DNA of 64,000 bases from Candidatus Latescibacterota bacterium. Its GTDB lineage: Bacteria; Latescibacterota; UBA2968. Numbering within the stretch: position 1 is the first letter of the stretch; every line of letters starts with the position of its first letter. This document shows positions 1 to 64,000 of the stretch, one piece after another. The DNA is taken from assembly GCA_965207885.1 (NCBI GenBank), contig OZ242311.1, positions 5,024,001 through 5,088,000 of the forward strand, read 5' to 3'. The notes beneath the pieces were generated by a model that had not been told where the DNA came from, ran no database searches, and saw only the letters and a program-made list of their open reading frames with translations. Made by a program: the position numbers and the translations under genes.

Positions 1-362
1 AATGCTTCCAAACCTTCATAAGATTGGGGCACCTCGCCATCGTGTTCATCCAGCAAAATACGAGACAAATCGAAAATCGCCTGCGCTTTGCGAGGCGCCA
101 ACCCGCATGGACGAATAATGCCTTCGATTTCTTCAACCGACAGCGCAATCATTTTCTCTGGCGTATCTGCCCTGGCAAATAAAACCGGCGTCACCTGATT
201 GACCCGCACATCGGTACACTGCGCCGACAACAACACAGCGACCAGCAAGGTATAGGCACTCCCGTGTCTCAGCGATCCTTCGGGATCGGGATACAACTCA
301 TCTAAAATCTCAGCAATTCTTTCGGCTTTCTCGGCTTTACTAAAACGCTTTTTCAAATTCAT
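1..362 (-). CDS. nth: Endonuclease III (3' end runs off the window)
   Basis: Manual translation MNLKKRFSKAEKAERIAEILDELYP...LLVAVLLSAQCTDVRVNQVTP...IIRPCGLAPRKAQAI...HDGEVP; GGAG RBS upstream. Confidence 0.9.
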   Translation of the reverse strand, partial: MNLKKRFSKAEKAERIAEILDELYPDPEGSLRHGSAYTLLVAVLLSAQCTDVRVNQVTPVLFARADTPEKMIALSVEEIEGIIRPCGLAPRKAQAIFDLSRILLDEHDGEVPQSYEGLEA

Positions 363-381
363 TCTCCACACAAATTGAAAA

Positions 382-1533
382 CTAATCGCCCGTCTGCGGC
401 ACAAAGCCGCTGGGAGCTTTCACTTTATGGATAAACAACTGAATACCAATCGTCATCAGAATAACCATACTACCCATCAAATAGGGCAATCGCGCATTAA
501 AATACTCGGCAACAAGACCACCGAGGAGCGGACCAAATAAAAATCCACTCCCCACAATCGCTTCGTGAATACCCGTGCGACGACCTCCTGGACCTTCGGC
601 GTACAAACTGTAAAAAATACTCGCTGTAAACGTCACCCCAATAAGCCCGCCCAGCAGCAAAAAACCACATGCAAAAACAATCGGTTTTGTACCCATCCCG
701 ATCAAACCGAGGCCAAAAGCTCCCAAAAGCTGAGCAAAAATAATAGGTGACAGGCGAAATTGCCATCGATCTGTCCGCGACATAAAATAAAAAACCGCAA
801 GTTGGGTCAAAGCGATCAGCGCGAGCAAAAACCCCAGCAAATCCGGTGAAATGCCGAGATCCGTCGCCAATTTTGGAAAGAGCGCACGTATAAGCCCAAT
901 CACAAAAAACGTTGCAAAATTGGCCAGCAATGCAAGAGGAAAAAAATGTCCTGACGTCGCAACAACCGATCTTGTAGCCGCAACACCTGGCTCCGATTCC
1001 AAAATGGGAACGACGATCAGCCCCAGAAATAACAGAAACACAAAAAAGCCAGACAAAACAAATCCGCTAAACGGGTGGAACGCGAACAACACACCACCAG
1101 CGGCTGGGCCAACAAACACGCCCAATGTCCACGCCACATTGAATCGCCCCAAAGCGGGTAATAACATATCTCGCGATTTCCCGCGCCCAAGATAGGCTTG
1201 CATTGGGGGCCAATAATGTGCAATGGCAACAGCAGTAAGCACAGAAAGCACAACAAAATGCCAGATGCGATTGACGCCGATATATCCCACAAATGCCAGA
1301 AAAAGACAAAAACTCCCAATTCTCATAATCTGACGATAACCCATCCGGTCTGAAAGGCGGCCAGAAACGAGACTGGTCACAGAATAAGCCAATGCACCCC
1401 AGGCATTGATGTGCCCGAGATCGTCATAAGTCGCACCGAATTGCAGGGCGTATAATGGAACGCAAATGCCCACAATGGAAAAACAGCTATCCATTAAAAA
1501 GGCATTGACATACAAAAAAGTATCTTTTTTCAC
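382..1533 (-). CDS. MFS transporter
   Basis: About 12 hydrophobic segments; motif-A-like GRLSDRMGYR. Confidence 0.85.
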   Translation of the reverse strand: MKKDTFLYVNAFLMDSCFSIVGICVPLYALQFGATYDDLGHINAWGALAYSVTSLVSGRLSDRMGYRQIMRIGSFCLFLAFVGYIGVNRIWHFVVLSVLTAVAIAHYWPPMQAYLGRGKSRDMLLPALGRFNVAWTLGVFVGPAAGGVLFAFHPFSGFVLSGFFVFLLFLGLIVVPILESEPGVAATRSVVATSGHFFPLALLANFATFFVIGLIRALFPKLATDLGISPDLLGFLLALIALTQLAVFYFMSRTDRWQFRLSPIIFAQLLGAFGLGLIGMGTKPIVFACGFLLLGGLIGVTFTASIFYSLYAEGPGGRRTGIHEAIVGSGFLFGPLLGGLVAEYFNARLPYLMGSMVILMTIGIQLFIHKVKAPSGFVPQTGD

Positions 1534-1550
1534 AAAAGGAGATATCTCCT

Positions 1551-1580
1551 AAAAAAAAAGGGACTCAAAAGAGTCCCTTC
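1551..1580 (-). terminator. Intrinsic terminator after the TPR gene
   Basis: AAGGGACTC-TTTT-GAGTCCCTT followed by a long T tract on the minus strand. Confidence 0.75.
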
Positions 1581-1608
1581 TAATTTTTTACAAAAAGCAT
1601 TGTGCTAC

Positions 1609-2805
1609 TTACTGTGCCTCTTCTTCTCCACCGCCCATTGGATTGAGGATGCGATCAATCTGGTCTTCGGCGTATTTCTTGTATTGGCGATTCCCAAGTG
1701 CTTTTTTGTAATGAGCAATCGCTCTTTCTTTTTGACCAAGCTCGCGATAACAATCGCCCAGAATGACATTGGCGGGCACTTTCCATTTAGACGAAGACAC
1801 GGCTTTATTGGCGTGCCTGATGGCATTTTGGTATTGCTTGAGTCCAAAATAAGGCTCAGATATCCGATAATTTGCCTCGGCTGTATTCTTAATGCCCAGT
1901 GCCCTTTTGTAGGAAGCAACAGCATTTGTGTACTGTCTGGCATCTGAATAGGCTTTGCCAAGTGCTGTGTGAACCGTTGCATTTTTGGGGTCAACCTGTG
2001 CCGCTTTTGAAAGCACGGAAATCGCTTTGCTATTTTGCTTCATCGCCTGATAGACCGCTGCCAGGCTCAAACGAGACCTTGTATCTTTTGCGTCGGCTTG
2101 AATCGCATTTAAGTACGCCCTTGCTGCACTGCTATTTTTGCCGGTCGCCTTGAAGAGATCTCCTAAACCGCGATGGGCTTTGCCATAGTTCGGATCTAAC
2201 TCAATGGCGGTTTCAAGTGCTTCGCGTGCGGCATTTACACTGCGAGCATTTCTATGAGCCAATCCCAAATTGTAAAATACGGTCGCATCCGAAGGATCGA
2301 CTTGCGTGGCACTTTCATACTGACCCGCTGCAGCCTTGTAATTGCGCCGTTTGAACAACATAGTGCCTTCTTGAAGATAAGCCACCTTTAACCTATCCCG
2401 TGCTTTGCCGTCGGCAAAACTGGGATCAATCGACAGCACCTTTTGCATGCTCGCCTGGGCACCTGTATAGTCTTTGGTCTGCAATTGCAATTCGCCCATC
2501 TCAAAATAAGCGGCTGCGTAATCCGTCTTGATTGAAGTCGCCATTTGATAAGCTTCTATGGCCTTTGTGTAATTGCGGAGCTTTCGATATGTCGTGCCTA
2601 TCGCGCGATATGCCTGCGCGTTTTTAGCATCAATTTTTACAGCCTCTTCAAAGGCTACGAGAGCTTTTTGATACTGTCTTTTTTTGTATAATTCCTGTCC
2701 AGAATTGTATTTTTCAGCCGATTCGGGACTCACAACCTGTGCAAGGGCAGAGCCAGCCATTAGCACAGACAGTGAAAGCATCGCAAGGAAGGAACGCATG
2801 GACAT
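1609..2805 (-). CDS. Exported tetratricopeptide-repeat protein
   Basis: Signal peptide MSMRSFLAMLSLSVLMAGSALA and many TPRs; start at 2805 chosen from AGGAG RBS. Confidence 0.85.
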   Translation of the reverse strand: MSMRSFLAMLSLSVLMAGSALAQVVSPESAEKYNSGQELYKKRQYQKALVAFEEAVKIDAKNAQAYRAIGTTYRKLRNYTKAIEAYQMATSIKTDYAAAYFEMGELQLQTKDYTGAQASMQKVLSIDPSFADGKARDRLKVAYLQEGTMLFKRRNYKAAAGQYESATQVDPSDATVFYNLGLAHRNARSVNAAREALETAIELDPNYGKAHRGLGDLFKATGKNSSAARAYLNAIQADAKDTRSRLSLAAVYQAMKQNSKAISVLSKAAQVDPKNATVHTALGKAYSDARQYTNAVASYKRALGIKNTAEANYRISEPYFGLKQYQNAIRHANKAVSSSKWKVPANVILGDCYRELGQKERAIAHYKKALGNRQYKKYAEDQIDRILNPMGGGEEEAQ

Positions 2806-2913
2806 GGGGAATCTCCTGTATTTTGAACCTTTACAAAGACTTAAAATTCGGATTAGGCAATATATATTGTAAAATTTCGGCGTATATGTCAAGTATTGTT
2901 TACATATTTACAC

Positions 2914-2950
2914 AAAAAAGGCCATTGTACACCCTGCACAATGGCCTTTC
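2914..2950 (-). terminator. Intrinsic terminator after tonB
   Basis: AAAGGCCATTGT...ACAATGGCCTTT hairpin plus T tract. Confidence 0.75.
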
Positions 2951-2974
2951 GCAAATCAAAATAGCCACCTTACC

Positions 2975-3622
2975 TTAGTTCAAGCGGAAAGACATCGGCT
3001 GTGTCATCCAAACAGAAACCGGCTTGTCATTTTGTTGGGCTGGTTCAAACCTGAATTGCAGAACAGCATCAATCGCCGCTTGACGGAAAATTTCTTGACC
3101 TCTAAGTACAGTCACATTGCTTACCCGACCATTCTTATCAACCAAAAACTTCAAAAACACTTTTCCAGTCAACCCGGCTTTGCGGGCAATTTCAGGATAT
3201 TTAGGATTTACCTGATGTTTGACTTTTGGTTTTTGCTCAACCATATAAAACTCGAGGATTTCTTCTTCTTCCTCATATGAACCCGGCGGCGGTGGCGGCG
3301 GCATATCGACCATTGCATCGTCAAAATCGAGATCAGTACTCTCAATAGTCACGTCATCGGGCACATCGTCGCTCTCTGTTTCAATTGGCACAGCAGGTCG
3401 CGGCGGCGGCGGTGGACGTTTAATCTGACGGGTTTCTGGAATATCCACATTTTCAATAATGATCTGTTTCTTCTTGCGATCACTCGCAGAGGCTTCAAAA
3501 GTTGGAAAAATCACAGCCACGGCGGTGTGCAGGACAAACGTGACCAATGTGCAATATCCAAAAACCTTATTATAAGAACGTCGCAAATCGGCTTCTGGTG
3601 CTTTTCCCCGAATCATTGCCAT
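2975..3622 (-). CDS. tonB: Energy transducer TonB
   Basis: N-terminal TM with His, Pro-rich linker, YPEIARKAG TonB C-terminal domain. Confidence 0.9.
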   Translation of the reverse strand: MAMIRGKAPEADLRRSYNKVFGYCTLVTFVLHTAVAVIFPTFEASASDRKKKQIIIENVDIPETRQIKRPPPPPRPAVPIETESDDVPDDVTIESTDLDFDDAMVDMPPPPPPGSYEEEEEILEFYMVEQKPKVKHQVNPKYPEIARKAGLTGKVFLKFLVDKNGRVSNVTVLRGQEIFRQAAIDAVLQFRFEPAQQNDKPVSVWMTQPMSFRLN

Positions 3623-3625
3623 AGC

Positions 3626-4033
3626 TTACCCCTCTCGGTTGGTCGCAAAGTTGATGCGCAGCGCATCGGCCTTGCGCAATTCTTCCATCACACTACTGAT
3701 CAATCCATAAGGCGCGCGGTAGTCACATTTGAGTGATACGACCATGCGGGGATCTTTGACACGGCGATCGTAAAAAATCCCGGCTATCTGATCGAGATTC
3801 GCCAGCTTGTCGTCAATATAGATTTTGCGATCAGCAGAAACCCATAGATAGTTGATGTGACGACGTTTCTTGAGTTCTTCGATTTTTTCGGCCTTGGGCA
3901 TAATAATGCCCGTCACGCGGTAGCGGACAAAAACCGTAGATACCATAAAGAAAATGAGCAGCAAAAAAGTAATGTCGGCCATAGACCCGGTGGGGATGCT
4001 GTGTGAGACACCACCTTTTTTCTTAAAATTCAT
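3626..4033 (-). CDS. exbD: Biopolymer transporter ExbD
   Basis: SMADITFLLLIFFMV motif. Confidence 0.9.
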   Translation of the reverse strand: MNFKKKGGVSHSIPTGSMADITFLLLIFFMVSTVFVRYRVTGIIMPKAEKIEELKKRRHINYLWVSADRKIYIDDKLANLDQIAGIFYDRRVKDPRMVVSLKCDYRAPYGLISSVMEELRKADALRINFATNREG

Positions 4034-4048
4034 GAAAACCTCCTGAAC

Positions 4049-4453
4049 TTACTCACTGGGCGAAGCGAGCGAAATTTTATCTGCCCCTGACAATTTAATC
4101 TCGTCGAGCACATCGATGAATTGCTCATAGGGCGTTTCTTCGTCTGCCTTTAATGAAATGATCAGCTTATCATTTTGCGCCAATCGCTGCTCAATATCTG
4201 CTCGAAGCATATTCAACGGGATACTCTGTTCCAAATTGATGAGAATATCCCCATTGACATTGACCCAGATGTTGCAAATATTCTTCTTCTGGATTTTCTT
4301 GGACTCGCCCGGCGGAGGCAAGTGCATACCAATACCCTTATCCTGGTTCATCGTGGTAGTCACCAGAAAAAACACCAGCAACAAAAATACGATATCAGCC
4401 ATAGACCCGGTGGGGATTTCAGGTGAAGATTTTTCGCGTCGCTGAAGGGCCAT
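4049..4453 (-). CDS. exbD: Biopolymer transporter ExbD (second paralog)
   Basis: SMADIVFLLLVFFLVTT motif. Confidence 0.9.
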   Translation of the reverse strand: MALQRREKSSPEIPTGSMADIVFLLLVFFLVTTTMNQDKGIGMHLPPPGESKKIQKKNICNIWVNVNGDILINLEQSIPLNMLRADIEQRLAQNDKLIISLKADEETPYEQFIDVLDEIKLSGADKISLASPSE

Positions 4454-4456
4454 GTT

Positions 4457-5077
4457 TTAGTCCTCCTTGCCGTAGCCCAACTGAATCAGGTCATCGACAA
4501 ATTGATTGGAACTTTCCTGGAGATCGATGATGATCTTGTCAATCTTTGACAGGAAGAAATTGTATGCAGCCTGTACTGGAATAGCAACCACCAGGCCCGA
4601 AGCTGTTGTAATCAAAGCTTCAGAAATACCACCGGCCACAACACTGGGATCAACATCGCCAGCAGCGGCAATATCGTTAAAAGCCCGGATCATACCCGAC
4701 ACAGTGCCAAGGAAGCCGACAAGAGGTGCCAGGTTTGCGACCGTGGAAAGCCACACGAGACCACGCTCGAGAAAAGCCATTTCGATAGCGCCGGATTCCT
4801 CAATCGACTTTTCCACATGTTCAATACCGCGATCCAAACGCAACAACCCTGCGTGCAACACCGTAGCGACCGGGCCGCGCGTATTGGAACACAACTCGGC
4901 AGCACCTTCTGGCCCATTCTGCTTGAGGGCATCCTGAAGCTCTACCATAAACTCTTTGGCATTGATGTGTGCCTTAAAAAGCGTGTAAAAGCGCTCAATC
5001 ATCACCACAACACCAAAAAACAACATCACCAGCAACGGATACATAAAGTTTCCGCCTTTAATAAAAAGATCAACCAT
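4457..5077 (-). CDS. exbB: MotA/TolQ/ExbB proton channel
   Basis: APLVGFLGTVSGMI and GISEALITTASGL motifs. Confidence 0.92.
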   Translation of the reverse strand: MVDLFIKGGNFMYPLLVMLFFGVVVMIERFYTLFKAHINAKEFMVELQDALKQNGPEGAAELCSNTRGPVATVLHAGLLRLDRGIEHVEKSIEESGAIEMAFLERGLVWLSTVANLAPLVGFLGTVSGMIRAFNDIAAAGDVDPSVVAGGISEALITTASGLVVAIPVQAAYNFFLSKIDKIIIDLQESSNQFVDDLIQLGYGKED

Positions 5078-5149
5078 GCCACATCTCCCAGGTTAGGTTA
5101 TGAATTACGTGTGAATGCGAAAAAAATGGATTAACAACACAAAAGCCCT

Positions 5150-6346
5150 TTACTTTTTACCTTCGGTTTCCACCTCCTCCTTTTTCTTTTTACTACCTTC
5201 AAAAAATTCTCGACGCTTCTTTTCTTCTTCTGTCAGGGGTGGATCAAGTGTCAGGATCATTGCGTTGGCATTGCCCTTCCACTGCGGGTCTTTCAACGCC
5301 CTTCGATACCATATCAAGGCATTGATCGAATCCTGTTTTGCACTTGAATTTTCCCACCTGTCAAAATAATGTTCGCCCCTCATAAAGGGGTACCTGCCAT
5401 TTTGGGGATCTTGTTTCAATCCCTTATTGACCCACTTGAGACTCTCGGTCAACACAGCCAGTTCTTCTATCACTCCCAAATTGTCGGGCTGCATAGCGTG
5501 TAATTTTTCAAGCCGACCAACCACCCAGCTTTCGGATTTACTCAACCTCTTGCCCAATTTAATGGTCTCTTCCAGAAAGAAAACACTCGAGACATCATTT
5601 TGATACAATTTTTCAAAGGCATCAAAGGCTTTATCATCATCGCCTCTCTGATCATACATACCCGCCAATTTTTCCAGCGTAGCATAATCATCGGGATTTA
5701 TCTCCAGCACTTTTTCCATTTCGGCCAGAGCTTCGTCCTCGCCGCCTGTTCGCAGATGTAATTTACCAATCATATCCCGCACTTCGGGATCATCGGGAGC
5801 CAATTCACCCCACTTTTTGGCATACTCCAATGCTTGTTCATAGTCTTCAGTTTCGACACTCAAACTGACCAGCGCGTGATAATATTTAATTTTTTCCTCT
5901 GCCGTGAGGTCAAATCCCAGCAACGCTTCATAAGCCCCAATGGCTTTATCGGGCTGTTCTTCTATAATATAGATGCGGGCCAATGCGATGTGTGCTATCT
6001 TCGTGTATTTGCTTTTGGGGTCGAGTTCAACAGCTTTGTGCAACCAGGTAATCGCATCTTCGTATTTTTCTATTTCTTCGTACAACTTACCCAGGTATCG
6101 AGCTGTTGTTGATCTTTTGGGATTAAAACCCCACGATTTCAAAAATTGCGTTTCGGCATCTTCATATTGCTTGCTCTTGAGGTATCGAGCACCAAAAGAC
6201 AGGTGTTGACTGGCCTTCTTAATAGAATCAGCCTGTGTCATCTCGGGTTCGCCATCTTCGGCAAAACAGATTGACGCTGTACCCAGAAGAAAAAAACTGC
6301 AAAACAAAGCCGAAAAACCAGATCGGAATTTCCAATTTAAAATCAT
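5150..6346 (-). CDS. Exported TPR protein, first gene of the exbBD-tonB operon
   Basis: Signal peptide and TPR repeats; start 6346 chosen from GGAG RBS. Confidence 0.8.
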   Translation of the reverse strand: MILNWKFRSGFSALFCSFFLLGTASICFAEDGEPEMTQADSIKKASQHLSFGARYLKSKQYEDAETQFLKSWGFNPKRSTTARYLGKLYEEIEKYEDAITWLHKAVELDPKSKYTKIAHIALARIYIIEEQPDKAIGAYEALLGFDLTAEEKIKYYHALVSLSVETEDYEQALEYAKKWGELAPDDPEVRDMIGKLHLRTGGEDEALAEMEKVLEINPDDYATLEKLAGMYDQRGDDDKAFDAFEKLYQNDVSSVFFLEETIKLGKRLSKSESWVVGRLEKLHAMQPDNLGVIEELAVLTESLKWVNKGLKQDPQNGRYPFMRGEHYFDRWENSSAKQDSINALIWYRRALKDPQWKGNANAMILTLDPPLTEEEKKRREFFEGSKKKKEEVETEGKK

Positions 6347-6477
6347 GGTCCCAATCTCCATACTATATGGGGATGAAAAATCGCGGAAAACGACACATAA
6401 CAGGCCGTTTTCCCTCCTTGAGAACAATATACAACCCACAGCAAAGAATAATGCGATTACAGGTACCAGGGCTGAAG

Positions 6478-6506
6478 AATCTAATGAATGAAAAAAAACC
6501 TGTCAA
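6478..6506 (-). promoter_or_regulatory. Sigma70-type promoter of the TPR-exbBD-tonB operon
   Basis: TTGACA-N17-TAGATT on the minus strand. Confidence 0.65.
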
Positions 6507-6745
6507 GCCAAAATCTGCTTCAAATTAAACGAAATATAAATCAATAGAGTTCCCGGTATATCCAACACTGCAACAATGTTTTATGAGGAGTGTTAATTAT
6601 CTCAGTTTTGAAAATGTAAGATAGCTAATTAACTAAGAGCAATATTAGAAGTTTGGGTTAATTAAAAATAAAAATATAAGCCGTAGAGATCGCTGTCAAC
6701 CCCTTTTCCAGAGACCATTGAGAACAAAATTCTATTTCACGCATA

Positions 6746-6774
6746 TTGACAGAACAAAAGAGAAGCGGTATATT
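6746..6774 (+). promoter_or_regulatory. Sigma70-type promoter for the guaB leader
   Basis: TTGACA-N17-TATATT. Confidence 0.7.
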
Positions 6775-6806
6775 TGGCAAATCCAATCGCAATTTGGAGA
6801 ACCATC

Positions 6807-6905
6807 ATGCACCAGAAGTTTTACACTTATTGTTGTCGCAAAAAACGGCGGGTTACACCGCCGCCAGGCCTCAGAGCGGAGTGTGTAACTGTGCCTGCCT
6901 CCTGA
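6807..6905 (+). CDS. Putative 32-aa leader peptide upstream of guaB
   Basis: GGAGA RBS; [32 protein letters not shown]; stop codon abuts the terminator. Confidence 0.5.
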
Positions 6906-6939
6906 ATCCCCTTGATGTGTCTGCGTCAAGGGGATTTTT
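6905..6939 (+). terminator. Intrinsic terminator (attenuator candidate) in the guaB leader
   Basis: AATCCCCTTGATG-loop-CGTCAAGGGGATT followed by T tract. Confidence 0.75.
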
Positions 6940-6996
6940 GTATTCGACTCAAAAGAGGGAAAATAATCCTCATCAACTTTCTCGACTTCACTATAG

Positions 6997-8493
<1,497 letters not shown>

Positions 8494-8498
8494 AACGA

Positions 8499-8566
8499 AT
8501 AGACGAACCCCGCCCAACCACCCAAAATCAGTGCGAACTCCATTAGCAGATTCGCTGATTCGCTGA
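8499..8566. repeat. Dispersed intergenic repeat, copy 1
   Basis: ATAGACGAA..CCACCCAAAATCAGTGCGAA..GATTCGCTGATTCGCTGA, similar to 62187-62247. Confidence 0.6.
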
Positions 8567-8606
8567 CCGGATGTCCTGAATTGCCATAAGTGCTGAGGAT
8601 AACACC

Positions 8607-10265
8607 ATGCCAGACCGCCCCAACATTCTCGTCCTCATGACCGACCAGCAGCGCGCAGATGCCATGGGCTGCGCTGGAAATACAACAATCCGCACGCCCA
8701 ACCTCGACGCGCTCGCCAGTTCAGGGATTCGCTTTGCACAGGCCGTCACGCCCACCCCCGTCTGCGTTGCTGCGCGCATGAGTTTTATCACCGGTCACAG
8801 AATGTCCCGACACCACTGGACAGACAACAGTGCGCTACCTGGTCCCTTACCCGAACTTCCCACCATCATGACGCTTCTTCTGCGCGCCGGGTACTGGACA
8901 CAGGGCATTGGGAAAATGCACTTTCACGGTCGGCACTACGGCTTCCGAAATCTCCTCACAATGGAAGAAGGCATCGATTATTGGGTCAATGACGACTACA
9001 TCCGCTATCTGCGAGAAAACGGTGTTCGCACCCGTTTTCCCAAAGGCATCCGCGACCTGCTCTTCTTCCAGCCCCAAACCTGTGGCATACCTGTTGAACA
9101 CCACAAAAATACCTGGGTCGCCAACCGATCCATTGACTTTCTCCGCGAACACACGCGCTACCGCGCCAATCAACCCTTTTTCCTGTGGAGTTCCTGGATA
9201 TCACCGCATCCGCCCTTTGCACCCTGCGAACCGTACGACGACATGTACGACCCCGCCGACATGGAACTTCCGCCCTTTGCCGACCGCCCTATCGAAACCC
9301 TGCCACCCAATTTTTACGGCAGCCGCGGACGTCTGGACGGTGCCCATCGCGATCCCGACCGCCTGCGCCGCCTGCGTGCCCTTTACTATGGCCTCATCTC
9401 TCATGTTGACGACGGCATTGGTCGCATTTTGAATGAACTCGAAACCCTCGGCCTATCCGATAACACTGTCGTCCTCTTTGTCTCAGACCACGGTGAAATG
9501 ATGGGCGAACACGGCCTCTCGCAAAAAAACTGCCCTTATGAATCCTCCGTCCGCATTCCATATCTCCTCCGCTGGCCCGGCAAAACGCGAGCGGGGCAAC
9601 AACGCGATGACCTCGTCAGCCTGCTCGACTTCTTTCCCACCCTCATAGAAGAACTCGACCTCCAGTACCCAGAAGAACACGGTCCGTTATCAGGAGCGAA
9701 TCTCCTCGGCACAACAGGTGGGGGCCTGGCAGAGCCTCGAGAATCCGCGATTATAGACTATGGCAAGGGCAAAGGACGCTGGATTTCAGCGCGCAACCAG
9801 AAACACAAATACGCCTTTTTTGCCCGCGGCGGAATCGAAGAACTCTACCACCTTGAAAACGATCCACACGAACAGCACAACCTCATCGCCGAAAACCCCG
9901 CATTGGCGTCAAAATTTCGCGATCAAATCACCGTCTGGGAACGACAATATGGCCTGAGTAATTCGCTTGACGGCGATAGGCTGCGCTCGTATCCCGGTCC
10001 GGCCCGCATACCCACAGAAGAAGAATGTCGCACGGTCAACCTCAACGACGGCCCCTGGCCCAAGCGCTTACCCGATGATGAAAAAGACAGTATCGAAACC
10101 TTTGCCGAAGCATTTACCCGCGCCATCAGCAAAGAAACCACCTTATCGCCCGACAAATTGAGCATCGGAAAATATAAAGAACAAGTGCTCAAACGCGGTC
10201 CCCGAGATATCGCCGCAGAATCGCTTGAAGGCACGCCGTGGGAAGACGCCTGGCACAACGCATAA
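8607..10265 (+). CDS. Sulfatase family protein (choline-sulfatase-like)
   Basis: RPNILVLMTDQQR, CVAAR, GKMH, PHPP, SDHGEM motifs. Confidence 0.92.
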   Translation: MPDRPNILVLMTDQQRADAMGCAGNTTIRTPNLDALASSGIRFAQAVTPTPVCVAARMSFITGHRMSRHHWTDNSALPGPLPELPTIMTLLLRAGYWTQGIGKMHFHGRHYGFRNLLTMEEGIDYWVNDDYIRYLRENGVRTRFPKGIRDLLFFQPQTCGIPVEHHKNTWVANRSIDFLREHTRYRANQPFFLWSSWISPHPPFAPCEPYDDMYDPADMELPPFADRPIETLPPNFYGSRGRLDGAHRDPDRLRRLRALYYGLISHVDDGIGRILNELETLGLSDNTVVLFVSDHGEMMGEHGLSQKNCPYESSVRIPYLLRWPGKTRAGQQRDDLVSLLDFFPTLIEELDLQYPEEHGPLSGANLLGTTGGGLAEPRESAIIDYGKGKGRWISARNQKHKYAFFARGGIEELYHLENDPHEQHNLIAENPALASKFRDQITVWERQYGLSNSLDGDRLRSYPGPARIPTEEECRTVNLNDGPWPKRLPDDEKDSIETFAEAFTRAISKETTLSPDKLSIGKYKEQVLKRGPRDIAAESLEGTPWEDAWHNA

Positions 10266-10308
10266 GCACTGAAAAAACCCATTCATATTAGATAGTCCGA
10301 TTAATCCC

Positions 10309-11052
10309 ATGCCAGACTACGCCACTTTTGAAAACCGCTTAAAAAATATCGCGCACCCCGACATTGGCCATCACATCATTGGCCATGTTCACGGTTATGC
10401 TTTTCATTGCCTCACAATTGGCAAACCCGCGCCATCAAAACCGAATATTCTCCTCTCGGCAGGTGTACACGGCGATGAACCCGCGGGGGTCGAAGCCATC
10501 CTTCAATTTCTCGAACGCGATATCGCAGATATAATCCAGCACTTTCACATCGTCGTTTTACCCTGTGTCAACCCTTCTGGATACGTCAACAACCAGCGAG
10601 AAAATATCCAGGGTGAAGACATCAATCGCGCTTTCAAAAACGAAGTCCCCGAATCCACCCTTTTCAAACAGCAGCTTGCGGGATATCGTTTTGACATCTT
10701 TCTCGACATGCACGAAGATTACGACGCAACAGGTACTTATTTTTACGAAGGCAAACGCGATAGCGCGTGGTTGGCCCCAGCCATCGCACAACAGGCAAAA
10801 AAAATTGGTCCCCTGGATGCGGATACCGCTGAAACCGATATCCCACTCGCAGAGGGCGTCTTGCAAATCGATCCCGCCTGGGGTGAAAGCGGTTTTACCT
10901 CTTATGTCTATATCCATCATGCCGGCCACGTCATGATCACTGAAACATCATCCAACTGGCCTATGGATAGGCGAGCTAAAGTACACCTGCTCGCCCTTGA
11001 TATGATCCTCGATCACTATTCGACGGCACTCAAAGGAGAACCACGTGAATAA
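10309..11052 (+). CDS. M14 metallocarboxypeptidase / succinylglutamate desuccinylase family
   Basis: HGDE, NPSG, DINR, DMHED, ITET. Confidence 0.85.
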
Positions 11053-11659
11053 CCCAGCATTCGAACCCATTGAAGATGACCCCGGCCTTCCCCGCGTACT
11101 GATCATTGGGGACTCCATCTCCATTGGCTATACCGTGCCCGTGCGCGAACTGCTCAAAGGCAAAGCCAACCTCCACCGCCCGCTCACCAACTGCGGACCG
11201 ACAAAGCGCGGCATAGAAGAAATCGAAAACTGGCTCAATGACGGTTCCTGGGATGTCATCCACTTCAACTGGGGCTTACACGACATCGTTCACATGAAAG
11301 AAAACGGAGAACGCGTTGATTCCCCGCAAGGCCAACACCAGGTGCCTGCCGACCAATACGAAGAAAACCTCGACACCCTGGTCAAACGCCTCGCACAAAC
11401 CGGTGCCAAACTAATCTGGTGCACCACCACACCGGTTCCCGAAGGCGCGTCCTTCCGCAAACCCGGCGACGAAGTTGAATACAACGCCATCGCACAAAAA
11501 GTCATGGCTGCACACGGCATTCCCACACATGACCTCTATACATACGCTATAGAACGCCTTGACGATATACAACTCCCCGCCAACGTGCATTTTTCAAAAG
11601 AAGGCTCTGCTACACTGGCTAAATCTGTTGCGCAACATATCCTGGATGTGTTGGCCTGA
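11045..11659 (+). CDS. SGNH/GDSL hydrolase
   Basis: GDSIS, FNWGLHD, NVHF. Confidence 0.9.
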
Positions 11660-11766
11660 GCTGCCTTAAAATTATCAGTAAGTCCTTGAAAATTAAAGCT
11701 CGGATGAGCTTTTGATGAAATTTTCATTGCAAATCCGGGCTTGTATTTTATCGCATTCCAACACGT

Positions 11767-13647
11767 TTATCCAGAAGTGCCAAAGCTGGCGGTAAAGATC
11801 AGAAAATCCTCGAACCCAATCGTCCCATCGCCATCCAGATCGTACCTGGCGTCGTAACCAGAATCGCCTCGACTGGTCCCGAATTTCTCTACAAATGCCA
11901 GGAAATCTGTAAAATCGACCCGCCCATTTCTATCAAAGTCGGGCGTTTTCGCCACCCATTCAGATATATCCCACAGCTTGATCGTTCCATCATAAGACCC
12001 TGAAGCGAGCGTCTTACCATCGGGCGAAAAGACCACTGAAGTGACAGTCCCCGTATGCCCTCTAAGTGTAGAGATATTTTCTCCTGTCGAAACGTCCCAC
12101 AGCCTGATCAATCCATTCCTTCCCCCTGAAACGAGCACTGTCCCATCGGACGAAAAGACCACTGAAGCGAGATAACCTGTATGCCCTGTAAGGGTAGAGA
12201 TATTTTTTCCTGTCGAAACGTCCCACAGCCTGGTCGTTCGATCCCATCCCCCTGAAGCGAGCGTCTTACCATCGGGCGAAAAGACCACATCATAGACACG
12301 ACGATCTGGCCATGGGTGAGAAAATGTAGAGATATTTTTTCCTGTCGAAACGTCCCACAGCCTGGTCGTTCGATCCCATCCCCCTGAAGCGAGCATCCTA
12401 CCATCGGGCGAAAAGACTACTGAGTTGACATTCTCCGTATGCCCTGTAAGGGTAGAGATATTTTTTCCTGTCGAAACGTCCCACAGCTTGATCGTTCCAT
12501 CATAAGACCCTGAAGCGAGCATCCTACCATCGGGCGAAAAGACTACTGAGTTGACATCCTCCGTATGCCCTGTAAGGGTAGAGATATTTTTTCCTGTCGA
12601 AACGTCCCACAGCTTGATCGTTTTATCTCCTGACCCTGAAGCAAACATCCTGCCATCGGGCGAAAAGACCACTGAATAGGTAGACCAGTCATGCCCTATA
12701 CGGGTAAAGATATTTTTTCCTGTCGAAACGTCCCACAGCCTGATCGTTCCAAATACTGAAGCGAGTATCCTACCATCGGGGGAAAAGGCTATATCACTGA
12801 TACCACCCGCATGCCCGGGGAGAAAAAATGTAGAGATAATTTCTCCTGTCGAAACGTCCCACAGCCAGATTATTTCCTGTTCCCCTCCTGAAGCGAGCGT
12901 CTTACCATCGGGCGAATACGCCACTGATCTGATAGAACTATAACTCTCAAGTCCTGGTCCTGTAAGGGTAGAGATATTTTCTCCTGTCGAAACGTCCCAC
13001 AGCTTGATCGTTCCATCAAAAGACCCTGAAGTAAGTGTCTTACCATCGGACGAATACGCCACTGAAGTGACGACATTCGAATGTCCTGTAAGGGTAGAGA
13101 TATTTTCTCCTGTCGAAACGTCCCACAGCTTGACCGTGTCATCATGAGACCCTGAAGCAAGCGTCTTACCATCGGGCGAAAAGACTACAGACTCGATAGT
13201 ATTCGGAAACCTCCTTCTACCATAAGTATTATACCCTATAAGGGTAGAGATATTTTCTCCTGTCGAAACGTCCCACAGCTTGATCGTTCCACCCGTTGAT
13301 CCTGAAGCGAGCGTCTTACTATCGGACGAAAAGGCTACAGACCAGACACTACCCCTATACCCTTTACGATTTCTAAGATTTTCTCCTACCTTAACGTCCC
13401 ATAACTTTTCTCCTGTCGCAACGTCAAACAGCCTGATCCCTCCAGGCCATACCCCTGAAGCGAGCATTGTCCCATCGGGCGAAAAGGCCACTGATCTGAC
13501 CTTATCTGCAGTATCACGCCCTGCAAAGGTGGCAATAAGGTTATTTCCATAACAGGGTGCAGTGAAAAATAGTTGCGATAGAGCCAACGGAAACGCCAAC
13601 GTGAGAATAGCTTTGCCTGCGCGGGTAGAAATGAGTTTGAAACGCAT
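11767..13647 (-). CDS. Secreted WD40-repeat protein with C-terminal dockerin/EF-hand-like module
   Basis: Signal peptide, about 12 WD40 units (GH...SPDG..LASG..D.TIKLWD), DFDRNGRVDFTDF..DLDGDGTIGFEDF. Confidence 0.9.
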   Translation of the reverse strand: MRFKLISTRAGKAILTLAFPLALSQLFFTAPCYGNNLIATFAGRDTADKVRSVAFSPDGTMLASGVWPGGIRLFDVATGEKLWDVKVGENLRNRKGYRGSVWSVAFSSDSKTLASGSTGGTIKLWDVSTGENISTLIGYNTYGRRRFPNTIESVVFSPDGKTLASGSHDDTVKLWDVSTGENISTLTGHSNVVTSVAYSSDGKTLTSGSFDGTIKLWDVSTGENISTLTGPGLESYSSIRSVAYSPDGKTLASGGEQEIIWLWDVSTGEIISTFFLPGHAGGISDIAFSPDGRILASVFGTIRLWDVSTGKNIFTRIGHDWSTYSVVFSPDGRMFASGSGDKTIKLWDVSTGKNISTLTGHTEDVNSVVFSPDGRMLASGSYDGTIKLWDVSTGKNISTLTGHTENVNSVVFSPDGRMLASGGWDRTTRLWDVSTGKNISTFSHPWPDRRVYDVVFSPDGKTLASGGWDRTTRLWDVSTGKNISTLTGHTGYLASVVFSSDGTVLVSGGRNGLIRLWDVSTGENISTLRGHTGTVTSVVFSPDGKTLASGSYDGTIKLWDISEWVAKTPDFDRNGRVDFTDFLAFVEKFGTSRGDSGYDARYDLDGDGTIGFEDFLIFTASFGTSG

Positions 13648-13785
13648 GATGGTTACTCCGTTTTAGTGTATAGTGTAGAAGGTTCTATAGGATGGGGAAG
13701 TGGTCCCATACGGTAAAAAGTTCAGTGAGTGCATCAGTCGGGCAACCACAAATCACTACTTTTGACAATATCTCGGAAGCGCGAT

Positions 13786-15723
13786 TTATGACCTTTCTTC
13801 ACCAAAGACGTTGGCGAAGAGCAGAAAATCGCTAAACCCAATCCTGCCATCCCCATCCAGATCATACCGCGCGTCATACCCTGCATCCCCCTGGCTCAAC
13901 CCGAACTGTGCCACAAATAGCAAAAAATCGCCAAAGCCAACCGTGCCATCGCCGTCGAAGTCAGACGGAAGCATTTGAGATGTGATATACAGCGTATCCC
14001 ACAGCAGAACAGTGCCGTCCGCACTTCCGCTTGCTAGGGTCTGCCCATCCGGACTAAACGAGACGCTCCTGACCCAAGCCGTATGGCCTGTGAGTGTGCG
14101 AAGAGGGCTGCCTGTCCTCATATCCCATAAACGGATGGTATTGTCAAAACTCCCGCTTGCCAAAATCTGCCCATCCGGACTAAACGAGACGCTATTGACC
14201 CAAGCCGTATGGCCTGTAAGTGTGCGAAGAGGGCTGCCCGTGCTCACTTCCCATAAACGGATGGTATTGTCCCTACTCCCGCTTGCCAAAATCTGCCCAT
14301 CCGGACTAAACGAAATGCTCAAGACCTGCCCCGTATGGCCTGTGAGTGTGCGAAGAGGGCTGCCTGTCCTCATATCCCATAAACGGATAGTATCGTCCTG
14401 ACTCCCGCCTGCCAAAATCTGTCCATCCGGACTAAACGAGACGCTCCAGACCCAAGCCGTATGGCCTGTAAGTGTGCGAAGAGGGCTGCCTGTCCTCATA
14501 TCCCATAAACCGATGGTATTGTCACTACTCCCACTTGCCAAAATCTGCCCATCCGGACTAAACGAAATGCTCAAGACATTCTCCGTATGGTCTGTGAGTG
14601 TGCGAAGATGGCTGCCCGTGCTCACTTCCCATAAACGGATGGTATTGTCAAAACTCCCGCTTGCCAAAATCTGTCCATCCGGACTAAACGAGACGCTCCA
14701 GGCATGCCCCGTATGGCCTGTGAGTGTGCGAAGATGGCTGCCCGTGCTCACTTCCCATAAACGGATGGTATTGTCAAAACTCCCGCTTGCCAAAATCTGT
14801 CCATCCGGACTAAACGAAATGCTCAAGACATTCTCCGTATGGTCTGTGAGTGTGCGAAGATGGCTGCCCGTGCTCACTTCCCATAAACGGATGGTATTGT
14901 CCCTACTCCCACTTGCCAAAATCTGTCCATCCGGACTAAACGAGACGCTCCTGACCACATGCGTATGGCCTGTGAGTGTGCGAAGATGGCTGCCCGTGCT
15001 CACTTCCCATAAACGGATGGTATCGTCACTACTCCCACTTGCCAAAATTTGTCCATCTGGGCTAAACGATACACTCCGGACACTCCCCGTATGGCCTGTG
15101 AGTGTGCGAAGATGGCTGCCCGTGTTCACTTCCCATAAATCGATGGTATTGTCAAAACTCCCGCTTGCCAAAATCTGTCCATCCGGACTAAACGAGACGC
15201 TCGTGACACTCCCCGTATGGCCTGTGAGTGTGCGAAGATGGCTGCCCGTGCTCACTTCCCATAAACGGATGGTATCGTCACTACTCCCACTTGCCAAAAT
15301 CTGTCCATCCGGACTAAACGAGACGCTCGTGACACTCCCCGTATGGCCTGTGAGTGTGCGAAGATGGCTGCCCGTGCTCACTTCCCATAAACGGATGGTA
15401 TCGTCACTACTCCCACTTGCCAAAATTTGTCCATCTGGGCTAAACGATACACTCCAGACAACCTCTGTATGGCCTGTGATCAAGGAAAGTTCTTCACCAG
15501 TCTGTGTATCGTAGAGCCAAATACCGATGCTGCTTCCAACGGCAAGACGTGTTCCATCCGGAGAGTACGCGATTTCGGATATCCGGCCTTTTCCCAGGCG
15601 TGCTTTTGCACCTTCAGGTAGATGCCACATATTCCCTACAGAGGCGGTCTGGGCAAAGCTTTCCTGCACAAACAGGGCCATAACCAACAAGATAGGGAGA
15701 TGGAACAATCGGTTCTTTTTCAT
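13786..15723 (-). CDS. Secreted WD40-repeat protein with C-terminal dockerin/EF-hand-like module
   Basis: Signal peptide MKKNRLFHLP..., LPEGAKARLGKG cap, about 12 near-identical 42-aa WD40 units, DFDGDGTVGFGDF. Confidence 0.92.
   Translation of the reverse strand: MKKNRLFHLPILLVMALFVQESFAQTASVGNMWHLPEGAKARLGKGRISEIAYSPDGTRLAVGSSIGIWLYDTQTGEELSLITGHTEVVWSVSFSPDGQILASGSSDDTIRLWEVSTGSHLRTLTGHTGSVTSVSFSPDGQILASGSSDDTIRLWEVSTGSHLRTLTGHTGSVTSVSFSPDGQILASGSFDNTIDLWEVNTGSHLRTLTGHTGSVRSVSFSPDGQILASGSSDDTIRLWEVSTGSHLRTLTGHTHVVRSVSFSPDGQILASGSRDNTIRLWEVSTGSHLRTLTDHTENVLSISFSPDGQILASGSFDNTIRLWEVSTGSHLRTLTGHTGHAWSVSFSPDGQILASGSFDNTIRLWEVSTGSHLRTLTDHTENVLSISFSPDGQILASGSSDNTIGLWDMRTGSPLRTLTGHTAWVWSVSFSPDGQILAGGSQDDTIRLWDMRTGSPLRTLTGHTGQVLSISFSPDGQILASGSRDNTIRLWEVSTGSPLRTLTGHTAWVNSVSFSPDGQILASGSFDNTIRLWDMRTGSPLRTLTGHTAWVRSVSFSPDGQTLASGSADGTVLLWDTLYITSQMLPSDFDGDGTVGFGDFLLFVAQFGLSQGDAGYDARYDLDGDGRIGFSDFLLFANVFGEERS
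13990..15480. repeat. Coding tandem array of 126-nt WD40 repeats
   Basis: Recurrent ccataaacggatggtattgtc...gccaaaatctgtccatccggactaaacga with a 126-nt period. Confidence 0.9.
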
Positions 15724-15856
15724 CTGAACAGTTTTCCTTTCAGACGGATGTGTGGGTGACATAATGCAGTTCCTTTCTAACTACTCAGCGTGTGTCAAAA
15801 CTCCAAATGTCATCGCAGATTGGGCAGATTATCTTTTGGATGTGCAAGAGGTGAGC

Positions 15857-16124
15857 TTTGACAATATCTCGGAAGCGCGATTTATGACCTTTCTTCACTA
15901 AAGGCGTTGGCGAAGAGCAGAAAATCGCTAAACCCAATCAGACCATCTCTATCCAGATCATACCGCGAGTCATACCCTGCATCCCCCTGGCTCAACCCGA
16001 ACTGTGCCACAAATAGCAAAAAATCGCCAAAGCCAACCGTGCCATCGCCGTCGAAGTCAGACGGAAGCATTTGAGATGTGATATACAGCGTATCCCACAG
16101 CAGAACCGTGCCATCAGCAGTTCC
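15857..16124. repeat. Direct duplication of 13761-14028 (gene 3' end plus downstream flank)
   Basis: tttgacaatatctcggaagcgcgatttatgacc... repeated at an offset of 2096 nt. Confidence 0.9.
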
Positions 16125-16295
16125 AGAGGCCAGCTTTGTCCCATCTGGCGAAAACGACACAGACGACGACGCAGCCGCATGCTTAAAGTTGCTCCTAGCA
16201 CGGCTATCTTGCACGATCAGAAAACTGACCAACAGGAGGGTAAGCTTGAGGCTGATTACCGGAAAAAAGACAGAATGAAGAATGAGCTTTTTCAT
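15882..16295 (-). pseudogene. Collapsed/chimeric WD40-dockerin gene (leader, one WD unit, tag)
   Basis: Signal peptide joined to a single hybrid WD unit and a C-terminus nearly identical to that of 13786-15723. Confidence 0.65.
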
Positions 16296-16429
16296 GGGAC
16301 TATCCTTATAACTCAAGTTGTGTGGTATAAAGGGGACTGTGGCCATGTTTTGACAGACAGCTCAATTTTTGGTAAAAAACTTGTGTTTCATACTGCGCAT
16401 CGTCCTGATAGGAATCCTAACATTTATCT

Positions 16430-17626
16430 TAAAGTACACGACAAAAAATAAAAGACCTGTGCAAAACGTGAAAAAGAGTTAGGTTTGAATGTGTGAAAAC
16501 GAACCTTCTCATCTCAACAAGGCACAGGTCTATGTCTCGTCAAGTTATACAACTTCACCATGTATTGCAAGGCCATTTTGGGTGGCATAAAGCACGCATC
16601 ACTTTCACAGCGGCCTTCATCTTGTCTTTGGTCAAGCTGAGCAGGGTCAACTTCGCCAAATTGGCTAATGCGCTAAATGGACAGGTCAAACCGCAATCAA
16701 ATTACCGCAGGATACAGCGTTTTTTCGCTGAGTTTGACATTCCTTATGAAGCCGTGACGCGACTGATCTTGCACTTATTACCTATAAAGACCGATTTTGC
16801 AGTCTCAATAGATCGCACTAATTGGAAGTTAGGCAAATTCAATATCAACATCCTAACCGCAGGCATTATCTATGAAGGGGTCGCCTTTCCTATGTGTTGG
16901 CACTTGTTAAAAAAACGAGGCAATTCCAATAGTGATGAGCGTATCAATTTGATGAAACAGGTGCTTACGCGCATTCCCAAGTCTCATATCCGCGTTGTAT
17001 TGGCAGATAGAGAATTCATTGGAAGAGAATGGTTTGCGTGGTTAGACACACAAAACATCCCTTTTGTCATCCGCATCAAGGAAAATGCCCTTGTCTCAAG
17101 GGCAGATAGAGAGATACCCATAAAAAAACTCTTTGAAAATTTGCACATCCATCAGCAGGTCAGCCTACAAAGACCTCGCCGCGTTTATGACCTACCTGTG
17201 TATGTGTCTGCGCTAAGATTGAAGGATCAATACCTCATTCTTGCAAGCAACCAACAACGTCAAGTCGCATTGGAGGTGTATAAAAAACGTTGGGGCATTG
17301 AAGTCCTTTTTGCAAATTTGAAAAGTCGAGGATTTAATCTGGAAGAGACCCACCTTATACATCAAGATCGCATTGAAAAACTCATCGCGCTTTTGGCTAT
17401 TGCCTGCACCTGGGCCCATATCATCGGCGAATGGATCGCCCTTACAAAACCTTTGAAGGTCAAAAACCACGGACGGATGGAAAAAAGTCTCTTCCGATAT
17501 GGGTTGGACTATTTGCAGTATGTCCTGCTCAATATACACCAACAAGCCCAGCAGTTCCTCAAATGCATTCGTTTACTGATTAATCCGCCAGATTTTAACC
17601 CGATTTAGGTTTTGTCGTGTACTATG
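16430..17626 (+). mobile_element. IS4-family insertion sequence, copy 1
   Basis: TIRs taaagtacacgacaaaa / ttttgtcgtgtactatg; 9-bp TSD CATTTATCT at 16421-16429 and 17627-17635. Confidence 0.92.
16532..17608 (+). CDS. IS4-family DDE transposase
   Basis: IDRTNWK, LADREF, YKKRWGIEVLFANLK (YREK motif). Confidence 0.93.
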   Translation: MSRQVIQLHHVLQGHFGWHKARITFTAAFILSLVKLSRVNFAKLANALNGQVKPQSNYRRIQRFFAEFDIPYEAVTRLILHLLPIKTDFAVSIDRTNWKLGKFNINILTAGIIYEGVAFPMCWHLLKKRGNSNSDERINLMKQVLTRIPKSHIRVVLADREFIGREWFAWLDTQNIPFVIRIKENALVSRADREIPIKKLFENLHIHQQVSLQRPRRVYDLPVYVSALRLKDQYLILASNQQRQVALEVYKKRWGIEVLFANLKSRGFNLEETHLIHQDRIEKLIALLAIACTWAHIIGEWIALTKPLKVKNHGRMEKSLFRYGLDYLQYVLLNIHQQAQQFLKCIRLLINPPDFNPI

Positions 17627-17640
17627 CATTTATCTATAAA

Positions 17641-17656
17641 CGCAAAAAGTGTGCCA
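17641..17656 (-). promoter_or_regulatory. Sigma54 -24/-12 promoter facing the WD40 cluster
   Basis: TGGCACACTTTTTGCG (GG-N10-GC). Confidence 0.8.
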
Positions 17657-17728
17657 GTGTGAATAAATCCGAACTATTATACTCGTAAGATGTTATTTTT
17701 AATTAGGATAGAATTATTAATAAAAAAA

Positions 17729-17790
17729 GAGCCAGACTTATCTTATATTTTCGAGAACATATATGATCCCAAAAATAATCAGTCTGACTC
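17729..17790. promoter_or_regulatory. Candidate enhancer (inverted half-sites 42 bp apart)
   Basis: GAGCCAGACT-N42-AGTCTGACTC, conserved at 21411-21472. Confidence 0.55.
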
Positions 17791-17847
17791 TTAAGTATTT
17801 TAATAATAGTACTTTAACAATAAAAGAACATATATGGTCCTAAAAGA

Positions 17848-20800
17848 TCATATATGTTCTTTATCCGGGCGTTTGATACCCAGTTTTCTCATTTTCCCAT
17901 ATAACGTCCCAGGGTTTAGTCCCAGCAATGCTGCCGCTCCTCCGACTCCCTTTATTTTCCAATTGGTGGCTTTAAGCATTTCGAGGATATAGCGTCGATC
18001 ATGTTCATCCAAAGACACGACTTCTCGGTCTTGTGGAGTGGGTAAGGTGCTCCTCCTAGGAGGTGAGGCTGTGATTTGAGAACTAATCATTCCAAGATCA
18101 CCCACTTCGATTTGAGAACCGCTGCACACGATTACGGCGCGTTGTATAGTATGCTCTAATTCTCGCACATTGCCTGGCCAATCATAGGCTTGCAGCACTT
18201 CTATCACCTCTACTGTCAAAGGGGCAATTTGCTTATCCAGATGCGCTGCCATTCGATTCTTGAAAAACTCGGCCAGGTCTGGTATATCCTCCTTGCGCTC
18301 GCGCAGAGACGGCAAATACATCGGAAAGGCATTGAGGCGATAATAGAGATCCTCGCGGAAAGTACCTGTGCTGACCATCTCCTTCAAGTCGCGATTCGTC
18401 GCTGCCACAATCCGCGCTTGTATCCTCAGCGTCTCGCTACCCCAACGCGCTCAAACGTGCCCTCTTCCAGCAAGCGCAACATCCTGGCCTGCGTTTCCAG
18501 AATCATGTCGCCGACCTCATCCAAAAAGAGCGTGCCGCCCTTAGCCAGTTCTACCTTGCCCAGCTTGCGAGACACTGCGCTGGTAAACGCGCCCTTCTCG
18601 TGACCAAACAGTTCACTATCAATCAACGTCGCTGGCAGTGCACCGCAGTTGACCTGCATAAATGGACCATCGCACTTGGCACTCAGCGCGTGTAACACCC
18701 GTGCAGCCAATCCCTTGCCCACACCCGTCTCGCCTTTAAACAGTACTGCAAGATTAGTAGATGCGACCTGTCTAAGCTGAATTTGAAACGCGTGAAAAGC
18801 TGCACTCTGACCGATGAATTCTTTGCCAACGCCATCCGTACTGTTGATTATGGAAGTCAGTGCACTGATGCGCGGGTCCATCTCCACCGAAAGCTGCGCC
18901 TGTGCGATCTCTGAATAATTGAGGTCGCGATCTATCGCCTGGACCTGAAACGTGTACTCACCCGGCGGCAAGTCCCGGTAATGTGCCCGCATCTTTCGCG
19001 TCGCAGGCTGCCAGTCGGTATCGTATCCCTCCAAGCGATAGACATAGAGCATGTCGCGGGGATGGGTGGAAAAACTTGTGCCTTTATACTCGAAAATCAT
19101 CTGCTGAACTGTGGTAGATGCGATGATGTCCTGCGGGTTCTCATAGACCTGATCGGCTATCACTTTAAGCAGGCGAATCCGGGGAAGAACTTGTCGCAGA
19201 CGGTAGCGCACCAGAGAATTCAGAATTGTACCGAACCAGAAATTTCCATCGCGATCTTCAAGTATATGGGAAACCGGTTCTATATGCGGTGATTTGATGG
19301 TCTGAAAATGCTGGCCATCGTAGTGAACTACGCCTCCGTCTGTGCCGAGCCAGAGGTGGCCTCGAGAATCCTCGAACAAGCAATGGAGACGATTGCTCGG
19401 CAAACCGTCTTTCGTCGTGAAGGTCTGGAAGGCAACGCCATCAAAGCGACAAAGACCACTCTGAGTGGCGATCCACAGGTTGTCATCGCGGTCTAAGAGC
19501 AGGTCAGTGACACTGCCGTCTATCAGCCCGTCTTCAATCCCATAAAATTTAAGACCACCTTCGGGATGCCAGAGCGCGAAACCCTTGCCAGTACCTGAGA
19601 AATTTTCTTGAGAGAGATGAAAATAGATCTCGCCGTTGTGCCCGGCAATCACAGTGCCAATGCGGCTGAAAGGATCTTTCTTCTCCTCCTCCACAAAAAT
19701 GGTTTGAAACTCCTCGCCTTGCTGATAAATAATCTTCACGGGGCTATCAAAAAGGTCCTCTTTTCCTTTTTTAGAGCCGTTTTCCCAATACCCAAAAAGG
19801 AATCCCCCTTGCGAGTCCTGAGCAATCGCACAAACACTGCTTTCGCCTAAACCCGCGATTGTTTCTATTTTTTCAACCTTCTGCCCTTCGTAGCGGAACA
19901 GGCCATTGCGACCGCCAAACCACAGGTACCCGTCGTGATCCTCGTAGATGGCAAAACAGTTGTTGATATCAAAGTCATTACCGGTGCCTGCGAATGCAAA
20001 GTGCTCCCTATCGAAGCGAAAGACACTCTCGGTTAAACGGTTGATATTAGGAGACGCATACCCGCCCCATATATCACCTCGACAGTCTTGCACAATCTGT
20101 GAGATCTCATACACTCTATTGGATGGCTCTTCACTGGGACCGAAAACACTGATACTATACGCATCGTAAAGGCCGACGCCACCCCAGGTGGCGAACCACA
20201 ACTGATGCTCGCGATCCTGGAACACAGCTTTAACCGCGGGATGAGGCAGGCCATCAGCAGGAGTAAACTTGCTGAACCCACCTCCGTCCAGATAGAGCGC
20301 CCCATTCGCGGTGCAGAACCACATCCGACCTTCTCGATCGCTCTGAATTTTGCGCAGTGCGCCACCTAAATCTGTCTGAACAGACTGGAAGGTGCCATCG
20401 GCATAGCACCAGAGTCTATCTCCATATCCAGGCCGACCGACCCACACCTTGCCGGTATGGTCCTGCCCCACGGCATAGCTCGTCCTGCCTGGAGGAAAAC
20501 CCTCTTTCTCCTCATAGCGATAAAAGGATTCACCATCAAAGCGGATGAGGTAGTCAAAGCCAAACCACAGATGGCCTTCCATATCCTGGGCAATACCCCG
20601 ACATTTGTTGGGCCATTGAGGACAAGGTGGCTGCTCGTAGTCTTGCAGGTAGAGCGAAATCAAGTCGTGGAACACAGCGCCGTCGTAATATCCCAGAGTC
20701 CTGTGACCGCCACACCATATACGCCCTTCACTGTCTTCATAAATGAACTCCACAGCACGGCCTGCGATGCCGTCGTCCTCCAAATGGTGGAAATCTACTC

Positions 20801-21071
20801 CGTCGTACCAGCAGACGCCATTTAATGTGCCGAACCACAACCGGTTCTGACTATCCTTAAAAATAAAATAGACATGGTCGTTAATAAGACCGTCCTGCCG
20901 GGTAAAATGCTGAAACTCGTCTCCATCAAAGCGGCTGGCACCGTTGTTCCATGTAGCGAACCAGAGGTAACCTTCGCTATCTTCGGCAATGTGTTCAATG
21001 CGCACTCCGGCCAGACCATCGGCTATGGAATAAGTCCGCCAGGTGCCCGTTTGGTCAAGTGGTTTGGTCAT
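17848..21071 (-). pseudogene. Sigma54 enhancer-binding protein with Reg_prop beta-propellers, Y_Y_Y, AAA+ and Fis HTH; one frameshift
   Basis: DGL/EDSEG.LWF repeats, [30 protein letters not shown]; adding one G to the G4 run at 18440-18443 restores [18 protein letters not shown]. Confidence 0.85.
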
Positions 21072-21320
21072 GGAAAGAACCTTGTGATATGGAGAAAAAA
21101 CGGGTTCATAGTGTATCTCACATTTGCAAACTAAATAATAAACATGAGTGCCAAATATCCAAATACAAATTGCTCCTTAATCATTTGCCAAAATTTCCTT
21201 CTTTGTCTCCCCTTGCTTTTAACCTGGAGTAACGGCTGCAACCGATAGACAGATAGGAAATTCAGTCTCGGGTCTGCGTTATCTATTTTCAGGATAAAAT
21301 CTTTAATTTTCTCATTAGAA

Positions 21321-21336
21321 CGCAAAAAGTGTGCCA
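21321..21336 (-). promoter_or_regulatory. Sigma54 -24/-12 promoter facing the activator gene
   Basis: Identical TGGCACACTTTTTGCG inside a duplicated ~160-bp module. Confidence 0.78.
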
Positions 21337-21410
21337 CTGTGAATTGATTCGAATAATTATATTCGTAAAGTGTTACTTTTAATTGGGATAAAATTGTTAT
21401 TTTCAAAAAA

Positions 21411-21472
21411 AAGCCAGACTGAATTTTATATCAAGGGGCAATACATCGCCTCAGATATAATCAATCTGGCTC
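21411..21472. promoter_or_regulatory. Candidate enhancer, second copy
   Basis: AAGCCAGACT-N42-AATCTGGCTC. Confidence 0.55.
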
Positions 21473-21688
21473 GTATAATACTTCTTATCAAATATTTATG
21501 TAAATTGGACGAAATTTCGCCCTTAAGGGCGTTTAAGGCCCGTCTTTTTTATTTTAGTAATTGCGTTTGGGCAGCAAGGGAATCAGCTATTGCCATTGCG
21601 CTTTGGTTACATTTGTCGGATATTGCCTGTGTATTCATCGCTTCTTTTTTTTAAAAATAATTTTAAAACAGCTTCTCAGGAGTTTTAC

Positions 21689-22687
21689 ATGTCTTATCGC
21701 ATTGGAATTGTCGGTGCTGGCGGTATCTCGCGTGCTCATGGTCGGGCGGCTGCACAATCTGAACGCGCAGAAATCGTTGCAGTCTGCGATGTCTTGCCCG
21801 AAGCAGTTGAGAGATACCGCGGTGAATTTGACGTCCGAAAAGGTTATACCGATCTCGACCTGATGCTCGACAATGAAAACCTCGACATCGCCATCATCTG
21901 CACATGGGGCCGCTTTCACGCCAGCCTGAGCAATCAAATTGCAAAATCGCAAAAAGTTCGCGCCATCATCTGCGAAAAACCCATCACACAAACCGCTGCA
22001 GAATGCCGAGAAATGGTCGCCTGTGCCAAAGCCAACAATATACTCCTCGCCGAAGCCTTCAAATTTCGCCATCACCCCTTACATCTCAAAACCAAAGAAA
22101 TTCTCGACAGTGGAAAAATCGGAACCCTGGGCAACATTCGCAGCACCTTTTGCACGGGCGTTTCAGACGACCGCCGAAAACCCGAACTCAACTGGCGTTT
22201 CAACAAAGAAAAAGGCGGTGGCGCGGTCTATGATCTGGGTTGTTACAATACCCATCATGCCCGCTTCATTGCCAACGCCGACCCCATCCGCGTCTATGCC
22301 ACGGGAGAATTTGGTCGAGAAGTGGATGAAACGATTATCGCCATCTACGAATTTCCCAATCAGGTCACTGCCCAACTCACATTTAGCTTCAAAATGGCCT
22401 CCTCACAATATTTTGAAATCTCCGGCATCGATGGCATGTTGCGAACAGAACGCGCCTGGAACAACGAAAATCAGCCCACGACCCTTGAGGTCCACACCCG
22501 CGATGGCGTAGAAACCCATGAATTTGAACCCGTCTTTCAATTCCTGAACCAGCTCCATCATCTATGCGATTGCCTCGATACCGGGCAGCCGCACCGCATC
22601 CCGCCCGAAAACAGCATCGGCAATATGAAAACAATGGACGCCATTTACGAGTCCATCAGAACACAACAACCCGTGGACCTTTCTTGA
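21689..22687 (+). CDS. Gfo/Idh/MocA oxidoreductase
   Basis: IGIVGAGGIS, CEKP, GGGAVYDLGCY; start chosen from AGGAG RBS. Confidence 0.92.
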   Translation: MSYRIGIVGAGGISRAHGRAAAQSERAEIVAVCDVLPEAVERYRGEFDVRKGYTDLDLMLDNENLDIAIICTWGRFHASLSNQIAKSQKVRAIICEKPITQTAAECREMVACAKANNILLAEAFKFRHHPLHLKTKEILDSGKIGTLGNIRSTFCTGVSDDRRKPELNWRFNKEKGGGAVYDLGCYNTHHARFIANADPIRVYATGEFGREVDETIIAIYEFPNQVTAQLTFSFKMASSQYFEISGIDGMLRTERAWNNENQPTTLEVHTRDGVETHEFEPVFQFLNQLHHLCDCLDTGQPHRIPPENSIGNMKTMDAIYESIRTQQPVDLS

Positions 22688-22691
22688 AATC

Positions 22692-23393
22692 ATGAAACTG
22701 CACTATCTCCAGCATGTACCTTTTGAAGGCCTCGGCAGCATTGCATCCTGGGCAAAAGCGCGTCGCGCTCAGATTTCGCGCACACGCCTCTTTGCCGGCG
22801 AGGCATTGCCATCAGCCGATGAAATTGACCTATTGATCGTCCTGGGAGGCCCCATGGGTGTCTATGACGAACGCGACTATCCCTGGCTCATACGAGAGAA
22901 GGACTTTTTGAAACAGGCAATAGATACCGGTACACATATACTCGGCGTCTGTCTGGGCGCCCAACTCATAGCCGACGTACTCGGAGCCAGAGTCTATCCC
23001 AACGACCACAAAGAAATCGGCTGGTTTCCCATTGAAGGCGTGCAAACGCATGAAAAAATCGGGCTGTTACTCGCACAGGCTGGCAAAGTCTTTCACTGGC
23101 ATGGCGATACTTATGAACTCCCCACTGGCGCAACGCACCTTGCCAAAAGCCGTGCCTGTAAGCATCAGGCATTCTCGGTAGGCAATCAGATCCTCGCATT
23201 GCAATTCCACCTGGAAACAACGCCCAACGCAGCCCGGGCATTGGTCGATAACTGTGGGCACGAAATCGTCGAAGCGCCCTATATTCAGCCCCCTCGCGAA
23301 ATACTGACAGATCAACGCGAATTTGAACGCATCAATCGCCTCATGTCAGAATGTCTCGACCTGCTGATACCAAATAAAAAAAGCGACCATTAA
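22692..23393 (+). CDS. Type 1 glutamine amidotransferase-like protein
   Basis: LGGPMGV, GVCLGAQ, HWHGD, QFHLE. Confidence 0.92.
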   Translation: MKLHYLQHVPFEGLGSIASWAKARRAQISRTRLFAGEALPSADEIDLLIVLGGPMGVYDERDYPWLIREKDFLKQAIDTGTHILGVCLGAQLIADVLGARVYPNDHKEIGWFPIEGVQTHEKIGLLLAQAGKVFHWHGDTYELPTGATHLAKSRACKHQAFSVGNQILALQFHLETTPNAARALVDNCGHEIVEAPYIQPPREILTDQREFERINRLMSECLDLLIPNKKSDH

Positions 23394-23428
23394 GGCCGCT
23401 TTCTCCATAGATCAAATTGCAGGTTACC

Positions 23429-24631
23429 TCACTGAGATCCCGTCATCCTCGGCACAGTCCGAAACGCGATTTCCCTCGGATAAAAGAACCCCCGTAACCG
23501 CCCGAGAATCCGCCACTCATTCAAATCCACCACCGTAAGTCCCGGTCCTCCAGCCTGTAGCACAAGCGTTGCAACATAAGCCCGAGATCCATCGGGCGAA
23601 ACCCCGAGTATCGTCGAATCATTCCCCAATCGCAATGTGCGAACAATCAAATTGTGCTCCACATCAATTTCCAACAACACGCCCACTGCGCTTACGTACA
23701 ATAACTTTTTATCGGGCGAAAACTCTGCGCCAAACGAACCCTCCTGATCAATCTGAAGCGCACCCACCACCTGATTGGTATTGAGATCTAAAACAGAAAT
23801 CACACCGCGACTATAATTTGTTACATAAGCGCGCGCACCATCCTGCGTAATTGAAATCTCTAACGGAATATCACCGATAACTATCCTCGCTGTAACCGTC
23901 ATCGTTGTCAGATCCACAACGACCACATTTCGATCGGTTTGATTTGCCACATACAACGTTGTGCCATCGGGCGAGAGCGCGACATCAATTGGTCGATTGC
24001 CCACCAGGATAGAATCTATGGTAACGCCATTCACCACATCCACCACGCGAACCAAGTCCTGCACTTGATCGGCCACATAAGCCCGCGTCTGATCGGGACT
24101 CAGCACCGCTTTCCCCCGCGATTCAACAGGCACGCTAAACTCCACCTGATGGCGCGTGTCCATCTTGAAAAATCCAAACACCTCCGCCACATAAATCGAC
24201 TGCTGATCCGCAGACACTATAACTCCACCCGGACCGCGATAGGGCAGATAATCGATTATCAGATGTGAATCGGAATCCAGTGCCATCACCGAACTATCAT
24301 CTATGTCCGCCACATAAATAATATATCGATCTCCGCTCGGCTCAGCAGGTGTCTGCGATTCACCATAAGAAGCACTAAATGCCAAAAAATCGTTAAAATT
24401 CGTGACCCCGTCTTCATTCAAATCCGTGCGAGGATCATAACTCTCAACCTCAGGGTCCGCATTAAAATTATTGACAAAATGCAAAAAATCGGTAAACGTC
24501 ACCTTGCCATCGCCATCAAAATCCGATCCCATAGGGCCGTTAGCCACCCAAAACACGCGCGTTTCAGCCCGCAGTTCCTCTCCGTTCAGGGCCATAAGCA
24601 TACACAGCACAGCGCAAAAGCGTAAATTCAT
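23429..24631 (-). CDS. Secreted YncE/YVTN-type beta-propeller with N-terminal dockerin/EF-hand-like module
   Basis: Signal peptide, DFDGDGKVTFTDF..DLNEDGVTNFNDF, YVAN/YVTN repeats. Confidence 0.85.
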   Translation of the reverse strand: MNLRFCAVLCMLMALNGEELRAETRVFWVANGPMGSDFDGDGKVTFTDFLHFVNNFNADPEVESYDPRTDLNEDGVTNFNDFLAFSASYGESQTPAEPSGDRYIIYVADIDDSSVMALDSDSHLIIDYLPYRGPGGVIVSADQQSIYVAEVFGFFKMDTRHQVEFSVPVESRGKAVLSPDQTRAYVADQVQDLVRVVDVVNGVTIDSILVGNRPIDVALSPDGTTLYVANQTDRNVVVVDLTTMTVTARIVIGDIPLEISITQDGARAYVTNYSRGVISVLDLNTNQVVGALQIDQEGSFGAEFSPDKKLLYVSAVGVLLEIDVEHNLIVRTLRLGNDSTILGVSPDGSRAYVATLVLQAGGPGLTVVDLNEWRILGRLRGFFYPREIAFRTVPRMTGSQ

Positions 24632-24694
24632 CGGGATAAGTCCTTTCTCAATTGTCGGTAGCCAGTCCGCTCAACGCCACATCCCAAAAGCATA

Positions 24695-25204
24695 TCACTC
24701 CCTATCTCGTTGCCTCTCAAAAACGGACAACAACTCATAAAGCATAACCCCTGCAGCTACAGACACATTTAGAGACACTTTTGTTCCCAACATTGGAATA
24801 TGTACAACGCCGTCGCACAAACACAGTGTCTCGGGACGCACGCCCGTCACCTCATGCCCCAAAATCACAGCCACCGGCCAGCGATAGCAAAAGGTTCGAA
24901 AATCGACACTATCTGGCGTTTGCTCTAATGCAACCACCTGAACACCTTGTGAGCGCAAATCGCCAATTACCTCTTCCGTATCCCGTTCATAATGCCAGGG
25001 CACGGCCTCTTCTGCGCCCAACGCCACGCGACTGATTTCCTTGCGCGGGGGACATCCCGTAAACCCCGTCAAATAAATCCCCGATGCATTAATCCCATCT
25101 GCCGAGCGAAAAATCGCGCCCACATTAAACAGTGAACGAACATTTTCCACAACGGCATAAATGGGATAGCCATCGGGTTTGGAAAGCAAATTCATCAGAT
25201 ACAA
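24695..25204 (-). CDS. TrmH/SpoU RNA methyltransferase
   Basis: NVGAIFRSAD, GHEVTG, IPMLG..SLNVSVA. Confidence 0.92.
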   Translation of the reverse strand: MYLMNLLSKPDGYPIYAVVENVRSLFNVGAIFRSADGINASGIYLTGFTGCPPRKEISRVALGAEEAVPWHYERDTEEVIGDLRSQGVQVVALEQTPDSVDFRTFCYRWPVAVILGHEVTGVRPETLCLCDGVVHIPMLGTKVSLNVSVAAGVMLYELLSVFERQRDRE

Positions 25205-25302
25205 AAACGCAAGAAGTAAAAACGCTCTCGCGTCTTACTTCTCGCGTCTCACCTCTCTATTCGGGTCGTTCAATCCAGAAACACACCCATCCTGAAATTC
25301 TT

Positions 25303-25521
25303 CTAATCTATATATCCCGCTTCAGCAGGTGATTCCTGAGATTTTGCGGAACCATTAAAGCGGGTGCGCACCCGTTGAACGGCCTCTCCCAGGCGCGAGC
25401 GCGTATTTCGCCCCGCTTCCGTTCCCAAAAACAATCCCAGAATAGCAAGGCCACCAAGAGCAAGGCCTACAACGAGTCCTACCCAGAAAAATTCGCGATG
25501 CACTTCTTGTCGTCGCCACAT
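25303..25521 (-). CDS. YtxH-like small membrane protein
   Basis: FFWVGLVVGLALGG...G..TRSRL pattern. Confidence 0.6.
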   Translation of the reverse strand: MWRRQEVHREFFWVGLVVGLALGGLAILGLFLGTEAGRNTRSRLGEAVQRVRTRFNGSAKSQESPAEAGYID

Positions 25522-25690
25522 AACACACTCCTTGGAAATATCTCCCGATTGTTTAACCTACAAACTTAAAATGCCCGTCTAATTTCAACCATACACGACG
25601 CGAAGTCAAGCGGAAATAGGCATTCAGGAGCAGACGAACCGACCGAAACAATTTATAGCGCAAAAAAAAATTATCCCTATTTTAAGGGAC

Positions 25691-26911
25691 ATGCCCAACA
25701 AATGGATGCAAAAACTCGACCGTGCCATTGACGCTCAACGCAAAAAAATTGTACGCGTCCGCCGCGATCTGCACATGTATCCCGAACCCAGCGGTCGCGA
25801 AGTGGAAACCACGCGCTATCTCGTCAAATTATTACAACAGACCGGATGCCATATACAGATGGGTCCCAGAGGCTGTGGCGTTATAGCCGACAACACATTG
25901 GAAAAAACGCGTATAGGCATGCGAGCCGATATCGACGCACTTCGCATACAAGATGCCAAAAACGTGCCCTACCGCAGCCGCGTACCAGGCGTGATGCACG
26001 CCTGCGGACACGATGGTCATACAGCCACCGTGCTCGGTGCTGTTCTGGGCCTTCTGGAATGCGACCGGGTATTGCCGTGGCCCGTACACTGGCGCGCCAT
26101 CTTTCAACCTGCTGAAGAAACCAATCGCGGCGCCAAAGACATGATCGCCTTTGGTGCCCTCAAAAACGTCTGTGGCCTGCTCAGTCTTCACCTCGATCCC
26201 TCGCGTCCAACAGGTACCGTGGGCACACGCAAGGGCGTGCTCACAGCCAATTGTGCCGAAATAGAAATTTGTATCCAGGGCCGAGGCGGACATGCCGCTC
26301 GCCCCCGGGAAACACGAGACCCCATCGTCGCTGCTGCTCAGATTATCACTGCGCTCTATCAATCATTGCCTCGCAATGTAGATACCTACGACCCGATTGT
26401 CATATCAATTGGGCATATCTCTGCGGGCGAAAATCCCAACGTCATACCCGGTCAGGCTCTGCTTCGCGGCACCCTTCGCACTCTCAGTGGCAGTTCTCAA
26501 GCCCATGCCATGGACCACATCCTCAAGATTGCCAATGGCATAGCCAATCTCACCGACACGGAAATCGATGTTCGCTTTCTCACCGGTCCCTCATCGGTCA
26601 ACAACGACCCCACACTCACCAAACTGATCCGCCAAAATGCCATCGATCTATTGGGCCAGACACACGTTCAAACCATCGCCAGACCGAGCATGGGGGGCGA
26701 AGACTTTGCCAATTATCTCGACCATGTGCCCGGCAGCCTGTTTCGCCTGGGATGCATGCCCGCCCGGGGGAGTGCCCCGCCCCTGCATGCACCCGACTTC
26801 GACATCGATGAACGCGCCCTCGTTATAGGTGCCAAAATACTCGCGCGCAGCGTCGTCAACTACTTCGATCCATCGCGAAAAAAGAATGGAGCTTGCCATG
26901 ACCCGACTTGA
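25691..26911 (+). CDS. M20 amidohydrolase
   Basis: RADIDAL, HACGHDGH, QPAEE, GGEDF, LHAPDF. Confidence 0.93.
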   Translation: MPNKWMQKLDRAIDAQRKKIVRVRRDLHMYPEPSGREVETTRYLVKLLQQTGCHIQMGPRGCGVIADNTLEKTRIGMRADIDALRIQDAKNVPYRSRVPGVMHACGHDGHTATVLGAVLGLLECDRVLPWPVHWRAIFQPAEETNRGAKDMIAFGALKNVCGLLSLHLDPSRPTGTVGTRKGVLTANCAEIEICIQGRGGHAARPRETRDPIVAAAQIITALYQSLPRNVDTYDPIVISIGHISAGENPNVIPGQALLRGTLRTLSGSSQAHAMDHILKIANGIANLTDTEIDVRFLTGPSSVNNDPTLTKLIRQNAIDLLGQTHVQTIARPSMGGEDFANYLDHVPGSLFRLGCMPARGSAPPLHAPDFDIDERALVIGAKILARSVVNYFDPSRKKNGACHDPT

Positions 26912-28013
26912 ATTTAATCCCAGTAATCAACCCACCCTCGGCGTGGAAATAGAACTGGCTCTGGTCGATGCCAACACCATGGCTTTGTGCAGCAAAAATG
27001 CCGCGATTCTCAATCGCATTCCCGACGAATATGCCGACAAAATCAAGCCCGAATTGATGCAGTGTTATGTCGAAATCAACACCGATATATGTGAAAGTGT
27101 CAGCCATGTAGAAGCCGACCTCAAGCCCAAACTCCAGACGCTATCCAGCGTGGCGGCCGCCGAGAATGTCCAACTCTACTGGTCGGGCACACACCCATTT
27201 TCCACCTGGCGCGAACAAAAAATCACCCCCAATGACCGATACATGGGCCTCGTCAACCTTCTCCAGGACACCGCCCGACAACTGGTCACATTTGGCCTCC
27301 ACGTACACGTGGGCGTCAACAGCGGCGACAAAGCCATAATGATCTGCGACCGAATACTGCGCTATTTGCCCGTCTTGCTGGCGCTTTCGTGCAACAGTCC
27401 ATTCTGGGAAGGTAGGGTCACGGGCTTGCACTCCTGGCGATCAAAAGTAATGGAGGGCCTCCCCACCGCTGGGCTGCCCCCCTTAATGCGCAACTGGAGT
27501 GAATACGTCTGGCTGATCAACCACCTCATCGACACCGGCTATATCGAATCCATCCGCGAAATCTGGTGGGACGTGCGTCCCCACCACGCATTTGGCACCG
27601 TTGAAGTCCGCATTTGCGACATTCCCGGCACCCTCGAAGACACATTGGGATTGGTCGCACTCGTACAGTGTTTAATTTGCAACCTGTCCGACGAAATCGA
27701 CCGGGGAATCTATCAACACGACAGCCACCCCATGCTCATCCGTCAAAACAAATGGCACGCCTCGCGGTACGGCATCGATGCACAACTGGTCGATTCCACC
27801 TCTCACAACCTAAAATCCGTCCCACAAATAACCGAAGAACTCGTCGAAAAACTGCTCTCCATGGCCGAACAGCTCAATTGCGTACCCTATCTCAAACACG
27901 TCCTCGACATGGCTCACCAACCCACCTGGGCGCAACGGCAAATGGATCTCCTCGCCCTCACTGGCGACCCCACCGAAGTCGTCCGCCGCCTGATTAACGA
28001 ACCATCTTCTTGA
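26898..28013 (+). CDS. YbdK-family carboxylate-amine (glutamate-cysteine) ligase
   Basis: TLGVEIE, FGLHVHVG, SPFWEG, WWDVRP, VEVRICD. Confidence 0.92.
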   Translation: MTRLEFNPSNQPTLGVEIELALVDANTMALCSKNAAILNRIPDEYADKIKPELMQCYVEINTDICESVSHVEADLKPKLQTLSSVAAAENVQLYWSGTHPFSTWREQKITPNDRYMGLVNLLQDTARQLVTFGLHVHVGVNSGDKAIMICDRILRYLPVLLALSCNSPFWEGRVTGLHSWRSKVMEGLPTAGLPPLMRNWSEYVWLINHLIDTGYIESIREIWWDVRPHHAFGTVEVRICDIPGTLEDTLGLVALVQCLICNLSDEIDRGIYQHDSHPMLIRQNKWHASRYGIDAQLVDSTSHNLKSVPQITEELVEKLLSMAEQLNCVPYLKHVLDMAHQPTWAQRQMDLLALTGDPTEVVRRLINEPSS

Positions 28014-28416
28014 CCGAATTGCCAACAGACTGCAGAAACTTCACAACTTCTGCGGCTTCCTTGCCTCCCTTTTTAGCATGGATCATCAGCGCAATCCCGT
28101 GTGGTCCCTTTTCATTTACAACCGCTGGATTGTCGTTCACCACCGCCTGTACGATTTCGAGCTTGCCCAGCATGGCCGCCGCAAACAAATCGATACGCGC
28201 ACCCTTGTTCAGCAAAAACTCGGCAATGTCCTTGCGACCCATATGTGCTGCTGCGCCCAGTCCTGTTTCCCAGTCGCCGCCTCCCCAATCCCAGGAAGAA
28301 TTGACGAGTGCCGGTTCTTTCTCAAGCAGCTTTTTTACACTGTCGAAGTCGCCGTGGGCATCTTGGACAAATTGATTGACGAGTTTCGGATCAATAGCAG
28401 AATTATTTTGTGACAT
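27994..28416 (-). CDS. Small ankyrin-like repeat protein
   Basis: AHGDFDSVKKLL, GDWETGLGAAAHMG, GPHGIAL. Confidence 0.8.
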   Translation of the reverse strand: MSQNNSAIDPKLVNQFVQDAHGDFDSVKKLLEKEPALVNSSWDWGGGDWETGLGAAAHMGRKDIAEFLLNKGARIDLFAAAMLGKLEIVQAVVNDNPAVVNEKGPHGIALMIHAKKGGKEAAEVVKFLQSVGNSVKKMVR

Positions 28417-28547
28417 GTTTTCCTTCCTCTCTTGTCGCAGTGCAGTAAAATATTTTGACGATCTGAAAATTCAACAAATTGTAATAACATTTAACTGAGG
28501 ATGCAACGAGAATGAAGAAGAATTTCAGAGGGAGTTGATTCCTCCTT

Positions 28548-29573
28548 TCATTTTTTTACTAATATCTCAATCGCTGTTTCAAAAATGCGATCCGTCCCAC
28601 TTTCCAAAAGCGCGTCCGGCGTCGAAACCCAAACATCGGGTGCAAGGCCAACACCTTCAAAAGGTTCAAAGTTGGAGGTAAACTCTAACCATCTCGGAAC
28701 GCGAGAAGTCCACCCATTGGGCAGTTCACGATACACGGGATTGCCAGAACCCCCTCCCGTTGTATCGCCAACAACCGTGACATGGGGCAAAGTACGCATC
28801 ATAAGCACAAAGGATTCTGCCGCGCTAAAAACGCGACGATTGGTGAGTAAGGCGATTGGTCTGGTAAATGTGATATTGCCTTTGGGTTCAAGATAATCTG
28901 CCTGAAAAGACGTAAAATCGCTGTGATCAGGTCCATTGCGCCATTGGACATGTCGATACAATCGCCTTTCATTTGTAAATCTGCCAGCAATATCCTTTGC
29001 ATTGCGATCATTGCCTCCATCATTGTTGCGGACATCGACAATGAGTCCTTGTATATTGCCCATTTCTCTCAGTGCGATTTCGATGTCGCGTCCCCAATTG
29101 CCACCACTAAAATCGAGAAAACTGCCGATATGCACATATCCAATTTGCTCATCCACCAAGCGATATTGTATCGGACTGTCCGCGACATTTATAGTGAGGT
29201 TCAAATAGTTAATGGCTAAAATCTCGCGGTCATAATTGCGCGGATATTGATCCCACCAGGCAGTGTATGAATAATTTCCCAAAGGCGTGTAAAGATTTAC
29301 ATGCCCATCTCGGAATATTGCGAGCATATTGCTCATAATGAGAAAAAGCTCCTCATCCGTTGTCTGCAATGTGACCTGTGGGCGATAGATGGCATAAACC
29401 GAATCCCAGTCAACGCCTTTGAGTTCAAATGCGGCATAGAGGCGGTCGTATTCTTGCCAGAGGTATTCAAAATTGCTTTCGGGTGTGTTTTCTGGAACAG
29501 AATTGGTAATAGTTCGACTACACCCCATGCACAAGAGAATCAAAATGAGACATATTGACAGACAAGTCTTCAC
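28548..29573 (-). CDS. S41 family serine peptidase, probable lipoprotein
   Basis: Lipobox-like MGC, DVRNNDGG, FSAAESF, VGDTTGGG, EGVGLAPD. Confidence 0.9.
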   Translation of the reverse strand: MKTCLSICLILILLCMGCSRTITNSVPENTPESNFEYLWQEYDRLYAAFELKGVDWDSVYAIYRPQVTLQTTDEELFLIMSNMLAIFRDGHVNLYTPLGNYSYTAWWDQYPRNYDREILAINYLNLTINVADSPIQYRLVDEQIGYVHIGSFLDFSGGNWGRDIEIALREMGNIQGLIVDVRNNDGGNDRNAKDIAGRFTNERRLYRHVQWRNGPDHSDFTSFQADYLEPKGNITFTRPIALLTNRRVFSAAESFVLMMRTLPHVTVVGDTTGGGSGNPVYRELPNGWTSRVPRWLEFTSNFEPFEGVGLAPDVWVSTPDALLESGTDRIFETAIEILVKK

Positions 29574-29575
29574 CT

Positions 29576-30328
29576 CTAAAACCTCCAATTGATCAACGCA
29601 CTCATTTGATCAATGCCGATTTGCACGCTACGCGGTTCGGTATAGCGATAGAGTTGCCCCCAATATTGTATCTGAAAAGACCATCTATTAGAAAGATTAT
29701 GCGTCCAGACGAGATTGTGTTCCACGCTTAAAAATTGATGCAGACTTGTTGTATCGAAGTCTCCGTTTCCACCCATGCCATGGGCATGACGCCATAAGAA
29801 TGCGAGCGCGGGTACAGACAGGCTATAAGATAAAGATGATTGAGATGTCCATTCAAATTGCAATGCGATTGAAGGTTGCACCGAACCTATGAGTTCACCA
29901 AAATATTCACGGCGAGATTGTGAGTAAAATTGTCTGCGAACATGAATAAATGCCTGTTGAACAACCCCCCAAAGCAACCGAATGCGCCCGGGCGATTCAG
30001 ACCTGAAGGATCGGTGATATGCATATCTCACTTGAATGCGCGTTAATTCAACCCTGTGATTGCGCCCTCGGGTAATAGACGATGTGAGCAGCCCAGCATC
30101 CCAAATAAAGGATATATGATGACTGCGTTTGGCATTTTGAGCGCGATATTTGATGAGCCACCCTCGACCATCTCCATTGTACGTAAATGGCGAAGCCAGA
30201 TTGTCCTTGCTACGCATCGCGAACAAACCGAGACCAATACCGAATTGCCGCATATTTTTTGTCTCAGCCTTCACAGATTGCGCGATCAACACACAACCGA
30301 CCAAGACCAAACCAATATATTTCACCAT
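29576..30328 (-). CDS. Outer-membrane beta-barrel protein
   Basis: Signal peptide, amphipathic beta strands, C-terminal WRF. Confidence 0.7.
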   Translation of the reverse strand: MVKYIGLVLVGCVLIAQSVKAETKNMRQFGIGLGLFAMRSKDNLASPFTYNGDGRGWLIKYRAQNAKRSHHISFIWDAGLLTSSITRGRNHRVELTRIQVRYAYHRSFRSESPGRIRLLWGVVQQAFIHVRRQFYSQSRREYFGELIGSVQPSIALQFEWTSQSSLSYSLSVPALAFLWRHAHGMGGNGDFDTTSLHQFLSVEHNLVWTHNLSNRWSFQIQYWGQLYRYTEPRSVQIGIDQMSALINWRF

Positions 30329-30366
30329 AAAATTAGATCTCGTGTGTATTGCAAAAGGAGTGAGTT

Positions 30367-30430
30367 CTGGATCGCGGCTAAAGCATGTCCCTGCAATGGT
30401 GTTGAGCAGGGACCCAGGCTGCGATGACGG
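30367..30430. repeat. REP-like nested palindrome
   Basis: ATCGCGGC..GTCCCTGC..GCAGGGAC..GCTGCGAT-GACGG. Confidence 0.5.
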
Positions 30431-30486
30431 CTTTGTTGGTAGGAATGAGTTAAAGCAAAAAACTTATTCGAAAAACCTCTCACCTT

Positions 30487-32286
30487 TCATCTGCGAATAC
30501 TCTTGACCGCTCCCACATCTTTCCCCCATAAAAGACTCAAACTAAAGCTCAATTCCAGACCGCTGAAATTTTTGCGACCTCTTATTGGCTCCGCAAAATT
30601 TGCAATCAGATGATAGCCCGCGCTTGCGCCGAGCATCAAATACCTTCCGATGGCAAAATCAACACCACCACCGATATAAGCTCCCAAACTGGCTTGAATA
30701 CGACCTTCTTGAACGATCCTCGATGTAGTCAAGTCGAGATTTAGCTTTTCAAGATCAGCCTGAACGTTGACAGTTCGCCCCTCATCGTCTTCTTGCACCT
30801 TAACGCTAACGCCTTCCGCCTCAATATCGACGTTTGGTACATCTCGTCCTATACCAACTTTTTGAGAGGTGTCTGATAAAAAATAGGATCCCGCACTTGC
30901 GACAACATAAGGGCGAAAAGGGGATGGTGCCAGAGGCCAGTAGTACCTTACACCAAAAAGCAGAGGCATAACAACGACGGCATCCTCTGATATGCCTATA
31001 ACACCCACATTTTGCTCGATCTCTGCAATCAACCCAGCCCATCGAACCATCAAAGCCAGATTTTCTTTGAGCTGATAGATATAAGCGACAGCCCCCATCA
31101 CATTCTCTGCACTCTGCTGTACCAATCCGCTCCCTACACTTTGCCGCGCCAATCCGCCTGTGCTGGTAGTAGATCTTCCAACTGGATTCCAATATCCGCC
31201 GCGCAATTCGATCCGAGAGCGCTTTACGCTATATTTAATCCCGCCCCGAGTTGTGGTACGTTCTCGCGCAACAATTTCAAAATCATCTTCGTCAAGTATC
31301 TCGCGCTGTCCCATCGCCAATTCGACCGAAGCTGTAGCCGATTGAATCTCACGGGCCATGTGAACGCGATACGTGCCGGGTTCCAAACCCAACTCAACGC
31401 GCCGTCCAGCGGGCTTGAACAACTCTGCGATCAACTGTCGATTGGCATTTCGAATAAAAAATCGCCCCTGAAGCGACTCCGCCAAAACCAGTCCCGCCGA
31501 CGTTTGTCGCACATCCGTCATCACCACATCGCCCGTACCCGTCATCTTGATATCATAAGCTGGATGCTGTGCCCCTCCTCGTGTGCGTTCCGTGCCCTCC
31601 AATGTATTTTGAAACGCGAAGTGATAGGCTTCATTCAACGTGACGCGCCCATCTCCGGTCACATCTGCTGCACCGCGCAATCCCGACACCAGATAATGCG
31701 AAAAAAATGACGCCCCAATCGCATCCGACTCCTGCGCCGCTTCATCTTCCGAACTCGACGTCAAAAACGCATACCCCCGCATATCCGACGACGCATCCAC
31801 CATAAACGCTTTCTGGCGTCTCCCGCCCTTCAATCGCGTAATCGCACCAGAAGCACAGGCATCCAAAATAGCAATATGCACTTCGGCTTCCATCCTATCC
31901 ATTGCATTGCGTAGGCGTGCGTAGGAAAAAAGCGATTCACCCAGGCGAAGGCCATTTTCATCGGCGTGGCCCGAATAATAGATAATCACCTCTCTCCGCG
32001 CTGCTTCAGCAGACGCAACCCGATTGTGCAATACGTACAAAGCCTCTTCAAGATGGTCAATGTGCGGATCGGATAACAAAACACCGGCATCAACCCCACC
32101 CATTGTTTCCATGACCTGCACAAAATTTTGAGCATCAGAGACAGCATATTGCAGGGTCTCGCGCTTTGCCCCGCCATCATTGGCACCCACAGCCAGCACC
32201 CACCGCCGCACGCCATCTACCGCATACAGATCTTGAACAATCAGAACACAGAGTACCATCATAAGAGCCAAAACGCGACCAAACAT
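30487..32286 (-). CDS. Secreted caspase-like (C14) peptidase fused to a C-terminal beta-barrel
   Basis: Signal peptide, YYSGHAD (His), LDACASG (Cys), OmpW/OmpA-like strands RPYVVASAG..GGGVDF. Confidence 0.88.
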   Translation of the reverse strand: MFGRVLALMMVLCVLIVQDLYAVDGVRRWVLAVGANDGGAKRETLQYAVSDAQNFVQVMETMGGVDAGVLLSDPHIDHLEEALYVLHNRVASAEAARREVIIYYSGHADENGLRLGESLFSYARLRNAMDRMEAEVHIAILDACASGAITRLKGGRRQKAFMVDASSDMRGYAFLTSSSEDEAAQESDAIGASFFSHYLVSGLRGAADVTGDGRVTLNEAYHFAFQNTLEGTERTRGGAQHPAYDIKMTGTGDVVMTDVRQTSAGLVLAESLQGRFFIRNANRQLIAELFKPAGRRVELGLEPGTYRVHMAREIQSATASVELAMGQREILDEDDFEIVARERTTTRGGIKYSVKRSRIELRGGYWNPVGRSTTSTGGLARQSVGSGLVQQSAENVMGAVAYIYQLKENLALMVRWAGLIAEIEQNVGVIGISEDAVVVMPLLFGVRYYWPLAPSPFRPYVVASAGSYFLSDTSQKVGIGRDVPNVDIEAEGVSVKVQEDDEGRTVNVQADLEKLNLDLTTSRIVQEGRIQASLGAYIGGGVDFAIGRYLMLGASAGYHLIANFAEPIRGRKNFSGLELSFSLSLLWGKDVGAVKSIRR

Positions 32287-32332
32287 TGCAATTCTTCCTC
32301 CTTTGGACCTCTCTCCTCATCCGTGATATAAT

Positions 32333-34012
32333 CTAAAACGCCCGCCGAAACCGCACCCAAACCCGCCAATCAACCGGACCGTTCGCATCCAGCGGCCGGG
32401 CAAAAAACACGCGCAAATTATCGGTCTTTAATCCAAATCCCGCACTCGTTACAACCCGTGTTTCAACAGGCCCTCTATCCGAAAACCACGCCTTACCCGC
32501 ATCAAAAAATACACCGATGCCAACATCATCTAAAGGCCAGTCATCCCTAAAATGAGCTTCGCCATCAACCCAATAAATCGCATTAAACAGCACCATGCGA
32601 TCTCCCTCATAAGCATTCAATCCATAACCCCTAAGCGAAGAAGGACCTCCGAGACGATAGAGAAATTGCACGGGCACACGTCCTCGTCCAGTACCCGCGC
32701 GAACGCGCAAATTCAATTGGGTCCCACGCCCCGCATACTGATAGCGGCGCACATCCAGGATATAGCGTTCAAAATCAAAATCGCCTCCCCAAATACCACC
32801 TGCTTTCTCAGCCTGTGCCATTAAACGCCATCCCTGTCGAGACCGTTGGCTCGCACGACTATCTAACTGTAGTGTACCCATTACACTGTGCATTTGCCCG
32901 GCCTCAATCTCTGGATTGGGTCGAAAATTCATCCGGCTGCCCCATCGATCGCCAAATAGATTCCAGGAAACGCTATTGGGCATCGACTCGAAAACATCTA
33001 CACCCACCTGTCCTCGAACCTCTACCATCCGATCAAAATCCCGAAAAATATAAGTACTGGCCCCCTCCCGACGATAATAGTCTCTAAAATCGCGTCGCAA
33101 CAAAAAGGCAAAAATCGAATTTTCTATCTCATCAATACGCCAATTATCTTGCGTATTTGTCAACCCGTGCAATTCAAAACCCAGCGCGACCATGTTGTCC
33201 TTTGACGCACCAGAAAAAGTAAAAAACTCAGCACCAGCCTGATAATCCCACCGATTACTCCCAAATCCATAACCCACTTCGCCATAGTGCGCCACCCCGC
33301 GCGAAGTGCGATATTTCAATGGCAAGCGCCAGCCAATAAAAACGCCATCCACCCGATTGTAACGCACCAAAAAATCTTCGTGATCAATGCGCCAAATATT
33401 CGAAAATGGGGCGATATGTGCCTTCCATGAACCCAGGCGGTGGTGTGCTATGTGGGAGACAGACGGTTTATATCCGGGCAATAAACGAGCAACGCGATCA
33501 AAAGCCTCCACCTCTAATTCCCGACCAACAGTTCCCATTTTATCAACTTGAACAACACCAACCACATTGACCAGCGTTAAAGTGGCAGCCTTGCGATCAT
33601 GGACCATTGCAAACAGACCAATAACAGCATCTGCTTCCTTCTGTAAATACACCGATACGCGCTCGCGTTTCTTCCGTGACTGAACGGTTATCTCCCAACC
33701 CATCGCATCTAAATATCGCGCAATTTTGTCCATACGCATTGCAATCTCATCAACCGACAGAACATGCACGCGCACCAGCTTCAGGTCTGATAAGGCCTCA
33801 CCAACTTTTTTATTTTTATTTTTGACCCTTTCAGCGACCTGCTGCAACATCAATTGTCCAATAGACACATCCGCAGTGACATCTTTGGACTCAAACACAT
33901 CCAGTGATCCAACCGCCACATAACCCAAATGACTGGAAATATCTTGCTGTGCATTCGCGATTCCATAAATGAAAAAACAAATGACACTCGCGCACAAAAT
34001 CATTCGGTACAT
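32333..34012 (-). CDS. DUF4252-like domain fused to an Omp85/BamA-like outer-membrane barrel
   Basis: Signal peptide, RYNRVDG, LGGPSSLRGY, VFFDAGKAW, terminal F. Confidence 0.65.
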   Translation of the reverse strand: MYRMILCASVICFFIYGIANAQQDISSHLGYVAVGSLDVFESKDVTADVSIGQLMLQQVAERVKNKNKKVGEALSDLKLVRVHVLSVDEIAMRMDKIARYLDAMGWEITVQSRKKRERVSVYLQKEADAVIGLFAMVHDRKAATLTLVNVVGVVQVDKMGTVGRELEVEAFDRVARLLPGYKPSVSHIAHHRLGSWKAHIAPFSNIWRIDHEDFLVRYNRVDGVFIGWRLPLKYRTSRGVAHYGEVGYGFGSNRWDYQAGAEFFTFSGASKDNMVALGFELHGLTNTQDNWRIDEIENSIFAFLLRRDFRDYYRREGASTYIFRDFDRMVEVRGQVGVDVFESMPNSVSWNLFGDRWGSRMNFRPNPEIEAGQMHSVMGTLQLDSRASQRSRQGWRLMAQAEKAGGIWGGDFDFERYILDVRRYQYAGRGTQLNLRVRAGTGRGRVPVQFLYRLGGPSSLRGYGLNAYEGDRMVLFNAIYWVDGEAHFRDDWPLDDVGIGVFFDAGKAWFSDRGPVETRVVTSAGFGLKTDNLRVFFARPLDANGPVDWRVWVRFRRAF

Positions 34013-34024
34013 ATTCCCCTCCGA

Positions 34025-35593
34025 TCAGAATAACAACAAACCCAACCCCACGCTGTACTCCATTCCACTATAATCCGTTTGCCCATCCACCGGCACAGCA
34101 AAAGGCTCGACAAACCGATTATAGCCTATGCGTCCACCCAGAACAAAAGACTTCAAAAACGGCACATCCAGTCCACCACCCCAATACAACCCATTCACTT
34201 CATCGACATTCTCATCCAATACTTTACCCGTGTACCGACCAACGCCTCCTTCGGCATAAGGGCGCAGAGGTGAACGCCACATATTCAAAGGCATATAAAT
34301 ACGCAGACTGACCAGCTCAGATGACACGCCTGCTTTTTTTTCATCGTCAGCAAACGAAAATCCCGAACGAGAATAATTGATCGAAACATGTTCTGTGGGC
34401 CAGAATCCAAAAATCCAGGCTTTGCTATCATCCCCCAGTTGCCATGCGCCCCTGCTGCGTTCAAGACGCCATCTGCCGGATAGCCTGTGTGGATAGCGGG
34501 CAGATGTCCCGGTTGTTGGCTTCCTCAACGCAGGCCCTCGGCTCGTGGTTTTTTCGCGCACTTGAGAGCGAAAATGCCGATTCTCAAGCAAAAACCGCTC
34601 ACCCTTTTTTAACGCGACCTTTGAATGCAACAATTGCATTCGGTGTTCAAAATGAATGTCATAAACCTCGGGTTCCAATCCCAACTCGAGCGTTTGCCCG
34701 GCGGTCTTGTCCAGCTCTGCCACCAGTTGCTCCTGCGAATTGCGCACAAAAAATCGGCCATTCAACTCATCCGACAAAATCAAACTCGCCGATGTCTCTC
34801 GCACATCGGTCATCACCACATCGCCTGTACCCGTCATCTTAATATCATAAGCCGGATGCTGCGCCCCTCCCTGAGTTTTTTCGGTTCGCTTCAGCGTATT
34901 GCGAAATGCAAACGCATACGCTTCGCTGAGTGTCACCTTGCCATCACCAGTCACATCTGCTGCACCCCGCAAGCCAGACACCAGATAATGCGTGAAAAAC
35001 GATCCGCGAATGCGATCCGATTCTTGTGCAGCCTCATTTTCGGAACTCGAAGTCAAAAACGCATACCCCCGCATATCCGACGACGTATCGACCATAAAGG
35101 CTTTTTGCCTTTGCCCGCCTTTCAGGCGCGTAATAGCGCCCGAAGCACACGCATCGAGCACAGTAATATGCACATCCGCCTGAACGCTATTCATTGCATC
35201 GCGCAAAGCGCGATAGGTCAACCGATCTTCTCCCAACAGCAACCCATTTTCATCGGCATGCCCCGAATAATACAGGACAACTTCGATGCGACTCGACGAT
35301 TGGGATGCTTTTATAACCCGAGATTGCAAATCCATCAAAACCCGTTTAAAATTTTCCAAACTCGGCTCGGCCAATAAAAATTGATCCTCAGATTCAACTC
35401 CCCCCATCATCTCTAAAACACGAGCAAAATGTTTTGCATCCGATACGGCATAACGCAGAGGTATGCGTTTCTCCCCACCAAAATTTGCGCCAGCCGCCAA
35501 CACAAAACGCCGCACAACCTGTGATGCCTCAATTCCCTGAGCACATAACAGCAGACCGATCCCCAACAGTACTACCCATCGGCGCAACATCAC
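34025..35593 (-). CDS. Secreted caspase-like (C14) peptidase fused to a C-terminal beta-barrel
   Basis: Signal peptide, YYSGHAD, LDACASG, RPYAEGGVG..GGGLDV, terminal LLLF. Confidence 0.88.
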   Translation of the reverse strand: MMLRRWVVLLGIGLLLCAQGIEASQVVRRFVLAAGANFGGEKRIPLRYAVSDAKHFARVLEMMGGVESEDQFLLAEPSLENFKRVLMDLQSRVIKASQSSSRIEVVLYYSGHADENGLLLGEDRLTYRALRDAMNSVQADVHITVLDACASGAITRLKGGQRQKAFMVDTSSDMRGYAFLTSSSENEAAQESDRIRGSFFTHYLVSGLRGAADVTGDGKVTLSEAYAFAFRNTLKRTEKTQGGAQHPAYDIKMTGTGDVVMTDVRETSASLILSDELNGRFFVRNSQEQLVAELDKTAGQTLELGLEPEVYDIHFEHRMQLLHSKVALKKGERFLLENRHFRSQVREKTTSRGPALRKPTTGTSARYPHRLSGRWRLERSRGAWQLGDDSKAWIFGFWPTEHVSINYSRSGFSFADDEKKAGVSSELVSLRIYMPLNMWRSPLRPYAEGGVGRYTGKVLDENVDEVNGLYWGGGLDVPFLKSFVLGGRIGYNRFVEPFAVPVDGQTDYSGMEYSVGLGLLLF

Positions 35594-36348
35594 CTGCCCC
35601 CTTTATAAAGCGTAATGGCAAATTGCTCAAACCCTCTTCCCACTTGCAATGAATCGGGACCGCCCTTTGCCGCTTGTGCCACATCGCGCACGTCAAAAGA
35701 CATATCTGCTGTCAAAAAATAAAACCGTTCCCACTTTGGGGCATCATCCAGTTCGTAAGAATAATCCAGAGACACCGGATCGCCCTGTATCAAGCGCACG
35801 GCACTTGTTCCCGATGAGGGCAAATGCCGCGTCACAGTGCCGCGCCCATCCACAGACACAATCACCCCAAAAGGCTTGCCCGCCGCGCGATAAAAAATCT
35901 GAATCAAATCGCCTGTATAAGCCACACTGCTATCCGACAATTGTTCAATCTCAGACGCCCTTTTTCGATACAACAACAAATCCGGCTTTACGCCTTTTAA
36001 CCGAATGCCATCCATCCCTTTCCGATCCCAGGGTGGCGGCACTTCAGGCCCCGGTAAATAGATCGAAAAAACAACGGCGAGCAAAATCACAGCGGCCAAT
36101 GCCAAACGCGGACCGAACCGCGATATACTCGGCACCCCTCGCCTCTCCGACCGGCGCGCAACCTGCCGCGCAACCCACTCAGTCGGATAGGACGCGTGAA
36201 TTTCTCGATCTGACCCTTCCAATGCCTCCAGGCGCGCTCTCAAATCCGGGTCCTCATCCAGCGCCCTTTGAACAGCTCTCATTTCTTCTTCCGGCAATTC
36301 ATTCAGCCGAAAACGCTCCAGTTTCCAATCACCGCGTTGTCTCCTCAT
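35590..36348 (-). CDS. Putative membrane anti-sigma factor with a periplasmic DUF4384/ActD-like domain
   Basis: Degenerate ASD-like N-terminus (LERFRLNELP..L...R..LE.L), one TM, IRLKG, GDLIQI..VSVDGRG..SYELDDAP..ERFYF; overlaps the sigma gene stop. Confidence 0.75.
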   Translation of the reverse strand: MRRQRGDWKLERFRLNELPEEEMRAVQRALDEDPDLRARLEALEGSDREIHASYPTEWVARQVARRSERRGVPSISRFGPRLALAAVILLAVVFSIYLPGPEVPPPWDRKGMDGIRLKGVKPDLLLYRKRASEIEQLSDSSVAYTGDLIQIFYRAAGKPFGVIVSVDGRGTVTRHLPSSGTSAVRLIQGDPVSLDYSYELDDAPKWERFYFLTADMSFDVRDVAQAAKGGPDSLQVGRGFEQFAITLYKGGR

Positions 36349-36818
36349 AGATCCTCCAACTTCTCCAGCGATTCTCGCAACCCCCGCAACCGTTTTCGCA
36401 CTCCAGAAACCGACATACCAACCTCCCGAGCGACTTCCGCCAATGTGAAACCATCCACAAAATGTAAAACCGCAATTGTTCGCGTCGAATCTCTGTGCCG
36501 GGCAAAAAGCCGGTCGAGCATCGCCCGAGCATCCAACCGCGATTCCAGATCTTCAATCCCAGCAATGTGTATCAACTTCTCATCACCCGGCAGATCGAGC
36601 CGCTGATCGCGAATGCGATTCAAACACACATTGGTCGCAATGCGATATAGCAAACTCGACGGATAGGTCGCTTTCAGACGATCCCGGCGTTGCAATACCC
36701 GCACAAAAACATCTTGCATGGCATCCATGGCGCGATCTTCATCTCGCAACAACCGCCGACAGCGACGCAACACCATAGGACCGTATTTTTGATATAACAA
36801 TTCGACATTCATAAACAA
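36345..36818 (-). CDS. ECF sigma70 factor
   Basis: DAMQDVF, LYRIATNVC, G.TLAEVAREVGMSVSGVRKRL. Confidence 0.92.
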   Translation of the reverse strand: MFMNVELLYQKYGPMVLRRCRRLLRDEDRAMDAMQDVFVRVLQRRDRLKATYPSSLLYRIATNVCLNRIRDQRLDLPGDEKLIHIAGIEDLESRLDARAMLDRLFARHRDSTRTIAVLHFVDGFTLAEVAREVGMSVSGVRKRLRGLRESLEKLEDL

Positions 36819-36835
36819 CCCATCGCTTTATTTTT

Positions 36836-36863
36836 TAACACATCACACAGACCAAAATGTTAC
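36836..36863 (-). promoter_or_regulatory. Candidate ECF autoregulatory promoter
   Basis: GTAAC-N17-GTGTTA just upstream of the sigma gene. Confidence 0.45.
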
Positions 36864-37010
36864 TTTTTTTTGGCAGGCACAAGATCGAGATGAATTTAAA
36901 CGCTCGCCTGAGAAGGAAAATTTGGTTGCTTATTTTTTTTATCCTTTATAGATTATCTGTTCTGTCTAACAACCCCCGTCCCTCAAAAACGATTCCACAG
37001 GTCATAAACT

Positions 37011-38288
37011 ATGAGCACCCCCGAAACAACACGCGAAACGGCTGGCGATACACCAGCCAATGCCCCTTCAGACGACGCGCCCACTGTCGAAGAACTCGAC
37101 AAAAAATACGCTGAAGACACACCTGATACCGAATTTGCCGCATTACTCGAAGAAAGCGATAAGCAGAGTCATCGCGAGGTCTCTACTGGCGACAAAGTCA
37201 CTGGAACCATCCGCGAAATCGGTGACTCCACAGCTTTTATCGACTTTGGCGGCCGCAGTGAAGCATCAATAGACATTCAAGAACTGCGCGACGAATCGGG
37301 CGAATTGAAATACAAGGCTGGCGATACCATCGAAGCCTTTGTCGCCAGCACCGATGGCGAAATACGCCTGGCATTTTCGTTGCGCGTTTCCAGTCGTCAA
37401 CTCCTGCGTCAAGCACATCAAAACGACATGCCCATCGCCGGCAAAGTCACCGGCTTCAATACCGGAGGCCTTGTGGTGAATATCGGCGGCCTTCGCGCAT
37501 TCTGCCCCATGTCACAAATCGACACGGGATATTGCGACGACCCGGCTTCGTATGCGGGCCAAACCCACAACTTCAAAATTGTTGAACTGCGAGGACGCAA
37601 CAATGTCGTCGTTTCACGCCGCGCTTATCTGGAAGAAGAAAATCGCAAAAAAGCCGACGAGATGCGCCAAAAACTCTCAGAAGGTGAAGAAAGAACGGGA
37701 ACCATTACACGCATAGAACGCTTCGGCTCTTTTGTTGACCTCGGAGGAGTTGAAGGTCTGGTACACGTCTCGGAAATCAGCCACACCCGTGTAGAAAATC
37801 CGCGCAGTGTCCTAAAAAAAGGCGAAGAAGTGCGCGTGAAAATAATCGGCCTCAAGAATCTGGGCAAAAAAAATGAGCGCATATCGCTCTCTATCAAAGC
37901 ACTGGAAAGAGATCCCTGGGATACGGTAGCAGAGCGCTACCAATCGGGCAGCATCATTACCGGCAAAGTCGTTTCAATCCAAAATTTCGGTGCCTTTGTC
38001 GAAATTGAACCCGGTATTGAGGGGCTGATCCACATCTCGCAGTTCGTCTCGGGAAAACGCATCTCAAACCCCAGCGAAGTCGTTTCAGTCGGTCAAGAAG
38101 TCAAAACCTTGATCCGCGAAATCGATTTGGGTAAAAAACGCATTTCACTCTCAATGCGCGCCGTTGAAGAACAAGATAGGCAAACGGCTGAAATTGAGGA
38201 CATGGCCGCATTCAAATCCAAGCAAACGCAAGAGTCTCAAAGCGACAATGCCATGGCCGACGCCCTTCGCCGTGCAGGACTCGCCTGA
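37011..38288 (+). CDS. S1-domain RNA-binding protein (short RpsA-like, about 4 S1 domains)
   Basis: FGSFVDLGGVEGLVHVSEIS, FGAFVEIEPGIEGLIHISQ. Confidence 0.9.
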   Translation: MSTPETTRETAGDTPANAPSDDAPTVEELDKKYAEDTPDTEFAALLEESDKQSHREVSTGDKVTGTIREIGDSTAFIDFGGRSEASIDIQELRDESGELKYKAGDTIEAFVASTDGEIRLAFSLRVSSRQLLRQAHQNDMPIAGKVTGFNTGGLVVNIGGLRAFCPMSQIDTGYCDDPASYAGQTHNFKIVELRGRNNVVVSRRAYLEEENRKKADEMRQKLSEGEERTGTITRIERFGSFVDLGGVEGLVHVSEISHTRVENPRSVLKKGEEVRVKIIGLKNLGKKNERISLSIKALERDPWDTVAERYQSGSIITGKVVSIQNFGAFVEIEPGIEGLIHISQFVSGKRISNPSEVVSVGQEVKTLIREIDLGKKRISLSMRAVEEQDRQTAEIEDMAAFKSKQTQESQSDNAMADALRRAGLA

Positions 38289-38304
38289 GAGGCCGTTAAA
38301 ATTC

Positions 38305-38369
38305 AGCGGTCAGTTTTGCGCCATCACGTCTCATTGGGTGATCGTTAAAAACTGACCGCTTATTTTTTT
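38305..38369 (+). terminator. Intrinsic terminator
   Basis: AGCGGTCAGTTTT...AAAACTGACCGCT followed by T tract. Confidence 0.7.
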
Positions 38370-38377
38370 ATGTTAAA

Positions 38378-38719
38378 ATGTCTAAAAACACCGACAACAA
38401 CGCGCTCCTGAAGGATGTCCGATTTCAAACTATGCGCGGGTCTGGCCCCGGCGGTCAACATCGCAACAAAGTTGAAACCGCCGTACGCGCGACCCACATA
38501 CCCACGGGTATTGCGGTCATCGCCACAGAACACCGCTCACAACACCGCAACAAACAACTCGCCCTCGAACGTTTGCAAAACCGCTTGAACGAGCGCAACA
38601 AAAAGCGCAAACCGCGCATCAAAACCCGCCCCAACCGATCTTCGATCGAGAAACGCCTGGAAAAAAAACGCCAGCGTGCAGAAAAAAAACGCCAGCGACA
38701 ACGCGTGGTCAACAATTAG
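38378..38719 (+). CDS. Class-I release-factor-like ribosome rescue peptidyl-tRNA hydrolase (ArfB-like)
   Basis: [21 protein letters not shown], basic C-terminal tail. Confidence 0.85.
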
Positions 38720-39711
38720 CTCCCAAAATGATCATATCCCAACTGCTCCAATAGCACGCGCTTGCCATCCTCATCTTCTATCATCACACGACCATCGCCA
38801 GCCACAACCTCGCCAATGCGACAAATAGAATACTGTTCTGCCAGTGCTTCGACCTTATCGACCTGTGTGTGAGACACAGAAAATAGCAACTCAAAATCTT
38901 CCCCTCCAGTGAGAGCAAGATCCAATTTTTCTTTCTCACTCACTTCACAAAATTTCACAAACGCCAGCGACATGGGAATCGTCGCTGCCCGAATCACAGC
39001 CGACACGCCACTTTGCTGGCAAACATGGCTCAAATCCGAAGCCACCCCATCCGACACATCGATCATCGCTGTCACCGCACCTGTCTCCGCCAATACCTGC
39101 CCCAAATCCAACCGAGGCTCAGGCCGATAATGCCTTTGTAACAACGCGGTTCGCACCTCACCTGGCAGATCGACATCACCCAATACCAGCCCCAAACCAC
39201 CTGCAGCATCGCCCAATGTCCCCGATACATAGACAGCATCACCCACTTGTGCGCCAGACCGATAACACACCTGGTCTCGCGCCATCTCACCCGTAAGCGT
39301 CAAACTCAAAACCAGCGCACCAGACGTGCGCGTTGTATCACCGCCCACAACAGCCACATCAAACCGATCTGCACAGGCAAAAAGCCCGTTGTAAATACGC
39401 TCCACATAACCCACATCACAATCACCCGATGCGCTGACCGCCACAACCGCATCCGTTGGTTTCCCTCCCATAGCAGCCACATCGGACAAACTCGCAGCCA
39501 GTAATTTGTACCCCACACCTTCTGGCGGTGCCTGTGACACAAAGTGTACGCCCTCAACCATCGCATCAACCGTCACCAATCGCACGCGCGCCTGCCCGGC
39601 AGCCATAACAGCGCAATCATCTCCAATCCCACACAGAACCCGATTGCGCTGTGCGTGCGCGGCAATGCGATCAATAAAATCGAACTCTCCGATATCCTTA
39701 AACCGATCCAT
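38716..39711 (-). CDS. thiL: Thiamine-monophosphate kinase
   Basis: [38 protein letters not shown]. Confidence 0.93.
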
Positions 39712-39712
39712 C

Positions 39713-40477
39713 TCACTTTTCCCCCCACGCCCACGCCACAACATCTCGATACGCCACATCGCCCCCAAAAATATCCAGCGCACTGCCAATAGTCAGATCT
39801 ACCCGCCCCTGGCCCAGCACATTGACGCGGTGCATATCCGATAGCTCTCGCACCCCGCCTGCATAAGTTACCGGCACGGGTGACCATTTGCCCAATAATT
39901 CCACCAGAGGTTCTTCTACACCTGCTCGTTTGCCCTCAACATCAACCCCATGCACCAAAAACTCAGCACAATAGCCGGCCAACGCACTCAAAGTCTCCTC
40001 GCCGACAGTCACATCCGTAAATCTTTGCCAGCGATCCGTTACAACAACATAATCATCACCGCGCCTTCGACAACTCAAATCCAGAACCAAACGCCCTCTA
40101 CCCACAGTCTGTATCATCTCATCCAACCGCCTCATATCAATTTGCCCATCTCGGAAAACATAAGACGTCACAATTACATGGCTTGCACCCGCACGCAAGA
40201 ATTTTTTCGCATTATGTGGCGTGATACCCCCACCCATATGCAGACCCTCGGGAAACGCCTCCAGAGCCTCCAACGCCGCCGCTTCATTGCCCGGCCCAAG
40301 CGCAATCACATGGCCGCCCCAAAATCCATCCTCGCGATACAGCCGTGCATAATCCGCAGGAGAGCGTTCGGTCTCAAAATTTGTCACCGTGTGCTGGGCA
40401 TCCCCATCGCGCAACGTGCCCCCCACGATTTGTACAACCCGACCATCTTTCAAATCAATACACGGTCTGAATTTCAT
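39713..40477 (-). CDS. hisA: ProFAR isomerase, eukaryote-like (HIS6-type)
   Basis: MKFRPCIDL, GGHVI, LVLDLSCR, HGVDVEG, DLTIGSALDIFGG. Confidence 0.9.
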   Translation of the reverse strand: MKFRPCIDLKDGRVVQIVGGTLRDGDAQHTVTNFETERSPADYARLYREDGFWGGHVIALGPGNEAAALEALEAFPEGLHMGGGITPHNAKKFLRAGASHVIVTSYVFRDGQIDMRRLDEMIQTVGRGRLVLDLSCRRRGDDYVVVTDRWQRFTDVTVGEETLSALAGYCAEFLVHGVDVEGKRAGVEEPLVELLGKWSPVPVTYAGGVRELSDMHRVNVLGQGRVDLTIGSALDIFGGDVAYRDVVAWAWGEK

Positions 40478-40609
40478 GTGATCTACCCAACGGGCGGGCA
40501 CGGGAACACCGCCCCTACAACTTTCTGTAAAAAATATGGATTACAAACATATTATGTGTTATTTTTCTATTTATATCAACATCAACCGCGATCATCCCAA
40601 GGAAACTTT

Positions 40610-41728
40610 ATGCAAGATCCCCGACTTGAAAAACTCGCCGATGTCCTAATTCGCCATTCCACAAAGTTACAAGCGGGCGAAACCGTCCTCATTCAAGGCT
40701 ACGACATGCCCGAAGACATGATCATTGCACTCATTCGCAAAGTGCGCGAAGTCGGCGGCATTCCCCTGGTATCCATGAAAAACAACCGCATCCAACGCGA
40801 ACTCATCCATACAGGAGATGTCGCCACCATGCAACAAGCAGGCGATTACGAAGCCTTCCGAATGAAGCGCGTACAGGCCTATATCGGTCTGCGCGGTAGC
40901 CGCAACATCTCAGAATTATCAGATGTATCCAGCACCGCGATGAATATTTACGAAAAACACTGGCTCAAACCCGTGCATTTTGCTATCCGCGTGCCGCATA
41001 CCAAATGGGTAGTCTTGCGATGGCCCACACCTTCTATGGCACAACAGGCGCAACAAAGTACTGAAGCTTTTGAAGATTTTTACTTTGACGTCTGCACGCT
41101 CGACTATGGCAAAATGGCCGAAGCGGTTGTACCCCTCCAAAAACGCATGGAACAAACCGAGCGCGTGCGCATCACCGGAGTCGATACCGATCTATCCTTT
41201 AGCATCAAAAACATACCAGTCAGACCCTGTACGGGACTTCGCAACATCCCCGATGGCGAGTGTTTTACCGCACCGGTGAAATACTCAGTAAACGGTCACA
41301 TCCATTTCAACGTTCCCACTATCTATCGCGGTACAACATTTTCAGATATCAAACTGACCTTTCAAGCGGGCAAAATCATCGACGCGATCGCAAATGACAC
41401 CGATAAACTCAACGATATTCTCGACACCGATAAAGGCGCGCGTTATATTGGTGAATTTGCCATCGCATTCAACCCCTATATCACATCGCCTATGCTCGAT
41501 ATCCTCTTCGACGAGAAAATAGCGGGCTCATTCCACTTTACACCCGGAAATGCCTATCCCGATGACGCCGACAACGGCAACCGCTCTGCCGTACACTGGG
41601 ACATGGTATTTATCCAAACACCCGAATACGGCGGAGGAGAAATCTACTTCGACGACGAGTGCATTCGCAAAGACGGGCATTTTGTCGTAGAAGACCTCAA
41701 AGGGCTAAACCCCGAAAACCTCAAATAA
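40610..41728 (+). CDS. M29 aminopeptidase (AmpS/PepS type)
   Basis: NIPDGECFTAP, IGEFAI, LFDEKIAGSFH, SAVHWD; the ORF-track N-terminal extension is antisense to hisA. Confidence 0.92.
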   Translation: MQDPRLEKLADVLIRHSTKLQAGETVLIQGYDMPEDMIIALIRKVREVGGIPLVSMKNNRIQRELIHTGDVATMQQAGDYEAFRMKRVQAYIGLRGSRNISELSDVSSTAMNIYEKHWLKPVHFAIRVPHTKWVVLRWPTPSMAQQAQQSTEAFEDFYFDVCTLDYGKMAEAVVPLQKRMEQTERVRITGVDTDLSFSIKNIPVRPCTGLRNIPDGECFTAPVKYSVNGHIHFNVPTIYRGTTFSDIKLTFQAGKIIDAIANDTDKLNDILDTDKGARYIGEFAIAFNPYITSPMLDILFDEKIAGSFHFTPGNAYPDDADNGNRSAVHWDMVFIQTPEYGGGEIYFDDECIRKDGHFVVEDLKGLNPENLK

Positions 41729-41753
41729 ACTAAAATAGCTTTCACAACTGCCC

Positions 41754-43940
41754 ATGACAAAAACCGAACATCCCATACAAACTCTGACCCTCTCCATCAA
41801 AGGCATGAGTTGTGCCGCATGTGTGGCACGGGTTGAAAATGCCCTCAGAACCATCTCCGGCGTCGCAGATGCCCAGGTCAACTTTGCCACCCATCAGGCC
41901 ACGGTTCATCACAAAGCAGTCCTGACAGATGTGCTCCTGAACGCCGTCTCCAATGCCGGCTACGAAGCCTCTCCTCACATTTCCGAAGACGCCGAACAAA
42001 TCGAACGCACAATCGAATATCGCAAGTTGCGTTATCTGTTCACAGTCGCCGCAATCCTCTCTGCACTCATCATGGCAACGGGCATGACCCGCACTCTGTG
42101 GGGTGCAAACATCCCCCCCCATCACATTCACATATTGCTCTTTGCATTGACCACACCAGTACAATTCTTCTGTGGCTGGCATTTTATCAAAGGGGCATGG
42201 GCTGCACTGCGCCATCGCACAGCCGACATGAACAGCCTGGTAGCTGCGGGAACCCTCGCCGCTTATTTTTACAGCACCGCGGTAACCTTTGCCCCACTCG
42301 GTACTCAGAATATCCAGACCTACTTCGACACCTCTGCCATGATCATTACACTCGTCCTGCTCGGTCGTCTGCTCGAAACGCGCGCCAGAGGTCAAACATC
42401 ATCCGCCATCCGAAAACTCCTCGACCTGCGCCCCAAAACCGCCCTCATCGTTCGCGACGGTCGGGATGTTGAAACGCCCGTTGAACACATCCAGGTCGGC
42501 GATCACATTCGCGTTCGGCCCGGTGAAAACATCCCTGTTGATGGCCTCATACAAAATGGACAATCCGCAATTGACGAATCCATGCTCACGGGCGAATCCC
42601 TACCCGTTGACAAACAATCAGGCGACACAGTCACAGGCGGCACGCGCAACACAACCGGTAGTTTTATCTTCCGAGCAACACAGATCGGCGCCGATACAGT
42701 CTTGTCTCAAATCATCGACCTCGTGCGCCGGGCACAGGGGTCCAGAGCACCTATACAACACCTCGCCGACCGCGTCGCCCGCATCTTTGTCCCGATAATC
42801 TTTGCCATCGCCCTGCTGACCTGCGCCCTGTGGTGGATCTTTGACTTTGGGATCGAAACCGCCCTCATCAATGCCGTGGTCGTCCTCATCATCGCATGCC
42901 CTTGTGCAATGGGATTGGCCACCCCCACTGCCATCGCGGTCGGCACAGGACGGGGCGCGCAACTCGGCATCCTCATAAAAGGAGGCGATGTGCTCGAAAA
43001 TGCACACCGCCTCAATGCCATTGTCCTGGACAAAACAGGCACGCTAACAGAGGGCAAACCCACTGTCACCGATATTGTCCCCGCAGAAAATTATCACCGC
43101 GATCACATACTCAAACTCGCAGCCTCTGCAGAAAAAGGATCGGAACACCCTCTCGGCGAAGCCATTGTTCGCGCCGCGCAAGAAGCCAACCTTTCCCTGC
43201 ATCCAACCACAGATTTTGAAGCCAGACCAGGCGTTGGCGTCGCCGCCACAATTGACGGACAGCGCGTCGTGCTCGGCAATCCACGCACCATATCTGACCG
43301 CGCAAAATATCCAGCCGAAAAACTCGAAGCCGAGGGCAAAACCGCCGTATTCGTCACCGTCAATGATCAGCCCGCGGGCCTCATCGCCATTTCAGACAAC
43401 CTGAAAGCCGACGCCGCGCAAGCCGTTCATGACCTCCAGCACCTGAGCCTTGAAGTCTCCCTCGTGACAGGCGACAATGAGCGCACGGCCAAAGCCATTG
43501 GGCAACAGCTCAACATCAATCAGGTCTTTGCCGAAGTTCTACCCCAGGACAAAGCTCACAAAATCGCACAACTCCAGGACCAAAATATAAACGTGGGCAT
43601 GGTTGGCGATGGCATCAACGACGCTCCTGCACTCGCCCAGGCCAATGTCGGCATCGCCCTGAGTTCGGGCACAGACATCGCCATAGAAAGCGCGGGCATG
43701 ATCCTCATGTCGGGCAACCTATCGGCCATAGCCACATCTATCCGGCTATCGCGGCAAACCATGCGCGTCATTCGCCAAAACCTCTTCTGGGCATTTGCCT
43801 ACAACACCCTTCTAATTCCCGTTGCTGCGCTGGGCCTGCTCAATCCCCTGGGTGGTCCCATGCTCGCCGCAGCTGCTATGGCCCTCTCTTCTGTCTCCGT
43901 TGTCACCAATGCCCTGCGCCTAAAGCGATTTTCTCCGTAA
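41754..43940 (+). CDS. copA: Cu(+)-translocating P1B-type ATPase
   Basis: GMSCAAC, TGES, CPC, DKTGT, GDGIND, YN, MALSS. Confidence 0.93.
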
Positions 43941-43944
43941 TATC

Positions 43945-45399
43945 CTAATACCTCTTCGCGTAATTTAATATCCCGCGAAAAATGCGATCCGCATCTGAAT
44001 CGCGTATCTTGTGAGAACGCAATGCCCATGCTTCGTCTTTATGGTGTACATTGCGTATCTCCACCAGAATTTCTGCCTGCGCCAGATTGCCCCGCAACAC
44101 CGCCAGATTCCGCCCCCCAATTTGAGCGGGCACATCTGGCAGATCGAGTGCCCTTTCCATAATCCGCGCAAATGACCGGGACCGGGAATCGATCTTCCCG
44201 CGCCTGCTCCAATAAATAACCAGAGGACCCTCTGGACGATTGGGAGTGTTGTCTGCATGCAGGGATATAAACAGAGTCTTCCCGCGCCTTGCAAAGAAAC
44301 GGTTGGCTATTTTTACCCTTTGTACAATATTGTCAAGCCCCGGACGCACTGAAAAACTATTTCTTCTGTTGACACTTACATCGTTATAGACTTCGTTTTG
44401 TTCGTGTACAAACGTCCTTGCAGGCGGATTATTTTCCCGAATGAGATGATTTGGACTAATCACCGTCATCTCCACCTCGGCACCTGCAAGCCTCAGTTTT
44501 TGGTACAAACGCAACGCAATATCGTAAACAAATTCGTCTTCGACCACATAAACCGAACGATTATTGCCATCTAAATTGGAAACAATAGCACCCGGGTCGC
44601 GTCCACCGTGCCCCGGGTCGAGCACAATGCGCCAGCCTTTCAATGATCTGCCATCTCGACGCATATCAGAATTAATACTAGCATTGAACACGCCCATCAA
44701 ATTTCGGGCACTCCGATAATCTTCAATCGGCTTTTTGGGGGGCACTTCTCGATATCTCCGACTGCGTTGCACAGCGGCTTTGGGACGAGAAAAATAATAC
44801 GGCCCATTATCCATCGCGATCTTTGTTAACCGAGTCTGTATCTTTAACCTCTGGCCCACATAAATGCGATCCGACCGGATACCATTGCTCCGCTTGAGTT
44901 CGGTCAGGCCCATAGAATATTGTGCGGCAATTTTAGAAAGCGTATCCCCCCTTCTCACCACATAGTCCATTTCTACGTAGCCAGAAGATGGACGGGAGCG
45001 AGCCGATTGAACAGTATAAGAACGCGTGCGAAGCCTTTGTCCGGGATAAATATTATTCGACCTCAACCCATTGATCCGCTTCAGTTCGGTCACACTCATA
45101 GAAAATCGTGCGGCAATTTTAGAAAGCGAATCTCCCCTTCTCACCACGTATTCTACCCCACTGGAGGAGCGCGTGGGAAGCCTTTGTGAGCGAATGAACA
45201 GTCTTTGTCCCGGGTAAATGTGATGCGACTTTAACCCATTGCTCCGCTTGAGTTCGGTCACACTCATGGAAAACTGATCGGCAATTTCCCACAGAGAATC
45301 CCCTCTTTGCACCACATAAGTCTCTGTTAAAGCAGGCGCATGTGCCGCACACGACAAAAGGAAGCAGGCCAATAAAGACACTCGGATATATCGAAGCAT
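43945..45399 (-). CDS. LysM x3 plus N-acetylmuramoyl-L-alanine amidase (Amidase_3), probable lipoprotein
   Basis: LLSC lipobox, three YVVxRGDxL repeats, LDPGHGG, SLHAD, LVEI. Confidence 0.88.
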   Translation of the reverse strand: MLRYIRVSLLACFLLSCAAHAPALTETYVVQRGDSLWEIADQFSMSVTELKRSNGLKSHHIYPGQRLFIRSQRLPTRSSSGVEYVVRRGDSLSKIAARFSMSVTELKRINGLRSNNIYPGQRLRTRSYTVQSARSRPSSGYVEMDYVVRRGDTLSKIAAQYSMGLTELKRSNGIRSDRIYVGQRLKIQTRLTKIAMDNGPYYFSRPKAAVQRSRRYREVPPKKPIEDYRSARNLMGVFNASINSDMRRDGRSLKGWRIVLDPGHGGRDPGAIVSNLDGNNRSVYVVEDEFVYDIALRLYQKLRLAGAEVEMTVISPNHLIRENNPPARTFVHEQNEVYNDVSVNRRNSFSVRPGLDNIVQRVKIANRFFARRGKTLFISLHADNTPNRPEGPLVIYWSRRGKIDSRSRSFARIMERALDLPDVPAQIGGRNLAVLRGNLAQAEILVEIRNVHHKDEAWALRSHKIRDSDADRIFRGILNYAKRY

Positions 45400-45520
45400 A
45401 AAAAACTCAGTATATAGAGTGAAAAAGTGATGACATTTGAAACCGACTTGCGAAAAACCGATAGATAATAGACCTTTTAGAAAAAAAAGACAAGATATGA
45501 CTCTCTAAAAATGGAAAATT

Positions 45521-45557
45521 TGGTCTCTTTCGCCAGCACACATGGCGATTTTTACCA
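45521..45557. promoter_or_regulatory. PspF-type upstream activating sequences
   Basis: TGGTCTCTTTCGCCA and TGGCGATTTTTACCA, about 75-110 bp upstream of the sigma54 site; resemble the TGGTGAAATTCGCCA-type PspF UAS. Confidence 0.65.
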
Positions 45558-45632
45558 ACTTTATCAATCCACCCCATTTCTCAAAAACATCTATGTATAT
45601 AAAAAACAACATTTAAGATCACATCGCACTCA

Positions 45633-45648
45633 TGGCATAGACTTTGCA
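45633..45648 (+). promoter_or_regulatory. Sigma54 promoter of the pspA operon
   Basis: TGGCATAGACTTTGCA (GG-N10-GC). Confidence 0.82.
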
Positions 45649-45717
45649 TAAAAAGAGTGCGACAACAAAAAACATCAGAATCCCCATAAATGCAGCACCT
45701 TGTGAAAGGAGAAGATC

Positions 45718-46395
45718 ATGGCACGCGGAATTTTTTACAGAATGGCCGACATCGTCAAAGCCAACGTCAACGACCTGATCACCCGCGCAGAAGACCCGGA
45801 AAAAATGATCCGCCAGATGATTCTGGAAATGGAAGAAGCCGTCAACAAAGCCACAGCCTCAGTCGGCACGGCTGTAGCCAATGAAAAACGCCTGGAAAGA
45901 CAATATCTCGAAAAACAAGATCAAATCGAAGCATGGCAAAAAAAAGCCGAATTAGCCGTTGAAGCTGGCGAAGACGACCTTGCACGCCGCGCCCTCGAGC
46001 GCAAAGCTGCAAATCAGGAAGCCACGCACGACCTTGAAGTCGCCCTCGAAGAAAGCCGTAAAACCTCGTCCCAACTCAAACAACAACTCACCCAACTCAA
46101 AGCCAAACTCGACGAAGCCCGCACCCGCCAGGGCACCCTGATTGCTCGCCGCCGTGCAGCCGAAGCCCGCAAGCAAATCGCCAGGGGCCTCTCAGGAGTG
46201 GGTGAAGATGCTTTTTCGAGCTTTGAACGATTCCGTCAGCGCATCGAATCCGAAGAAGCAGAAGCAGAAGCCCATCAAGAAATGGCGAGTGCCGACCCCT
46301 CTCTGGAAGAAGAATTTTCCAAACTCGAGCGCAAAAGCACAGTAGAAGACGAACTCAGTGCGCTAAAAAAGAAAATGGGACAAAAAGATGCGTGA
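45718..46395 (+). CDS. pspA: Phage shock protein A (PspA/IM30, ESCRT-III superfamily)
   Basis: GIFYRMADIVKANVN, AEDPEKMIRQ, GEDDLARRAL, VEDELSALKKK. Confidence 0.95.
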   Translation: MARGIFYRMADIVKANVNDLITRAEDPEKMIRQMILEMEEAVNKATASVGTAVANEKRLERQYLEKQDQIEAWQKKAELAVEAGEDDLARRALERKAANQEATHDLEVALEESRKTSSQLKQQLTQLKAKLDEARTRQGTLIARRRAAEARKQIARGLSGVGEDAFSSFERFRQRIESEEAEAEAHQEMASADPSLEEEFSKLERKSTVEDELSALKKKMGQKDA

Positions 46396-47056
46396 CCTGG
46401 AAAAACTCGCCGATGAAATCGCCAGCAAAATTGACCGCGCGGTCAACGACGCGGAGCGAAAAATAAAAAAGAAATGGAAGGGAAATTGGGAGGCGCGCGT
46501 TCACAGTGCGAGCAGCGATTTCCAAACCGCAACCAATTCATTTAAGCGCGTGCCCGACCGCCTCTCTGACCTCGCCACCGATGGGAGTTGTGCCATGCGT
46601 TATCTCTTCGCTTATGGCTTAATAGGAATGGCTGCACTTATGGGATTTTGCGGCCTCATGCTCGTACTCATTACACTGGTAGAACATCCCCCCTGGGCAG
46701 ACACAAACCCATTCAGGCACGAAGAACTCAGTGCTGGCCTCTTTATAATCGTATTCTCTCAACTTATATGGTGGGCAGGTCGCAGGATCAAAAGATCGGG
46801 AGACAAAAAAGCACATGCCAAAAATCAGCACCGCATACTCCGTCTCGCCCGGGAAAAAGGGGGCAGCCTCACCGTGACAGAAGCCGCCATGGACACCAGA
46901 ATAACAGTTGAAAAAACCGAAGAAATCCTGCGGGAATTAACCATAAGTGGTCATGCGGAAATGCGAATCTCAGATTCCGGGCTGGTCGTTTACCATTTTC
47001 CGGAAATCGAACGCTGGGATGAAAAACACCGCGCGAGACCCGTGGATGAACTCTAA
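46388..47056 (+). CDS. Two-TM membrane protein with a C-terminal winged-helix-like domain
   Basis: Charged helical N-terminus, 2 TM, ILRLAREKGGSLTVTEAA..GLVVYHF. Confidence 0.75.
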   Translation: MRDLEKLADEIASKIDRAVNDAERKIKKKWKGNWEARVHSASSDFQTATNSFKRVPDRLSDLATDGSCAMRYLFAYGLIGMAALMGFCGLMLVLITLVEHPPWADTNPFRHEELSAGLFIIVFSQLIWWAGRRIKRSGDKKAHAKNQHRILRLAREKGGSLTVTEAAMDTRITVEKTEEILRELTISGHAEMRISDSGLVVYHFPEIERWDEKHRARPVDEL

Positions 47057-47077
47057 TGTGTGTGGGAGGACAAAATA

Positions 47078-47275
47078 ATGTTTGAAATTGGAATCATGGT
47101 AGCAATAATCATTCTCGCATCAGCGGCATACAAATACGTTGAGCGCCGAACCCGAGGATCCGTCCCCAGCGATGCAGAAGAACGTATAAACGCCAGAATG
47201 GACGAACTCGACCGCAGGCTCACAGATATTCAGGACGTCATGATCACCATCGACGAAAAACTCAGCAGGAGATAA
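47078..47275 (+). CDS. PspB-like single-TM microprotein 1
   Basis: GGAGGA RBS; TM plus RMDELDRRLTDIQDVMITIDEK coiled coil. Confidence 0.75.
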   Translation: MFEIGIMVAIIILASAAYKYVERRTRGSVPSDAEERINARMDELDRRLTDIQDVMITIDEKLSRR

Positions 47276-47286
47276 GGAGGGGTAAA

Positions 47287-47520
47287 ATGACTAATGTTAT
47301 CGGTGTCACAGTTGGTGGCATATTGATGATCATAATTGTAGGAGCCATTGCATCAGCAGTACACAAATACATTGATCGTCGCACCAAAGGATCCATCCCC
47401 AGCGATGCGGAAAAACGCTTGAATGAGCGAATGGACGAACTCGACCGCAGGCTCACGGACATTCAGGACATCCTCATCACCATTGACGAAAAATTCGACC
47501 GGTCACCCATCACGCGCTAA
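47287..47520 (+). CDS. PspB-like single-TM microprotein 2
   Basis: AGGAGG RBS; paralog of the preceding gene. Confidence 0.75.
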   Translation: MTNVIGVTVGGILMIIIVGAIASAVHKYIDRRTKGSIPSDAEKRLNERMDELDRRLTDIQDILITIDEKFDRSPITR

Positions 47521-47543
47521 TTTAAACTAACAGGGAGGACACC

Positions 47544-47906
47544 ATGCGTATCTTTCTTACAATCGTAGTTGGTATTAGCTTGATGACTCTTGCAAGCGGT
47601 ACAGTCGCCTATATTCTCCATGACCCAACATTTGGAGGAGGTCTCGTCCTTGCAGCAGCTTGGGGTGCTATGGCGTTCATTACCTTTTTTGCCATCACAT
47701 TCACATTTGGATCAGAACAAGAAGAAAGAAACAGATCGACAAAAAACAACAACCTGTCTGAAAAACTTTCAAAACGCGTGAAAGAACTCGAAAAACGCCT
47801 CATCGACCTTCAAGACATCGTCATCACCAACGACGATAAACTCGAGCGTCTTAACAACCAATCATCCGTTGCGCCATCTCCACCTCCGCGGACCATCTCG
47901 GATTGA
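47544..47906 (+). CDS. Two-TM protein with the same coiled-coil tail
   Basis: GGAGG RBS; RVKELEKRLIDLQDIVITNDDK. Confidence 0.72.
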   Translation: MRIFLTIVVGISLMTLASGTVAYILHDPTFGGGLVLAAAWGAMAFITFFAITFTFGSEQEERNRSTKNNNLSEKLSKRVKELEKRLIDLQDIVITNDDKLERLNNQSSVAPSPPPRTISD

Positions 47907-47942
47907 TGGACAGCCTCACACCTCCTGAAAAAAGGACACCCC

Positions 47943-48113
47943 ATGTTGGCAAAACTCATCGGCATCGTGCTCATCATAATCGGCGGCATTTTCGCCATCC
48001 AGGTTCTCTTTCCGCTCATCGGCTCTCTATTTGAGCTAATCTTTCTCCTGCTCAAACTCGCCATCGCCGTTATATGTATTGGGATCGGTTATCGCTTGAT
48101 CAAAAGAGACTGA
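47943..48113 (+). CDS. 56-aa hydrophobic membrane protein (PspG/LiaI-like), not in the ORF track
   Basis: AAGGA RBS; MLAKLIGIVLIIIGGIFAIQVLFPLIGSLFELIFLLLKLAIAVICIGIGYRLIKRD*. Confidence 0.7.
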   Translation: MLAKLIGIVLIIIGGIFAIQVLFPLIGSLFELIFLLLKLAIAVICIGIGYRLIKRD

Positions 48114-48171
48114 CGGAAAAATCCGTCTTGTCACAAACAAAAGAATAGTAATAAACGAATTACCTTAACGA

Positions 48172-48762
48172 ATGGAGAAAAAAGTGAAAACACAGGATCA
48201 AAACCTGATTCGCGCATCCCTCTCGGGTGACCGCCGGGCATTTGAAACGCTCTACCACAAATATCAAAGTCAGATCTACGGCACCCTCGCACAGCGCATT
48301 TCAGACCGCGACACCATTGACGACCTGATGCAAGACACATTTTTTCGCGCCTATCGCTCGCTCCACACATTCAAAGGCCAGGCGGCATTTTCGACCTGGC
48401 TCACGCAAATTGCCCTCAATGTCTATCGCTCGTACCTGCGCTCGCAGCAAGTGCGGCAAAACTGGGTCTATCAAACCGAAGACCCCGAAGTCGTACACAA
48501 CGTCCTCCGCGACCTCATACCCGGCGCGCTACCAGACCAGATTGTAGAAAAACGCGAACGCATACAATTGGTCCACAAAAGCATACAAAACTTGCCCGAA
48601 CGCTATCGCAAAGCCATGTGGCTGCGCTACGTCATGGACTGGTCCTACGAAGAAATCACACAGGCGCTTCGCGTTCCGCTTGGAACCGTAAAAACCTGGC
48701 TGTGCCGCGCCCGCCGCCAACTCAAAAGCGAATTTCGCAAACTCGGTTTACAACCCGGATAA
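48172..48762 (+). CDS. ECF sigma factor (RpoE/SigW-like)
   Basis: GDRRAFETL, DLMQDTF, FSTWLTQIA, SYEEI..GTVKTWLCRAR. Confidence 0.92.
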   Translation: MEKKVKTQDQNLIRASLSGDRRAFETLYHKYQSQIYGTLAQRISDRDTIDDLMQDTFFRAYRSLHTFKGQAAFSTWLTQIALNVYRSYLRSQQVRQNWVYQTEDPEVVHNVLRDLIPGALPDQIVEKRERIQLVHKSIQNLPERYRKAMWLRYVMDWSYEEITQALRVPLGTVKTWLCRARRQLKSEFRKLGLQPG

Positions 48763-48862
48763 GAAATAACTCTTGCTTTTCGTCCCTTGCATGGACAAAT
48801 TTAGGAACGTAAAGATCCGTTGATGGAACGCGCAACTCTCGGTCCGATTTCTGGAGGTTAAC

Positions 48863-49465
48863 ATGCAGGCATGGTGGTCAGAACTCGCGCCTCTCACTCA
48901 GGTATTCTATGGCTGTGCCGTCTTCTTCACCCTTTTGTTTCTCTGGCAATTTATCACGACACTCATGGGCCTGGGTGATTCCGCGGACGTCATGGACCAT
49001 GACAGCTTCAATGCCAACGATGCGGGGCCAGATGTCGATAATAGTCCTTATGATCACGGTACCGCCACCTTTCAACTGCTCTCACTGCGCTCTGTGATCG
49101 CCTTTGGCATGCTCTTTGGATGGGCAGGCGCACTCTATCTCGACTCGGGACATTCAACCGAAGATTCGGTTCTTCGCGGCCTCATATGGGGCGGCGCGGG
49201 GATGGTCCTGGTTGCATATTTCTTCTACAAAGTGCAACAACTCTCCGAATCGCATAACCGAAACCTATCGTCCTGCATCGGCAATGAAGGCGAAGTCTAT
49301 ATCGACATTCCCGAAAATGGCGCCGGTCAAATCCGCGTGATGGAAAGCGGGGCTGTCAACTACATCTCTGCGCGCAGCAGAGACGGGCAACCCATCCAGA
49401 ACAAAACGCCGGTTCGCGTACTGCGAACACTCGACATAACCACAGTTGAAGTCGAACCCATTTAA
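48863..49465 (+). CDS. NfeD-like membrane protein
   Basis: Three TMs plus OB-fold tail GEVYIDIP..G.I..VRV. Confidence 0.8.
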   Translation: MQAWWSELAPLTQVFYGCAVFFTLLFLWQFITTLMGLGDSADVMDHDSFNANDAGPDVDNSPYDHGTATFQLLSLRSVIAFGMLFGWAGALYLDSGHSTEDSVLRGLIWGGAGMVLVAYFFYKVQQLSESHNRNLSSCIGNEGEVYIDIPENGAGQIRVMESGAVNYISARSRDGQPIQNKTPVRVLRTLDITTVEVEPI

Positions 49466-49487
49466 TCCTGAACTTAAAGGAGGGACA

Positions 49488-51074
49488 ATGCCCACCGAAT
49501 TCATTCTCACCGTACTCCTGGCAGCCGTTGTACTTCTGCTATTCCTCACATTCATCTCGCGTTACAAGCGCTGTCCATCCAACAAAATCCTCGTCATCTA
49601 CGGAAAAACGGGAGGTGGCACAGCCGCAAAATGTGTACACGGCGGCGCAGCTTTTGTCCTGCCCTTATTGCAGGCCTACGACTACCTCGACCTCGAACCC
49701 TTTGTCGTACCCATTGACCTGGACAACGCGCTTTCACAGGAGAACATCCGCGTATCCGTCCCCACCACAGTCACAGCAGCCATCTCTAATCAGCCCGGCG
49801 TCATGCAAAACGCGGCCATCCGCCTTTTGGGCCTGTCCCGCGATCAAGTTCAGAGCCAGGCACAGGACATCATCCTCGGCCAGATGCGCGCAGTCATTGC
49901 AACCATGCAAATTGAAGAAATCAATCAGGACCGACAGGCATTCATGACCAAAGTAAATGATGCCGTCTCCACTGAAATGGAAAAAATTGGTCTGGCCGTT
50001 ATCAACGTCAACATCAAAGACCTCGACGACGAAAGCGGCTACATCAAAGCCATCGGTCAAAAAGCAGCAGCCGAAGCCGTGAACCAGGCATCTATCGACG
50101 TGGCCGAACAAGAACGACACGGACAGGTCGGCGTGGCCGAACGCGCACGCGACCGCCGTCGGGATGTCGCCGCAGCCGAATCAGAAGCCGAAGTTGGCGA
50201 AGCAGAAGCCGCGCGAAACAGACGGCGACAGGTCGCCGCACTTGAATCAGAAGCTGAAATCGGCGAATCAGAGGCCGCGCGAGATAGACGACGACAAGTT
50301 GCCGCACTCGAATCAGAAGCCGAAATTGGCGAAGCACAGGCCGGGCGAGACAAACGCCAAAATGTCGCCGCTCTCGAAGCAGAAGCCGTACAATCAGAAA
50401 CAGAAGCAGAAGCAAAAACAGCGGGCTATCGCGCGGGACAACGCGTTGCAGAAGAAGAAGCGCGCAGAAAATCAGAAGAAGCGACCAAAGCCACAGACGG
50501 TGCCATTCGCGTTGCCCAGGAAACCGCTGAAAAAGCAGCCGAAGACGCCCGAGCACTGCGCGAAGAAGCGCGCTTACGCGCAGAAATCGTCGTCCAGGCA
50601 GAAGCCGAAAAACAGCGCCAGGTCGTTCAAGCAGAAGCCGAAAAAGAACAGCTACGGCTTATTGCCGAAGGTGAAGCCGCCGCTATCCTCGCACAAAAAC
50701 AGGCCGAAGCCGAAGGGACTCAGGCCATTCTCAACGCCAAAGCCGAAGGATACAGACAACTCGTTGAAGCCTGTGGCAGCAACGACCAGGCAGCAGCAGC
50801 CTTTCTGATCATCGAACGCCTCACCGAAGTCGCCAACATCCAGGCCGAGGCCATTAGCAACTTGCCCATCGACAAAGTGATGGTCTGGGACAGCGGCAAT
50901 GGCGAGAGTGGCATGTCCAACCTGGGACAACGCCTCATGGGTGCCATACCGCCCATGCACGATCTGGCGCGCCTGGCCGGGCTTGAATTACCCGAATTTT
51001 TGGGCAAAATGAACGGCGAACAAACGGCAGGGGAAAACGGCAAATCCGACACCTCAGAAGACGCAGAGGCGTAG
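49488..51074 (+). CDS. Flotillin (SPFH / band 7) protein
   Basis: RYKRCPSNKILVIYG, IILGQMRAVIA, AEA-rich coiled coil, IDKVMVWD. Confidence 0.92.
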   Translation: MPTEFILTVLLAAVVLLLFLTFISRYKRCPSNKILVIYGKTGGGTAAKCVHGGAAFVLPLLQAYDYLDLEPFVVPIDLDNALSQENIRVSVPTTVTAAISNQPGVMQNAAIRLLGLSRDQVQSQAQDIILGQMRAVIATMQIEEINQDRQAFMTKVNDAVSTEMEKIGLAVINVNIKDLDDESGYIKAIGQKAAAEAVNQASIDVAEQERHGQVGVAERARDRRRDVAAAESEAEVGEAEAARNRRRQVAALESEAEIGESEAARDRRRQVAALESEAEIGEAQAGRDKRQNVAALEAEAVQSETEAEAKTAGYRAGQRVAEEEARRKSEEATKATDGAIRVAQETAEKAAEDARALREEARLRAEIVVQAEAEKQRQVVQAEAEKEQLRLIAEGEAAAILAQKQAEAEGTQAILNAKAEGYRQLVEACGSNDQAAAAFLIIERLTEVANIQAEAISNLPIDKVMVWDSGNGESGMSNLGQRLMGAIPPMHDLARLAGLELPEFLGKMNGEQTAGENGKSDTSEDAEA

Positions 51075-51096
51075 GCGACAACGCGCAAGTACAGCC

Positions 51097-52335
51097 ATGT
51101 CCAACACCCTGAACATAGCCACAGACATAGAATCTCGTTTCCAAATGGCGCTGCAACACGCACGCGGGGCAGCGCCAGGCTCGGGCGACTACAAAAAAGC
51201 GGTTGAACACCTCGAATACATTTTGTCTGTCGATGACCAGAGCGAGGAAATGGACCGCGTCTGTTTTTTGTTGGGCAGCCTGCTCGACGACTTTCCAGAA
51301 AACGCATCTCGAGCCATTGCCGTTTACCGCCGGGGTTTGGAAGCCGATCCCCTCTTTGCGCCCGGGCACAACAACCTGGGCGTTTTGCTCATGCAAGATG
51401 GGCAAATCCTATCGGCTCTTGGCGAATTTAAAATCGCCGTACACCTCGAACCCGATTACATGCTCCCCTATCGCAACCTCGCCCGATTGCTCTTTCAACA
51501 CATGAGCCCGGCACAAATGGAACGCGAATACGCAAGCATCACCGAAGAATTTGGCGTTAGAGCATCGCGCATTCTCGCCCGCCTATCTCTCGAACTCATA
51601 GACCTTGGGCGCGCACAGGTCTATGAAAGCCTCTACACGCACGGCCATCGCATCAAAAACCTGATGGGTCTCTCCGGCAGCCGAATGCGTCGCGCCATAC
51701 GCAATTTACCGCCAAATACCGACGGTTTGGATGATCTGAAAGACATCGCAAACGAACAAGAACACATCTACAGCCAATGGGTTGCCTACTTGCGGTCTAT
51801 GAAACAAGACACTATGAATCCCGCGCTGGTCGATGTGTCCCAACTCATTGAAAAAATGACCCACAGACTCTCTGCACAAGCAGGGGACAAAGAACTCATC
51901 TTTGCCGCCGAACCTCATGTGCCTCAGGTAAAAGCGGACGCTGGCATGTTATCTGAAGCCGTCACAAACCTGACCCTCAACGCCATCGAAGCCGTTGAAA
52001 ATAATGGCGTGGTGAGAGTACAGGTCGGTGCCGATACAGAGCGCAGTTCGGTTTATATTGAAGTGGAAGACAATGGCCCCGGCATTCCCGAAAATTTGCA
52101 AACCCGCATATTTGACCCCGGATTTTCAACGCGAGAAAGGGGCAATGGCTATGGGCTGAGTATATGCTCTCGCATTGCAGCGGCACACCGCGGTACGTTG
52201 CGCGTGATCAGTCGTCCGGGTGCAGGCGCGGTTTTTCGCATTGACCTACCCATCGATTTTGAAGTCTCAACACAACACGACAGCATTGGCCTGCAACACA
52301 ACGTACCCGATACCTCGCGCGATCCAAATAGCTGA
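51097..52335 (+). CDS. Cytoplasmic TPR-containing histidine kinase
   Basis: TPR (GHNNLGVLL), H-box GHRIKN, NLTLNAIEA, DNGPGI, GYGLS; no TM segment. Confidence 0.88.
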   Translation: MSNTLNIATDIESRFQMALQHARGAAPGSGDYKKAVEHLEYILSVDDQSEEMDRVCFLLGSLLDDFPENASRAIAVYRRGLEADPLFAPGHNNLGVLLMQDGQILSALGEFKIAVHLEPDYMLPYRNLARLLFQHMSPAQMEREYASITEEFGVRASRILARLSLELIDLGRAQVYESLYTHGHRIKNLMGLSGSRMRRAIRNLPPNTDGLDDLKDIANEQEHIYSQWVAYLRSMKQDTMNPALVDVSQLIEKMTHRLSAQAGDKELIFAAEPHVPQVKADAGMLSEAVTNLTLNAIEAVENNGVVRVQVGADTERSSVYIEVEDNGPGIPENLQTRIFDPGFSTRERGNGYGLSICSRIAAAHRGTLRVISRPGAGAVFRIDLPIDFEVSTQHDSIGLQHNVPDTSRDPNS

Positions 52336-52362
52336 AGAATTTATTCAATAAGACCCTCTCCC

Positions 52363-53772
52363 ATGACTGAAATTATCGTTGCTGACGACCAGATAGAAGT
52401 CCTCGACATGCTGATTCGAAGCCTGCGGGAAGACACGCGCAAGGTCCATGCCTTCTCTACCGGACGCGAAGCTCTGGCATATCTGCAACAGCATCCCAAT
52501 CAGATTGGCCTGGCCATTCTCGACCTCGATTACGGACCCGATGAACCCGATGGCCTCGAAATTTTGCCACAAATGCTCGAATCGGTTCCCGACCTGCCCG
52601 TCATTATGCTCACCGGACAAGGCACAATAGACACTGCCGTGGCTGCACTGCGATTGGGCGCAACAGACTTTATTGAAAAAGACTTTTATATCGAAGACAA
52701 AATCGAACTCAGCCTTGAAAAACTCGACCGCGTGTATCAAGCACTTAAGGAAAACGCCCAACTGCGGGCCGAAGTTCAGGACCTGGGGCGCGAAAACCAA
52801 TTCTACCGAGACGAATTTGGCAAGCGTTATCAAATCATCGGCTCCAGCCCCAAACTCCAGCAAATCCTCCAGCGAGCGCAAACCGTAGCTCCCATCCCCC
52901 GGCCCGCGCTCATCACGGGAGAACCCGGCACGGGCAAAGAACTCGTCGCCGCGGCCATCCACTATGGCAGTGACCGCAAAGACCGTCCCTTTGTCAAAGT
53001 CAATTGCGCCGCCATTGCCGACCAATTGCTCGAAAGCGAACTCTTTGGACACGAAAAAGGGGCTTATACAGGCGCGACAGAAGCCCGCACGGGCAAATTT
53101 GAAGCCGCGAGTGGCGGCACCCTGTTCCTCGATGAAATCGGCAACACCACCCCCGAATTTCAGCAAAATGTGTTGCGAGCCATTGAATATAGCGAAATTC
53201 AGCGCGTGGGCAGTGCGACACCCATCTTTGTCGATGTTCGCGTTATTGCCGCCACGAATACCGACCTCGAAACGGAAATTGCCGAAGGTCGATTCCGCCA
53301 GGACCTCTACGACAGATTGCGCTTTGAAGTCTTGCACATGCCCCCGTTGCGCGAACGCCGAGAAGACATTCCCGCATTAGCCGATTATTTTGTCGCACAA
53401 ATCGTCGAAGAAGTACCAGGCCTGCAAAAACGCGATTTTTCCGATGCGGCAACAGAACGCCTGATGACATATAGCTGGCCGGGCAATGTGCGCGAACTCA
53501 AATTTGCGGCCGAACGCGCGGCCTGTGTCGCCCGAGGGACAGAGATTGAACCGGGCGATTTGCCCCCCGAAGTTTCTCAACAAGCGCCCCAATCACCCGA
53601 ATTGAACGACGGTTTTGAATCACAAGTGCAATCCTATGAACTGAGTCTATTGCGGCGCATTCTCGATAAAGTCTCCTGGAACCAGCGCGAAGCCGCCAAA
53701 CAACTCAAACTCAGCTACGACCAATTTCGCCACCTGTACCGCAAATATAAACTCAACAAAGAAAAACCCTGA
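52363..53772 (+). CDS. Sigma54 response regulator, REC plus PspF-like AAA+ and HTH
   Basis: ADD/LDLD receiver, GEPGTGKE, GAYTGA, PspF-type RAIEY, DRLRFEV and LSYDQFRHL. Confidence 0.9.
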   Translation: MTEIIVADDQIEVLDMLIRSLREDTRKVHAFSTGREALAYLQQHPNQIGLAILDLDYGPDEPDGLEILPQMLESVPDLPVIMLTGQGTIDTAVAALRLGATDFIEKDFYIEDKIELSLEKLDRVYQALKENAQLRAEVQDLGRENQFYRDEFGKRYQIIGSSPKLQQILQRAQTVAPIPRPALITGEPGTGKELVAAAIHYGSDRKDRPFVKVNCAAIADQLLESELFGHEKGAYTGATEARTGKFEAASGGTLFLDEIGNTTPEFQQNVLRAIEYSEIQRVGSATPIFVDVRVIAATNTDLETEIAEGRFRQDLYDRLRFEVLHMPPLRERREDIPALADYFVAQIVEEVPGLQKRDFSDAATERLMTYSWPGNVRELKFAAERAACVARGTEIEPGDLPPEVSQQAPQSPELNDGFESQVQSYELSLLRRILDKVSWNQREAAKQLKLSYDQFRHLYRKYKLNKEKP

Positions 53773-54208
53773 TTGCTATGGCTCTCGACATCCCTGTTCG
53801 GGCAAATCTCCAATTCTTTCGTTGTCTCAACGACAGCATATCTTCCTGGGCGAGCCACCTGCCCATTTTGTTCCTCGCTTCATTTTTGGCAATACTCCTG
53901 AGTGCGGTATCGGGCACTTTGCTCCTGGGCAGCTTATATGCTGGCTTTGCCATCATGACCTTGCGCGCGCAGCAAGGAGCAAAACCCCGCATGCGAGATC
54001 TATTTGGGCAGATCATTCGTTTCGTCCGTTTTTTCTCGATGAATATTTTCATCTTCCTATTTTTTATTATCGGTTTAGTCATCATTGCGGTACTGGTTTT
54101 TATGAGCAGCGATTTCTTTGCATTTCTGCTCAATGCATTCAAACAGGTCATTGCCCAGGAAACGCCTTGGGCTATCCCCTTTGGCTCAGAACACATTGGA
54201 AAATTCTT

Positions 54209-55406
54209 CATAGTACACGACAAAAAATAAAAGACCTGTGAAAAAAGCTAAAAAGAGTTAGGTTTGAATGTCCCAAGACAAACCTTTCTCATCTTAACAA
54301 GGCACAGGTCTATGTCTCCTGAAACTATTGAACTTCAAACGATTATGCAAGGATATTTTCACTGGCATAAAGCCCGAATAACGTTTACCGCTGCGTTCAT
54401 ATTGTCGCTGATAAAATTGCGTAGCGTCAATTTTATGAAACTGGCAAACGCACTCAATGGAACCGTCAAGCAGAAATCTAATTATCGTCGTATCCAACGC
54501 TTCTTTGCCCACTTTGCCTTACCCTATGCGTGTGTGAGACAATTGATCTTGCACTTATTACCTATAAAGTCGGATTTTATAGTCTCAATAGATCGCACCA
54601 ATTGGAAGTTGGGAAAATTCAATATCAACATCCTAACCGCAGGCATTATCTATGAAGGGGTCGCCTTTCCTATCTGTTGGCACTTGTTAAAAAAACGGGG
54701 CAATTCCAATAGTGATGAGCGTATCCATTTGATGCAAGAAATGCTCAACTGCATCTGCAAATCGCATATCCGCGTTGTCGTCGCAGACAGAGAATTTATT
54801 GGAAGAGAATGGTTTAGGTGGTTAGACACACAAAATATACCCTTTGTTATTCGCATCAAGGAAAACGCTCTTGTCTCATCAGGCGGTAGAGAGATCCCCA
54901 TAAGAAAACGGTTTGAAAATCTTAATATCCATCAGCAGGTCAACTTGTGCAAACGCCACCGCGTTTATGACCTGCCTGTATATCTGTCTGCACTAAGATT
55001 GAAGGACCAATACCTCATTCTTGCCAGCAACCAAAAAGGTCAAGCCGCATTGGATACCTATAAAAAACGATGGGGCATTGAAGTCCTTTTTGCCAATCTT
55101 AAAAGTCGAGGATTTAATCTGGAAGAGACCCATCTTATACATCAAGACCGCATTGAGAAACTCATCGCGCTTTTGGCCATTGCCTGCATCTGGGCGCATA
55201 TCATCGGCGAATGGATAGCAAAAACAAATCCTTTGACGATCAAAAATCACGGGCGGATGGAGAAAAGTCTCTTCCGATATGGGTTGGACTATTTGCAGTA
55301 TGTCCTGCTCAATATAAACCAACAAACCCAACAGTTCCTCATATGCATTCGTTTACTGAGTAATCCGCCACTGTTTAAAACAATTTAAGTTTTGTCGTGT
55401 ACCATG
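54209..55406 (+). mobile_element. IS4-family insertion sequence, copy 2
   Basis: TIRs catagtacacgacaaaa / ttttgtcgtgtaccatg; TSD AAAATTCTT at 54200-54208 and 55407-55415. Confidence 0.93.
54312..55388 (+). CDS. IS4-family DDE transposase
   Basis: IDRTNWK, ADREF, YKKRWGIE; paralog of 16532-17608. Confidence 0.93.
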   Translation: MSPETIELQTIMQGYFHWHKARITFTAAFILSLIKLRSVNFMKLANALNGTVKQKSNYRRIQRFFAHFALPYACVRQLILHLLPIKSDFIVSIDRTNWKLGKFNINILTAGIIYEGVAFPICWHLLKKRGNSNSDERIHLMQEMLNCICKSHIRVVVADREFIGREWFRWLDTQNIPFVIRIKENALVSSGGREIPIRKRFENLNIHQQVNLCKRHRVYDLPVYLSALRLKDQYLILASNQKGQAALDTYKKRWGIEVLFANLKSRGFNLEETHLIHQDRIEKLIALLAIACIWAHIIGEWIAKTNPLTIKNHGRMEKSLFRYGLDYLQYVLLNINQQTQQFLICIRLLSNPPLFKTI

Positions 55407-56558
55407 AAAATTCTTAGAAGAAAAAAATCTCTTTTGGGCCGTCATTCTGGTAGCTTGTCTCTTATTTTTGCCAGGCCTCGTTTTTGTTGTCAAATGCTTC
55501 TACATCTATCTTCTGGCAGCAGACCGGGGGGTACACATCGATGAAGCTTATGTCGAAAGTCGCAAAGCCGTAGAACGCTACGGTTTCTTTCGCCACTGCG
55601 CGCTTATACTCACCGCGCTCGGAATTCTTGTCGGCTCAGTGATACTCGTCGAGAACATCGTCGATAATACCTTCGCCACATTCTGTGTCTTTGTTCTCTT
55701 TCAACCCCTCGCGCTCGGGATTTTTGCATCGGCCTACAACCAGACCCTCTGCGAAGAAGCGCGACAGTGGGAAAGCTACAAACAACAATTTTCGGAAATG
55801 CGCGATGAATTGCAAACAGCGCACGACATGCAAATGGGTCTATTGCCGCAATCCAGTCCCGACCTGCCGGGTTTTGCACTCGACGGAACCTGTATTCCCG
55901 CCAACAGCGTCGGCGGGGATTACTATACGTACCGCTGGTTGGATGAAGACAAAACAAAACTCGGCATCGTCGTTGCCGATGTCTCTGGCAAAGCCATGGA
56001 AGCAGCCGTGACCGCCGTGCGTTTCAATGAAATGCTCCGCTATGAATGCCAAAATCGCGTTGTACCAGCCGATATTCTCGACGGTCTTAATGACTCACTG
56101 GAAGGTCAGATTGACCAGGCCACATTTATTACCTGCTGCATCGCTGTGCTCGACGTACCCACCGGCGAAGTCACGCTTGCAAGTGCAGGACACTGTCCAC
56201 CGATCCATCTATCCAATCAATCTCAATTTATCGACCTCGCGGGATATCCCCTTGGCATCCCGGCACTTATACGCCCCCAAACTCCCTATCGAGTTGAGCA
56301 TTTAACACTCGCGCCCGGTGATCGCCTCATATTATACTCCGATGGTGTCGTCGAAGCCCAAAATGCCAAACGCAACTTCTTTGACGACGACCGATTTATA
56401 CGTTGCCTTGAACGCGCATCCATAGACCGGACACCCACAGACCTGATTGCCGATCTCGTCGCCGATGTCAAATCCTTTATTGGCAAAGCGCGGCGCACCG
56501 ACGACATAACCCTCGTTATTCTCCAGCGCGATTTATCCCTTAACTCCTGACCCATCTC

Positions 56559-57728
56559 ATGATGACCAACGCCCGCTTCATACTCATACACTATCACGAA
56601 ATTGGCCTCAAAGGCAAAAATCGGGGCAAATTTGAACGGCGTCTGATGACCAACATCAACCGCGCACTCAAAGACGTACCCTGCGGAAAGCTCGAGCGTC
56701 TATCGGGCCGCATGATGCTCGCACTCACCTCAGAATCGCCGATAGATGTAATCCGAGAACGACTCTCAACAGTCTTTGGCATCGCCAACTTTTCCGAAGC
56801 AGTGGTCGCCAAACGCAATATCGAAGCCATTCGAGAAACAGCCTGGACACTCGCACAAAAAACCGACTTTCAATCATTCAAAATTGTCACCAGGCGCGGC
56901 GACAAAACCTTTCCCATCAATTCGGATCAAATCAACCGGGATGTGGGCAAGCATATTCAAACCCTGTCCGGTGCCCGCGTCCTGATGGACAACCCAGACC
57001 TCACCTGCTTTATTGAAATTGCCCCACAACGCATATTTATCTACGCTGAAAAAATTCCGGCACCAGGGGGTTTGCCCGTCGGTTCCAATGAAAGCGCTGT
57101 AAGCCTCATCTCCTCGGGCATTGACTCACCCGTGGCTTCTTACAAAATTATGAAACGCGGTGTCAAACTGACTTATGTGCATTTTCACAGTCAGCCCTAT
57201 ACCAATCGCAATTCCCAGCGCAACACCGAAGACCTCGTGCGACTCCTCACCCGGCATCAATACGTGTCGGACCTGTACCTGGTGCCATTTGTCGAAATTC
57301 AACGCCACATCATGATGCGAGCACCTGCGAGCTATCGCGTCATTCTCTACCGCCGCGCCATGCTGCGCATAGCAGAAGCCGTTGCCCAAAAAGTCAATGC
57401 CCTCGCACTTGTCACTGGCGAAAACGTCGGGCAGGTCGCCTCGCAAACCCTGTCGAACATGCGCGTCATCGAAGAAGTGACCCCGCTACCCATCTTGCGT
57501 CCATTAGCCGGTGACAACAAAGAAGAAATCATCAATGAAGCACGGCGCATTGGCACATATCATATCTCCATCGAACCCTATGAAGATTGTTGTTCTGTCT
57601 TTGTACCCAAACACCCCGAAACGCGCGCCAATTTGGAAAAAGTCCGCGAAATCGAATCCGCGCTCAACCTCGCCCCCCTCATCGAACAAACCCTTGAACA
57701 AACCGAACGCAAAACATTCAAATTTTAG
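56559..57728 (+). CDS. thiI: tRNA 4-thiouridine synthase
   Basis: EIGLKGKNR, THUMP domain, SSGIDSPVA, GQVASQT, EDCC. Confidence 0.95.
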   Translation: MMTNARFILIHYHEIGLKGKNRGKFERRLMTNINRALKDVPCGKLERLSGRMMLALTSESPIDVIRERLSTVFGIANFSEAVVAKRNIEAIRETAWTLAQKTDFQSFKIVTRRGDKTFPINSDQINRDVGKHIQTLSGARVLMDNPDLTCFIEIAPQRIFIYAEKIPAPGGLPVGSNESAVSLISSGIDSPVASYKIMKRGVKLTYVHFHSQPYTNRNSQRNTEDLVRLLTRHQYVSDLYLVPFVEIQRHIMMRAPASYRVILYRRAMLRIAEAVAQKVNALALVTGENVGQVASQTLSNMRVIEEVTPLPILRPLAGDNKEEIINEARRIGTYHISIEPYEDCCSVFVPKHPETRANLEKVREIESALNLAPLIEQTLEQTERKTFKF

Positions 57729-57733
57729 CATAC

Positions 57734-58657
57734 TCATTTTGTACCTCCCACCTTCTCTTGCCAGACCTCCAGCCCCTGGTATGCTTCAAAAATCGCCTCA
57801 ATCAAATACCGAATCGCCGCACTAAAATAGCGCCCTCGCCGCCACGCCACACCGATCTCGCGGCTAAATGCCACCCTCTCCACATCCACCACCTTTAACG
57901 CCCCGGCACTTAGGGACTCCTGCACAGTTAGCATAGGCAAAAACGAAATCCCAACACCGACCTCCACCAGCTTACGCATTGCCTCCGGGCTTCGCATCTC
58001 CATCACCACGCCGGGAGACACGCCCGCTTCTGCAAATCGCTCATCCACAATTTTGCGCGATATGGAATCCGTGTGAAACAGGATCAAAGGCTCTTGCACC
58101 ACCTCTTGCAAAGTCGCGCTTTCTCGCGCGGCAAAAGGATGAGATGCCCCCACCACAAGCGGCATAGAATCCCGATAAATCGACACCGTCTCCACGCGCG
58201 GATGATCATAAGGCAGCGAAATAACCGCAAACTCAGAGCGATTCATCAGCAGATCATCTACCAGATAGCGCGATGGTGCTACCTGTGCAGACAGAGAAAC
58301 ACTGGGATAAGCACGCCTGTAATCCTTCAAAATATCCGGCAACAAATACGTCACAGCCGCATCAATCGCGCCAAACTGAAACCCCTCCCCCGGCAACACA
58401 TCGCGCCGCTGCAAGTGGTCTTCTACCTCTTCGACCAGATCCTGAATCTGCATCGCATAGTTCACCAGCGTGCGCCCTTCCATTGTCAGCGCCACGCGCT
58501 TACCACCCCGGTTAAAAAGCCTCACCCCCATTGTCTTTTCCAATTCAGCAATACCACTGCTCACCGTTGGCTGAGTCACATGCATCTCCCGTGCTGCCTG
58601 ACTAAAACTCCCGGTTTGTGCAACAGACAAAAAATAGCGCAAATGATAAAGATTCAT
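57734..58657 (-). CDS. LysR-family transcriptional regulator
   Basis: MNLYHLRYF..SFSQAA..TQPTVS..LE..G.RLF.R. Confidence 0.93.
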   Translation of the reverse strand: MNLYHLRYFLSVAQTGSFSQAAREMHVTQPTVSSGIAELEKTMGVRLFNRGGKRVALTMEGRTLVNYAMQIQDLVEEVEDHLQRRDVLPGEGFQFGAIDAAVTYLLPDILKDYRRAYPSVSLSAQVAPSRYLVDDLLMNRSEFAVISLPYDHPRVETVSIYRDSMPLVVGASHPFAARESATLQEVVQEPLILFHTDSISRKIVDERFAEAGVSPGVVMEMRSPEAMRKLVEVGVGISFLPMLTVQESLSAGALKVVDVERVAFSREIGVAWRRGRYFSAAIRYLIEAIFEAYQGLEVWQEKVGGTK

Positions 58658-58684
58658 ATCTCGCTCCAATTCAAAATACAATCT

Positions 58685-58699
58685 ATAGATTTTATCTAT
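58685..58699. promoter_or_regulatory. LysR-type operator
   Basis: ATAG-N7-CTAT (T-N11-A) between the divergent lysR and ino1 genes. Confidence 0.6.
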
Positions 58700-58796
58700 A
58701 AATAATATAGCAATTATTGATTTGTCTAATAAGAAAAAATCACAGACATTTGTCCGACAATATTTTATGAACTCTTTTCACGCAAGGAGAAGAATC

Positions 58797-59882
58797 ATGT
58801 CCTCCAAAGTCCGAGTCGCCATCATCGGTGTAGGCAACTGTGCATCCTCCCTTGTACAGGGCGTCGAATACTACAAAAACGCTTCTGAAGATGATTTCAT
58901 ACCCGGATTGATGCACCCCAACCTGGGCGGCTATCACATCCGCGACATTGAATTTTCCGCAGCCTTTGACGTCAATGCGAAAAAAGTGGACAAAGACTTG
59001 AGCGAAGCCATCTTTGCCCATCCCAACAACACCATCAAATTTGCCGATGTCCCCCACCTCGACGTTCCCGTTTACCGCGGCATGACCCACGATGGACTGG
59101 GCAAATACCTCGATCAAGTCATAACAAAAGCCGAAGGCGACACCGTTGACATCGCCGAAATCCTCAAAGCCACGCGCACAGATGTCGTCGTCAATTACCT
59201 GCCCGTGGGCAGCGAACAGGCCACCAAGTGGTATGTGGAACAAGTCCTGCAAGCCGGATGTGCCTTCGTCAACTGCATGCCCGTCTTTATCGCCAGTGCC
59301 GGACACTGGCCCGAGCGTTTTGAAAAACGCGGCCTGCCTCTCATCGGAGACGACATCAAATCACAGGTCGGCGCCACCATCACCCACCGCGTGCTCACCC
59401 GCCTGTTCCGCGAACGCGGCGTCAAACTCAGCAAAACGTATCAACTCAATTTTGGCGGCAACACCGACTTTTACAACATGCTCGAACGCGAACGCCTGGA
59501 ATCCAAAAAAATCTCCAAAACACAAGCCGTCACCTCTCAGCTCGACTACGACCTGGGCGAAGACAATATTCACGTTGGTCCCAGCGATCACATTCCCTGG
59601 CTGGAAGACCGCAAATGGTGTCATATCCGCATGGAAGGCGAAACCTTTGGCGGCGTGCCCCTCAACCTGGAACTCAAACTCGAAGTCTGGGACTCACCGA
59701 ACTCAGCGGGCGTGGTCATCGACGCAGTCAGGCTCTGCAAACTCGCCCTCAACCACGGCCTCAAAGGTCCCTTGATGGGACCATCGTCTTACCTCATGAA
59801 ATCGCCACCCAAACAATTTAGCGACGATCAAGCTCGCGAAATGACGAGTGACTTTATTCGCCAGTACCGCATAAAAGAGTAA
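58797..59882 (+). CDS. ino1: myo-inositol-1-phosphate synthase
   Basis: [45 protein letters not shown]. Confidence 0.95.
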
Positions 59883-59939
59883 AATCTCTCTCCCACACAG
59901 TGTTTGCCATTTGGCAGGCACTGTGTTTATCTTATATTT

Positions 59940-59981
59940 TAAGCGACCCTGGGCTTTGTGCCCCTGGTCGCTTATTTTTTT
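59940..59981 (+). terminator. Intrinsic terminator after ino1
   Basis: TAAGCGACC...GGTCGCTTA followed by T tract. Confidence 0.7.
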
Positions 59982-60010
59982 AACAATACAATCCACCAGA
60001 AAGACAACCA

Positions 60011-60505
60011 ATGGAAAATATGCAAAAGTTAAAACATCACGACATTGAGGCATATACAGAACGGACCAGAAACGGACCCTGCTTTATATGCGAAATGCTG
60101 GCGGGTAAAAACCCCCATCACATAGTCTATCAGGACGACTTTGCAGTTGCATTCATGAACAAATACACGCGGCTCTACGGATATGTCCTGGTGTCTCCCA
60201 TCAGACATAGAGAGCATGTAACGAGCGACTTTACAAAAGACGAATATTTGAGAATCCAGTCTCTTATATACGACATTTCAGAAGCTATCAAAAAAGTCGT
60301 CAGCACGGAACGGATGTATATCCTATCTCTTGGGAGTAAACAAGGAAACGCGCATGTACATTGGCATATAGCTCCATTGCCCCCTGGCGTTCCCTATGAG
60401 AAACAACAGACTAAGGCCATCAGCCCACGCGAAGGAATTTTGGATATTTCTGAAAGTGAAATGGAAGCCCTCGCTAACCAAATACGAAAGGCGATGGAGA
60501 GGTAA
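60011..60505 (+). CDS. HIT family protein
   Basis: CFIC and HVHWH motifs. Confidence 0.88.
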   Translation: MENMQKLKHHDIEAYTERTRNGPCFICEMLAGKNPHHIVYQDDFAVAFMNKYTRLYGYVLVSPIRHREHVTSDFTKDEYLRIQSLIYDISEAIKKVVSTERMYILSLGSKQGNAHVHWHIAPLPPGVPYEKQQTKAISPREGILDISESEMEALANQIRKAMER

Positions 60506-60662
60506 ACTGTACAAGTTTTCTACGCTCACCCATCCAAAACATTGCGACAAAAATCATTTGATTTCTATTTCTAAGGGACTAATTTACCCGGTACCTGTCC
60601 CGTAATCTCAGAGGGCCAAGAGGAAATCATCCCCTGAACCATTTAGAACACGAGAAAAAATA

Positions 60663-61466
60663 ATGCACGCAAACCCACACCAAATGAGGCGTTTTGAAAA
60701 TAAGATCGCCCTCATCACAGGTGGCGCTTCTGGCATTGGTCGGGCAACGGCAAATCGCCTCGCAGACGAAGGCGCACACGCAATCATCGCAGACCTGAAT
60801 GTAGAGATGGGCAATCGCGCCGTATCTCAGATCCGAGAAGCCGGTGGCGAAGCCACATTTTTACAAGTCGATTTGTCAGACGATACATCCGTCAGAAAAG
60901 CGGGTCGGATCGTCTCGGAAACATTCCCCACACTTCACATACTCGTGAACAACGCCGCCATATTGAGACAAGGCAATATTGAAGACGGCGAATGGCGGCA
61001 AAACTGGGAACCCGAAACGAGAATTGTAAGAGGTTGGGTGCTGCTAACCGAAGTCCTCTTGCCCCTGTTAAAAAAACAGGGCGGCGCAATCGTCAACACC
61101 TCCTCTGAAGGGGGATTCCTCGGGCGCAAGAACATGCTGGTCTATGATGCGATCAAAGCAAGCCTGGTTTCGATGACAAAAACAATGGCCTATGAGTTCG
61201 TTGATTACTGCATTCGCGTCAATGCCGTGGCACCGGGCTGGGTCGTCACAGAAATGCACTTTGGCAATGCCCCAGATCCGCAGGCGCGCAGAAAAGAACT
61301 GGAAGAAACACCGATCTCATCCTGCATCATGGGGCGACGCGCACAACCCGAAGAAGTCGCCTCTGTCATCGCCTTCCTCCTCAGTGAAGACGCCTCCTAT
61401 ATCACAGCCCAAACCATCCATATTGACGGTGGACGCTGGGGCATGAACTTGCCGAAAAAAAAATAA
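60663..61466 (+). CDS. SDR oxidoreductase
   Basis: TGGASGIG, NNAA, YDAIK, VNAVAPG. Confidence 0.93.
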   Translation: MHANPHQMRRFENKIALITGGASGIGRATANRLADEGAHAIIADLNVEMGNRAVSQIREAGGEATFLQVDLSDDTSVRKAGRIVSETFPTLHILVNNAAILRQGNIEDGEWRQNWEPETRIVRGWVLLTEVLLPLLKKQGGAIVNTSSEGGFLGRKNMLVYDAIKASLVSMTKTMAYEFVDYCIRVNAVAPGWVVTEMHFGNAPDPQARRKELEETPISSCIMGRRAQPEEVASVIAFLLSEDASYITAQTIHIDGGRWGMNLPKKK

Positions 61467-61556
61467 AAAATCGCAACCGCCGACGCCATCGTGCGATCTG
61501 CTCAGGAGCATAAAACCCGTCGATATATAAACCCATCACCTTCTAAGGAGACCGTC

Positions 61557-62147
61557 ATGGACAAAGTACTCATCATCGTAGGAGACGCCACAGAAACCGT
61601 CGATACGCTATACCCATTTCTCAGAATACAGGAAGACGGATTCACCCCCGTTGTCGCCGGGCCAGACAAGCGACGCTATCAAATGGTACTCCACGAAATC
61701 TCCCCCGGCTGGGACATCACCGAAGAATGGAAAGGGTATTCGATCAACGCCGACATCGCCTTTCGAGACGTTGACCCCTCCGAATACGTCGGCATCTTCT
61801 TCTCTGGTGGTCGCGCCCCCGAATACATTCGCGACGACCCCGATCTCATTCGCATCACGCGTTATTTCTTTGAACACAACAAACCCGTTGCCAGCGTCTG
61901 TCACGGCGTTGAAATCCCGTGTCGCGCAGGCGTAGTAAAAGGGCGTCGCATGGCCTGCGTTTGGAAATGTCAATTTGACCTCGAAGTCTGCGGCGGCATC
62001 TTCGTTGATGAACCGTGCGTCATCGACGGCAATCTGGTCAGTGGCCGCGTGTGGAACGACCACGGACAGTACATGAAACACTGGATGAACCTGCTCATCG
62101 AAGAACGCGAAAAAATGAAAACCCGCGAAACAGTCGCCGCCGATTAG
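61557..62147 (+). CDS. DJ-1/PfpI family protein
   Basis: GGRAPEY, SVCHG, DGNLVSGR. Confidence 0.9.
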   Translation: MDKVLIIVGDATETVDTLYPFLRIQEDGFTPVVAGPDKRRYQMVLHEISPGWDITEEWKGYSINADIAFRDVDPSEYVGIFFSGGRAPEYIRDDPDLIRITRYFFEHNKPVASVCHGVEIPCRAGVVKGRRMACVWKCQFDLEVCGGIFVDEPCVIDGNLVSGRVWNDHGQYMKHWMNLLIEEREKMKTRETVAAD

Positions 62148-62186
62148 ACGGAGCGGGGTAAAACTGGTCGTTTCTCAGACCAGTTC

Positions 62187-62247
62187 ATAGACGAATCCCA
62201 TCCCGCCACCCAAAGTCAGTGCGAATCTCGATTCGTTGATTCGTTGA
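62187..62247. repeat. Dispersed intergenic repeat, copy 2
   Basis: Similar to 8499-8566. Confidence 0.6.
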
Positions 62248-62260
62248 GAGGAGTAAGTGT

Positions 62261-62701
62261 ATGATCATCTCAGACCTGCGCGAGATTGAAGGCCGACAAT
62301 TTCCCGCACGCAGAAGAACACAGCCTGTTGCAGGTACTGGCACCCCCATCCCTACCGAGGAATTCTCCGTTGGATTCGTCACCTTCGAACCCAACGGAGG
62401 GCAGGTACCCTGGCACAATCAGGCACAGGAAGAAATCTACTTCGTCATAGAAGGCGAAGGCGAAATGTGTCTTGGAACCGAAAGACAAACCCTGAAAGCC
62501 GGTCAGGCCGTGTACATTCCCCCGGGAGAATATCATCAACTCACCAACCTGGGAGACGTACCCCTGAAAATGATCTACTGCTGTGCCGCTGGCTTTATTG
62601 CGCACCCGCAGCAGGAAATGACCGGCACCCTGCCGAAGGCAGGCATCGACGTACCTCCCCTACCCGATGGCGCGCAACCACAACAGACAGCCCCGCCATA
62701 A
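62261..62701 (+). CDS. Cupin domain protein
   Basis: PWHNQAQEEIYFVIEGEG, YIPPGEYH. Confidence 0.88.
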   Translation: MIISDLREIEGRQFPARRRTQPVAGTGTPIPTEEFSVGFVTFEPNGGQVPWHNQAQEEIYFVIEGEGEMCLGTERQTLKAGQAVYIPPGEYHQLTNLGDVPLKMIYCCAAGFIAHPQQEMTGTLPKAGIDVPPLPDGAQPQQTAPP

Positions 62702-62722
62702 ACGCGAACAAGGACGGACCAA

Positions 62723-64000
62723 ATGCCAACTTCACAAACATCATCCCCACATCTGGGCGGCTTGCAACCCCGTGGCACGCGCCGTCTCATCTACGTCAGC
62801 GACCCTTCAAACACCACCAGCCACCTCAGCGTCCCGGCGGCCAAACCCGAAGAACTGCGTCAGATCGTTCGCAATTACGCCTCCGCGGGCAGTATCGACA
62901 CCCTCGTACAGGAAATCTTCGCCGAAGCAATGACCATGTTCTGGCGAACCGACAAATGCCCTTACGACATCCGGCACCAGCACCAGCGCCTGATACCCAT
63001 AATGGACAGCGGAATCATGCCCGTCGAAGTCTATATCGACGAATGCCATAAGCAGGGCATGGAGTTTATCGCTGGTTTTCGAATGAACGACCGCCACGGC
63101 CACCACACGGAATTCTTCAAAAAACTCTGCGACGAAAAACCCGAATGGGTACTCAGAGAATACAAACCCTCCACCAGACGCGCATCGCCCGAAAGCCGCA
63201 AATACGGGTGCTCCTTAAACTACGCCATACCAGAAGTGCGCGCCTATCTACTCGCCATCATGGAAGAAGTCGCCAACCGCTTCGACATCGACGGCATGGA
63301 ATTTAACTTCACCCGCCTTGCAGAATGTTTTCCCCGAGCCGAACTATCACACAGTCACAGCACCATGAACGGCTTTATTCGACAAGTCCGCAACATGCTG
63401 GACAGTGCCCATTCCCCAACAGGCAGAGACCGAAACCTCATCCTCGGCGTACGCGTACCCCAGCAAATGGCGGGCTGCAAAAACCTGAGCTTGGACGTAC
63501 CCACCTGGATCAAAGAGGGCCTGATCGACTATGTCGCACCCGGAGATTTTGGATTCACTGACTTCAACGAAAAATACGAAGACTTTGTATCAATAGCCCG
63601 GCAGCACAACTGTTATGTCTATCCTCAAGTACAACCCAGACTCAGTATAGATACAGAATTTCTCATGGACATGTCCCAATACCGCGCCGCATTGCAAAAC
63701 TTCTATGCCGCAGGTGCCGATGGCTTTTCGACCCAGAATTACTTCTTTCACTGGGGCCCTCAGTTTGAACCCCCGGGAACTAATGGCGCAAAAAACCCCA
63801 TAATGTATCCAGCAGCGATGAACGACCTCGTAGAATTAAAAGACCCGCAAAACATCGGCCCGGACCGACACTACACATTCCGTTCACTCTGGGCAAATAG
63901 CAAAAGTTTGGGCGAAGTCTATGTAAAAGAAGAACTCGTCCTCTCCCGCCAAAAAACGGGACAACGAGATACCTTCAGATTTCGCCTGTGTGAACATCTC
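62723..64000 (+). CDS. Glycosyl-hydrolase-like family 10 (GHL10/DUF187-type) protein, runs off the window end
   Basis: Manual translation ..ECHKQGMEFIAGFRMNDRH..LNYAIPEVRAY..FDIDGMEFNFTR..LDVPTWIKEGLIDY. Confidence 0.8.
   Translation, partial: MPTSQTSSPHLGGLQPRGTRRLIYVSDPSNTTSHLSVPAAKPEELRQIVRNYASAGSIDTLVQEIFAEAMTMFWRTDKCPYDIRHQHQRLIPIMDSGIMPVEVYIDECHKQGMEFIAGFRMNDRHGHHTEFFKKLCDEKPEWVLREYKPSTRRASPESRKYGCSLNYAIPEVRAYLLAIMEEVANRFDIDGMEFNFTRLAECFPRAELSHSHSTMNGFIRQVRNMLDSAHSPTGRDRNLILGVRVPQQMAGCKNLSLDVPTWIKEGLIDYVAPGDFGFTDFNEKYEDFVSIARQHNCYVYPQVQPRLSIDTEFLMDMSQYRAALQNFYAAGADGFSTQNYFFHWGPQFEPPGTNGAKNPIMYPAAMNDLVELKDPQNIGPDRHYTFRSLWANSKSLGEVYVKEELVLSRQKTGQRDTFRFRLCEHL

Follow-up and report, generated by a model that had tools for sequence, protein, structure and literature searches.

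A conserved trio of ECF sigma factor, anti-sigma-like protein and barrel-bearing caspase homologue in Latescibacterota: a possible self-regulated signalling module

We analysed a window of 64,000 nucleotides from Candidatus Latescibacterota bacterium (contig OZ242311.1), in which seven co-oriented minus-strand open reading frames span positions 28548-36818; all seven lie where an earlier note on this DNA had located them. In order, they encode an ECF sigma factor, a single-pass anti-sigma-like protein, a first caspase-barrel protein, a DUF4252-Omp85 protein, a second caspase-barrel protein, a 250-aa protein, and an S41 peptidase. Overlaps of 4 bases, between start and stop codons, join sigma to anti-sigma and anti-sigma to caspase 1; gaps of 12, 46 and 158 bases then separate caspase 1 from DUF4252-Omp85, DUF4252-Omp85 from caspase 2, and caspase 2 from the 250-aa ORF, which overlaps the S41 gene by 13 bases. 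Scans of 27800-37100 for terminators and sigma-70 promoters returned sites no more frequently than in shuffled sequences. In metatranscriptome library X20, contigs with 90-95% likeness cover sigma, anti-sigma, caspase 1, Omp85 and a stretch of caspase 2, and one of them runs across 35056-36286; these contigs show neither start nor strand, could stem from DNA carry-over, and say nothing about the parts left uncovered. Relatives of the window's lineage also turn up in sponge metagenomes.

The first gene (36345..36818, minus strand, as are all features below) encodes a 157-aa protein with Pfam Sigma70_r2 (54.4 bits, E 1.1e-14) and r4_2 (26.5 bits, E 5.1e-6) regions, both over their cut-offs, and a match of 69.9 bits to NCBIfam TIGR02937 (cut-off 42.9). 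With sigma-2 and sigma-4 regions only, and 157 aa where about 160-200 are expected, it is an ECF (sigma-70 group 4) factor, and it is 55-66% identical to the sigma factors of Acidobacteriota loci. In Casas-Pastor et al. 2021, the terms 'caspase', 'peptidase', 'C14' and 'DUF4252' are all absent from the main text, and the supplements may list this ECF group. An ECF-type autoregulatory promoter, GTAACA-N16-GTGTT, lies at 36837..36863 and ends 18 bases before the sigma start codon; the promoter that the earlier note had placed at 36836-36863 is thus real, and it is conserved across phyla. Among 30 sequences, two of which (L016 and L023) represent the same place, GT[GA]ACA-N16-G[GT]GTT occurs exactly in 24, at most 170 nt upstream of sigma, and with one mismatch in five more, leaving L028 as the only sequence where it is absent. 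A genome-wide scan gave 23 matches against about 35 expected, and the intergenic ones comprised the operon's own and one other only, so we rejected the delineation of a regulon by this route.

The second gene (35590..36348) encodes a 252-aa protein for which an AlphaFold2 model (mean pLDDT 85) shows N-terminal helices at residues 7-14, 20-32, 34-53 and 56-69, a transmembrane helix at 80-97, a disordered linker at 99-116, the segment R116-L-K118-G119, and a periplasmic beta-sandwich at 123-249. An NCBIfam anti-sigma profile matches weakly over residues 13-90 (E 1.7e-5, 24.5 bits against a cut-off of 225); Pfam returned no family even at E ≤ 10, and solved structures yielded only generic Ig-like folds, none at E ≤ 0.001. 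The ZAS motif H-x3-C-x2-C is absent, residues 1-70 containing no Cys and a single His, and none of the 68 relatives' alignment columns conserves such a pattern. K118 and G119 are invariant (68/68), and R116 is kept in 66/68. The family is large, at 2226 clusters (50% identity, E ≤ 1e-30). We considered DUF4384 as the identity of the periplasmic domain and rejected it: no Pfam match appeared at E ≤ 10, and the only pointer was an Atlas lead of 0.79 to a cluster in which 10% of members carry DUF4384. Two relatives bear the NCBI label 'ActD-like protein', so that the term used in the earlier note is a genuine one; literature on the act operon, ActC/ActD and MXAN_3215-3217 gave no account of what ActD is.

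The third gene (34025..35593) encodes caspase-barrel 1, a 522-aa protein whose structure model (pLDDT 77) comprises a signal peptide (judged by eye, as for the other operon proteins), a C14 domain at 27-240 with H112 and C149, a beta-sandwich at 269-352, and a barrel at 375-521. Its Peptidase_C14 match (PF00656) reaches 44.9 bits against a cut-off of 21.4, and Pfam OMP_b-brl reaches 18.9 bits, below the cut-off of 28.7. The eight modelled strands of the barrel are OmpA-like: Foldseek matched OprF (N-domain, 1.6e-7), NspA, OmpA and OmpW barrels at E 1.6e-7 to 1e-5, along with OmpX and Ail, and matched the protease part to procaspase-7, caspase-3/6 and MALT1. Caspase-barrel 2 (30487..32286, 599 aa; C14 34.5 bits against 21.4) shares 61% identity with caspase 1 across residues 5-354. 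Both are members of peptidase family C14 and retain the His-Cys dyad in SGH and DAC, as the earlier note had read from the sequence, with H112 and C149 invariant in 61/61 relatives. NF047832 (caspase_w_EACC1) scored 59.7 and 55.8 bits, both under its cut-off of 140.

The predicted S1 pocket resembles that of metacaspases. HMMER aligned LrYavsDA of the caspase to LRGCINDA of metacaspase-1, and on this basis D52 (the Asp of C-I-N-D-A) and D147 (of D-x-C), both invariant in 61/61, correspond to Asp95 and Asp211 of TbMCA2, described as its acidic S1 residues (PMC4357240, PMC6426788). The caspase thus has the two acidic S1 residues typical of metacaspases and orthocaspases, although its profile aligns only weakly with metacaspases of solved structure (E 0.005-0.9), and these aspartates predict cleavage after Arg or Lys.

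The rest of the operon is far less stable. The DUF4252-Omp85 protein (32333..34012, 559 aa) matches Omp85 (36.7 bits, cut-off 24) and, at its N-terminus, DUF4252 (31.5 bits), both over their cut-offs. No POTRA domain was matched at E ≤ 0.01, and TIGR03303 reached 15.9 bits (cut-off 297); because DUF4252 stands at the N-terminus in place of POTRA, its sequence marks it as an Omp85-barrel protein, not a BamA/TamA equivalent. It occurs in seven of 11 near relatives, each time alongside caspase 1. The 250-aa ORF (29576..30328) has no family in Pfam, NCBIfam or PADLOC; it is possibly a small outer-membrane barrel, judging by three cues: a start resembling a signal peptide, a Phe at the C-terminus, and a lead to DUF3316 in the Atlas (score 0.97). 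The last gene (28548..29588) encodes a 346-aa S41 serine peptidase (Pfam S41 99.8 bits, Tricorn_C1 50 bits) that carries a lipobox-like LLCMGC, again judged by eye. It does not fit the Prc/Ctp (S41A) type: Tricorn_C1 takes the place of PDZ, for which Pfam gave no match, and TIGR00225 reaches 47.7 bits against 218.6. Tail-specific proteases serve as site-1 proteases in some cell-surface signalling systems, and the S41 peptidase of this operon, whose start resembles a signal peptide or a lipoprotein, could play that part in this genome, leaving the caspases another role. We regard this as highly improbable, given the missing PDZ match and the distribution of the gene: among the 11 near relatives it is complete only in L009, where the only other complete copy of the 250-aa ORF adjoins it, with short remnants in L001 and L010, and it is absent from all eight distant loci (L011-L019). 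Metagenome contigs moreover join 28538 to 32295, so natural forms lacking S41 exist.

Tail genes are present or absent even between relatives whose caspases are 91-97% identical, and other relatives carry LRR, PD40/dockerin, Fic or TnpB-like genes in their place. The caspase-2 type itself directly follows the anti-sigma gene in three relatives without caspase 1 (L008, L009 and L010); in L014, a 2.1-kb insertion separates the two. The second caspase, Omp85, small barrel and S41 genes are therefore exchangeable cargo in a recombination-prone operon tail. This genome's operon would have gained a second caspase-barrel paralogue with DUF4252-Omp85, plus the small-barrel/S41 pair, as genes co-transcribed with the switch yet presumably no part of it. 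The picture of the window changes accordingly, with Omp85, S41 and the second caspase as swappable cargo and not as system parts. The earlier note had put forward all seven genes as one candidate signalling system; that unit does not hold, whereas the linkage of sigma, anti-sigma and caspase at its core is conserved in two phyla. A lack of such linkage elsewhere, which the note had named as grounds for refutation, is clearly not what the survey shows.

The conserved unit is the first three genes only, those for the ECF sigma, the single-pass anti-sigma and the exported, barrel-bearing C14 caspase homologue. A survey of gene neighbourhoods across genomes, as the earlier note had proposed, found the three together in both phyla surveyed, and all 19 loci reached through the caspase show sigma, anti-sigma and caspase in that order. 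Within the window's phylum (168 genomes), a caspase lies no more than 3 kb downstream of 62 of the 66 strong anti-sigma matches—within 300 nt in 55 and at 300-3000 nt in seven. Conversely, 69/71 caspase-domain matches fall no more than 6 kb downstream of an anti-sigma match. The four matches without a caspase are decay or artefact: G083 has a TnpB-like insertion, G087 keeps the remnant of a sigma/anti-sigma deletion, the match in G071 is a paralogue standing alone, and that in G070 lies at a contig end. In Acidobacteriota, 11 of 301 genomes encode the anti-sigma, with sigma adjacent in 11/11 and the caspase directly downstream in 10/11. By these counts of our own, the trio is widespread, and we claim linkage for these two phyla only. 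A wider range was rejected: three metagenome-assembled genomes bear the NCBI labels 'Gemmatimonadetes' or 'Planctomycetota', and the same places belong to the window's phylum by GTDB.

Alternatively, the caspase could be the output of the pair. Sigma and anti-sigma would then answer a signal through other proteases and induce a protease tethered to the outer membrane, which would remodel or degrade proteins of the envelope or kill the cell; feedback on the anti-sigma, if any, would be incidental. ECF operons often include their own main target, and here an autoregulated promoter, of which the genome holds no convincing further copies, stands ahead of the co-transcribed caspase gene. In L012 and L017, the caspase is followed by an ORF on the opposite strand and is the sole non-regulatory gene (in L011 the contig ends soon after it), and these caspase-only operons fit an output role equally well. 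Against this stand the strict one-to-one pairing of the anti-sigma family with the caspase subfamily and their translational coupling, which are expected of partners and are not proof; the genome's two copies of the caspase subfamily, its only ones, are both within the operon. PADLOC, finally, gave no defence-family match for any of the seven proteins, for which reason we also dropped a defence-system reading. We consider the output role possible, if somewhat doubtful.

The reading that we tentatively prefer, as one with a real though limited chance of being correct, is a self-regulated three-gene module with the caspase as putative site-1 protease on the anti-sigma. What the analysis shows is how the genes are ordered and how well that order is conserved, the protein folds, the residues of the catalytic dyad and of S1, and the promoter. 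In the steps that we infer from them, the four-helix N-terminal domain of the anti-sigma would hold the ECF sigma at the inner membrane, its periplasmic part being a flexible linker followed by an Ig-like beta-sandwich. The third gene would yield an exported metacaspase-like cysteine protease whose 8-stranded C-terminal barrel sits in the outer membrane, so that the protease and its own beta-sandwich would hang into the periplasm. On an envelope signal, the caspase would cut the anti-sigma in or beside the linker, with R-x-K-G as a candidate site; an M50-family site-2 protease could then remove the stump. Two M50 (PF02163) genes score over the cut-off in the genome (G000:C1:4379479-4380729 and 4417872-4418405), supplying RseP-like candidates that may act on the anti-sigma. 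The freed sigma would finally transcribe its own operon from GTRACA-N16-GKGTT. Sigma binding, cleavage, the nature of the signal and the order of these events are accordingly parts of a proposal, of which cleavage of the anti-sigma by the caspase is plausible.

The candidate site is near-invariant at the boundary between disordered and folded regions of the anti-sigma (in the model and across relatives), and R-x-K-G is also invariant in the caspase, in a low-confidence loop after the catalytic Cys. It is the only conserved three-of-four motif common to the two proteins; since 970 of 5000 shuffles of the conserved anti-sigma letters produced one or more shared motifs as good as this, the sharing is not significant, and we dropped it as statistical evidence and kept the motif as a candidate site only. 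Its Arg is not universal, because the divergent L030 and L031 have G-I/T-K-G in the anti-sigma while keeping R-A-K-G-G in the caspase, and K118 and G119 could simply cap the beta-sandwich. Complex prediction from alignments of caspase 25-356 with anti-sigma 98-252 gave no answer (score 0.00 in two runs without folded controls), and speaks neither for nor against binding.

That loop would also suit self-processing, its R-x-K-G-G following the catalytic Cys, and thereby a caspase-barrel whose protease serves its own maturation only. Such a protein would partner the anti-sigma without cutting it, acting as an RseB-like co-sensor or protector that binds the beta-sandwich and signals the condition of the outer membrane. 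Strict linkage and coupling would fit, as would a periplasmic beta-sandwich in both proteins, but hhalign detects no homology between the two sandwiches (probability 0.6%), and the dyad and both S1 aspartates, invariant in 61/61, argue for a working protease with a substrate; we think this reading unlikely. Less likely still, the barrel-fused caspase might be a built-in probe of outer-membrane protein assembly: an inserted barrel would retain the protease at the outer membrane and out of reach of the membrane-proximal R-x-K-G, whereas failed insertion would free the enzyme to cut the anti-sigma. The sigma would then raise the operon, here including an Omp85-family barrel and an S41 quality-control peptidase, and the arrangement would amount to a caspase version of the DegS/unfolded-porin alarm.

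The proposed three-gene module has counterparts among known systems. In RpoE-RseA, an autoregulated operon encodes a single-pass anti-sigma that is cut in the periplasm by the site-1 protease DegS and then by the M50 site-2 protease RseP. The locus likewise has a single-pass anti-sigma-like protein and an autoregulated operon, with M50 genes in the genome; DegS is an inner-membrane HtrA-type serine protease, whereas the candidate site-1 enzyme here is a clan CD cysteine protease, probably tethered to the outer membrane. Its likeness to type I metacaspases and orthocaspases such as TbMCA2 and yeast Mca1 extends to the His-Cys dyad, SGH, D-x-C and both S1 aspartates (PMC4357240, PMC6426788), but unlike those enzymes it is an exported protein to which a beta-sandwich and an OmpA-like barrel are joined.

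A close precedent is DdvS/DdvA of Myxococcus xanthus, published in 2024 (PMC11506125). There, a single-pass anti-sigma holds an ECF sigma, and the anti-sigma's own periplasmic caspase-fold domain, which has a His-Cys dyad, has been proposed to cut first, ahead of RseP. By the same account, DdvA fuses a TPR-CHAT part of about 900 residues to the anti-sigma, binds zinc through its N-terminal domain and controls a CBASS/CRISPR island. Here, the C14 protease is a separate protein, apparently anchored in the outer membrane; the anti-sigma is a 252-aa protein with a 130-residue beta-sandwich, without a Pfam match at E ≤ 10 or a visible His/Cys zinc motif in its N-terminal domain; and PADLOC found no linked defence genes among the seven proteins. 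For the split-form caspase, fused DdvA is thus best taken as an analogue and precedent. Operons of sigma-70 and metacaspase genes were noted in 2012 by Asplund-Samuelsson et al.—four in M. xanthus DK1622 and others in Anaeromyxobacter, Haliangium, Sorangium, Ralstonia and Fibrobacter—and, in the part of that paper dealing with them, the association is listed without anti-sigma, barrel, promoter or mechanism (PMC3501461); we liken them to the trio by description. Neighbourhoods of EACC2-caspases with ECF sigma and DUF1822 have been predicted, in the passage concerned, to couple a stimulus to the sigma through the caspase domain (Kaur et al. 2021, PMC8195603); EACC, DUF1822 and TRADD-N are all absent here. 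Type III-E Craspase (Csx29/Csx30) likewise aims a caspase-fold protease at a putative anti-sigma, as summarised in the DdvA paper's relevant sections (PMC11506125). Craspase is cytoplasmic, RNA-guided and TPR-CHAT based, whereas nothing CRISPR-related is linked here. For the split form, the literature searched bears out the earlier note's statement of knowing no mechanistic description.

Much of bacterial signalling runs through ECF sigma/anti-sigma pairs, and in most ECF groups we know of no first protease. In the two surveyed phyla, one anti-sigma family is almost always encoded with a single metacaspase-like protease that is probably tethered to the outer membrane. With only three genes and a defined promoter, the module is small enough for reconstruction in a laboratory strain. 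If the caspase cuts the anti-sigma, it would represent a new class of site-1 enzyme and would give bacterial caspase homologues, whose roles are largely open, a clear function other than in cell death.

Seven co-oriented ORFs occupy 28548-36818 on the minus strand, as the earlier note had claimed, and Pfam assigns five of them: the ECF sigma factor (36345-36818), two Peptidase_C14 proteins (caspase 1, 34025-35593, and caspase 2, 30487-32286), a DUF4252 + Omp85 protein (32333-34012), and an S41 protease with a Tricorn_C1 domain (28548-29588). The second ORF, encoding a 252-aa single-pass protein that we call the anti-sigma (35590-36348), has no Pfam family and a weak NCBIfam anti-sigma match over its N-terminal 90 residues; for the 250-aa putative small barrel (29576-30328), no family was found in any library searched. 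Overlaps of 4 bases join sigma to anti-sigma and anti-sigma to caspase 1. The operon's neighbours are unrelated housekeeping-type genes: an adjoining ankyrin gene (27994-28416) with GCS2 and M20 at one end and, at the other, genes for an S1-domain and an RF-1-domain protein. Throughout 24000-42000, all 1-kb windows have a negative GC skew (-0.04 to -0.39), irrespective of gene strand.

The conserved unit comprises three of these genes, not seven. The order sigma, anti-sigma, caspase was found in all 19 loci collected through the caspase, upholding the linkage that had been proposed from the window alone. Across 168 genomes of the window's phylum, the anti-sigma profile had matches in 71, and for the 66 strong matches a caspase lay within 300 nt downstream in 55 and 300-3000 nt downstream in 7 (62 together). 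Of the four without a caspase, one has a TnpB-like gene in its place, one is what a deletion has left behind, one is a paralogue standing alone in a different context, and one lies at a contig end. Counted in reverse, 69 of 71 caspase-domain matches in the phylum had an anti-sigma within 6 kb, and the only caspase copies in the window's genome are the two in this operon. Among 301 sampled genomes of Acidobacteriota, 11 encode the anti-sigma, with sigma adjoining in every case and the caspase downstream in 10 and upstream in 1. The anti-sigma family amounts to 2226 clusters (E<=1e-30) in a 50%-identity library, and two of its members are named 'ActD-like' by NCBI. Three metagenome-assembled genomes among the surveyed loci (G168, G170, and G171, carrying L012, L013, and L017) bear the public titles 'Gemmatimonadetes' or 'Planctomycetota'; their contig coordinates are identical to those of G116, G113, and G121, placed in the window's own phylum by a GTDB-based search, so that the module spans fewer phyla than the record titles suggest.

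Decayed or interrupted modules also occur among relatives, at L033:3203-4435 (genome G083), L034 (G087), L006 (G089), where sigma and anti-sigma are both truncated, and L014, where a 2.1-kb insertion (L014:8046-9978) with a 378-aa ORF of no family separates anti-sigma from caspase. Forms of decay include a TnpB-like gene in place of caspase 1 and most of Omp85, and deletions that leave a truncated sigma fused to the last part of the anti-sigma. The anti-sigma of L017 is divided between frames.

The seven-gene system envisaged by the earlier note did not survive as a unit, as its tail genes vary among 11 near relatives. DUF4252-Omp85 was present in seven, each time along with caspase 1, and a second caspase in five, and the small barrel and S41 were complete in one; the other tails carry LRR proteins (762-1047 aa in L002-L009), PD40/dockerin proteins, a Fic protein, or a TnpB-like gene, as downstream of the caspase genes at L003:14972-19461, L009:11765-14908, and L008:11721-15479. 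The tail is a hot spot of gene exchange among close relatives (L002-L009); in the loci L012 and L017, the caspase is followed by an ORF on the opposite strand. Contigs from one metagenome run (X14) connect 28538 with 32295 and 32211 with 35581, indicating natural variants without the caspase 2/barrel/S41 block or without the caspase 1/Omp85 block, and the second joint falls where the two caspase genes are homologous in their 5' portions, as recombination between paralogues would give. Caspase 2 and the small-barrel gene are separated by 158 bases (30329-30486) that hold an 8-bp inverted repeat, GTCCCTGC ... GCAGGGAC, and in which many metagenome contigs break or diverge (loose ends at 30365-30438); the exchangeable tail seems to have its boundary here. 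In sponge-metagenome runs from several studies, a third to half of the sampled words of the stretch were present, and one such run (X5) covers 30 of 30 bins.

Structure models were obtained for the anti-sigma (mean pLDDT 85) and caspase 1 (mean pLDDT 77). The former has four N-terminal helices, a TM helix (80-97), a disordered segment (99-116), and a beta-sandwich (123-249) for which a structure search found no specific relative among solved structures. In the latter, a signal-peptide helix precedes a caspase domain (27-240), whose residues 151-188 form a low-confidence loop, and a beta-sandwich (269-352) and an eight-stranded barrel (375-521) follow; in Foldseek, the protease domain matches procaspase-7 and MALT1, and the barrel OprF, NspA, OmpA, and OmpW. 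Given the signal peptide and OmpA-like barrel, the modelled protease would be expected to project into the periplasm from an anchor in the outer membrane. The proposal that a ligand is sensed at the barrel was not upheld. In another family of the window's phylum, caspases of ~700 aa (L011:9992-12097, L012:9995-12085, and L017:9995-12100) have, in place of the small barrel domain, a C-terminal region of ~330 residues with repeated G-W-Q / G-x-Q-x-G-x-x-N motifs, and end in a hydrophobic C-terminus.

Caspase residues H112, C149, D52, and D147 showed no variation across 61 aligned relatives, and the caspase is probably an active, metacaspase-like enzyme. In a profile search of solved structures, the D52 region aligns with the C-I-N-D-A motif of metacaspase-1, and D147 is the Asp of D-x-C. 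The two match the positions of TbMCA2 Asp95 and Asp211, which accommodate basic P1 residues (PMC4357240, PMC6426788); cleavage after Arg or Lys is therefore predicted.

Our favored reading, held tentatively, is that caspase cleavage of the anti-sigma is the first step of regulated proteolysis: the caspase would cut first, and one of the two M50 proteases encoded in the genome would then act. A candidate cut site is R-x-K-G, where the disordered linker of the anti-sigma meets its beta-sandwich; of 68 relatives, 66 keep R116 and all 68 keep K118 and G119. The motif is also invariant in the disordered loop following the catalytic Cys of the caspase, a coincidence that is weak because an equally good motif common to both proteins arose in 970 of 5000 shuffles and the Arg is missing from the anti-sigma of two divergent loci. 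In L005 and L009, a four-residue duplication doubles the K-G motif of the linker (R-L-K-G-V-I-K-G-V-K-P-D versus R-L-K-G-V-K-P-D in the window). The main rival, somewhat less likely in our judgment, is that the caspase is a product under the control of the switch, consistent with its being the sole non-regulatory gene in minimal operons. Lesser alternatives are that the caspase is a non-proteolytic partner, or that in this genome S41 acts as first protease, against which stands the rarity of S41.

The control of the operon itself appears to be encoded upstream of sigma, where a promoter, GTAACA-N16-GTGTT (36837-36863), follows a pattern (GT[GA]ACA-N16-G[GT]GTT) found in 24 of 30 sequences and, with one mismatch, in 5 more. 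That the pattern is kept while spacers are unrelated between distant loci supports autoregulation. So short a pattern cannot define a regulon, with 23 matches observed genome-wide against ~35 expected and, beyond the operon's own promoter, one intergenic match. This copy (G000:C1:4009460-4009486 in the window's own genome, minus strand), 39 nt upstream of a gene for a 740-aa protein, may be due to chance, given that expectation. By eye, the first 60 residues of the protein comprise a signal peptide and a carboxypeptidase-regulatory-like start.

The closest mechanistic precedent is DdvA of M. xanthus, in which a periplasmic TPR-CHAT domain is fused to the anti-sigma and for which self-cleavage ahead of RseP action has been proposed (PMC11506125), though its architecture differs. 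The accessible part of a 2012 listing names sigma/metacaspase operons in M. xanthus and five other genera, giving no mechanism there (PMC3501461), and the defining parts of the EACC2-caspase/ECF sigma/DUF1822 systems predicted by Kaur et al. 2021 (PMC8195603) are all absent from the window's module. In literature outside subscription journals and supplements, we found no description of the split sigma/anti-sigma/barrel-caspase trio or its mechanism. The ECF module described here, with its metacaspase-like protease tethered to the outer membrane, is real, widespread, and uncharacterised; in the window it has been duplicated and extended by exchangeable cargo.

Follow-up and report, generated by a model that had tools for sequence, protein, structure and literature searches.

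The bacterial DNA analysed here, a stretch of 64,000 nucleotides referred to below as the window, encodes a putative membrane-spanning anti-sigma factor next to two caspase-like proteases, and all three proteins contain the tetrapeptide RLKG. This raises the question of whether the motif marks a common cleavage site, at which the caspases would both activate themselves and shed the periplasmic domain of the anti-sigma factor, as an earlier note on this DNA had proposed. Bacterial caspase homologues are abundant, but to our knowledge a substrate or physiological role has been established for very few of them. Genomic context and a conserved motif here name a candidate substrate (the adjoining anti-sigma factor), a candidate bond (K118/G119) and a candidate output (release of an ECF sigma factor). 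With these, a few point mutants can test what a very large family of proteases does.

The gene string and its proteins

All positions are window coordinates, and all genes described lie on the minus strand. The first gene (36345..36818) encodes a sigma factor of 157 aa with Pfam matches to Sigma70_r2 (1.1e-14) and Sigma70_r4_2; a score of 69.9 bits against the NCBIfam model sigma70-ECF (TIGR02937; cut-off 42.9) assigns it to the ECF type. Its stop codon overlaps the start of the gene for the single-pass anti-sigma factor (252 aa, 35590..36348), whose stop in turn overlaps the start of caspase 1 (522 aa, 34025..35593). Caspase 1 combines a signal peptide, a C14 domain, a beta-sandwich and an eight-stranded outer-membrane (OM) barrel. 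It is followed by an Omp85-family protein with a DUF4252 domain (559 aa, 32333..34012; Pfam Omp85 36.7 bits, DUF4252 31.5 bits) and by caspase 2 (599 aa, 30487..32286), a paralogue with the same DACASGAITRLKGG. The two caspases are the only C14 genes in the whole genome, which also holds two genes for M50 site-2 proteases. Further downstream on the same strand lie a gene for a 250-aa protein without a family match (29576-30328) and one for an S41 C-terminal processing peptidase (28548-29588; Pfam Peptidase_S41 99.8 bits, together with Tricorn_C1). Whether this downstream stretch (28548..30328) is part of the system is uncertain.

The gene order was compared across 80 loci from Latescibacterota, Acidobacteriota, Gemmatimonadota, Myxococcota, Aminicenantes, Leptospirales, Fermentibacteria, Eisenbacteria and others, representing at least eight phyla. 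A caspase gene lies directly downstream of the anti-sigma gene in 76 of them, and a sigma gene lies upstream of it in 78. Across phyla, joint conservation is limited to the sigma factor, the anti-sigma factor and the caspase. The S41 gene adjoins the module in the window's clade only (L008, L011), and the Omp85/DUF4252 gene is limited to the window's close relatives (L003, L005-L009, L012, L017). A further locus, L004, holds a short C-terminal remnant of the latter gene. We found no described sigma/anti-sigma/C14-caspase module in the literature, though the supplementary tables of ECF classification papers might list one.

An AlphaFold2 model of the anti-sigma factor (mean pLDDT 87.2) comprises a cytoplasmic domain of four helices (residues 2-69), a TM helix (residues 81-97, RLALAAVILLAVVFSIY, 36058..36108), a juxtamembrane linker (residues 98-118, 35995..36057) and a periplasmic beta-sandwich of Ig-like or macroglobulin-like fold (residues 119-252, 35593..35994; pLDDT ~95). 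Save for its terminal motif, the linker is hypervariable in length and sequence; its pLDDT falls below 50 at residues 102-104, 106-109 and 112-116, and the region is ridden with gaps in an alignment of 120 homologues. Structural matches to the periplasmic domain begin at residues 117-121, with G119 as the first residue of the folded domain. The best of these in a wide VIA-align search, 9ard_B (Z 8.8, r.m.s.d. 2.9, 102 residues aligned) and then 2p9r_B (Z 8.3), are generic Ig-like or macroglobulin-like proteins and thus point to no specific family for the domain. A Foldseek search of the whole model against the PDB gave no match at E <= 0.001, a Pfam search returned no family, and NCBIfam anti-sigma models were matched below threshold (24.5 bits against a cut-off of 225). 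Its putative anti-sigma identity is favoured by the helical N-terminal domain joined to a TM helix, by the overlap with the neighbouring genes and by the zinc-binding HxxxCxxC motifs of most paralogous partners. The 247 anti-sigma homologues found are named anti-sigma factor RsiW or ActD-like protein by some sources; the term actD is absent from the literature that we found on the Myxococcus act operon, and the 'ActD-like' label comes without explanation. A search for longer relatives of the periplasmic domain scored none, which is weak evidence against its fusion with a caspase.

Both caspases match Pfam Peptidase_C14 (44.9 bits for caspase 1 and 34.5 bits for caspase 2; cut-off 21.4), and caspase 1 has a weak match to OMP_b-brl. 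Foldseek searches of the PDB with the AlphaFold2 model of caspase 1 (pLDDT 84.1) recovered the caspase-hemoglobinase fold, with matches to the metacaspases 7qp1 and 4f6o, MALT1 and caspase-7 (E 2e-7 to 1e-6, probability 1.00). The C-terminal barrel (34031..34471), modelled as eight strands at residues 375-521 and ending in ...GLLLF, matched the barrels of OprF, OmpA and NspA, the best being 4rlc (OprF; E 3.7e-7, TM-score 0.79 normalised to the target). The catalytic residues of caspase 1 are H112 (35258-35260) and C149 (35147-35149), as a check of their codons confirmed. In 31 sequences across phyla, S110, G111, H112, D147 and C149, which make up the SGH and DxC contexts, were invariant. S110 and D147 correspond to Ser84 and Asp137 of the metacaspase AtMC4, which hold its Lys225, and taken by themselves these conserved pocket residues suggest a specificity for basic P1 residues. 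Shortly after the catalytic Cys, at the position of the caspase L2 or inter-subunit linker, the model has a loop without secondary structure (residues 156-174, RLKGGQRQKAFMVDTSSDM, 35072..35128), with a pLDDT below 50 at residues 158-171.

Conservation of the motif in both partners

IRLKG occupies residues 115-119 of the anti-sigma factor (35992-36006), within WDRKGMDGIRLKGVKPD. The RLKG motif itself (R116, L117, K118 and G119; 35992..36003) ends exactly where the low-pLDDT linker passes into the Ig-like domain, and the proposed scissile bond is K118/G119. In caspase 1, RLKG is found at residues 156-159 (35117-35128), within LDACASGAITRLKGGQ, and in caspase 2 at residues 151-154 (31825-31836), in both cases 7-10 residues C-terminal of the catalytic Cys. 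The translations thus confirm that the three proteins share the motif, which the earlier note had located correctly to within a few bases.

Identity of a tetrapeptide in a single genome proves nothing alone, because sharing of this kind is at chance level. The anti-sigma factor and caspase 1 have two 4-mers in common, against a mean of 2.4 over 2000 shuffles of the anti-sigma factor, and the probability that a shuffled anti-sigma factor shares any 4-mer with the 22 residues past the catalytic Asp-x-Cys is P = 0.055. What raises the motif above chance is its conservation in anti-sigma homologues and in caspase loops.

Among 120 anti-sigma homologues, reaching down to ~37% identity, K118 and G119 are each present in 120 and R116 in 117; position 117 and the flanking linker vary freely. 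Genomic loci that hold the motif region number 79, with K in all 79, G next to it in 78 and R in 72. The motif is also kept at three loci without an adjoining caspase gene (L004, L037 and L064). On the caspase side, R156, K158 and G160 are invariant in the 31 sequences across phyla, and T155 and G159 are conserved in at least 90% of them. The 81 loops of neighbouring caspases from 76 loci have R and K in every case, followed by G in 79, and the best 150 of 2228 caspase cluster representatives (E <= 1e-30) have K in 150 and R in 149, with at least 16 different residues at the middle position. However, the caspase domain is highly conserved overall, with 52 invariant columns in the same 31 sequences and 53-75% identity among the best 150 representatives, so conservation carries less weight in this loop than in the anti-sigma linker. 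The co-conservation of (T/I)RxKG that the earlier note had suggested looking for was therefore found in both sets of homologues, and the motif did not prove unconserved in anti-sigma factors, where K-G is present in 120 of 120.

To judge from these alignments, the invariant core is K-G, or more widely basic-Gly, usually with R at -2, and not the full RLKG. Since R is absent in 7 of the 79 anti-sigma factors, the site is better written as x-K/G or basic/Gly, and the full RLKG match is partly fortuitous.

Basic-Gly motifs also occur in diverged, paralogous modules. One Archangium genome has seven C14 genes, of which five are sigma-linked and carry TRxKG, and the two unlinked caspases lack the motif. 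Four of the anti-sigma factors that accompany these five caspases carry TNRLKGG, EGRTKGA, GTRMKGA and GLRSKGS at 9-16 residues after the TM helix; the same four were missed by a phmmer search with the window's anti-sigma factor (E <= 1e-3, ORFs of the four regions concerned). One Myxococcus genome has eight caspases of the family, seven of them with an upstream TM protein that bears the motif, and five of those seven TM proteins have the zinc-binding anti-sigma signature HxxxCxxC, which is present in most of the paralogous anti-sigma partners. Anti-sigma factors too diverged to find one another in a sequence search all place basic-Gly 6-25 residues past the TM helix, in linkers that are otherwise unalignable. 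Judged by eye, the middle residue x does not co-vary between partners in paralogue pairs.

In a deep sister clade, both partners have R-G, the caspase as ...SRGG or ...ARGI and the anti-sigma factor as ...F-x-A-R-G. The modules of this clade are R/R in 33 cases, K/K in one and discordant in two (caspase R with anti-sigma K in L125, caspase K with anti-sigma R in L135); those of the window's clade are K/K in 39 of 39. Each trait changes twice on the tree, and an independent-pairs test, with 2 pairs and p = 1, had no power, so we do not claim co-variation of K and R. We claim only that K-G gave way to R-G in caspase and anti-sigma factor alike on one and the same deep branch, a concordance that amounts to about one event. 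The tree used 29 of the 76 window-family loci, and sites were assigned by alignment and a hand check. A rule taking the first basic-Gly after the TM helix was discarded, because it picks DRKG and not RLKG in the window and gave rise to 8 spurious K/R mismatches. The tree excludes L126 and L151 (R-S in place of basic-Gly in the anti-sigma factor), L134 and L155 (caspase loop PRK(A/P)GG), L107 (a duplicate of L108) and the loci with no anti-sigma factor in the flank (L101, L121-L124, L136, L137, L139, L140, L142 and L149).

Eleven R-clade caspases have no anti-sigma factor in their flanks. Ten of them form one sub-clade (DACDSY..SRG and the similar loop of L122) that keeps the loop motif, and no sigma homologue was found within 15-17 kb around three caspases of this sub-clade. 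Retention of the motif there suggests that in the caspase it may be intrinsic, serving structure or self-processing only. One locus of the sub-clade has subtilase and Ig-domain neighbours (Pfam).

Possible roles of the shared motif

The proposal of one RLK/G site in both proteins is borne out in part. In its favour are the co-conservation of the motif, its placement in flexible loops and at a domain boundary, the S1-pocket residues and the basic-Gly of the paralogues; against it stand the dispensable R and the caspases that keep the motif without a sigma/anti-sigma neighbour. On balance, this evidence leans slightly towards a reading in which the periplasmic, OM-anchored C14 caspase makes a site-1 cut after K118 and also cleaves its own loop at this motif. 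The periplasmic C14 caspases of the operon would then recognise the motif (a basic residue, then Gly; here R-x-K/G) and cleave there. The sigma factor, anti-sigma factor and caspase, encoded by overlapping genes, are presumably produced together. A signal peptide would direct export of the caspase, and its C-terminal eight-stranded barrel would anchor it in the outer membrane. Cleavage of the caspase's loop motif may serve maturation; alternatively, the motif may stay in the active site and inhibit the enzyme, as Lys225 does in AtMC4. The anti-sigma factor would display its copy at the end of the disordered linker, 21 residues past the TM helix and right before the Ig-like domain. With cleavage after K118 this domain would be lost entirely, leaving a short stub that a site-2 protease (M50) could then clear to release the ECF sigma factor; we infer both the cut and its order relative to site-2 proteolysis. 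The reach of the enzyme is uncertain, since the caspase sits in the outer membrane and the site lies ~21 residues from the inner membrane. Complex predictions for caspase 1 (residues 25-350) and the anti-sigma factor (residues 98-252), run twice with alignments, scored 0.00, which bears neither way. If true, the proposed cut would mean that TM anti-sigma factors can also be inactivated by a cysteine protease, besides the routes already known, and would provide a simple bacterial caspase with identical self-processing and substrate motifs.

We extend this reading more tentatively, as a possibility that falls somewhat short of probable, to a widespread and undescribed envelope module. Its OM-anchored caspase would be the site-1 protease of its own anti-sigma factor, acting at a basic-Gly site that copies its inter-subunit loop, so that self-processing and shedding are coupled. 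On that view the module would comprise more than 2000 caspase clusters (at 50% identity), span at least eight phyla and have 5 to 8 or more copies per Myxococcota genome. It may also sense the assembly of outer-membrane proteins: the barrel ends like such a protein (...LLLF), and the caspase may reach the inner-membrane anti-sigma factor only when uninserted, in which case assembly would be sensed via the protease's own fate.

The best surviving alternative, which we nevertheless consider unlikely, is that the motif is kept for unrelated reasons in the two proteins. TRxKGG would be a structural or catalytic element of the caspase, RxKG in the anti-sigma factor would cap or start the Ig-like domain or bind otherwise, and the likeness would reflect coincidence and descent. 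This would explain why a caspase sub-clade keeps the motif with neither sigma nor anti-sigma neighbour, and it agrees with the high conservation throughout the caspase domain, with G119 opening a folded domain and with a K/R concordance of about one event. It fits less well with the diverged anti-sigma factors, all of which place basic-Gly within 6-25 residues past the TM helix in linkers that cannot be aligned, or with the Archangium genome, where the motif is in all five sigma-linked caspases and absent from the two unlinked ones. A further point against it is that K-G turned into R-G on one deep branch common to both partners.

Recognition without a cut is a little less likely again. The anti-sigma motif would act as a pseudo-substrate or docking peptide in the caspase active site, or as a competitor of the caspase loop, and signalling would proceed by binding and release, or the anti-sigma factor would hold the caspase inactive. 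An unstructured basic-Gly peptide near the Cys-His dyad, whose H112 and C149 are invariant, is expected to be cut, and TM anti-sigma factors are generally inactivated by proteolysis. On the other hand, in each of the two deep clades the motif is similar to the loop of the enzyme itself, it persists in anti-sigma factors without an adjoining caspase gene (L064, L037), and the linker lysine of AtMC4 stays uncut in the active site until Ca2+ is supplied (10.1101/2020.03.09.983940).

An improbable alternative is that a third, unlinked protease cuts basic-Gly in both proteins, either a trypsin-like periplasmic enzyme or the operon's S41 peptidase, with the caspase as co-substrate or downstream effector. 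The site-1 proteases of other anti-sigma factors known to us are serine proteases or metalloproteases, and the window's gene string does include an S41 peptidase; however, S41 enzymes act at C-termini, and only the sigma factor, anti-sigma factor and caspase are co-conserved, with an S41 neighbour only in L008 and L011. Pure chance, a 4-mer common to neighbouring proteins without function, is very improbable and on the sequence data appears close to refuted: the two common 4-mers against 2.4 expected and the P = 0.055 for the stretch past Asp-x-Cys would allow it, but K-G is found in all 120 anti-sigma homologues and, among 81 caspase loops, in 79 (K in each of the 81), and paralogous modules that have diverged carry the motif as well.

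Comparison with known systems

Anti-sigma factors are subject to regulated intramembrane proteolysis in the DegS/RseA/RseP system of E. coli (sigma-E) and the PrsW/RsiW/RasP system of B. subtilis. Under the favoured reading of a caspase-made site-1 cut, the module resembles both: an ECF sigma factor would be held by a putative single-pass anti-sigma factor, and a near-membrane site-1 cut is proposed to be followed by an M50 protease. Unlike in those systems, the proposed site-1 enzyme is an OM-anchored C14 cysteine protease encoded in the same operon, and this enzyme itself bears the motif of its proposed substrate.

Caspases of the EACC1- and EACC2-associated conflict systems occur in neighbourhoods with ECF sigma factors, and their activation by autopeptidase activity has been proposed (PMC8195603). 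Unlike these, the caspases described here are located in the envelope, have no EACC or TPR/DUF1822 partner and score well below the cut-off of NCBIfam NF047832 (EACC1-associated caspase; 59.7 and 55.8 bits against 140).

In the type II metacaspase AtMC4, the SGH serine and the DxC aspartate form an acidic S1 pocket that houses Lys225, where the enzyme first cleaves itself; the linker is long, the site is ~85 residues after the Cys and cleavage is triggered by Ca2+ (10.1101/2020.03.09.983940). The caspases here likewise have a basic residue past the catalytic Cys and invariant pocket residues S110 and D147, but their site follows the Cys at a distance of 9 residues, and they are periplasmic enzymes anchored in the outer membrane. 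Orthocaspases cleave after basic residues (PMC6426788), and one of them, MaOC1 of Microcystis, requires autoprocessing (PMC5756287). MaOC1 cleaves an antitoxin encoded alongside it, in a neighbouring toxin-antitoxin module (PMC5756287, PMC7935541, PMC6426788). It is thus, as here, a prokaryotic C14 protease with an adjoining regulator gene, unlike here a toxin-antitoxin and not a sigma/anti-sigma pair. A motif shared between enzyme and proposed substrate is present in our module, whereas the portions of text examined report none for MaOC1.

In two further systems a caspase-family protease acts, or is proposed to act, on an anti-sigma factor. In Craspase, the TPR-CHAT protein Csx29 of type III-E CRISPR systems cuts Csx30, a putative anti-sigma factor, and so frees an ECF-type sigma factor (PMC10028731, PMC11506125); this system is cytoplasmic and RNA-guided, and its cuts follow Met or Leu (PMC11506125). 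The module described here shares the proposed target, and differs in its envelope location, its proposed basic site and the lack of CRISPR. In the DdvA/DdvS system of Myxococcus xanthus, a TM anti-sigma factor is combined with a periplasmic caspase-fold module, and caspase-like proteolysis of the linker before RseP has been proposed (PMC11506125). DdvA is a fusion of TPR-CHAT to the anti-sigma factor, and its active site is incomplete; action in trans within a dimer has been suggested (PMC11506125). DdvA/DdvS and the module described here both link a TM anti-sigma factor to a periplasmic caspase-fold protease, with a flexible juxtamembrane linker as the proposed target. The anti-sigma factor of the window, however, has only 252 aa, with a 134-residue Ig-like domain as its periplasmic part in place of a DdvA-type fusion; the C14 protease is a separate protein, and enzyme and proposed substrate have a defined basic-Gly motif in common.

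Gene string and position of the motifs

The minus strand of the window carries, in a string, the genes for an ECF sigma factor (36345–36818), a single-pass membrane protein of 252 residues, the predicted anti-sigma factor (35590–36348), the C14 caspase 1 of 522 residues (34025–35593), an Omp85-family protein with DUF4252 (32333–34012), the C14 caspase 2 (30487–32286), a 250-residue protein with no family match (29576–30328) and an S41 peptidase (28548–29588). The sigma stop overlaps with the anti-sigma start, and the anti-sigma stop with the start of caspase 1. Caspases 1 and 2 are the only C14 genes in the 6.2-Mb genome, which holds two M50 (site-2 protease family) genes. The Omp85-family gene, with its N-terminal DUF4252, sits between both caspases in the window's clade only; together with the outer-membrane barrel of caspase 1, it may point to a connection with the assembly of outer-membrane proteins.

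Translation confirmed the sequences of the earlier note, and its coordinates to within a few bases: on the minus strand, IRLKG of the anti-sigma is encoded at 35992–36006, and RLKG of caspases 1 and 2 at 35117–35128 and 31825–31836. A second basic-Gly, DRKG (anti-sigma residues 108–111, within the stretch of residues 107–119 at 35992–36030), lies 8 residues ahead of RLKG. As it is kept in the closest relatives only, others reading DREG or DQKG, it falls outside the conserved motif.

The anti-sigma model, built from a 53-sequence alignment (mean pLDDT 87), starts with four helices, followed by a membrane helix at 81–97, a linker with pLDDT < 50 within 102–116 and a beta-sandwich from residue 123 (pLDDT about 95). 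Structural matches to Ig-like or macroglobulin-like domains, which are generic (best Z 8.8), start at residues 117–121, so that a cut after K118 would separate precisely the folded domain from a stub of 21 residues. The distance from membrane helix to basic residue is 6–25 residues in other modules. In the caspase 1 model (pLDDT 84), strand 141–147 leads to the catalytic C149 and a short helix at 152–155; residues 156–174, which begin with RLKG, have no secondary structure (pLDDT < 50 at 158–171) and are followed by the next core strand. We take this loop to be in the position of the caspase L2 or inter-subunit linker. The N-terminal part matches metacaspases, MALT1 and caspases, while residues 375–521 form eight strands matching the OprF, OmpA and NspA barrels. 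From its signal peptide and barrel, a periplasmic location with a tether to the outer membrane is predicted for caspase 1.

Conservation in anti-sigma factors and caspases

Anti-sigma homologues were collected from 5.8 billion proteins, and the best 120 of 247 were listed and aligned. Across these 120, both the sequence and the length of the stretch between membrane helix and periplasmic domain are hypervariable, with one element excepted: positions 118 and 119 are K and G in all 120, position 116 is R in 117, and position 117 varies among I, L, V, P, T, R and A. We then compared 80 loci, one genome per species, from Latescibacterota, Acidobacteriota/Vicinamibacterales, Gemmatimonadota, Myxococcota, Aminicenantes, Leptospirales, Fermentibacteria, Eisenbacteria and others. 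The motif region is held by 79 (counts after by-eye realignment of two rows). K is present in 79/79, followed by G in 78 and by S in locus L018; R is present in 72/79, replaced by A in L014, by T in L016, L018, L028, L047 and L048 (Vicinamibacterales) and by Y in L054.

Several relatives show further features. The anti-sigmas of L009 and L011 and protein P0011 carry an in-frame four-residue duplication, giving IRLKGVIKGVKPD with two tandem K-G sites. Protein P0029 (369 residues) combines Sigma70_r2 with 64% identity over the whole anti-sigma, and represents a genuine fusion of sigma and anti-sigma or else an artefact of gene calling where the stop and start overlap. NCBI records P0008 and P0090 name the window-type anti-sigma 'ActD-like protein'; should Myxococcus ActD be a member of the family, phenotypes of such a module may already be on record in work on the act operon.

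At 76/80 loci, the gene that immediately follows the anti-sigma in the same orientation encodes a family caspase. Two of the four exceptions, L037 and L064, have no caspase within 8 kb, and the contig of a third, L073, stops 170 nt past the anti-sigma. In the fourth, L004, a close relative of the window, a 410-residue IS605-type TnpB (OrfB_IS605 and Cas12f1-like TNB domain; L004:8756–10542) stands in place of caspase 1 and the greater part of the Omp85-like gene. The caspase query found no family caspase in the L004 genome. This looks like a recent loss; the L004 anti-sigma is 90% identical and still reads RLKG.

R and K occur in every one of the 81 caspase loops at these 76 loci; G follows K in 79, and T precedes R in 77. 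Searched in full with HMMER, the caspase domain gave 2228 cluster representatives (E ≤ 1e-30). All of the best 150 have K and 149 have R, 146 fit x-R-x-K-[GS]-G, and the middle residue takes at least 16 different values. Because the entire caspase domain is strongly conserved (53–75% identity among these 150), the loop is less telling than the anti-sigma linker. The C-terminal anchor depends on clade (alignment A2, columns ~500–1400), with residues 1–345 remaining conserved: it is an 8-stranded barrel in the window's clade and a longer repeat-rich region ending in ...WPGF..G.R in other Latescibacterota and in Myxococcota.

Diverged modules and the K/R switch

An Archangium genome has seven C14 matches. 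Five adjoin an ECF sigma gene, all with T/A-R-x-K-G after the Cys; the two without a sigma neighbour have unrelated loops. The zinc-finger anti-sigmas of four of the five sigma-linked modules were not found by phmmer with the window's anti-sigma (E ≤ 1e-3, ORFs of those regions), and they carry TNRLKGG, EGRTKGA, GTRMKGA and GLRSKGS 9–16 residues beyond the membrane helix. A Myxococcus genome (G006) has eight family caspases, seven with an upstream membrane protein bearing the motif, 5/7 of these proteins with an HxxxCxxC zinc-binding signature. For the eighth caspase (L101; TRYKGG, 54% identity to caspase 1), no anti-sigma was found in 1.5 kb upstream. The same genome holds L064, whose orphan sigma/anti-sigma pair has the motif; L064 and L101 are perhaps the separated halves of one pair that acts in trans.

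Of the seven caspases, the most distant (31% identity) reads G-S-R-G-G and its anti-sigma T-S-R-G-E. Tracing this lead across 81 genomes of the same order revealed a large sister clade with ...[SRAGKDPT]-R-G... in the caspase loop and ...[FWLVI]-x-[AVSPE]-R-G... in the anti-sigma linker. When 75 caspase domains were placed on a tree, their loops masked, two deep clades split with 100% support. The window's clade has K in both partners in 39/39; the other has R in both in 33/36, with K in both at the basal L132 and discordance at L125 and L135. With no more than two changes of each trait on this tree, the independent-pairs test is powerless (2 pairs, p = 1). The basic-Gly is retained by both partners through both clades, and the K-to-R switch falls on one same deep branch in both, which is not statistical co-variation.

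That the two motifs exist for unrelated reasons is unlikely. Two points that speak for it are also among the strongest against the reading favoured below: the K/R concordance amounts to about one event, and some R-clade caspases keep the loop motif without an anti-sigma in their flanks. In the latter sub-clade (L121–L124, L136, L137, L139, L140, L142), the loop reads DACDSY..SRG (similarly DSCNAY..RRGG in L122). Its flanks yielded no anti-sigma, nor did the three wider regions searched (L158–L160) yield a sigma homologue; in L158, a subtilase and an Ig-domain protein (He_PIG) are the neighbours.

Proposed cleavage and known systems

Proline is unusual immediately after a scissile bond. Because K-G is the invariant pair and the variable position before it includes Pro, K is favoured as P1. 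S110-G111-H112 and D147-x-C149 are invariant in an alignment of 31 sequences. In AtMC4, the pocket for the self-cleavage residue Lys225 is described as Ser84 (2 before His86), Asp137 (2 before Cys139), Asp352 and Ser350 (10.1101/2020.03.09.983940); orthocaspases are described as cleaving after positively charged residues (PMC6426788), and MaOC1 as needing autoprocessing (PMC5756287). The invariant pocket residues and these precedents make a basic P1 a reasonable inference for the family.

The best-supported reading, and on balance a probable one, has the caspase recognising basic-Gly at two places: in its own loop, for maturation or self-inhibition, and in the anti-sigma linker, where a cut would shed the Ig-like domain and let an M50 protease complete anti-sigma proteolysis. 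It is uncertain whether an outer-membrane-tethered caspase reaches a site so near the inner membrane, which is one of the strongest points against this reading. Recognition without cleavage is quite improbable, and a third protease very doubtful. Chance is scarcely credible: a tetrapeptide match within one genome proves nothing (2 tetrapeptides common to anti-sigma and caspase 1 vs a mean of 2.4 in 2000 anti-sigma shuffles; P = 0.055 for a 4-mer in common with the 22-residue stretch that follows the catalytic Asp-x-Cys), but the co-conservation of (T/I)RxKG that the earlier note had proposed as a check is found in both partners.

That transmembrane anti-sigma factors are controlled by regulated proteolysis is long established. 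In the literature on ECF or anti-sigma factors with caspases or metacaspases, supplementary tables of ECF classification papers excepted, we found neither a pairing of an anti-sigma with a separate periplasmic C14 caspase nor a description of a motif common to enzyme and substrate. Related arrangements are described: CHAT-domain proteins in the gene context of group ECF54 (PMC8999054), EACC2-caspase systems with ECF sigma genes (PMC8195603), and craspase, a caspase-fold protease acting on an anti-sigma-like protein (PMC11506125). The fused TPR-CHAT domain of DdvA is proposed to act likewise, with the juxtamembrane linker as suggested target (PMC11506125). As described there, the protease domain of DdvA is fused to the anti-sigma, whereas here the C14 caspase is separate and predicted to be periplasmic. 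The cleavage proposed here would give a very large family of bacterial caspases a named substrate, bond and output.

Follow-up and report, generated by a model that had tools for sequence, protein, structure and literature searches.

The open reading frame at 46388..47056 on the forward strand of the window (the whole 64,000-nucleotide stretch of Candidatus Latescibacterota DNA analyzed here) starts with ATG and encodes a 222-amino acid membrane protein ending in a winged-helix (wH) domain. We propose, with moderate confidence, that this wH protein serves PspA as a membrane anchor or adaptor, in the manner of VIA1 and VIPP1, and is its partner in a sigma-54-dependent phage-shock-type operon. 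From an N-terminal helix it runs through two hydrophobic helices and the C-terminal winged helix to an acidic tail that is conserved. The gene before it, pspA (45718..46395, forward strand), encodes a 225-amino acid protein of the PspA/IM30 family and the ESCRT-III superfamily (PF04012, E 1.4e-46; TIGR02977, E 2.9e-53, below the equivalog cut-off); the genome encodes two further PspA paralogues. The first-pass annotation had the two genes overlapping, and this was borne out: the wH gene begins with an ATG that falls within the final codons of pspA, and 8 nt (ATGCGTGA) are common to both. Of 44 loci from related genomes, 38 show an 8-nt overlap as well, as judged from tblastn ends.

The wH gene is more than a chance open reading frame, since its product has 137 homologues at E ≤ 1e-3, the alignment contains strongly conserved columns, and contigs from the RNA libraries of sponge metatranscriptomes cover the gene. 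RNA-library contigs from two studies also bridge the pspA/wH junction; as such contigs fall short of proving one common transcript and the libraries may contain DNA, we give this little weight. The 222-amino acid protein has no Pfam or NCBIfam family match, and the models for PspB (PF06667), PspC and LiaI did not match it either, with PspB and PspC searched at E ≤ 1.

Residues 1–70 (46388..46597, forward strand) form a lineage-specific extension with a predicted cytoplasmic amphipathic helix and the conserved motif RVPDRLSDLATDGSCAMRY. AlphaFold2 places a helix at residues 2–52, with low pLDDT at 38–59, and in the N-terminal motif columns D61 is invariant while A63, G66, C68, R71 and Y72 are nearly so. 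This region is shorter in f3, a family that belongs to the same class and is more distantly related; there the wH protein is 33–41% identical and BLAST matches begin at residue 34–114. Two transmembrane (TM) helices follow at residues 72–98 and 113–131 (46601..46780, forward strand), separated by a short acidic outer loop. The first (YLFAYGLIGMAALMGFCGLMLVLITLV) contains zero charged residues and the second a single one, at its first position; AlphaFold2 runs long helices across both, so that the two membrane passes read from the sequence on first inspection are upheld by charge counts and model alike. Net charges of the flanks are +2 for the N-terminal region, −2 for the 14-residue loop and +6 for residues 132–146, a pattern that fits a topology with both ends of the protein in the cytoplasm. 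Such a topology would support the adaptor reading, because both soluble parts would then face the compartment where PspA is.

The winged-helix domain occupies residues 147–204 (46826..46999, forward strand; order H1-b1-H2-H3-b2-wing-b3), as assigned from fold and profile matches. In the full-length model it shows a strand at 160–162, helices at 163–170 and 174–186, and strands at 191–194 and 200–203, with pLDDT of about 80–87; folded alone, the domain reached a mean pLDDT of 89.5 and a pTM of 0.74. Solved winged helices were matched with Foldseek TM scores of 0.6–0.73 and VIA-align Z of up to 9.8, and Foldseek returned zero matches at E ≤ 1e-3 for either the full-length or the domain-alone model. 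Confident models together with the many solved winged helices matched confirm the C-terminal winged helix that had been proposed from sequence patterning. The wing loop S-D-S-G is invariant across the alignment. An extra helix and a conserved C-terminal tail complete the protein (residues 205–222, EIERWDEKHRARPVDEL; 47000..47053, forward strand); within it E212, A216 and V219 are invariant and D220 and L222 nearly invariant, and the EK..A.. pattern of the tail is also present in distant family members of 150 amino acids.

Our analysis defines a large family of membrane-tethered winged-helix proteins, with 559 representative clusters at E ≤ 1e-3, for which there is no Pfam or NCBIfam model. Its signature is a TM hairpin, a winged helix with a G-G turn and a D-S-G wing, and the EK..A.. 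tail; the window protein carries all of these and aligns with the 150-amino acid members over residues 70–222. Elsewhere in the family the domain is fused to unrelated membrane modules (RDD, TMEM43, DUF6232 and zinc ribbons), and tandem-wH relatives occur (P0133, P0136, P0141 and P0167). Fusions of PspA to the winged helix were absent from the 120 listed of 193 longer-protein matches, which is weak evidence given that the 8000 most word-sharing candidates were scored. A tblastn search of the 150-amino acid member P0158 against plasmids gave no match, and an ESM Atlas look-up returned unnamed clusters only (scores 0.85–0.88), which we treat as a lead. The literature on ESCRT-II-like or winged-helix PspA partners outside photosynthetic lineages yielded the VIA1 papers and reviews, where the bacterial family is not described, although supplements or the web app of Ravi et al. 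could list it.

Gene order ties the wH gene to pspA, which lies directly upstream of it in 43 of 44 loci of group 1 and in all 20 f3 loci, that is, in 63 of 64 Latescibacterota loci. All of these belong to a single class within one phylum, and such relatives are not independent. Since this adjacency is kept down to 33% identity, it supports the adaptor reading. Against it, pspA orthologues 59–72% identical occur without a wH gene in four genomes examined (G258, G269, G203 and G210), so PspA does not need the wH protein. It is also conceivable that the pairing with pspA reflects operon inertia within this lineage, the protein being one of a general family of winged-helix scaffolds that are tethered to the membrane and have some other partner. 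The size of the family and its fusions to unrelated membrane modules would agree with this, as would our sample of 201 Gemmatimonadota genomes, where the domain occurs in 44 genomes and a PspA match within 1.5 kb is missing from all 30 wH loci; there the 150-amino acid form is constantly accompanied by a double zinc-ribbon gene instead. With that said, both the order and the tight spacing to pspA, including the overlap of 8 nt, have survived divergence to 33% identity and the turnover of other genes in the cluster, and we consider operon inertia quite improbable. Among 30 neighbouring open reading frames of seven loci from the Gemmatimonadota sample, no member of the PspA or Snf7 family was found.

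The rest of the cluster, all on the forward strand, resembles a phage-shock operon under sigma-54 control. A −24/−12 type element, TGGCATAGACTTTGCA (45633..45648), lies about 70 nt upstream of the pspA start codon and is the sole match to TGGCA[CT]-N5-TTGC[AT] on both strands of the 64-kb window. At the corresponding position, 42 of 43 orthologous loci carry a GG-N10-GC/TGC element, and inspection by eye shows a sigma-54-type element close to where the pspA frame begins in 19 of 20 f3 loci; we infer that the element acts as a promoter. The wH gene is followed by three tandem genes for small proteins (47060–47275, 47287–47520 and 47544–47906) that are paralogous by mutual matches, each with one TM helix and a C-terminal coiled-coil helix. 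This is a PspB-like build, and the proteins gave no match to Pfam PspB and a weak one to the C-terminus of PspC (E 0.096). Their copy number varies from 0 to 4 among loci, counted as merged tblastn intervals, and they come after the wH gene in 18 of 20 f3 loci. Next are a 56-amino acid hydrophobic protein, probably with two TM helices (47943..48113; no family match, kept in many group-1 loci), an ECF sigma factor (48172..48762; Sigma70_r2 and Sigma70_r4_2, with TIGR02937 above cut-off), an NfeD-like membrane protein (48863–49465; a weak NfeD match, E 0.0024, below cut-off) and a flotillin/SPFH protein (49446–51074; Band_7, E 3.1e-27). The cluster closes with a soluble histidine kinase bearing N-terminal TPR repeats (51097..52335; HATPase_c, E 1.4e-23, with TPR below cut-offs) and an NtrC-type response regulator and sigma-54 activator of REC–AAA+–HTH architecture (52363..53772; Sigma54_activat, E 4.5e-65; Response_reg, E 2.5e-17). 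This activator is the best match in the genome to the PspF model (E 1.6e-92, below the equivalog cut-off).

The f3 loci separate the constant genes from the variable ones. The NfeD-like and flotillin genes have no match in the 20 f3 loci, and because f3 is without the whole ECF–NfeD–flotillin block, the constant core comprises the sigma-54 promoter, pspA, the wH gene, the PspB-like genes, the TPR kinase and the NtrC-type activator. This bears on whether the wH protein could serve as anti-sigma factor to the ECF sigma, whose gene lies 1.1 kb further downstream. The ECF gene has no recognizable anti-sigma gene adjoining it, and a membrane-anchored protein with cytoplasmic domains would suit the part. 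However, all 20 f3 loci have the wH gene and no ECF homologue within 5 kb, Pfam and NCBIfam searches found no anti-sigma domain, and the wH gene is coupled to pspA and separated from the ECF gene by four others, making this role very unlikely.

The TPR kinase and the NtrC-type activator accompany the wH gene across all 20 f3 loci and in 37 of the 44 loci of group 1; in the four genomes where pspA stands without a wH gene, no kinase or activator homologue was found within 5 kb of pspA. These observations suit a serious rival explanation, which we regard as somewhat unlikely: that the wH protein acts mainly to sense membrane stress, as sensor or co-sensor, on behalf of the soluble TPR histidine kinase, with PspA binding secondary or absent. 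The TM hairpin would feel the membrane, and the winged helix or the acidic tail would contact the kinase, perhaps through its TPR repeats, thereby setting how far the NtrC-type activator, which fires the sigma-54 promoter of pspA, is phosphorylated. The kinase carries TPR repeats and has no TM segment of its own, so it needs input from the membrane. TPR domains bind C-terminal peptides of the kind conserved here, and the sigma-54 motif is absent from three loci of family f6, where pspA occurs without the wH gene. Against the sensor explanation, the gene is translationally coupled to pspA and the kinase is 4 kb away in the window, and the same tail and winged helix occur in 150-amino acid relatives whose sampled neighbours were not kinases. 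Furthermore, sensing is compatible with binding PspA; Escherichia coli PspC probably does both (PMC7619361).

The first-pass annotation also speculated that the protein does not bind DNA. DNA-reading winged helices are basic at the recognition helix and the wing. In the window protein the net charge is −2 in helix 3 and −1 in the wing, and among 30 family members helix 3 averages −2.0 (range −4 to +1), the wing −1.8 and the whole domain −3.7. Judged by residue charge, the acidic helix 3 and wing argue against DNA binding. By structure, on the other hand, the fold ties with MarR and ArsR DNA binders. The possibility to be weighed is a membrane-tethered regulator, ToxR- or BcrR-like in principle, that binds the psp promoter. 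It would use the fold found in most DNA-binding regulators, and MarR, ArsR and CadC chains head the structure lists; HTH regulator genes also often adjoin pspA (Popp 2022, PMC9239133). In addition to the charge pattern, it is opposed by the failure of any DNA-binding Pfam family, the MarR/ArsR/IclR type included, to reach cut-off with the 222-amino acid protein. Searches of 48 relatives gave sub-threshold matches only, to MarR_2 in 7, HTH_IclR in 9, EutK_C in 11 and SelB-wing in 10. No further DNA binder is needed, because the sigma-54 element and the cognate-looking REC–AAA+–HTH activator, which has its own HTH, already explain regulation of the operon. We therefore consider a DNA-binding role highly improbable.

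A profile of the domain family searched against solved structures gave a sole significant match, to WH2 of human ESCRT-II SNF8/Vps22, over residues 159–204. With the winged helix alone the match had an E of 1.2e-5 and a domain E of 2e-4 (runner-up 0.012), and with the TM region in the profile an E of 8.4e-7. Foldseek superposed the domain on 3cuq_A at an rmsd of 1.5 Å over 59 columns with 27% identity, and yeast Vps22 (1w7p_A) gave Z 9.3 and an rmsd of 1.7 Å over 65 residues. Yeast and human Vps22 rank third and fourth of 48,161 chains by structure, tied with DNA-binding winged helices. The C-terminal winged helix of Vps22/SNF8 binds protein and not DNA, as we suppose for the window protein, and the match to WH2 supports the adaptor reading because it is a match to a protein-binding winged helix.

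The suggestion of an ESCRT-II-like protein thus stands as far as this profile and structure match to WH2 goes, and several results count against extending it. A Latescibacterota-only profile did not find SNF8 among solved structures and gave chance-level matches (best E 0.19). Pfam EAP30 (PF04157) did not match the wH protein at E ≤ 1 and found nothing anywhere in the genome at E ≤ 10; against 48 relatives it gave four weak matches at E ≤ 1, the best of which (0.017) was below cut-off. Neither Vps25 nor CdvB winged helices were among the 50 matches listed by either structure search. The architecture differs as well: ESCRT-II is a soluble heterotetramer of subunits with tandem winged helices, the EAP30 trait, whereas the window protein has a single winged helix placed after two TM helices that anchor it. 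In ESCRT-II it is Vps25, not Vps22, that contacts ESCRT-III (PMC10936438).

A closer precedent is VIA1 (CPLD50/VPL3; Slr1603 in Synechocystis), the partner of VIPP1 in cyanobacteria and chloroplasts. According to PMC13505992, VIA1 is a membrane protein with winged helices that binds helix alpha-1 of VIPP1; the binding was shown by co-immunoprecipitation, and loop mutations abolish both binding and function. The adaptor reading is supported by this published case. Both are integral membrane proteins in which a soluble winged helix holds a member of the PspA/VIPP1 family, as shown for VIA1 and proposed here. In both, ESCRT-II Snf8/Vps22 is the nearest remote match (PMC13505992, 10.1101/2023.10.10.561251 and PMC13051332), with yeast Snf8 as the top remote structural match of VIA1 (10.1101/2023.10.10.561251). 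The membrane anchor with stromal or cytoplasmic winged helices that characterizes VIA1 is present in the window protein, and the build is similar but not identical: VIA1 has three TM helices and two winged helices (PMC13505992), and the window protein has two TM helices and a single winged helix, to which it adds a conserved tail. VIA1 is presented in these papers for photosynthetic lineages, whereas the window protein comes from a non-photosynthetic, sponge-associated phylum; the comparison of the two is one of build. Unlike VIA1, the window gene overlaps pspA in an operon with sigma-54 and two-component elements.

In its genomic setting the protein is like PspB and PspC of E. coli, LiaI of Bacillus subtilis and PspM/Rv2743c of Mycobacterium tuberculosis, small inner-membrane proteins encoded beside pspA in stress operons; E. 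coli also shares an operon with a sigma-54 promoter and an AAA+ activator. These proteins have no winged helix, however, and no sequence or domain kinship to the window protein. The activator differs too: unlike PspF (PMC11237479), it is equipped with a receiver domain and paired with a kinase.

In the adaptor reading, the wH protein sits in the inner membrane by its two helices, N- and C-terminus both cytoplasmic, and the 8-nt gene overlap keeps its synthesis in step with that of PspA. The winged helix, probably by way of its invariant S-D-S-G wing loop and its acidic helix 3, would join with the conserved C-terminal tail in a surface for binding proteins, and this surface would capture PspA at the membrane. 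Such capture would parallel that of VIPP1 helix alpha-1 by the winged helices of VIA1, or of ESCRT-III by ESCRT-II, and its function would resemble that of PspB/PspC, LiaI and PspM, which dock PspA homologues. The protein would set the site of PspA assembly after membrane damage, and it may feed back on the TPR kinase and NtrC-type activator driving the sigma-54 promoter. These results suggest that an adaptor arrangement known from chloroplasts is also present in an ordinary non-photosynthetic bacterium. It is a further step, and one we consider unlikely, that this 2TM-wH family, VIA1 and the winged helices of ESCRT-II are one ancient adaptor lineage for the ESCRT-III superfamily, that the partnership predates archaeal and eukaryotic ESCRT, and that the wH protein nucleates or positions PspA polymers at the damaged membrane. 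Were this so, the partnership would survive in ordinary bacteria as an operon-encoded, experimentally tractable pair of PspA and winged-helix protein.

How PspA-type proteins reach the right membrane site is an open question, and reviews in the field place ESCRT-II-like partners in archaea, eukaryotes or plastids. Here the candidate adaptor is small, a single winged helix attached to a TM hairpin, and its gene lies next to that of PspA and is coupled to it in translation, in a bacterium that is not photosynthetic. If the adaptor role is true, this pair would be a far simpler system than chloroplast VIA1 in which to test the recruitment or nucleation of ESCRT-III-like polymers by winged helices, and it would push the link between winged helices and ESCRT-III deeper into the bacteria.

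The winged-helix gene is an ORF of 222 residues with an ATG start (46388–47056, + strand), and we confirmed the proposal of the first-pass annotation that it overlaps the end of pspA (45718–46395, + strand; PF04012, E 1.4e-46), its ATG sitting inside the final pspA codons with ATGCGTGA common to both frames. The genome is a single contig of 6.2 Mb whose relatives were deposited as Latescibacterota MAGs, with a few labelled Gemmatimonadota, and sponge metagenomes are the majority of the sequencing runs containing this stretch. Two more PspA paralogues lie elsewhere in this genome (G000:C1:4697028-4697711 and 5281588-5282202), 30% and 44% identical to the PspA of the window. The winged-helix protein matched no family in Pfam or NCBIfam, all 137 homologues from a word-indexed search (E ≤ 1e-3) are annotated as hypothetical, and an exhaustive representative search returned 559 clusters at E ≤ 1e-3, 27 at 1e-10 and 7 at 1e-30.

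A helix is modelled at residues 1–52, with poor confidence at 38–59, followed by a conserved motif (55–72) in which D61 is invariant, hydrophobic helices at 72–98 and 113–131, a strongly basic segment (132–146, net +6), the winged helix (147–204, in the order helix-strand-helix-helix-strand-strand), an extra helix (205–215) and a conserved tail ending in ARPVDEL. Both the two TMs and the C-terminal winged-helix-like domain noticed at first pass were borne out, the latter reaching a mean pLDDT of 89.5 when folded alone with a 30-sequence alignment. Charge along the protein runs +2, −2, +6, a pattern that fits a topology in which both ends would be cytoplasmic.

To place the gene in context, we compared loci across relatives. 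pspA is directly upstream in 43 of the 44 genome loci retrieved by the family alignment, and the 8-nt overlap recurs in 38; the sole exception is a zinc-ribbon-TM-winged-helix protein whose source record bears the title Gemmatimonas sp. One relative has only a remnant of the winged-helix gene (L048 5980–6200), with the TM region absent and the frame broken; its N-terminal codons and winged-helix part are kept, and neither pspA nor the genes that follow are damaged. The domain is present in 89 of 151 sampled genomes of the phylum (f1 28/29, f2 18/19, f3 42/64, other families 0/38). In f3, a more distant family of the same class, the winged-helix protein is only 33–41% identical to that of the window and PspA 60–67% (20 loci), and pspA is immediately upstream of the winged-helix gene in all 20 fetched loci. 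The f3 operon is compact, with pspA, the winged-helix gene, one to three PspB-like genes (18/20), then counterparts of the TPR histidine kinase and NtrC-type activator encoded in the window (20/20). In 20/20 loci these last two come directly after the PspB-like genes, a conserved pair that closes the psp cluster at its 3′ side.

Downstream of the winged-helix gene in the window are three tandem paralogous small proteins (47060–47906, + strand), each with one TM helix and the coiled-coil motif DELDRRLTDIQD, which are PspB-like in build yet match no PspB model. For the first of them, ATG 47078, after a GGGAGGA motif, is a more probable start than GTG 47060, and copy number ranges from 0 to 4 across related genomes (merged tblastn matches). 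A four-gene block encoding a 56-aa hydrophobic protein, an ECF sigma factor, an NfeD-like protein and a flotillin (47943–51074, + strand) separates the PspB-like genes from the kinase in the window's family only. Since no ECF, NfeD or flotillin homologue was found within 5 kb at the f3 loci (n = 20), this block is a later insertion, and the lack of an ECF gene there led us to reject an anti-sigma function as the conserved role of the winged-helix protein. The block recalls B. subtilis, where PspA and flotillin operons are under SigW control. Just past the activator gene lie genes for a DDE transposase (54264–55388, + strand) and a membrane SpoIIE/PP2C phosphatase (55468–56550, + strand).

The sigma-54 −24/−12 element TGGCATAGACTTTGCA (45633–45648, + strand), some 70 nt ahead of the start of pspA, is the sole strict match within the 64-kb window and is kept upstream of pspA in 42 of 43 orthologous loci; inspection by eye places it in 19 of 20 f3 loci as well. 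Being both unique and conserved, it makes the psp operon look sigma-54-dependent, as the enterobacterial one is. RNA-library contigs from two studies extend over the locus and across the pspA/winged-helix junction (X15 record 3, X16 record 8 and X18 record 16, the last spanning 46304–47235), which cannot prove one transcript, with DNA possibly present in the libraries. The activator (52363–53772, + strand; REC, sigma-54 AAA+) is the best of 31 PspF-model matches in the genome. The histidine kinase (51097–52335, + strand) combines TPR repeats with an ATPase domain, and its sequence shows no apparent long hydrophobic stretch. That the winged-helix protein is the sensor for this soluble kinase is the main rival to a role as a PspA adaptor; we regard it as rather unlikely, and the two roles are compatible. 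Orthologues of pspA (59–72% identical) occur without the winged-helix gene in G258 (a one-contig genome), G269 and, from another class, G203 and G210, and the kinase and activator are absent at these same loci (L105, L106–L108, L109; four genomes). Of these loci, the three of family f6 have no sigma-54 motif, and it is absent from the two genomes of the other class.

The suggestion that the domain is ESCRT-II-like held in part. A profile of 48 family members matched human SNF8 (ESCRT-II Vps22/EAP30) at E 8.4e-7, and because that alignment took in the hydrophobic region we rebuilt it from the winged helix alone (A4, the wide-family alignment). SNF8 was still the best match (E 1.2e-5, domain E 2e-4; next chain 0.012), over residues 159–204, its second winged helix. 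Foldseek, proposed earlier as a check, gave only weak, generic winged-helix matches with CadC, MarR and TFE on top; SNF8 was 49th, yet had the smallest rmsd among the matches listed (1.5 Å over 59 columns, 27% identity). In VIA-align against 48,161 chains, third place went to human SNF8 (Z 9.4) and fourth to yeast Vps22 (Z 9.3, rmsd 1.7 Å over 65 residues), with MarR/ArsR-type regulators at most 1 Z unit away. Pfam EAP30 did not match the protein, touched only 4 of the 48 relatives, all below cut-off, and found nothing in the whole genome at E ≤ 10. Together with the failure of A1, the narrower close-family profile, to reach SNF8, these misses led us to reject EAP30 family membership. The domain's closest resemblance is to an ESCRT-II winged helix, and we infer that it functions like one.

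The helix that usually serves for recognition, helix 3, carries a net charge of −2 (family mean −2.0) and the wing −1 (mean −1.8), the core domain averaging −3.7, and an S-D-S-G wing loop is invariant in the close family, its G also in the wide family. DNA binding is unlikely given these charges, in keeping with the initial claim. Makarova et al. noted that winged-helix genes often adjoin PspA genes (PMC10936438), citing Popp et al., who describe pspA-adjacent HTH proteins as DNA-binding regulators (PMC9239133). Ravi et al. give PspA many partners, and the wHTH ones that we found among them are of PadR, LiaR or archaeal ESCRT-II type, not members of the present family (PMC11237479). Literature searches for a winged-helix or ESCRT-II-like PspA partner outside photosynthetic lineages brought up no account of this bacterial protein. 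A VIPP1 binder, VIA1, resides in thylakoid/envelope membranes and has two winged helices besides three TM helices; its predicted interface lies on VIPP1 helix alpha-1 and was validated by loop mutations, which weaken co-IP and abolish function, and its authors termed the binding mode ESCRT-II-like (PMC13505992). Yeast Snf8 is among the top remote structural matches of VIA1 (2023 preprint, 10.1101/2023.10.10.561251), and a 2026 review describes VIA1 as conserved across photosynthetic organisms and a proposed Vipp1 recruiter (PMC13051332).

The winged-helix protein belongs to an extensive family of winged helices tethered to membranes; the family is unnamed, and none of 10 clusters looked up had an informative name. 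Distant matches share solely the TM hairpin, winged helix and tail, and the majority of these matches are about 150 aa long. The same domain ends proteins that start with RDD, TMEM43 or DUF6232 modules or zinc ribbons, and some members carry tandem copies. It is present in 44 of 201 sampled genomes of the phylum of genome G001, often with four matches each. No PspA match lay within 1.5 kb at the 30 loci returned from this sample (0/29 without L079, from genome G098, flagged unpublished), and Pfam on 30 neighbouring ORFs from 7 of the loci found no PspA or Snf7. In this Gemmatimonadota sample the 150-aa 2TM form is followed by a double TFIIB-type zinc-ribbon gene (PF13453, Pfam-tested in 2 loci; L055 1613–2410, L063 1640–2380, L049 5404–6234), with a homologous ORF in 16 of 16 loci of this type, and zinc-ribbon-TM-winged-helix fusions also occur. 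A pair of zinc ribbons is also present in YdjG, encoded in the B. subtilis pspA operon (PMC11237479), and by this analogy the family may connect indirectly to PspA systems.

The best-supported mechanism, to which we give about an even chance, is that the winged-helix protein is a membrane anchor or adaptor, likened to known PspA partners of the VIA1 or PspBC type. Its winged helix would be offered to PspA as a protein-binding surface, and the protein would contact PspA physically; it might also nucleate PspA polymers. If so, it would offer a simple bacterial system in which to study how winged helices recruit ESCRT-III-like proteins.
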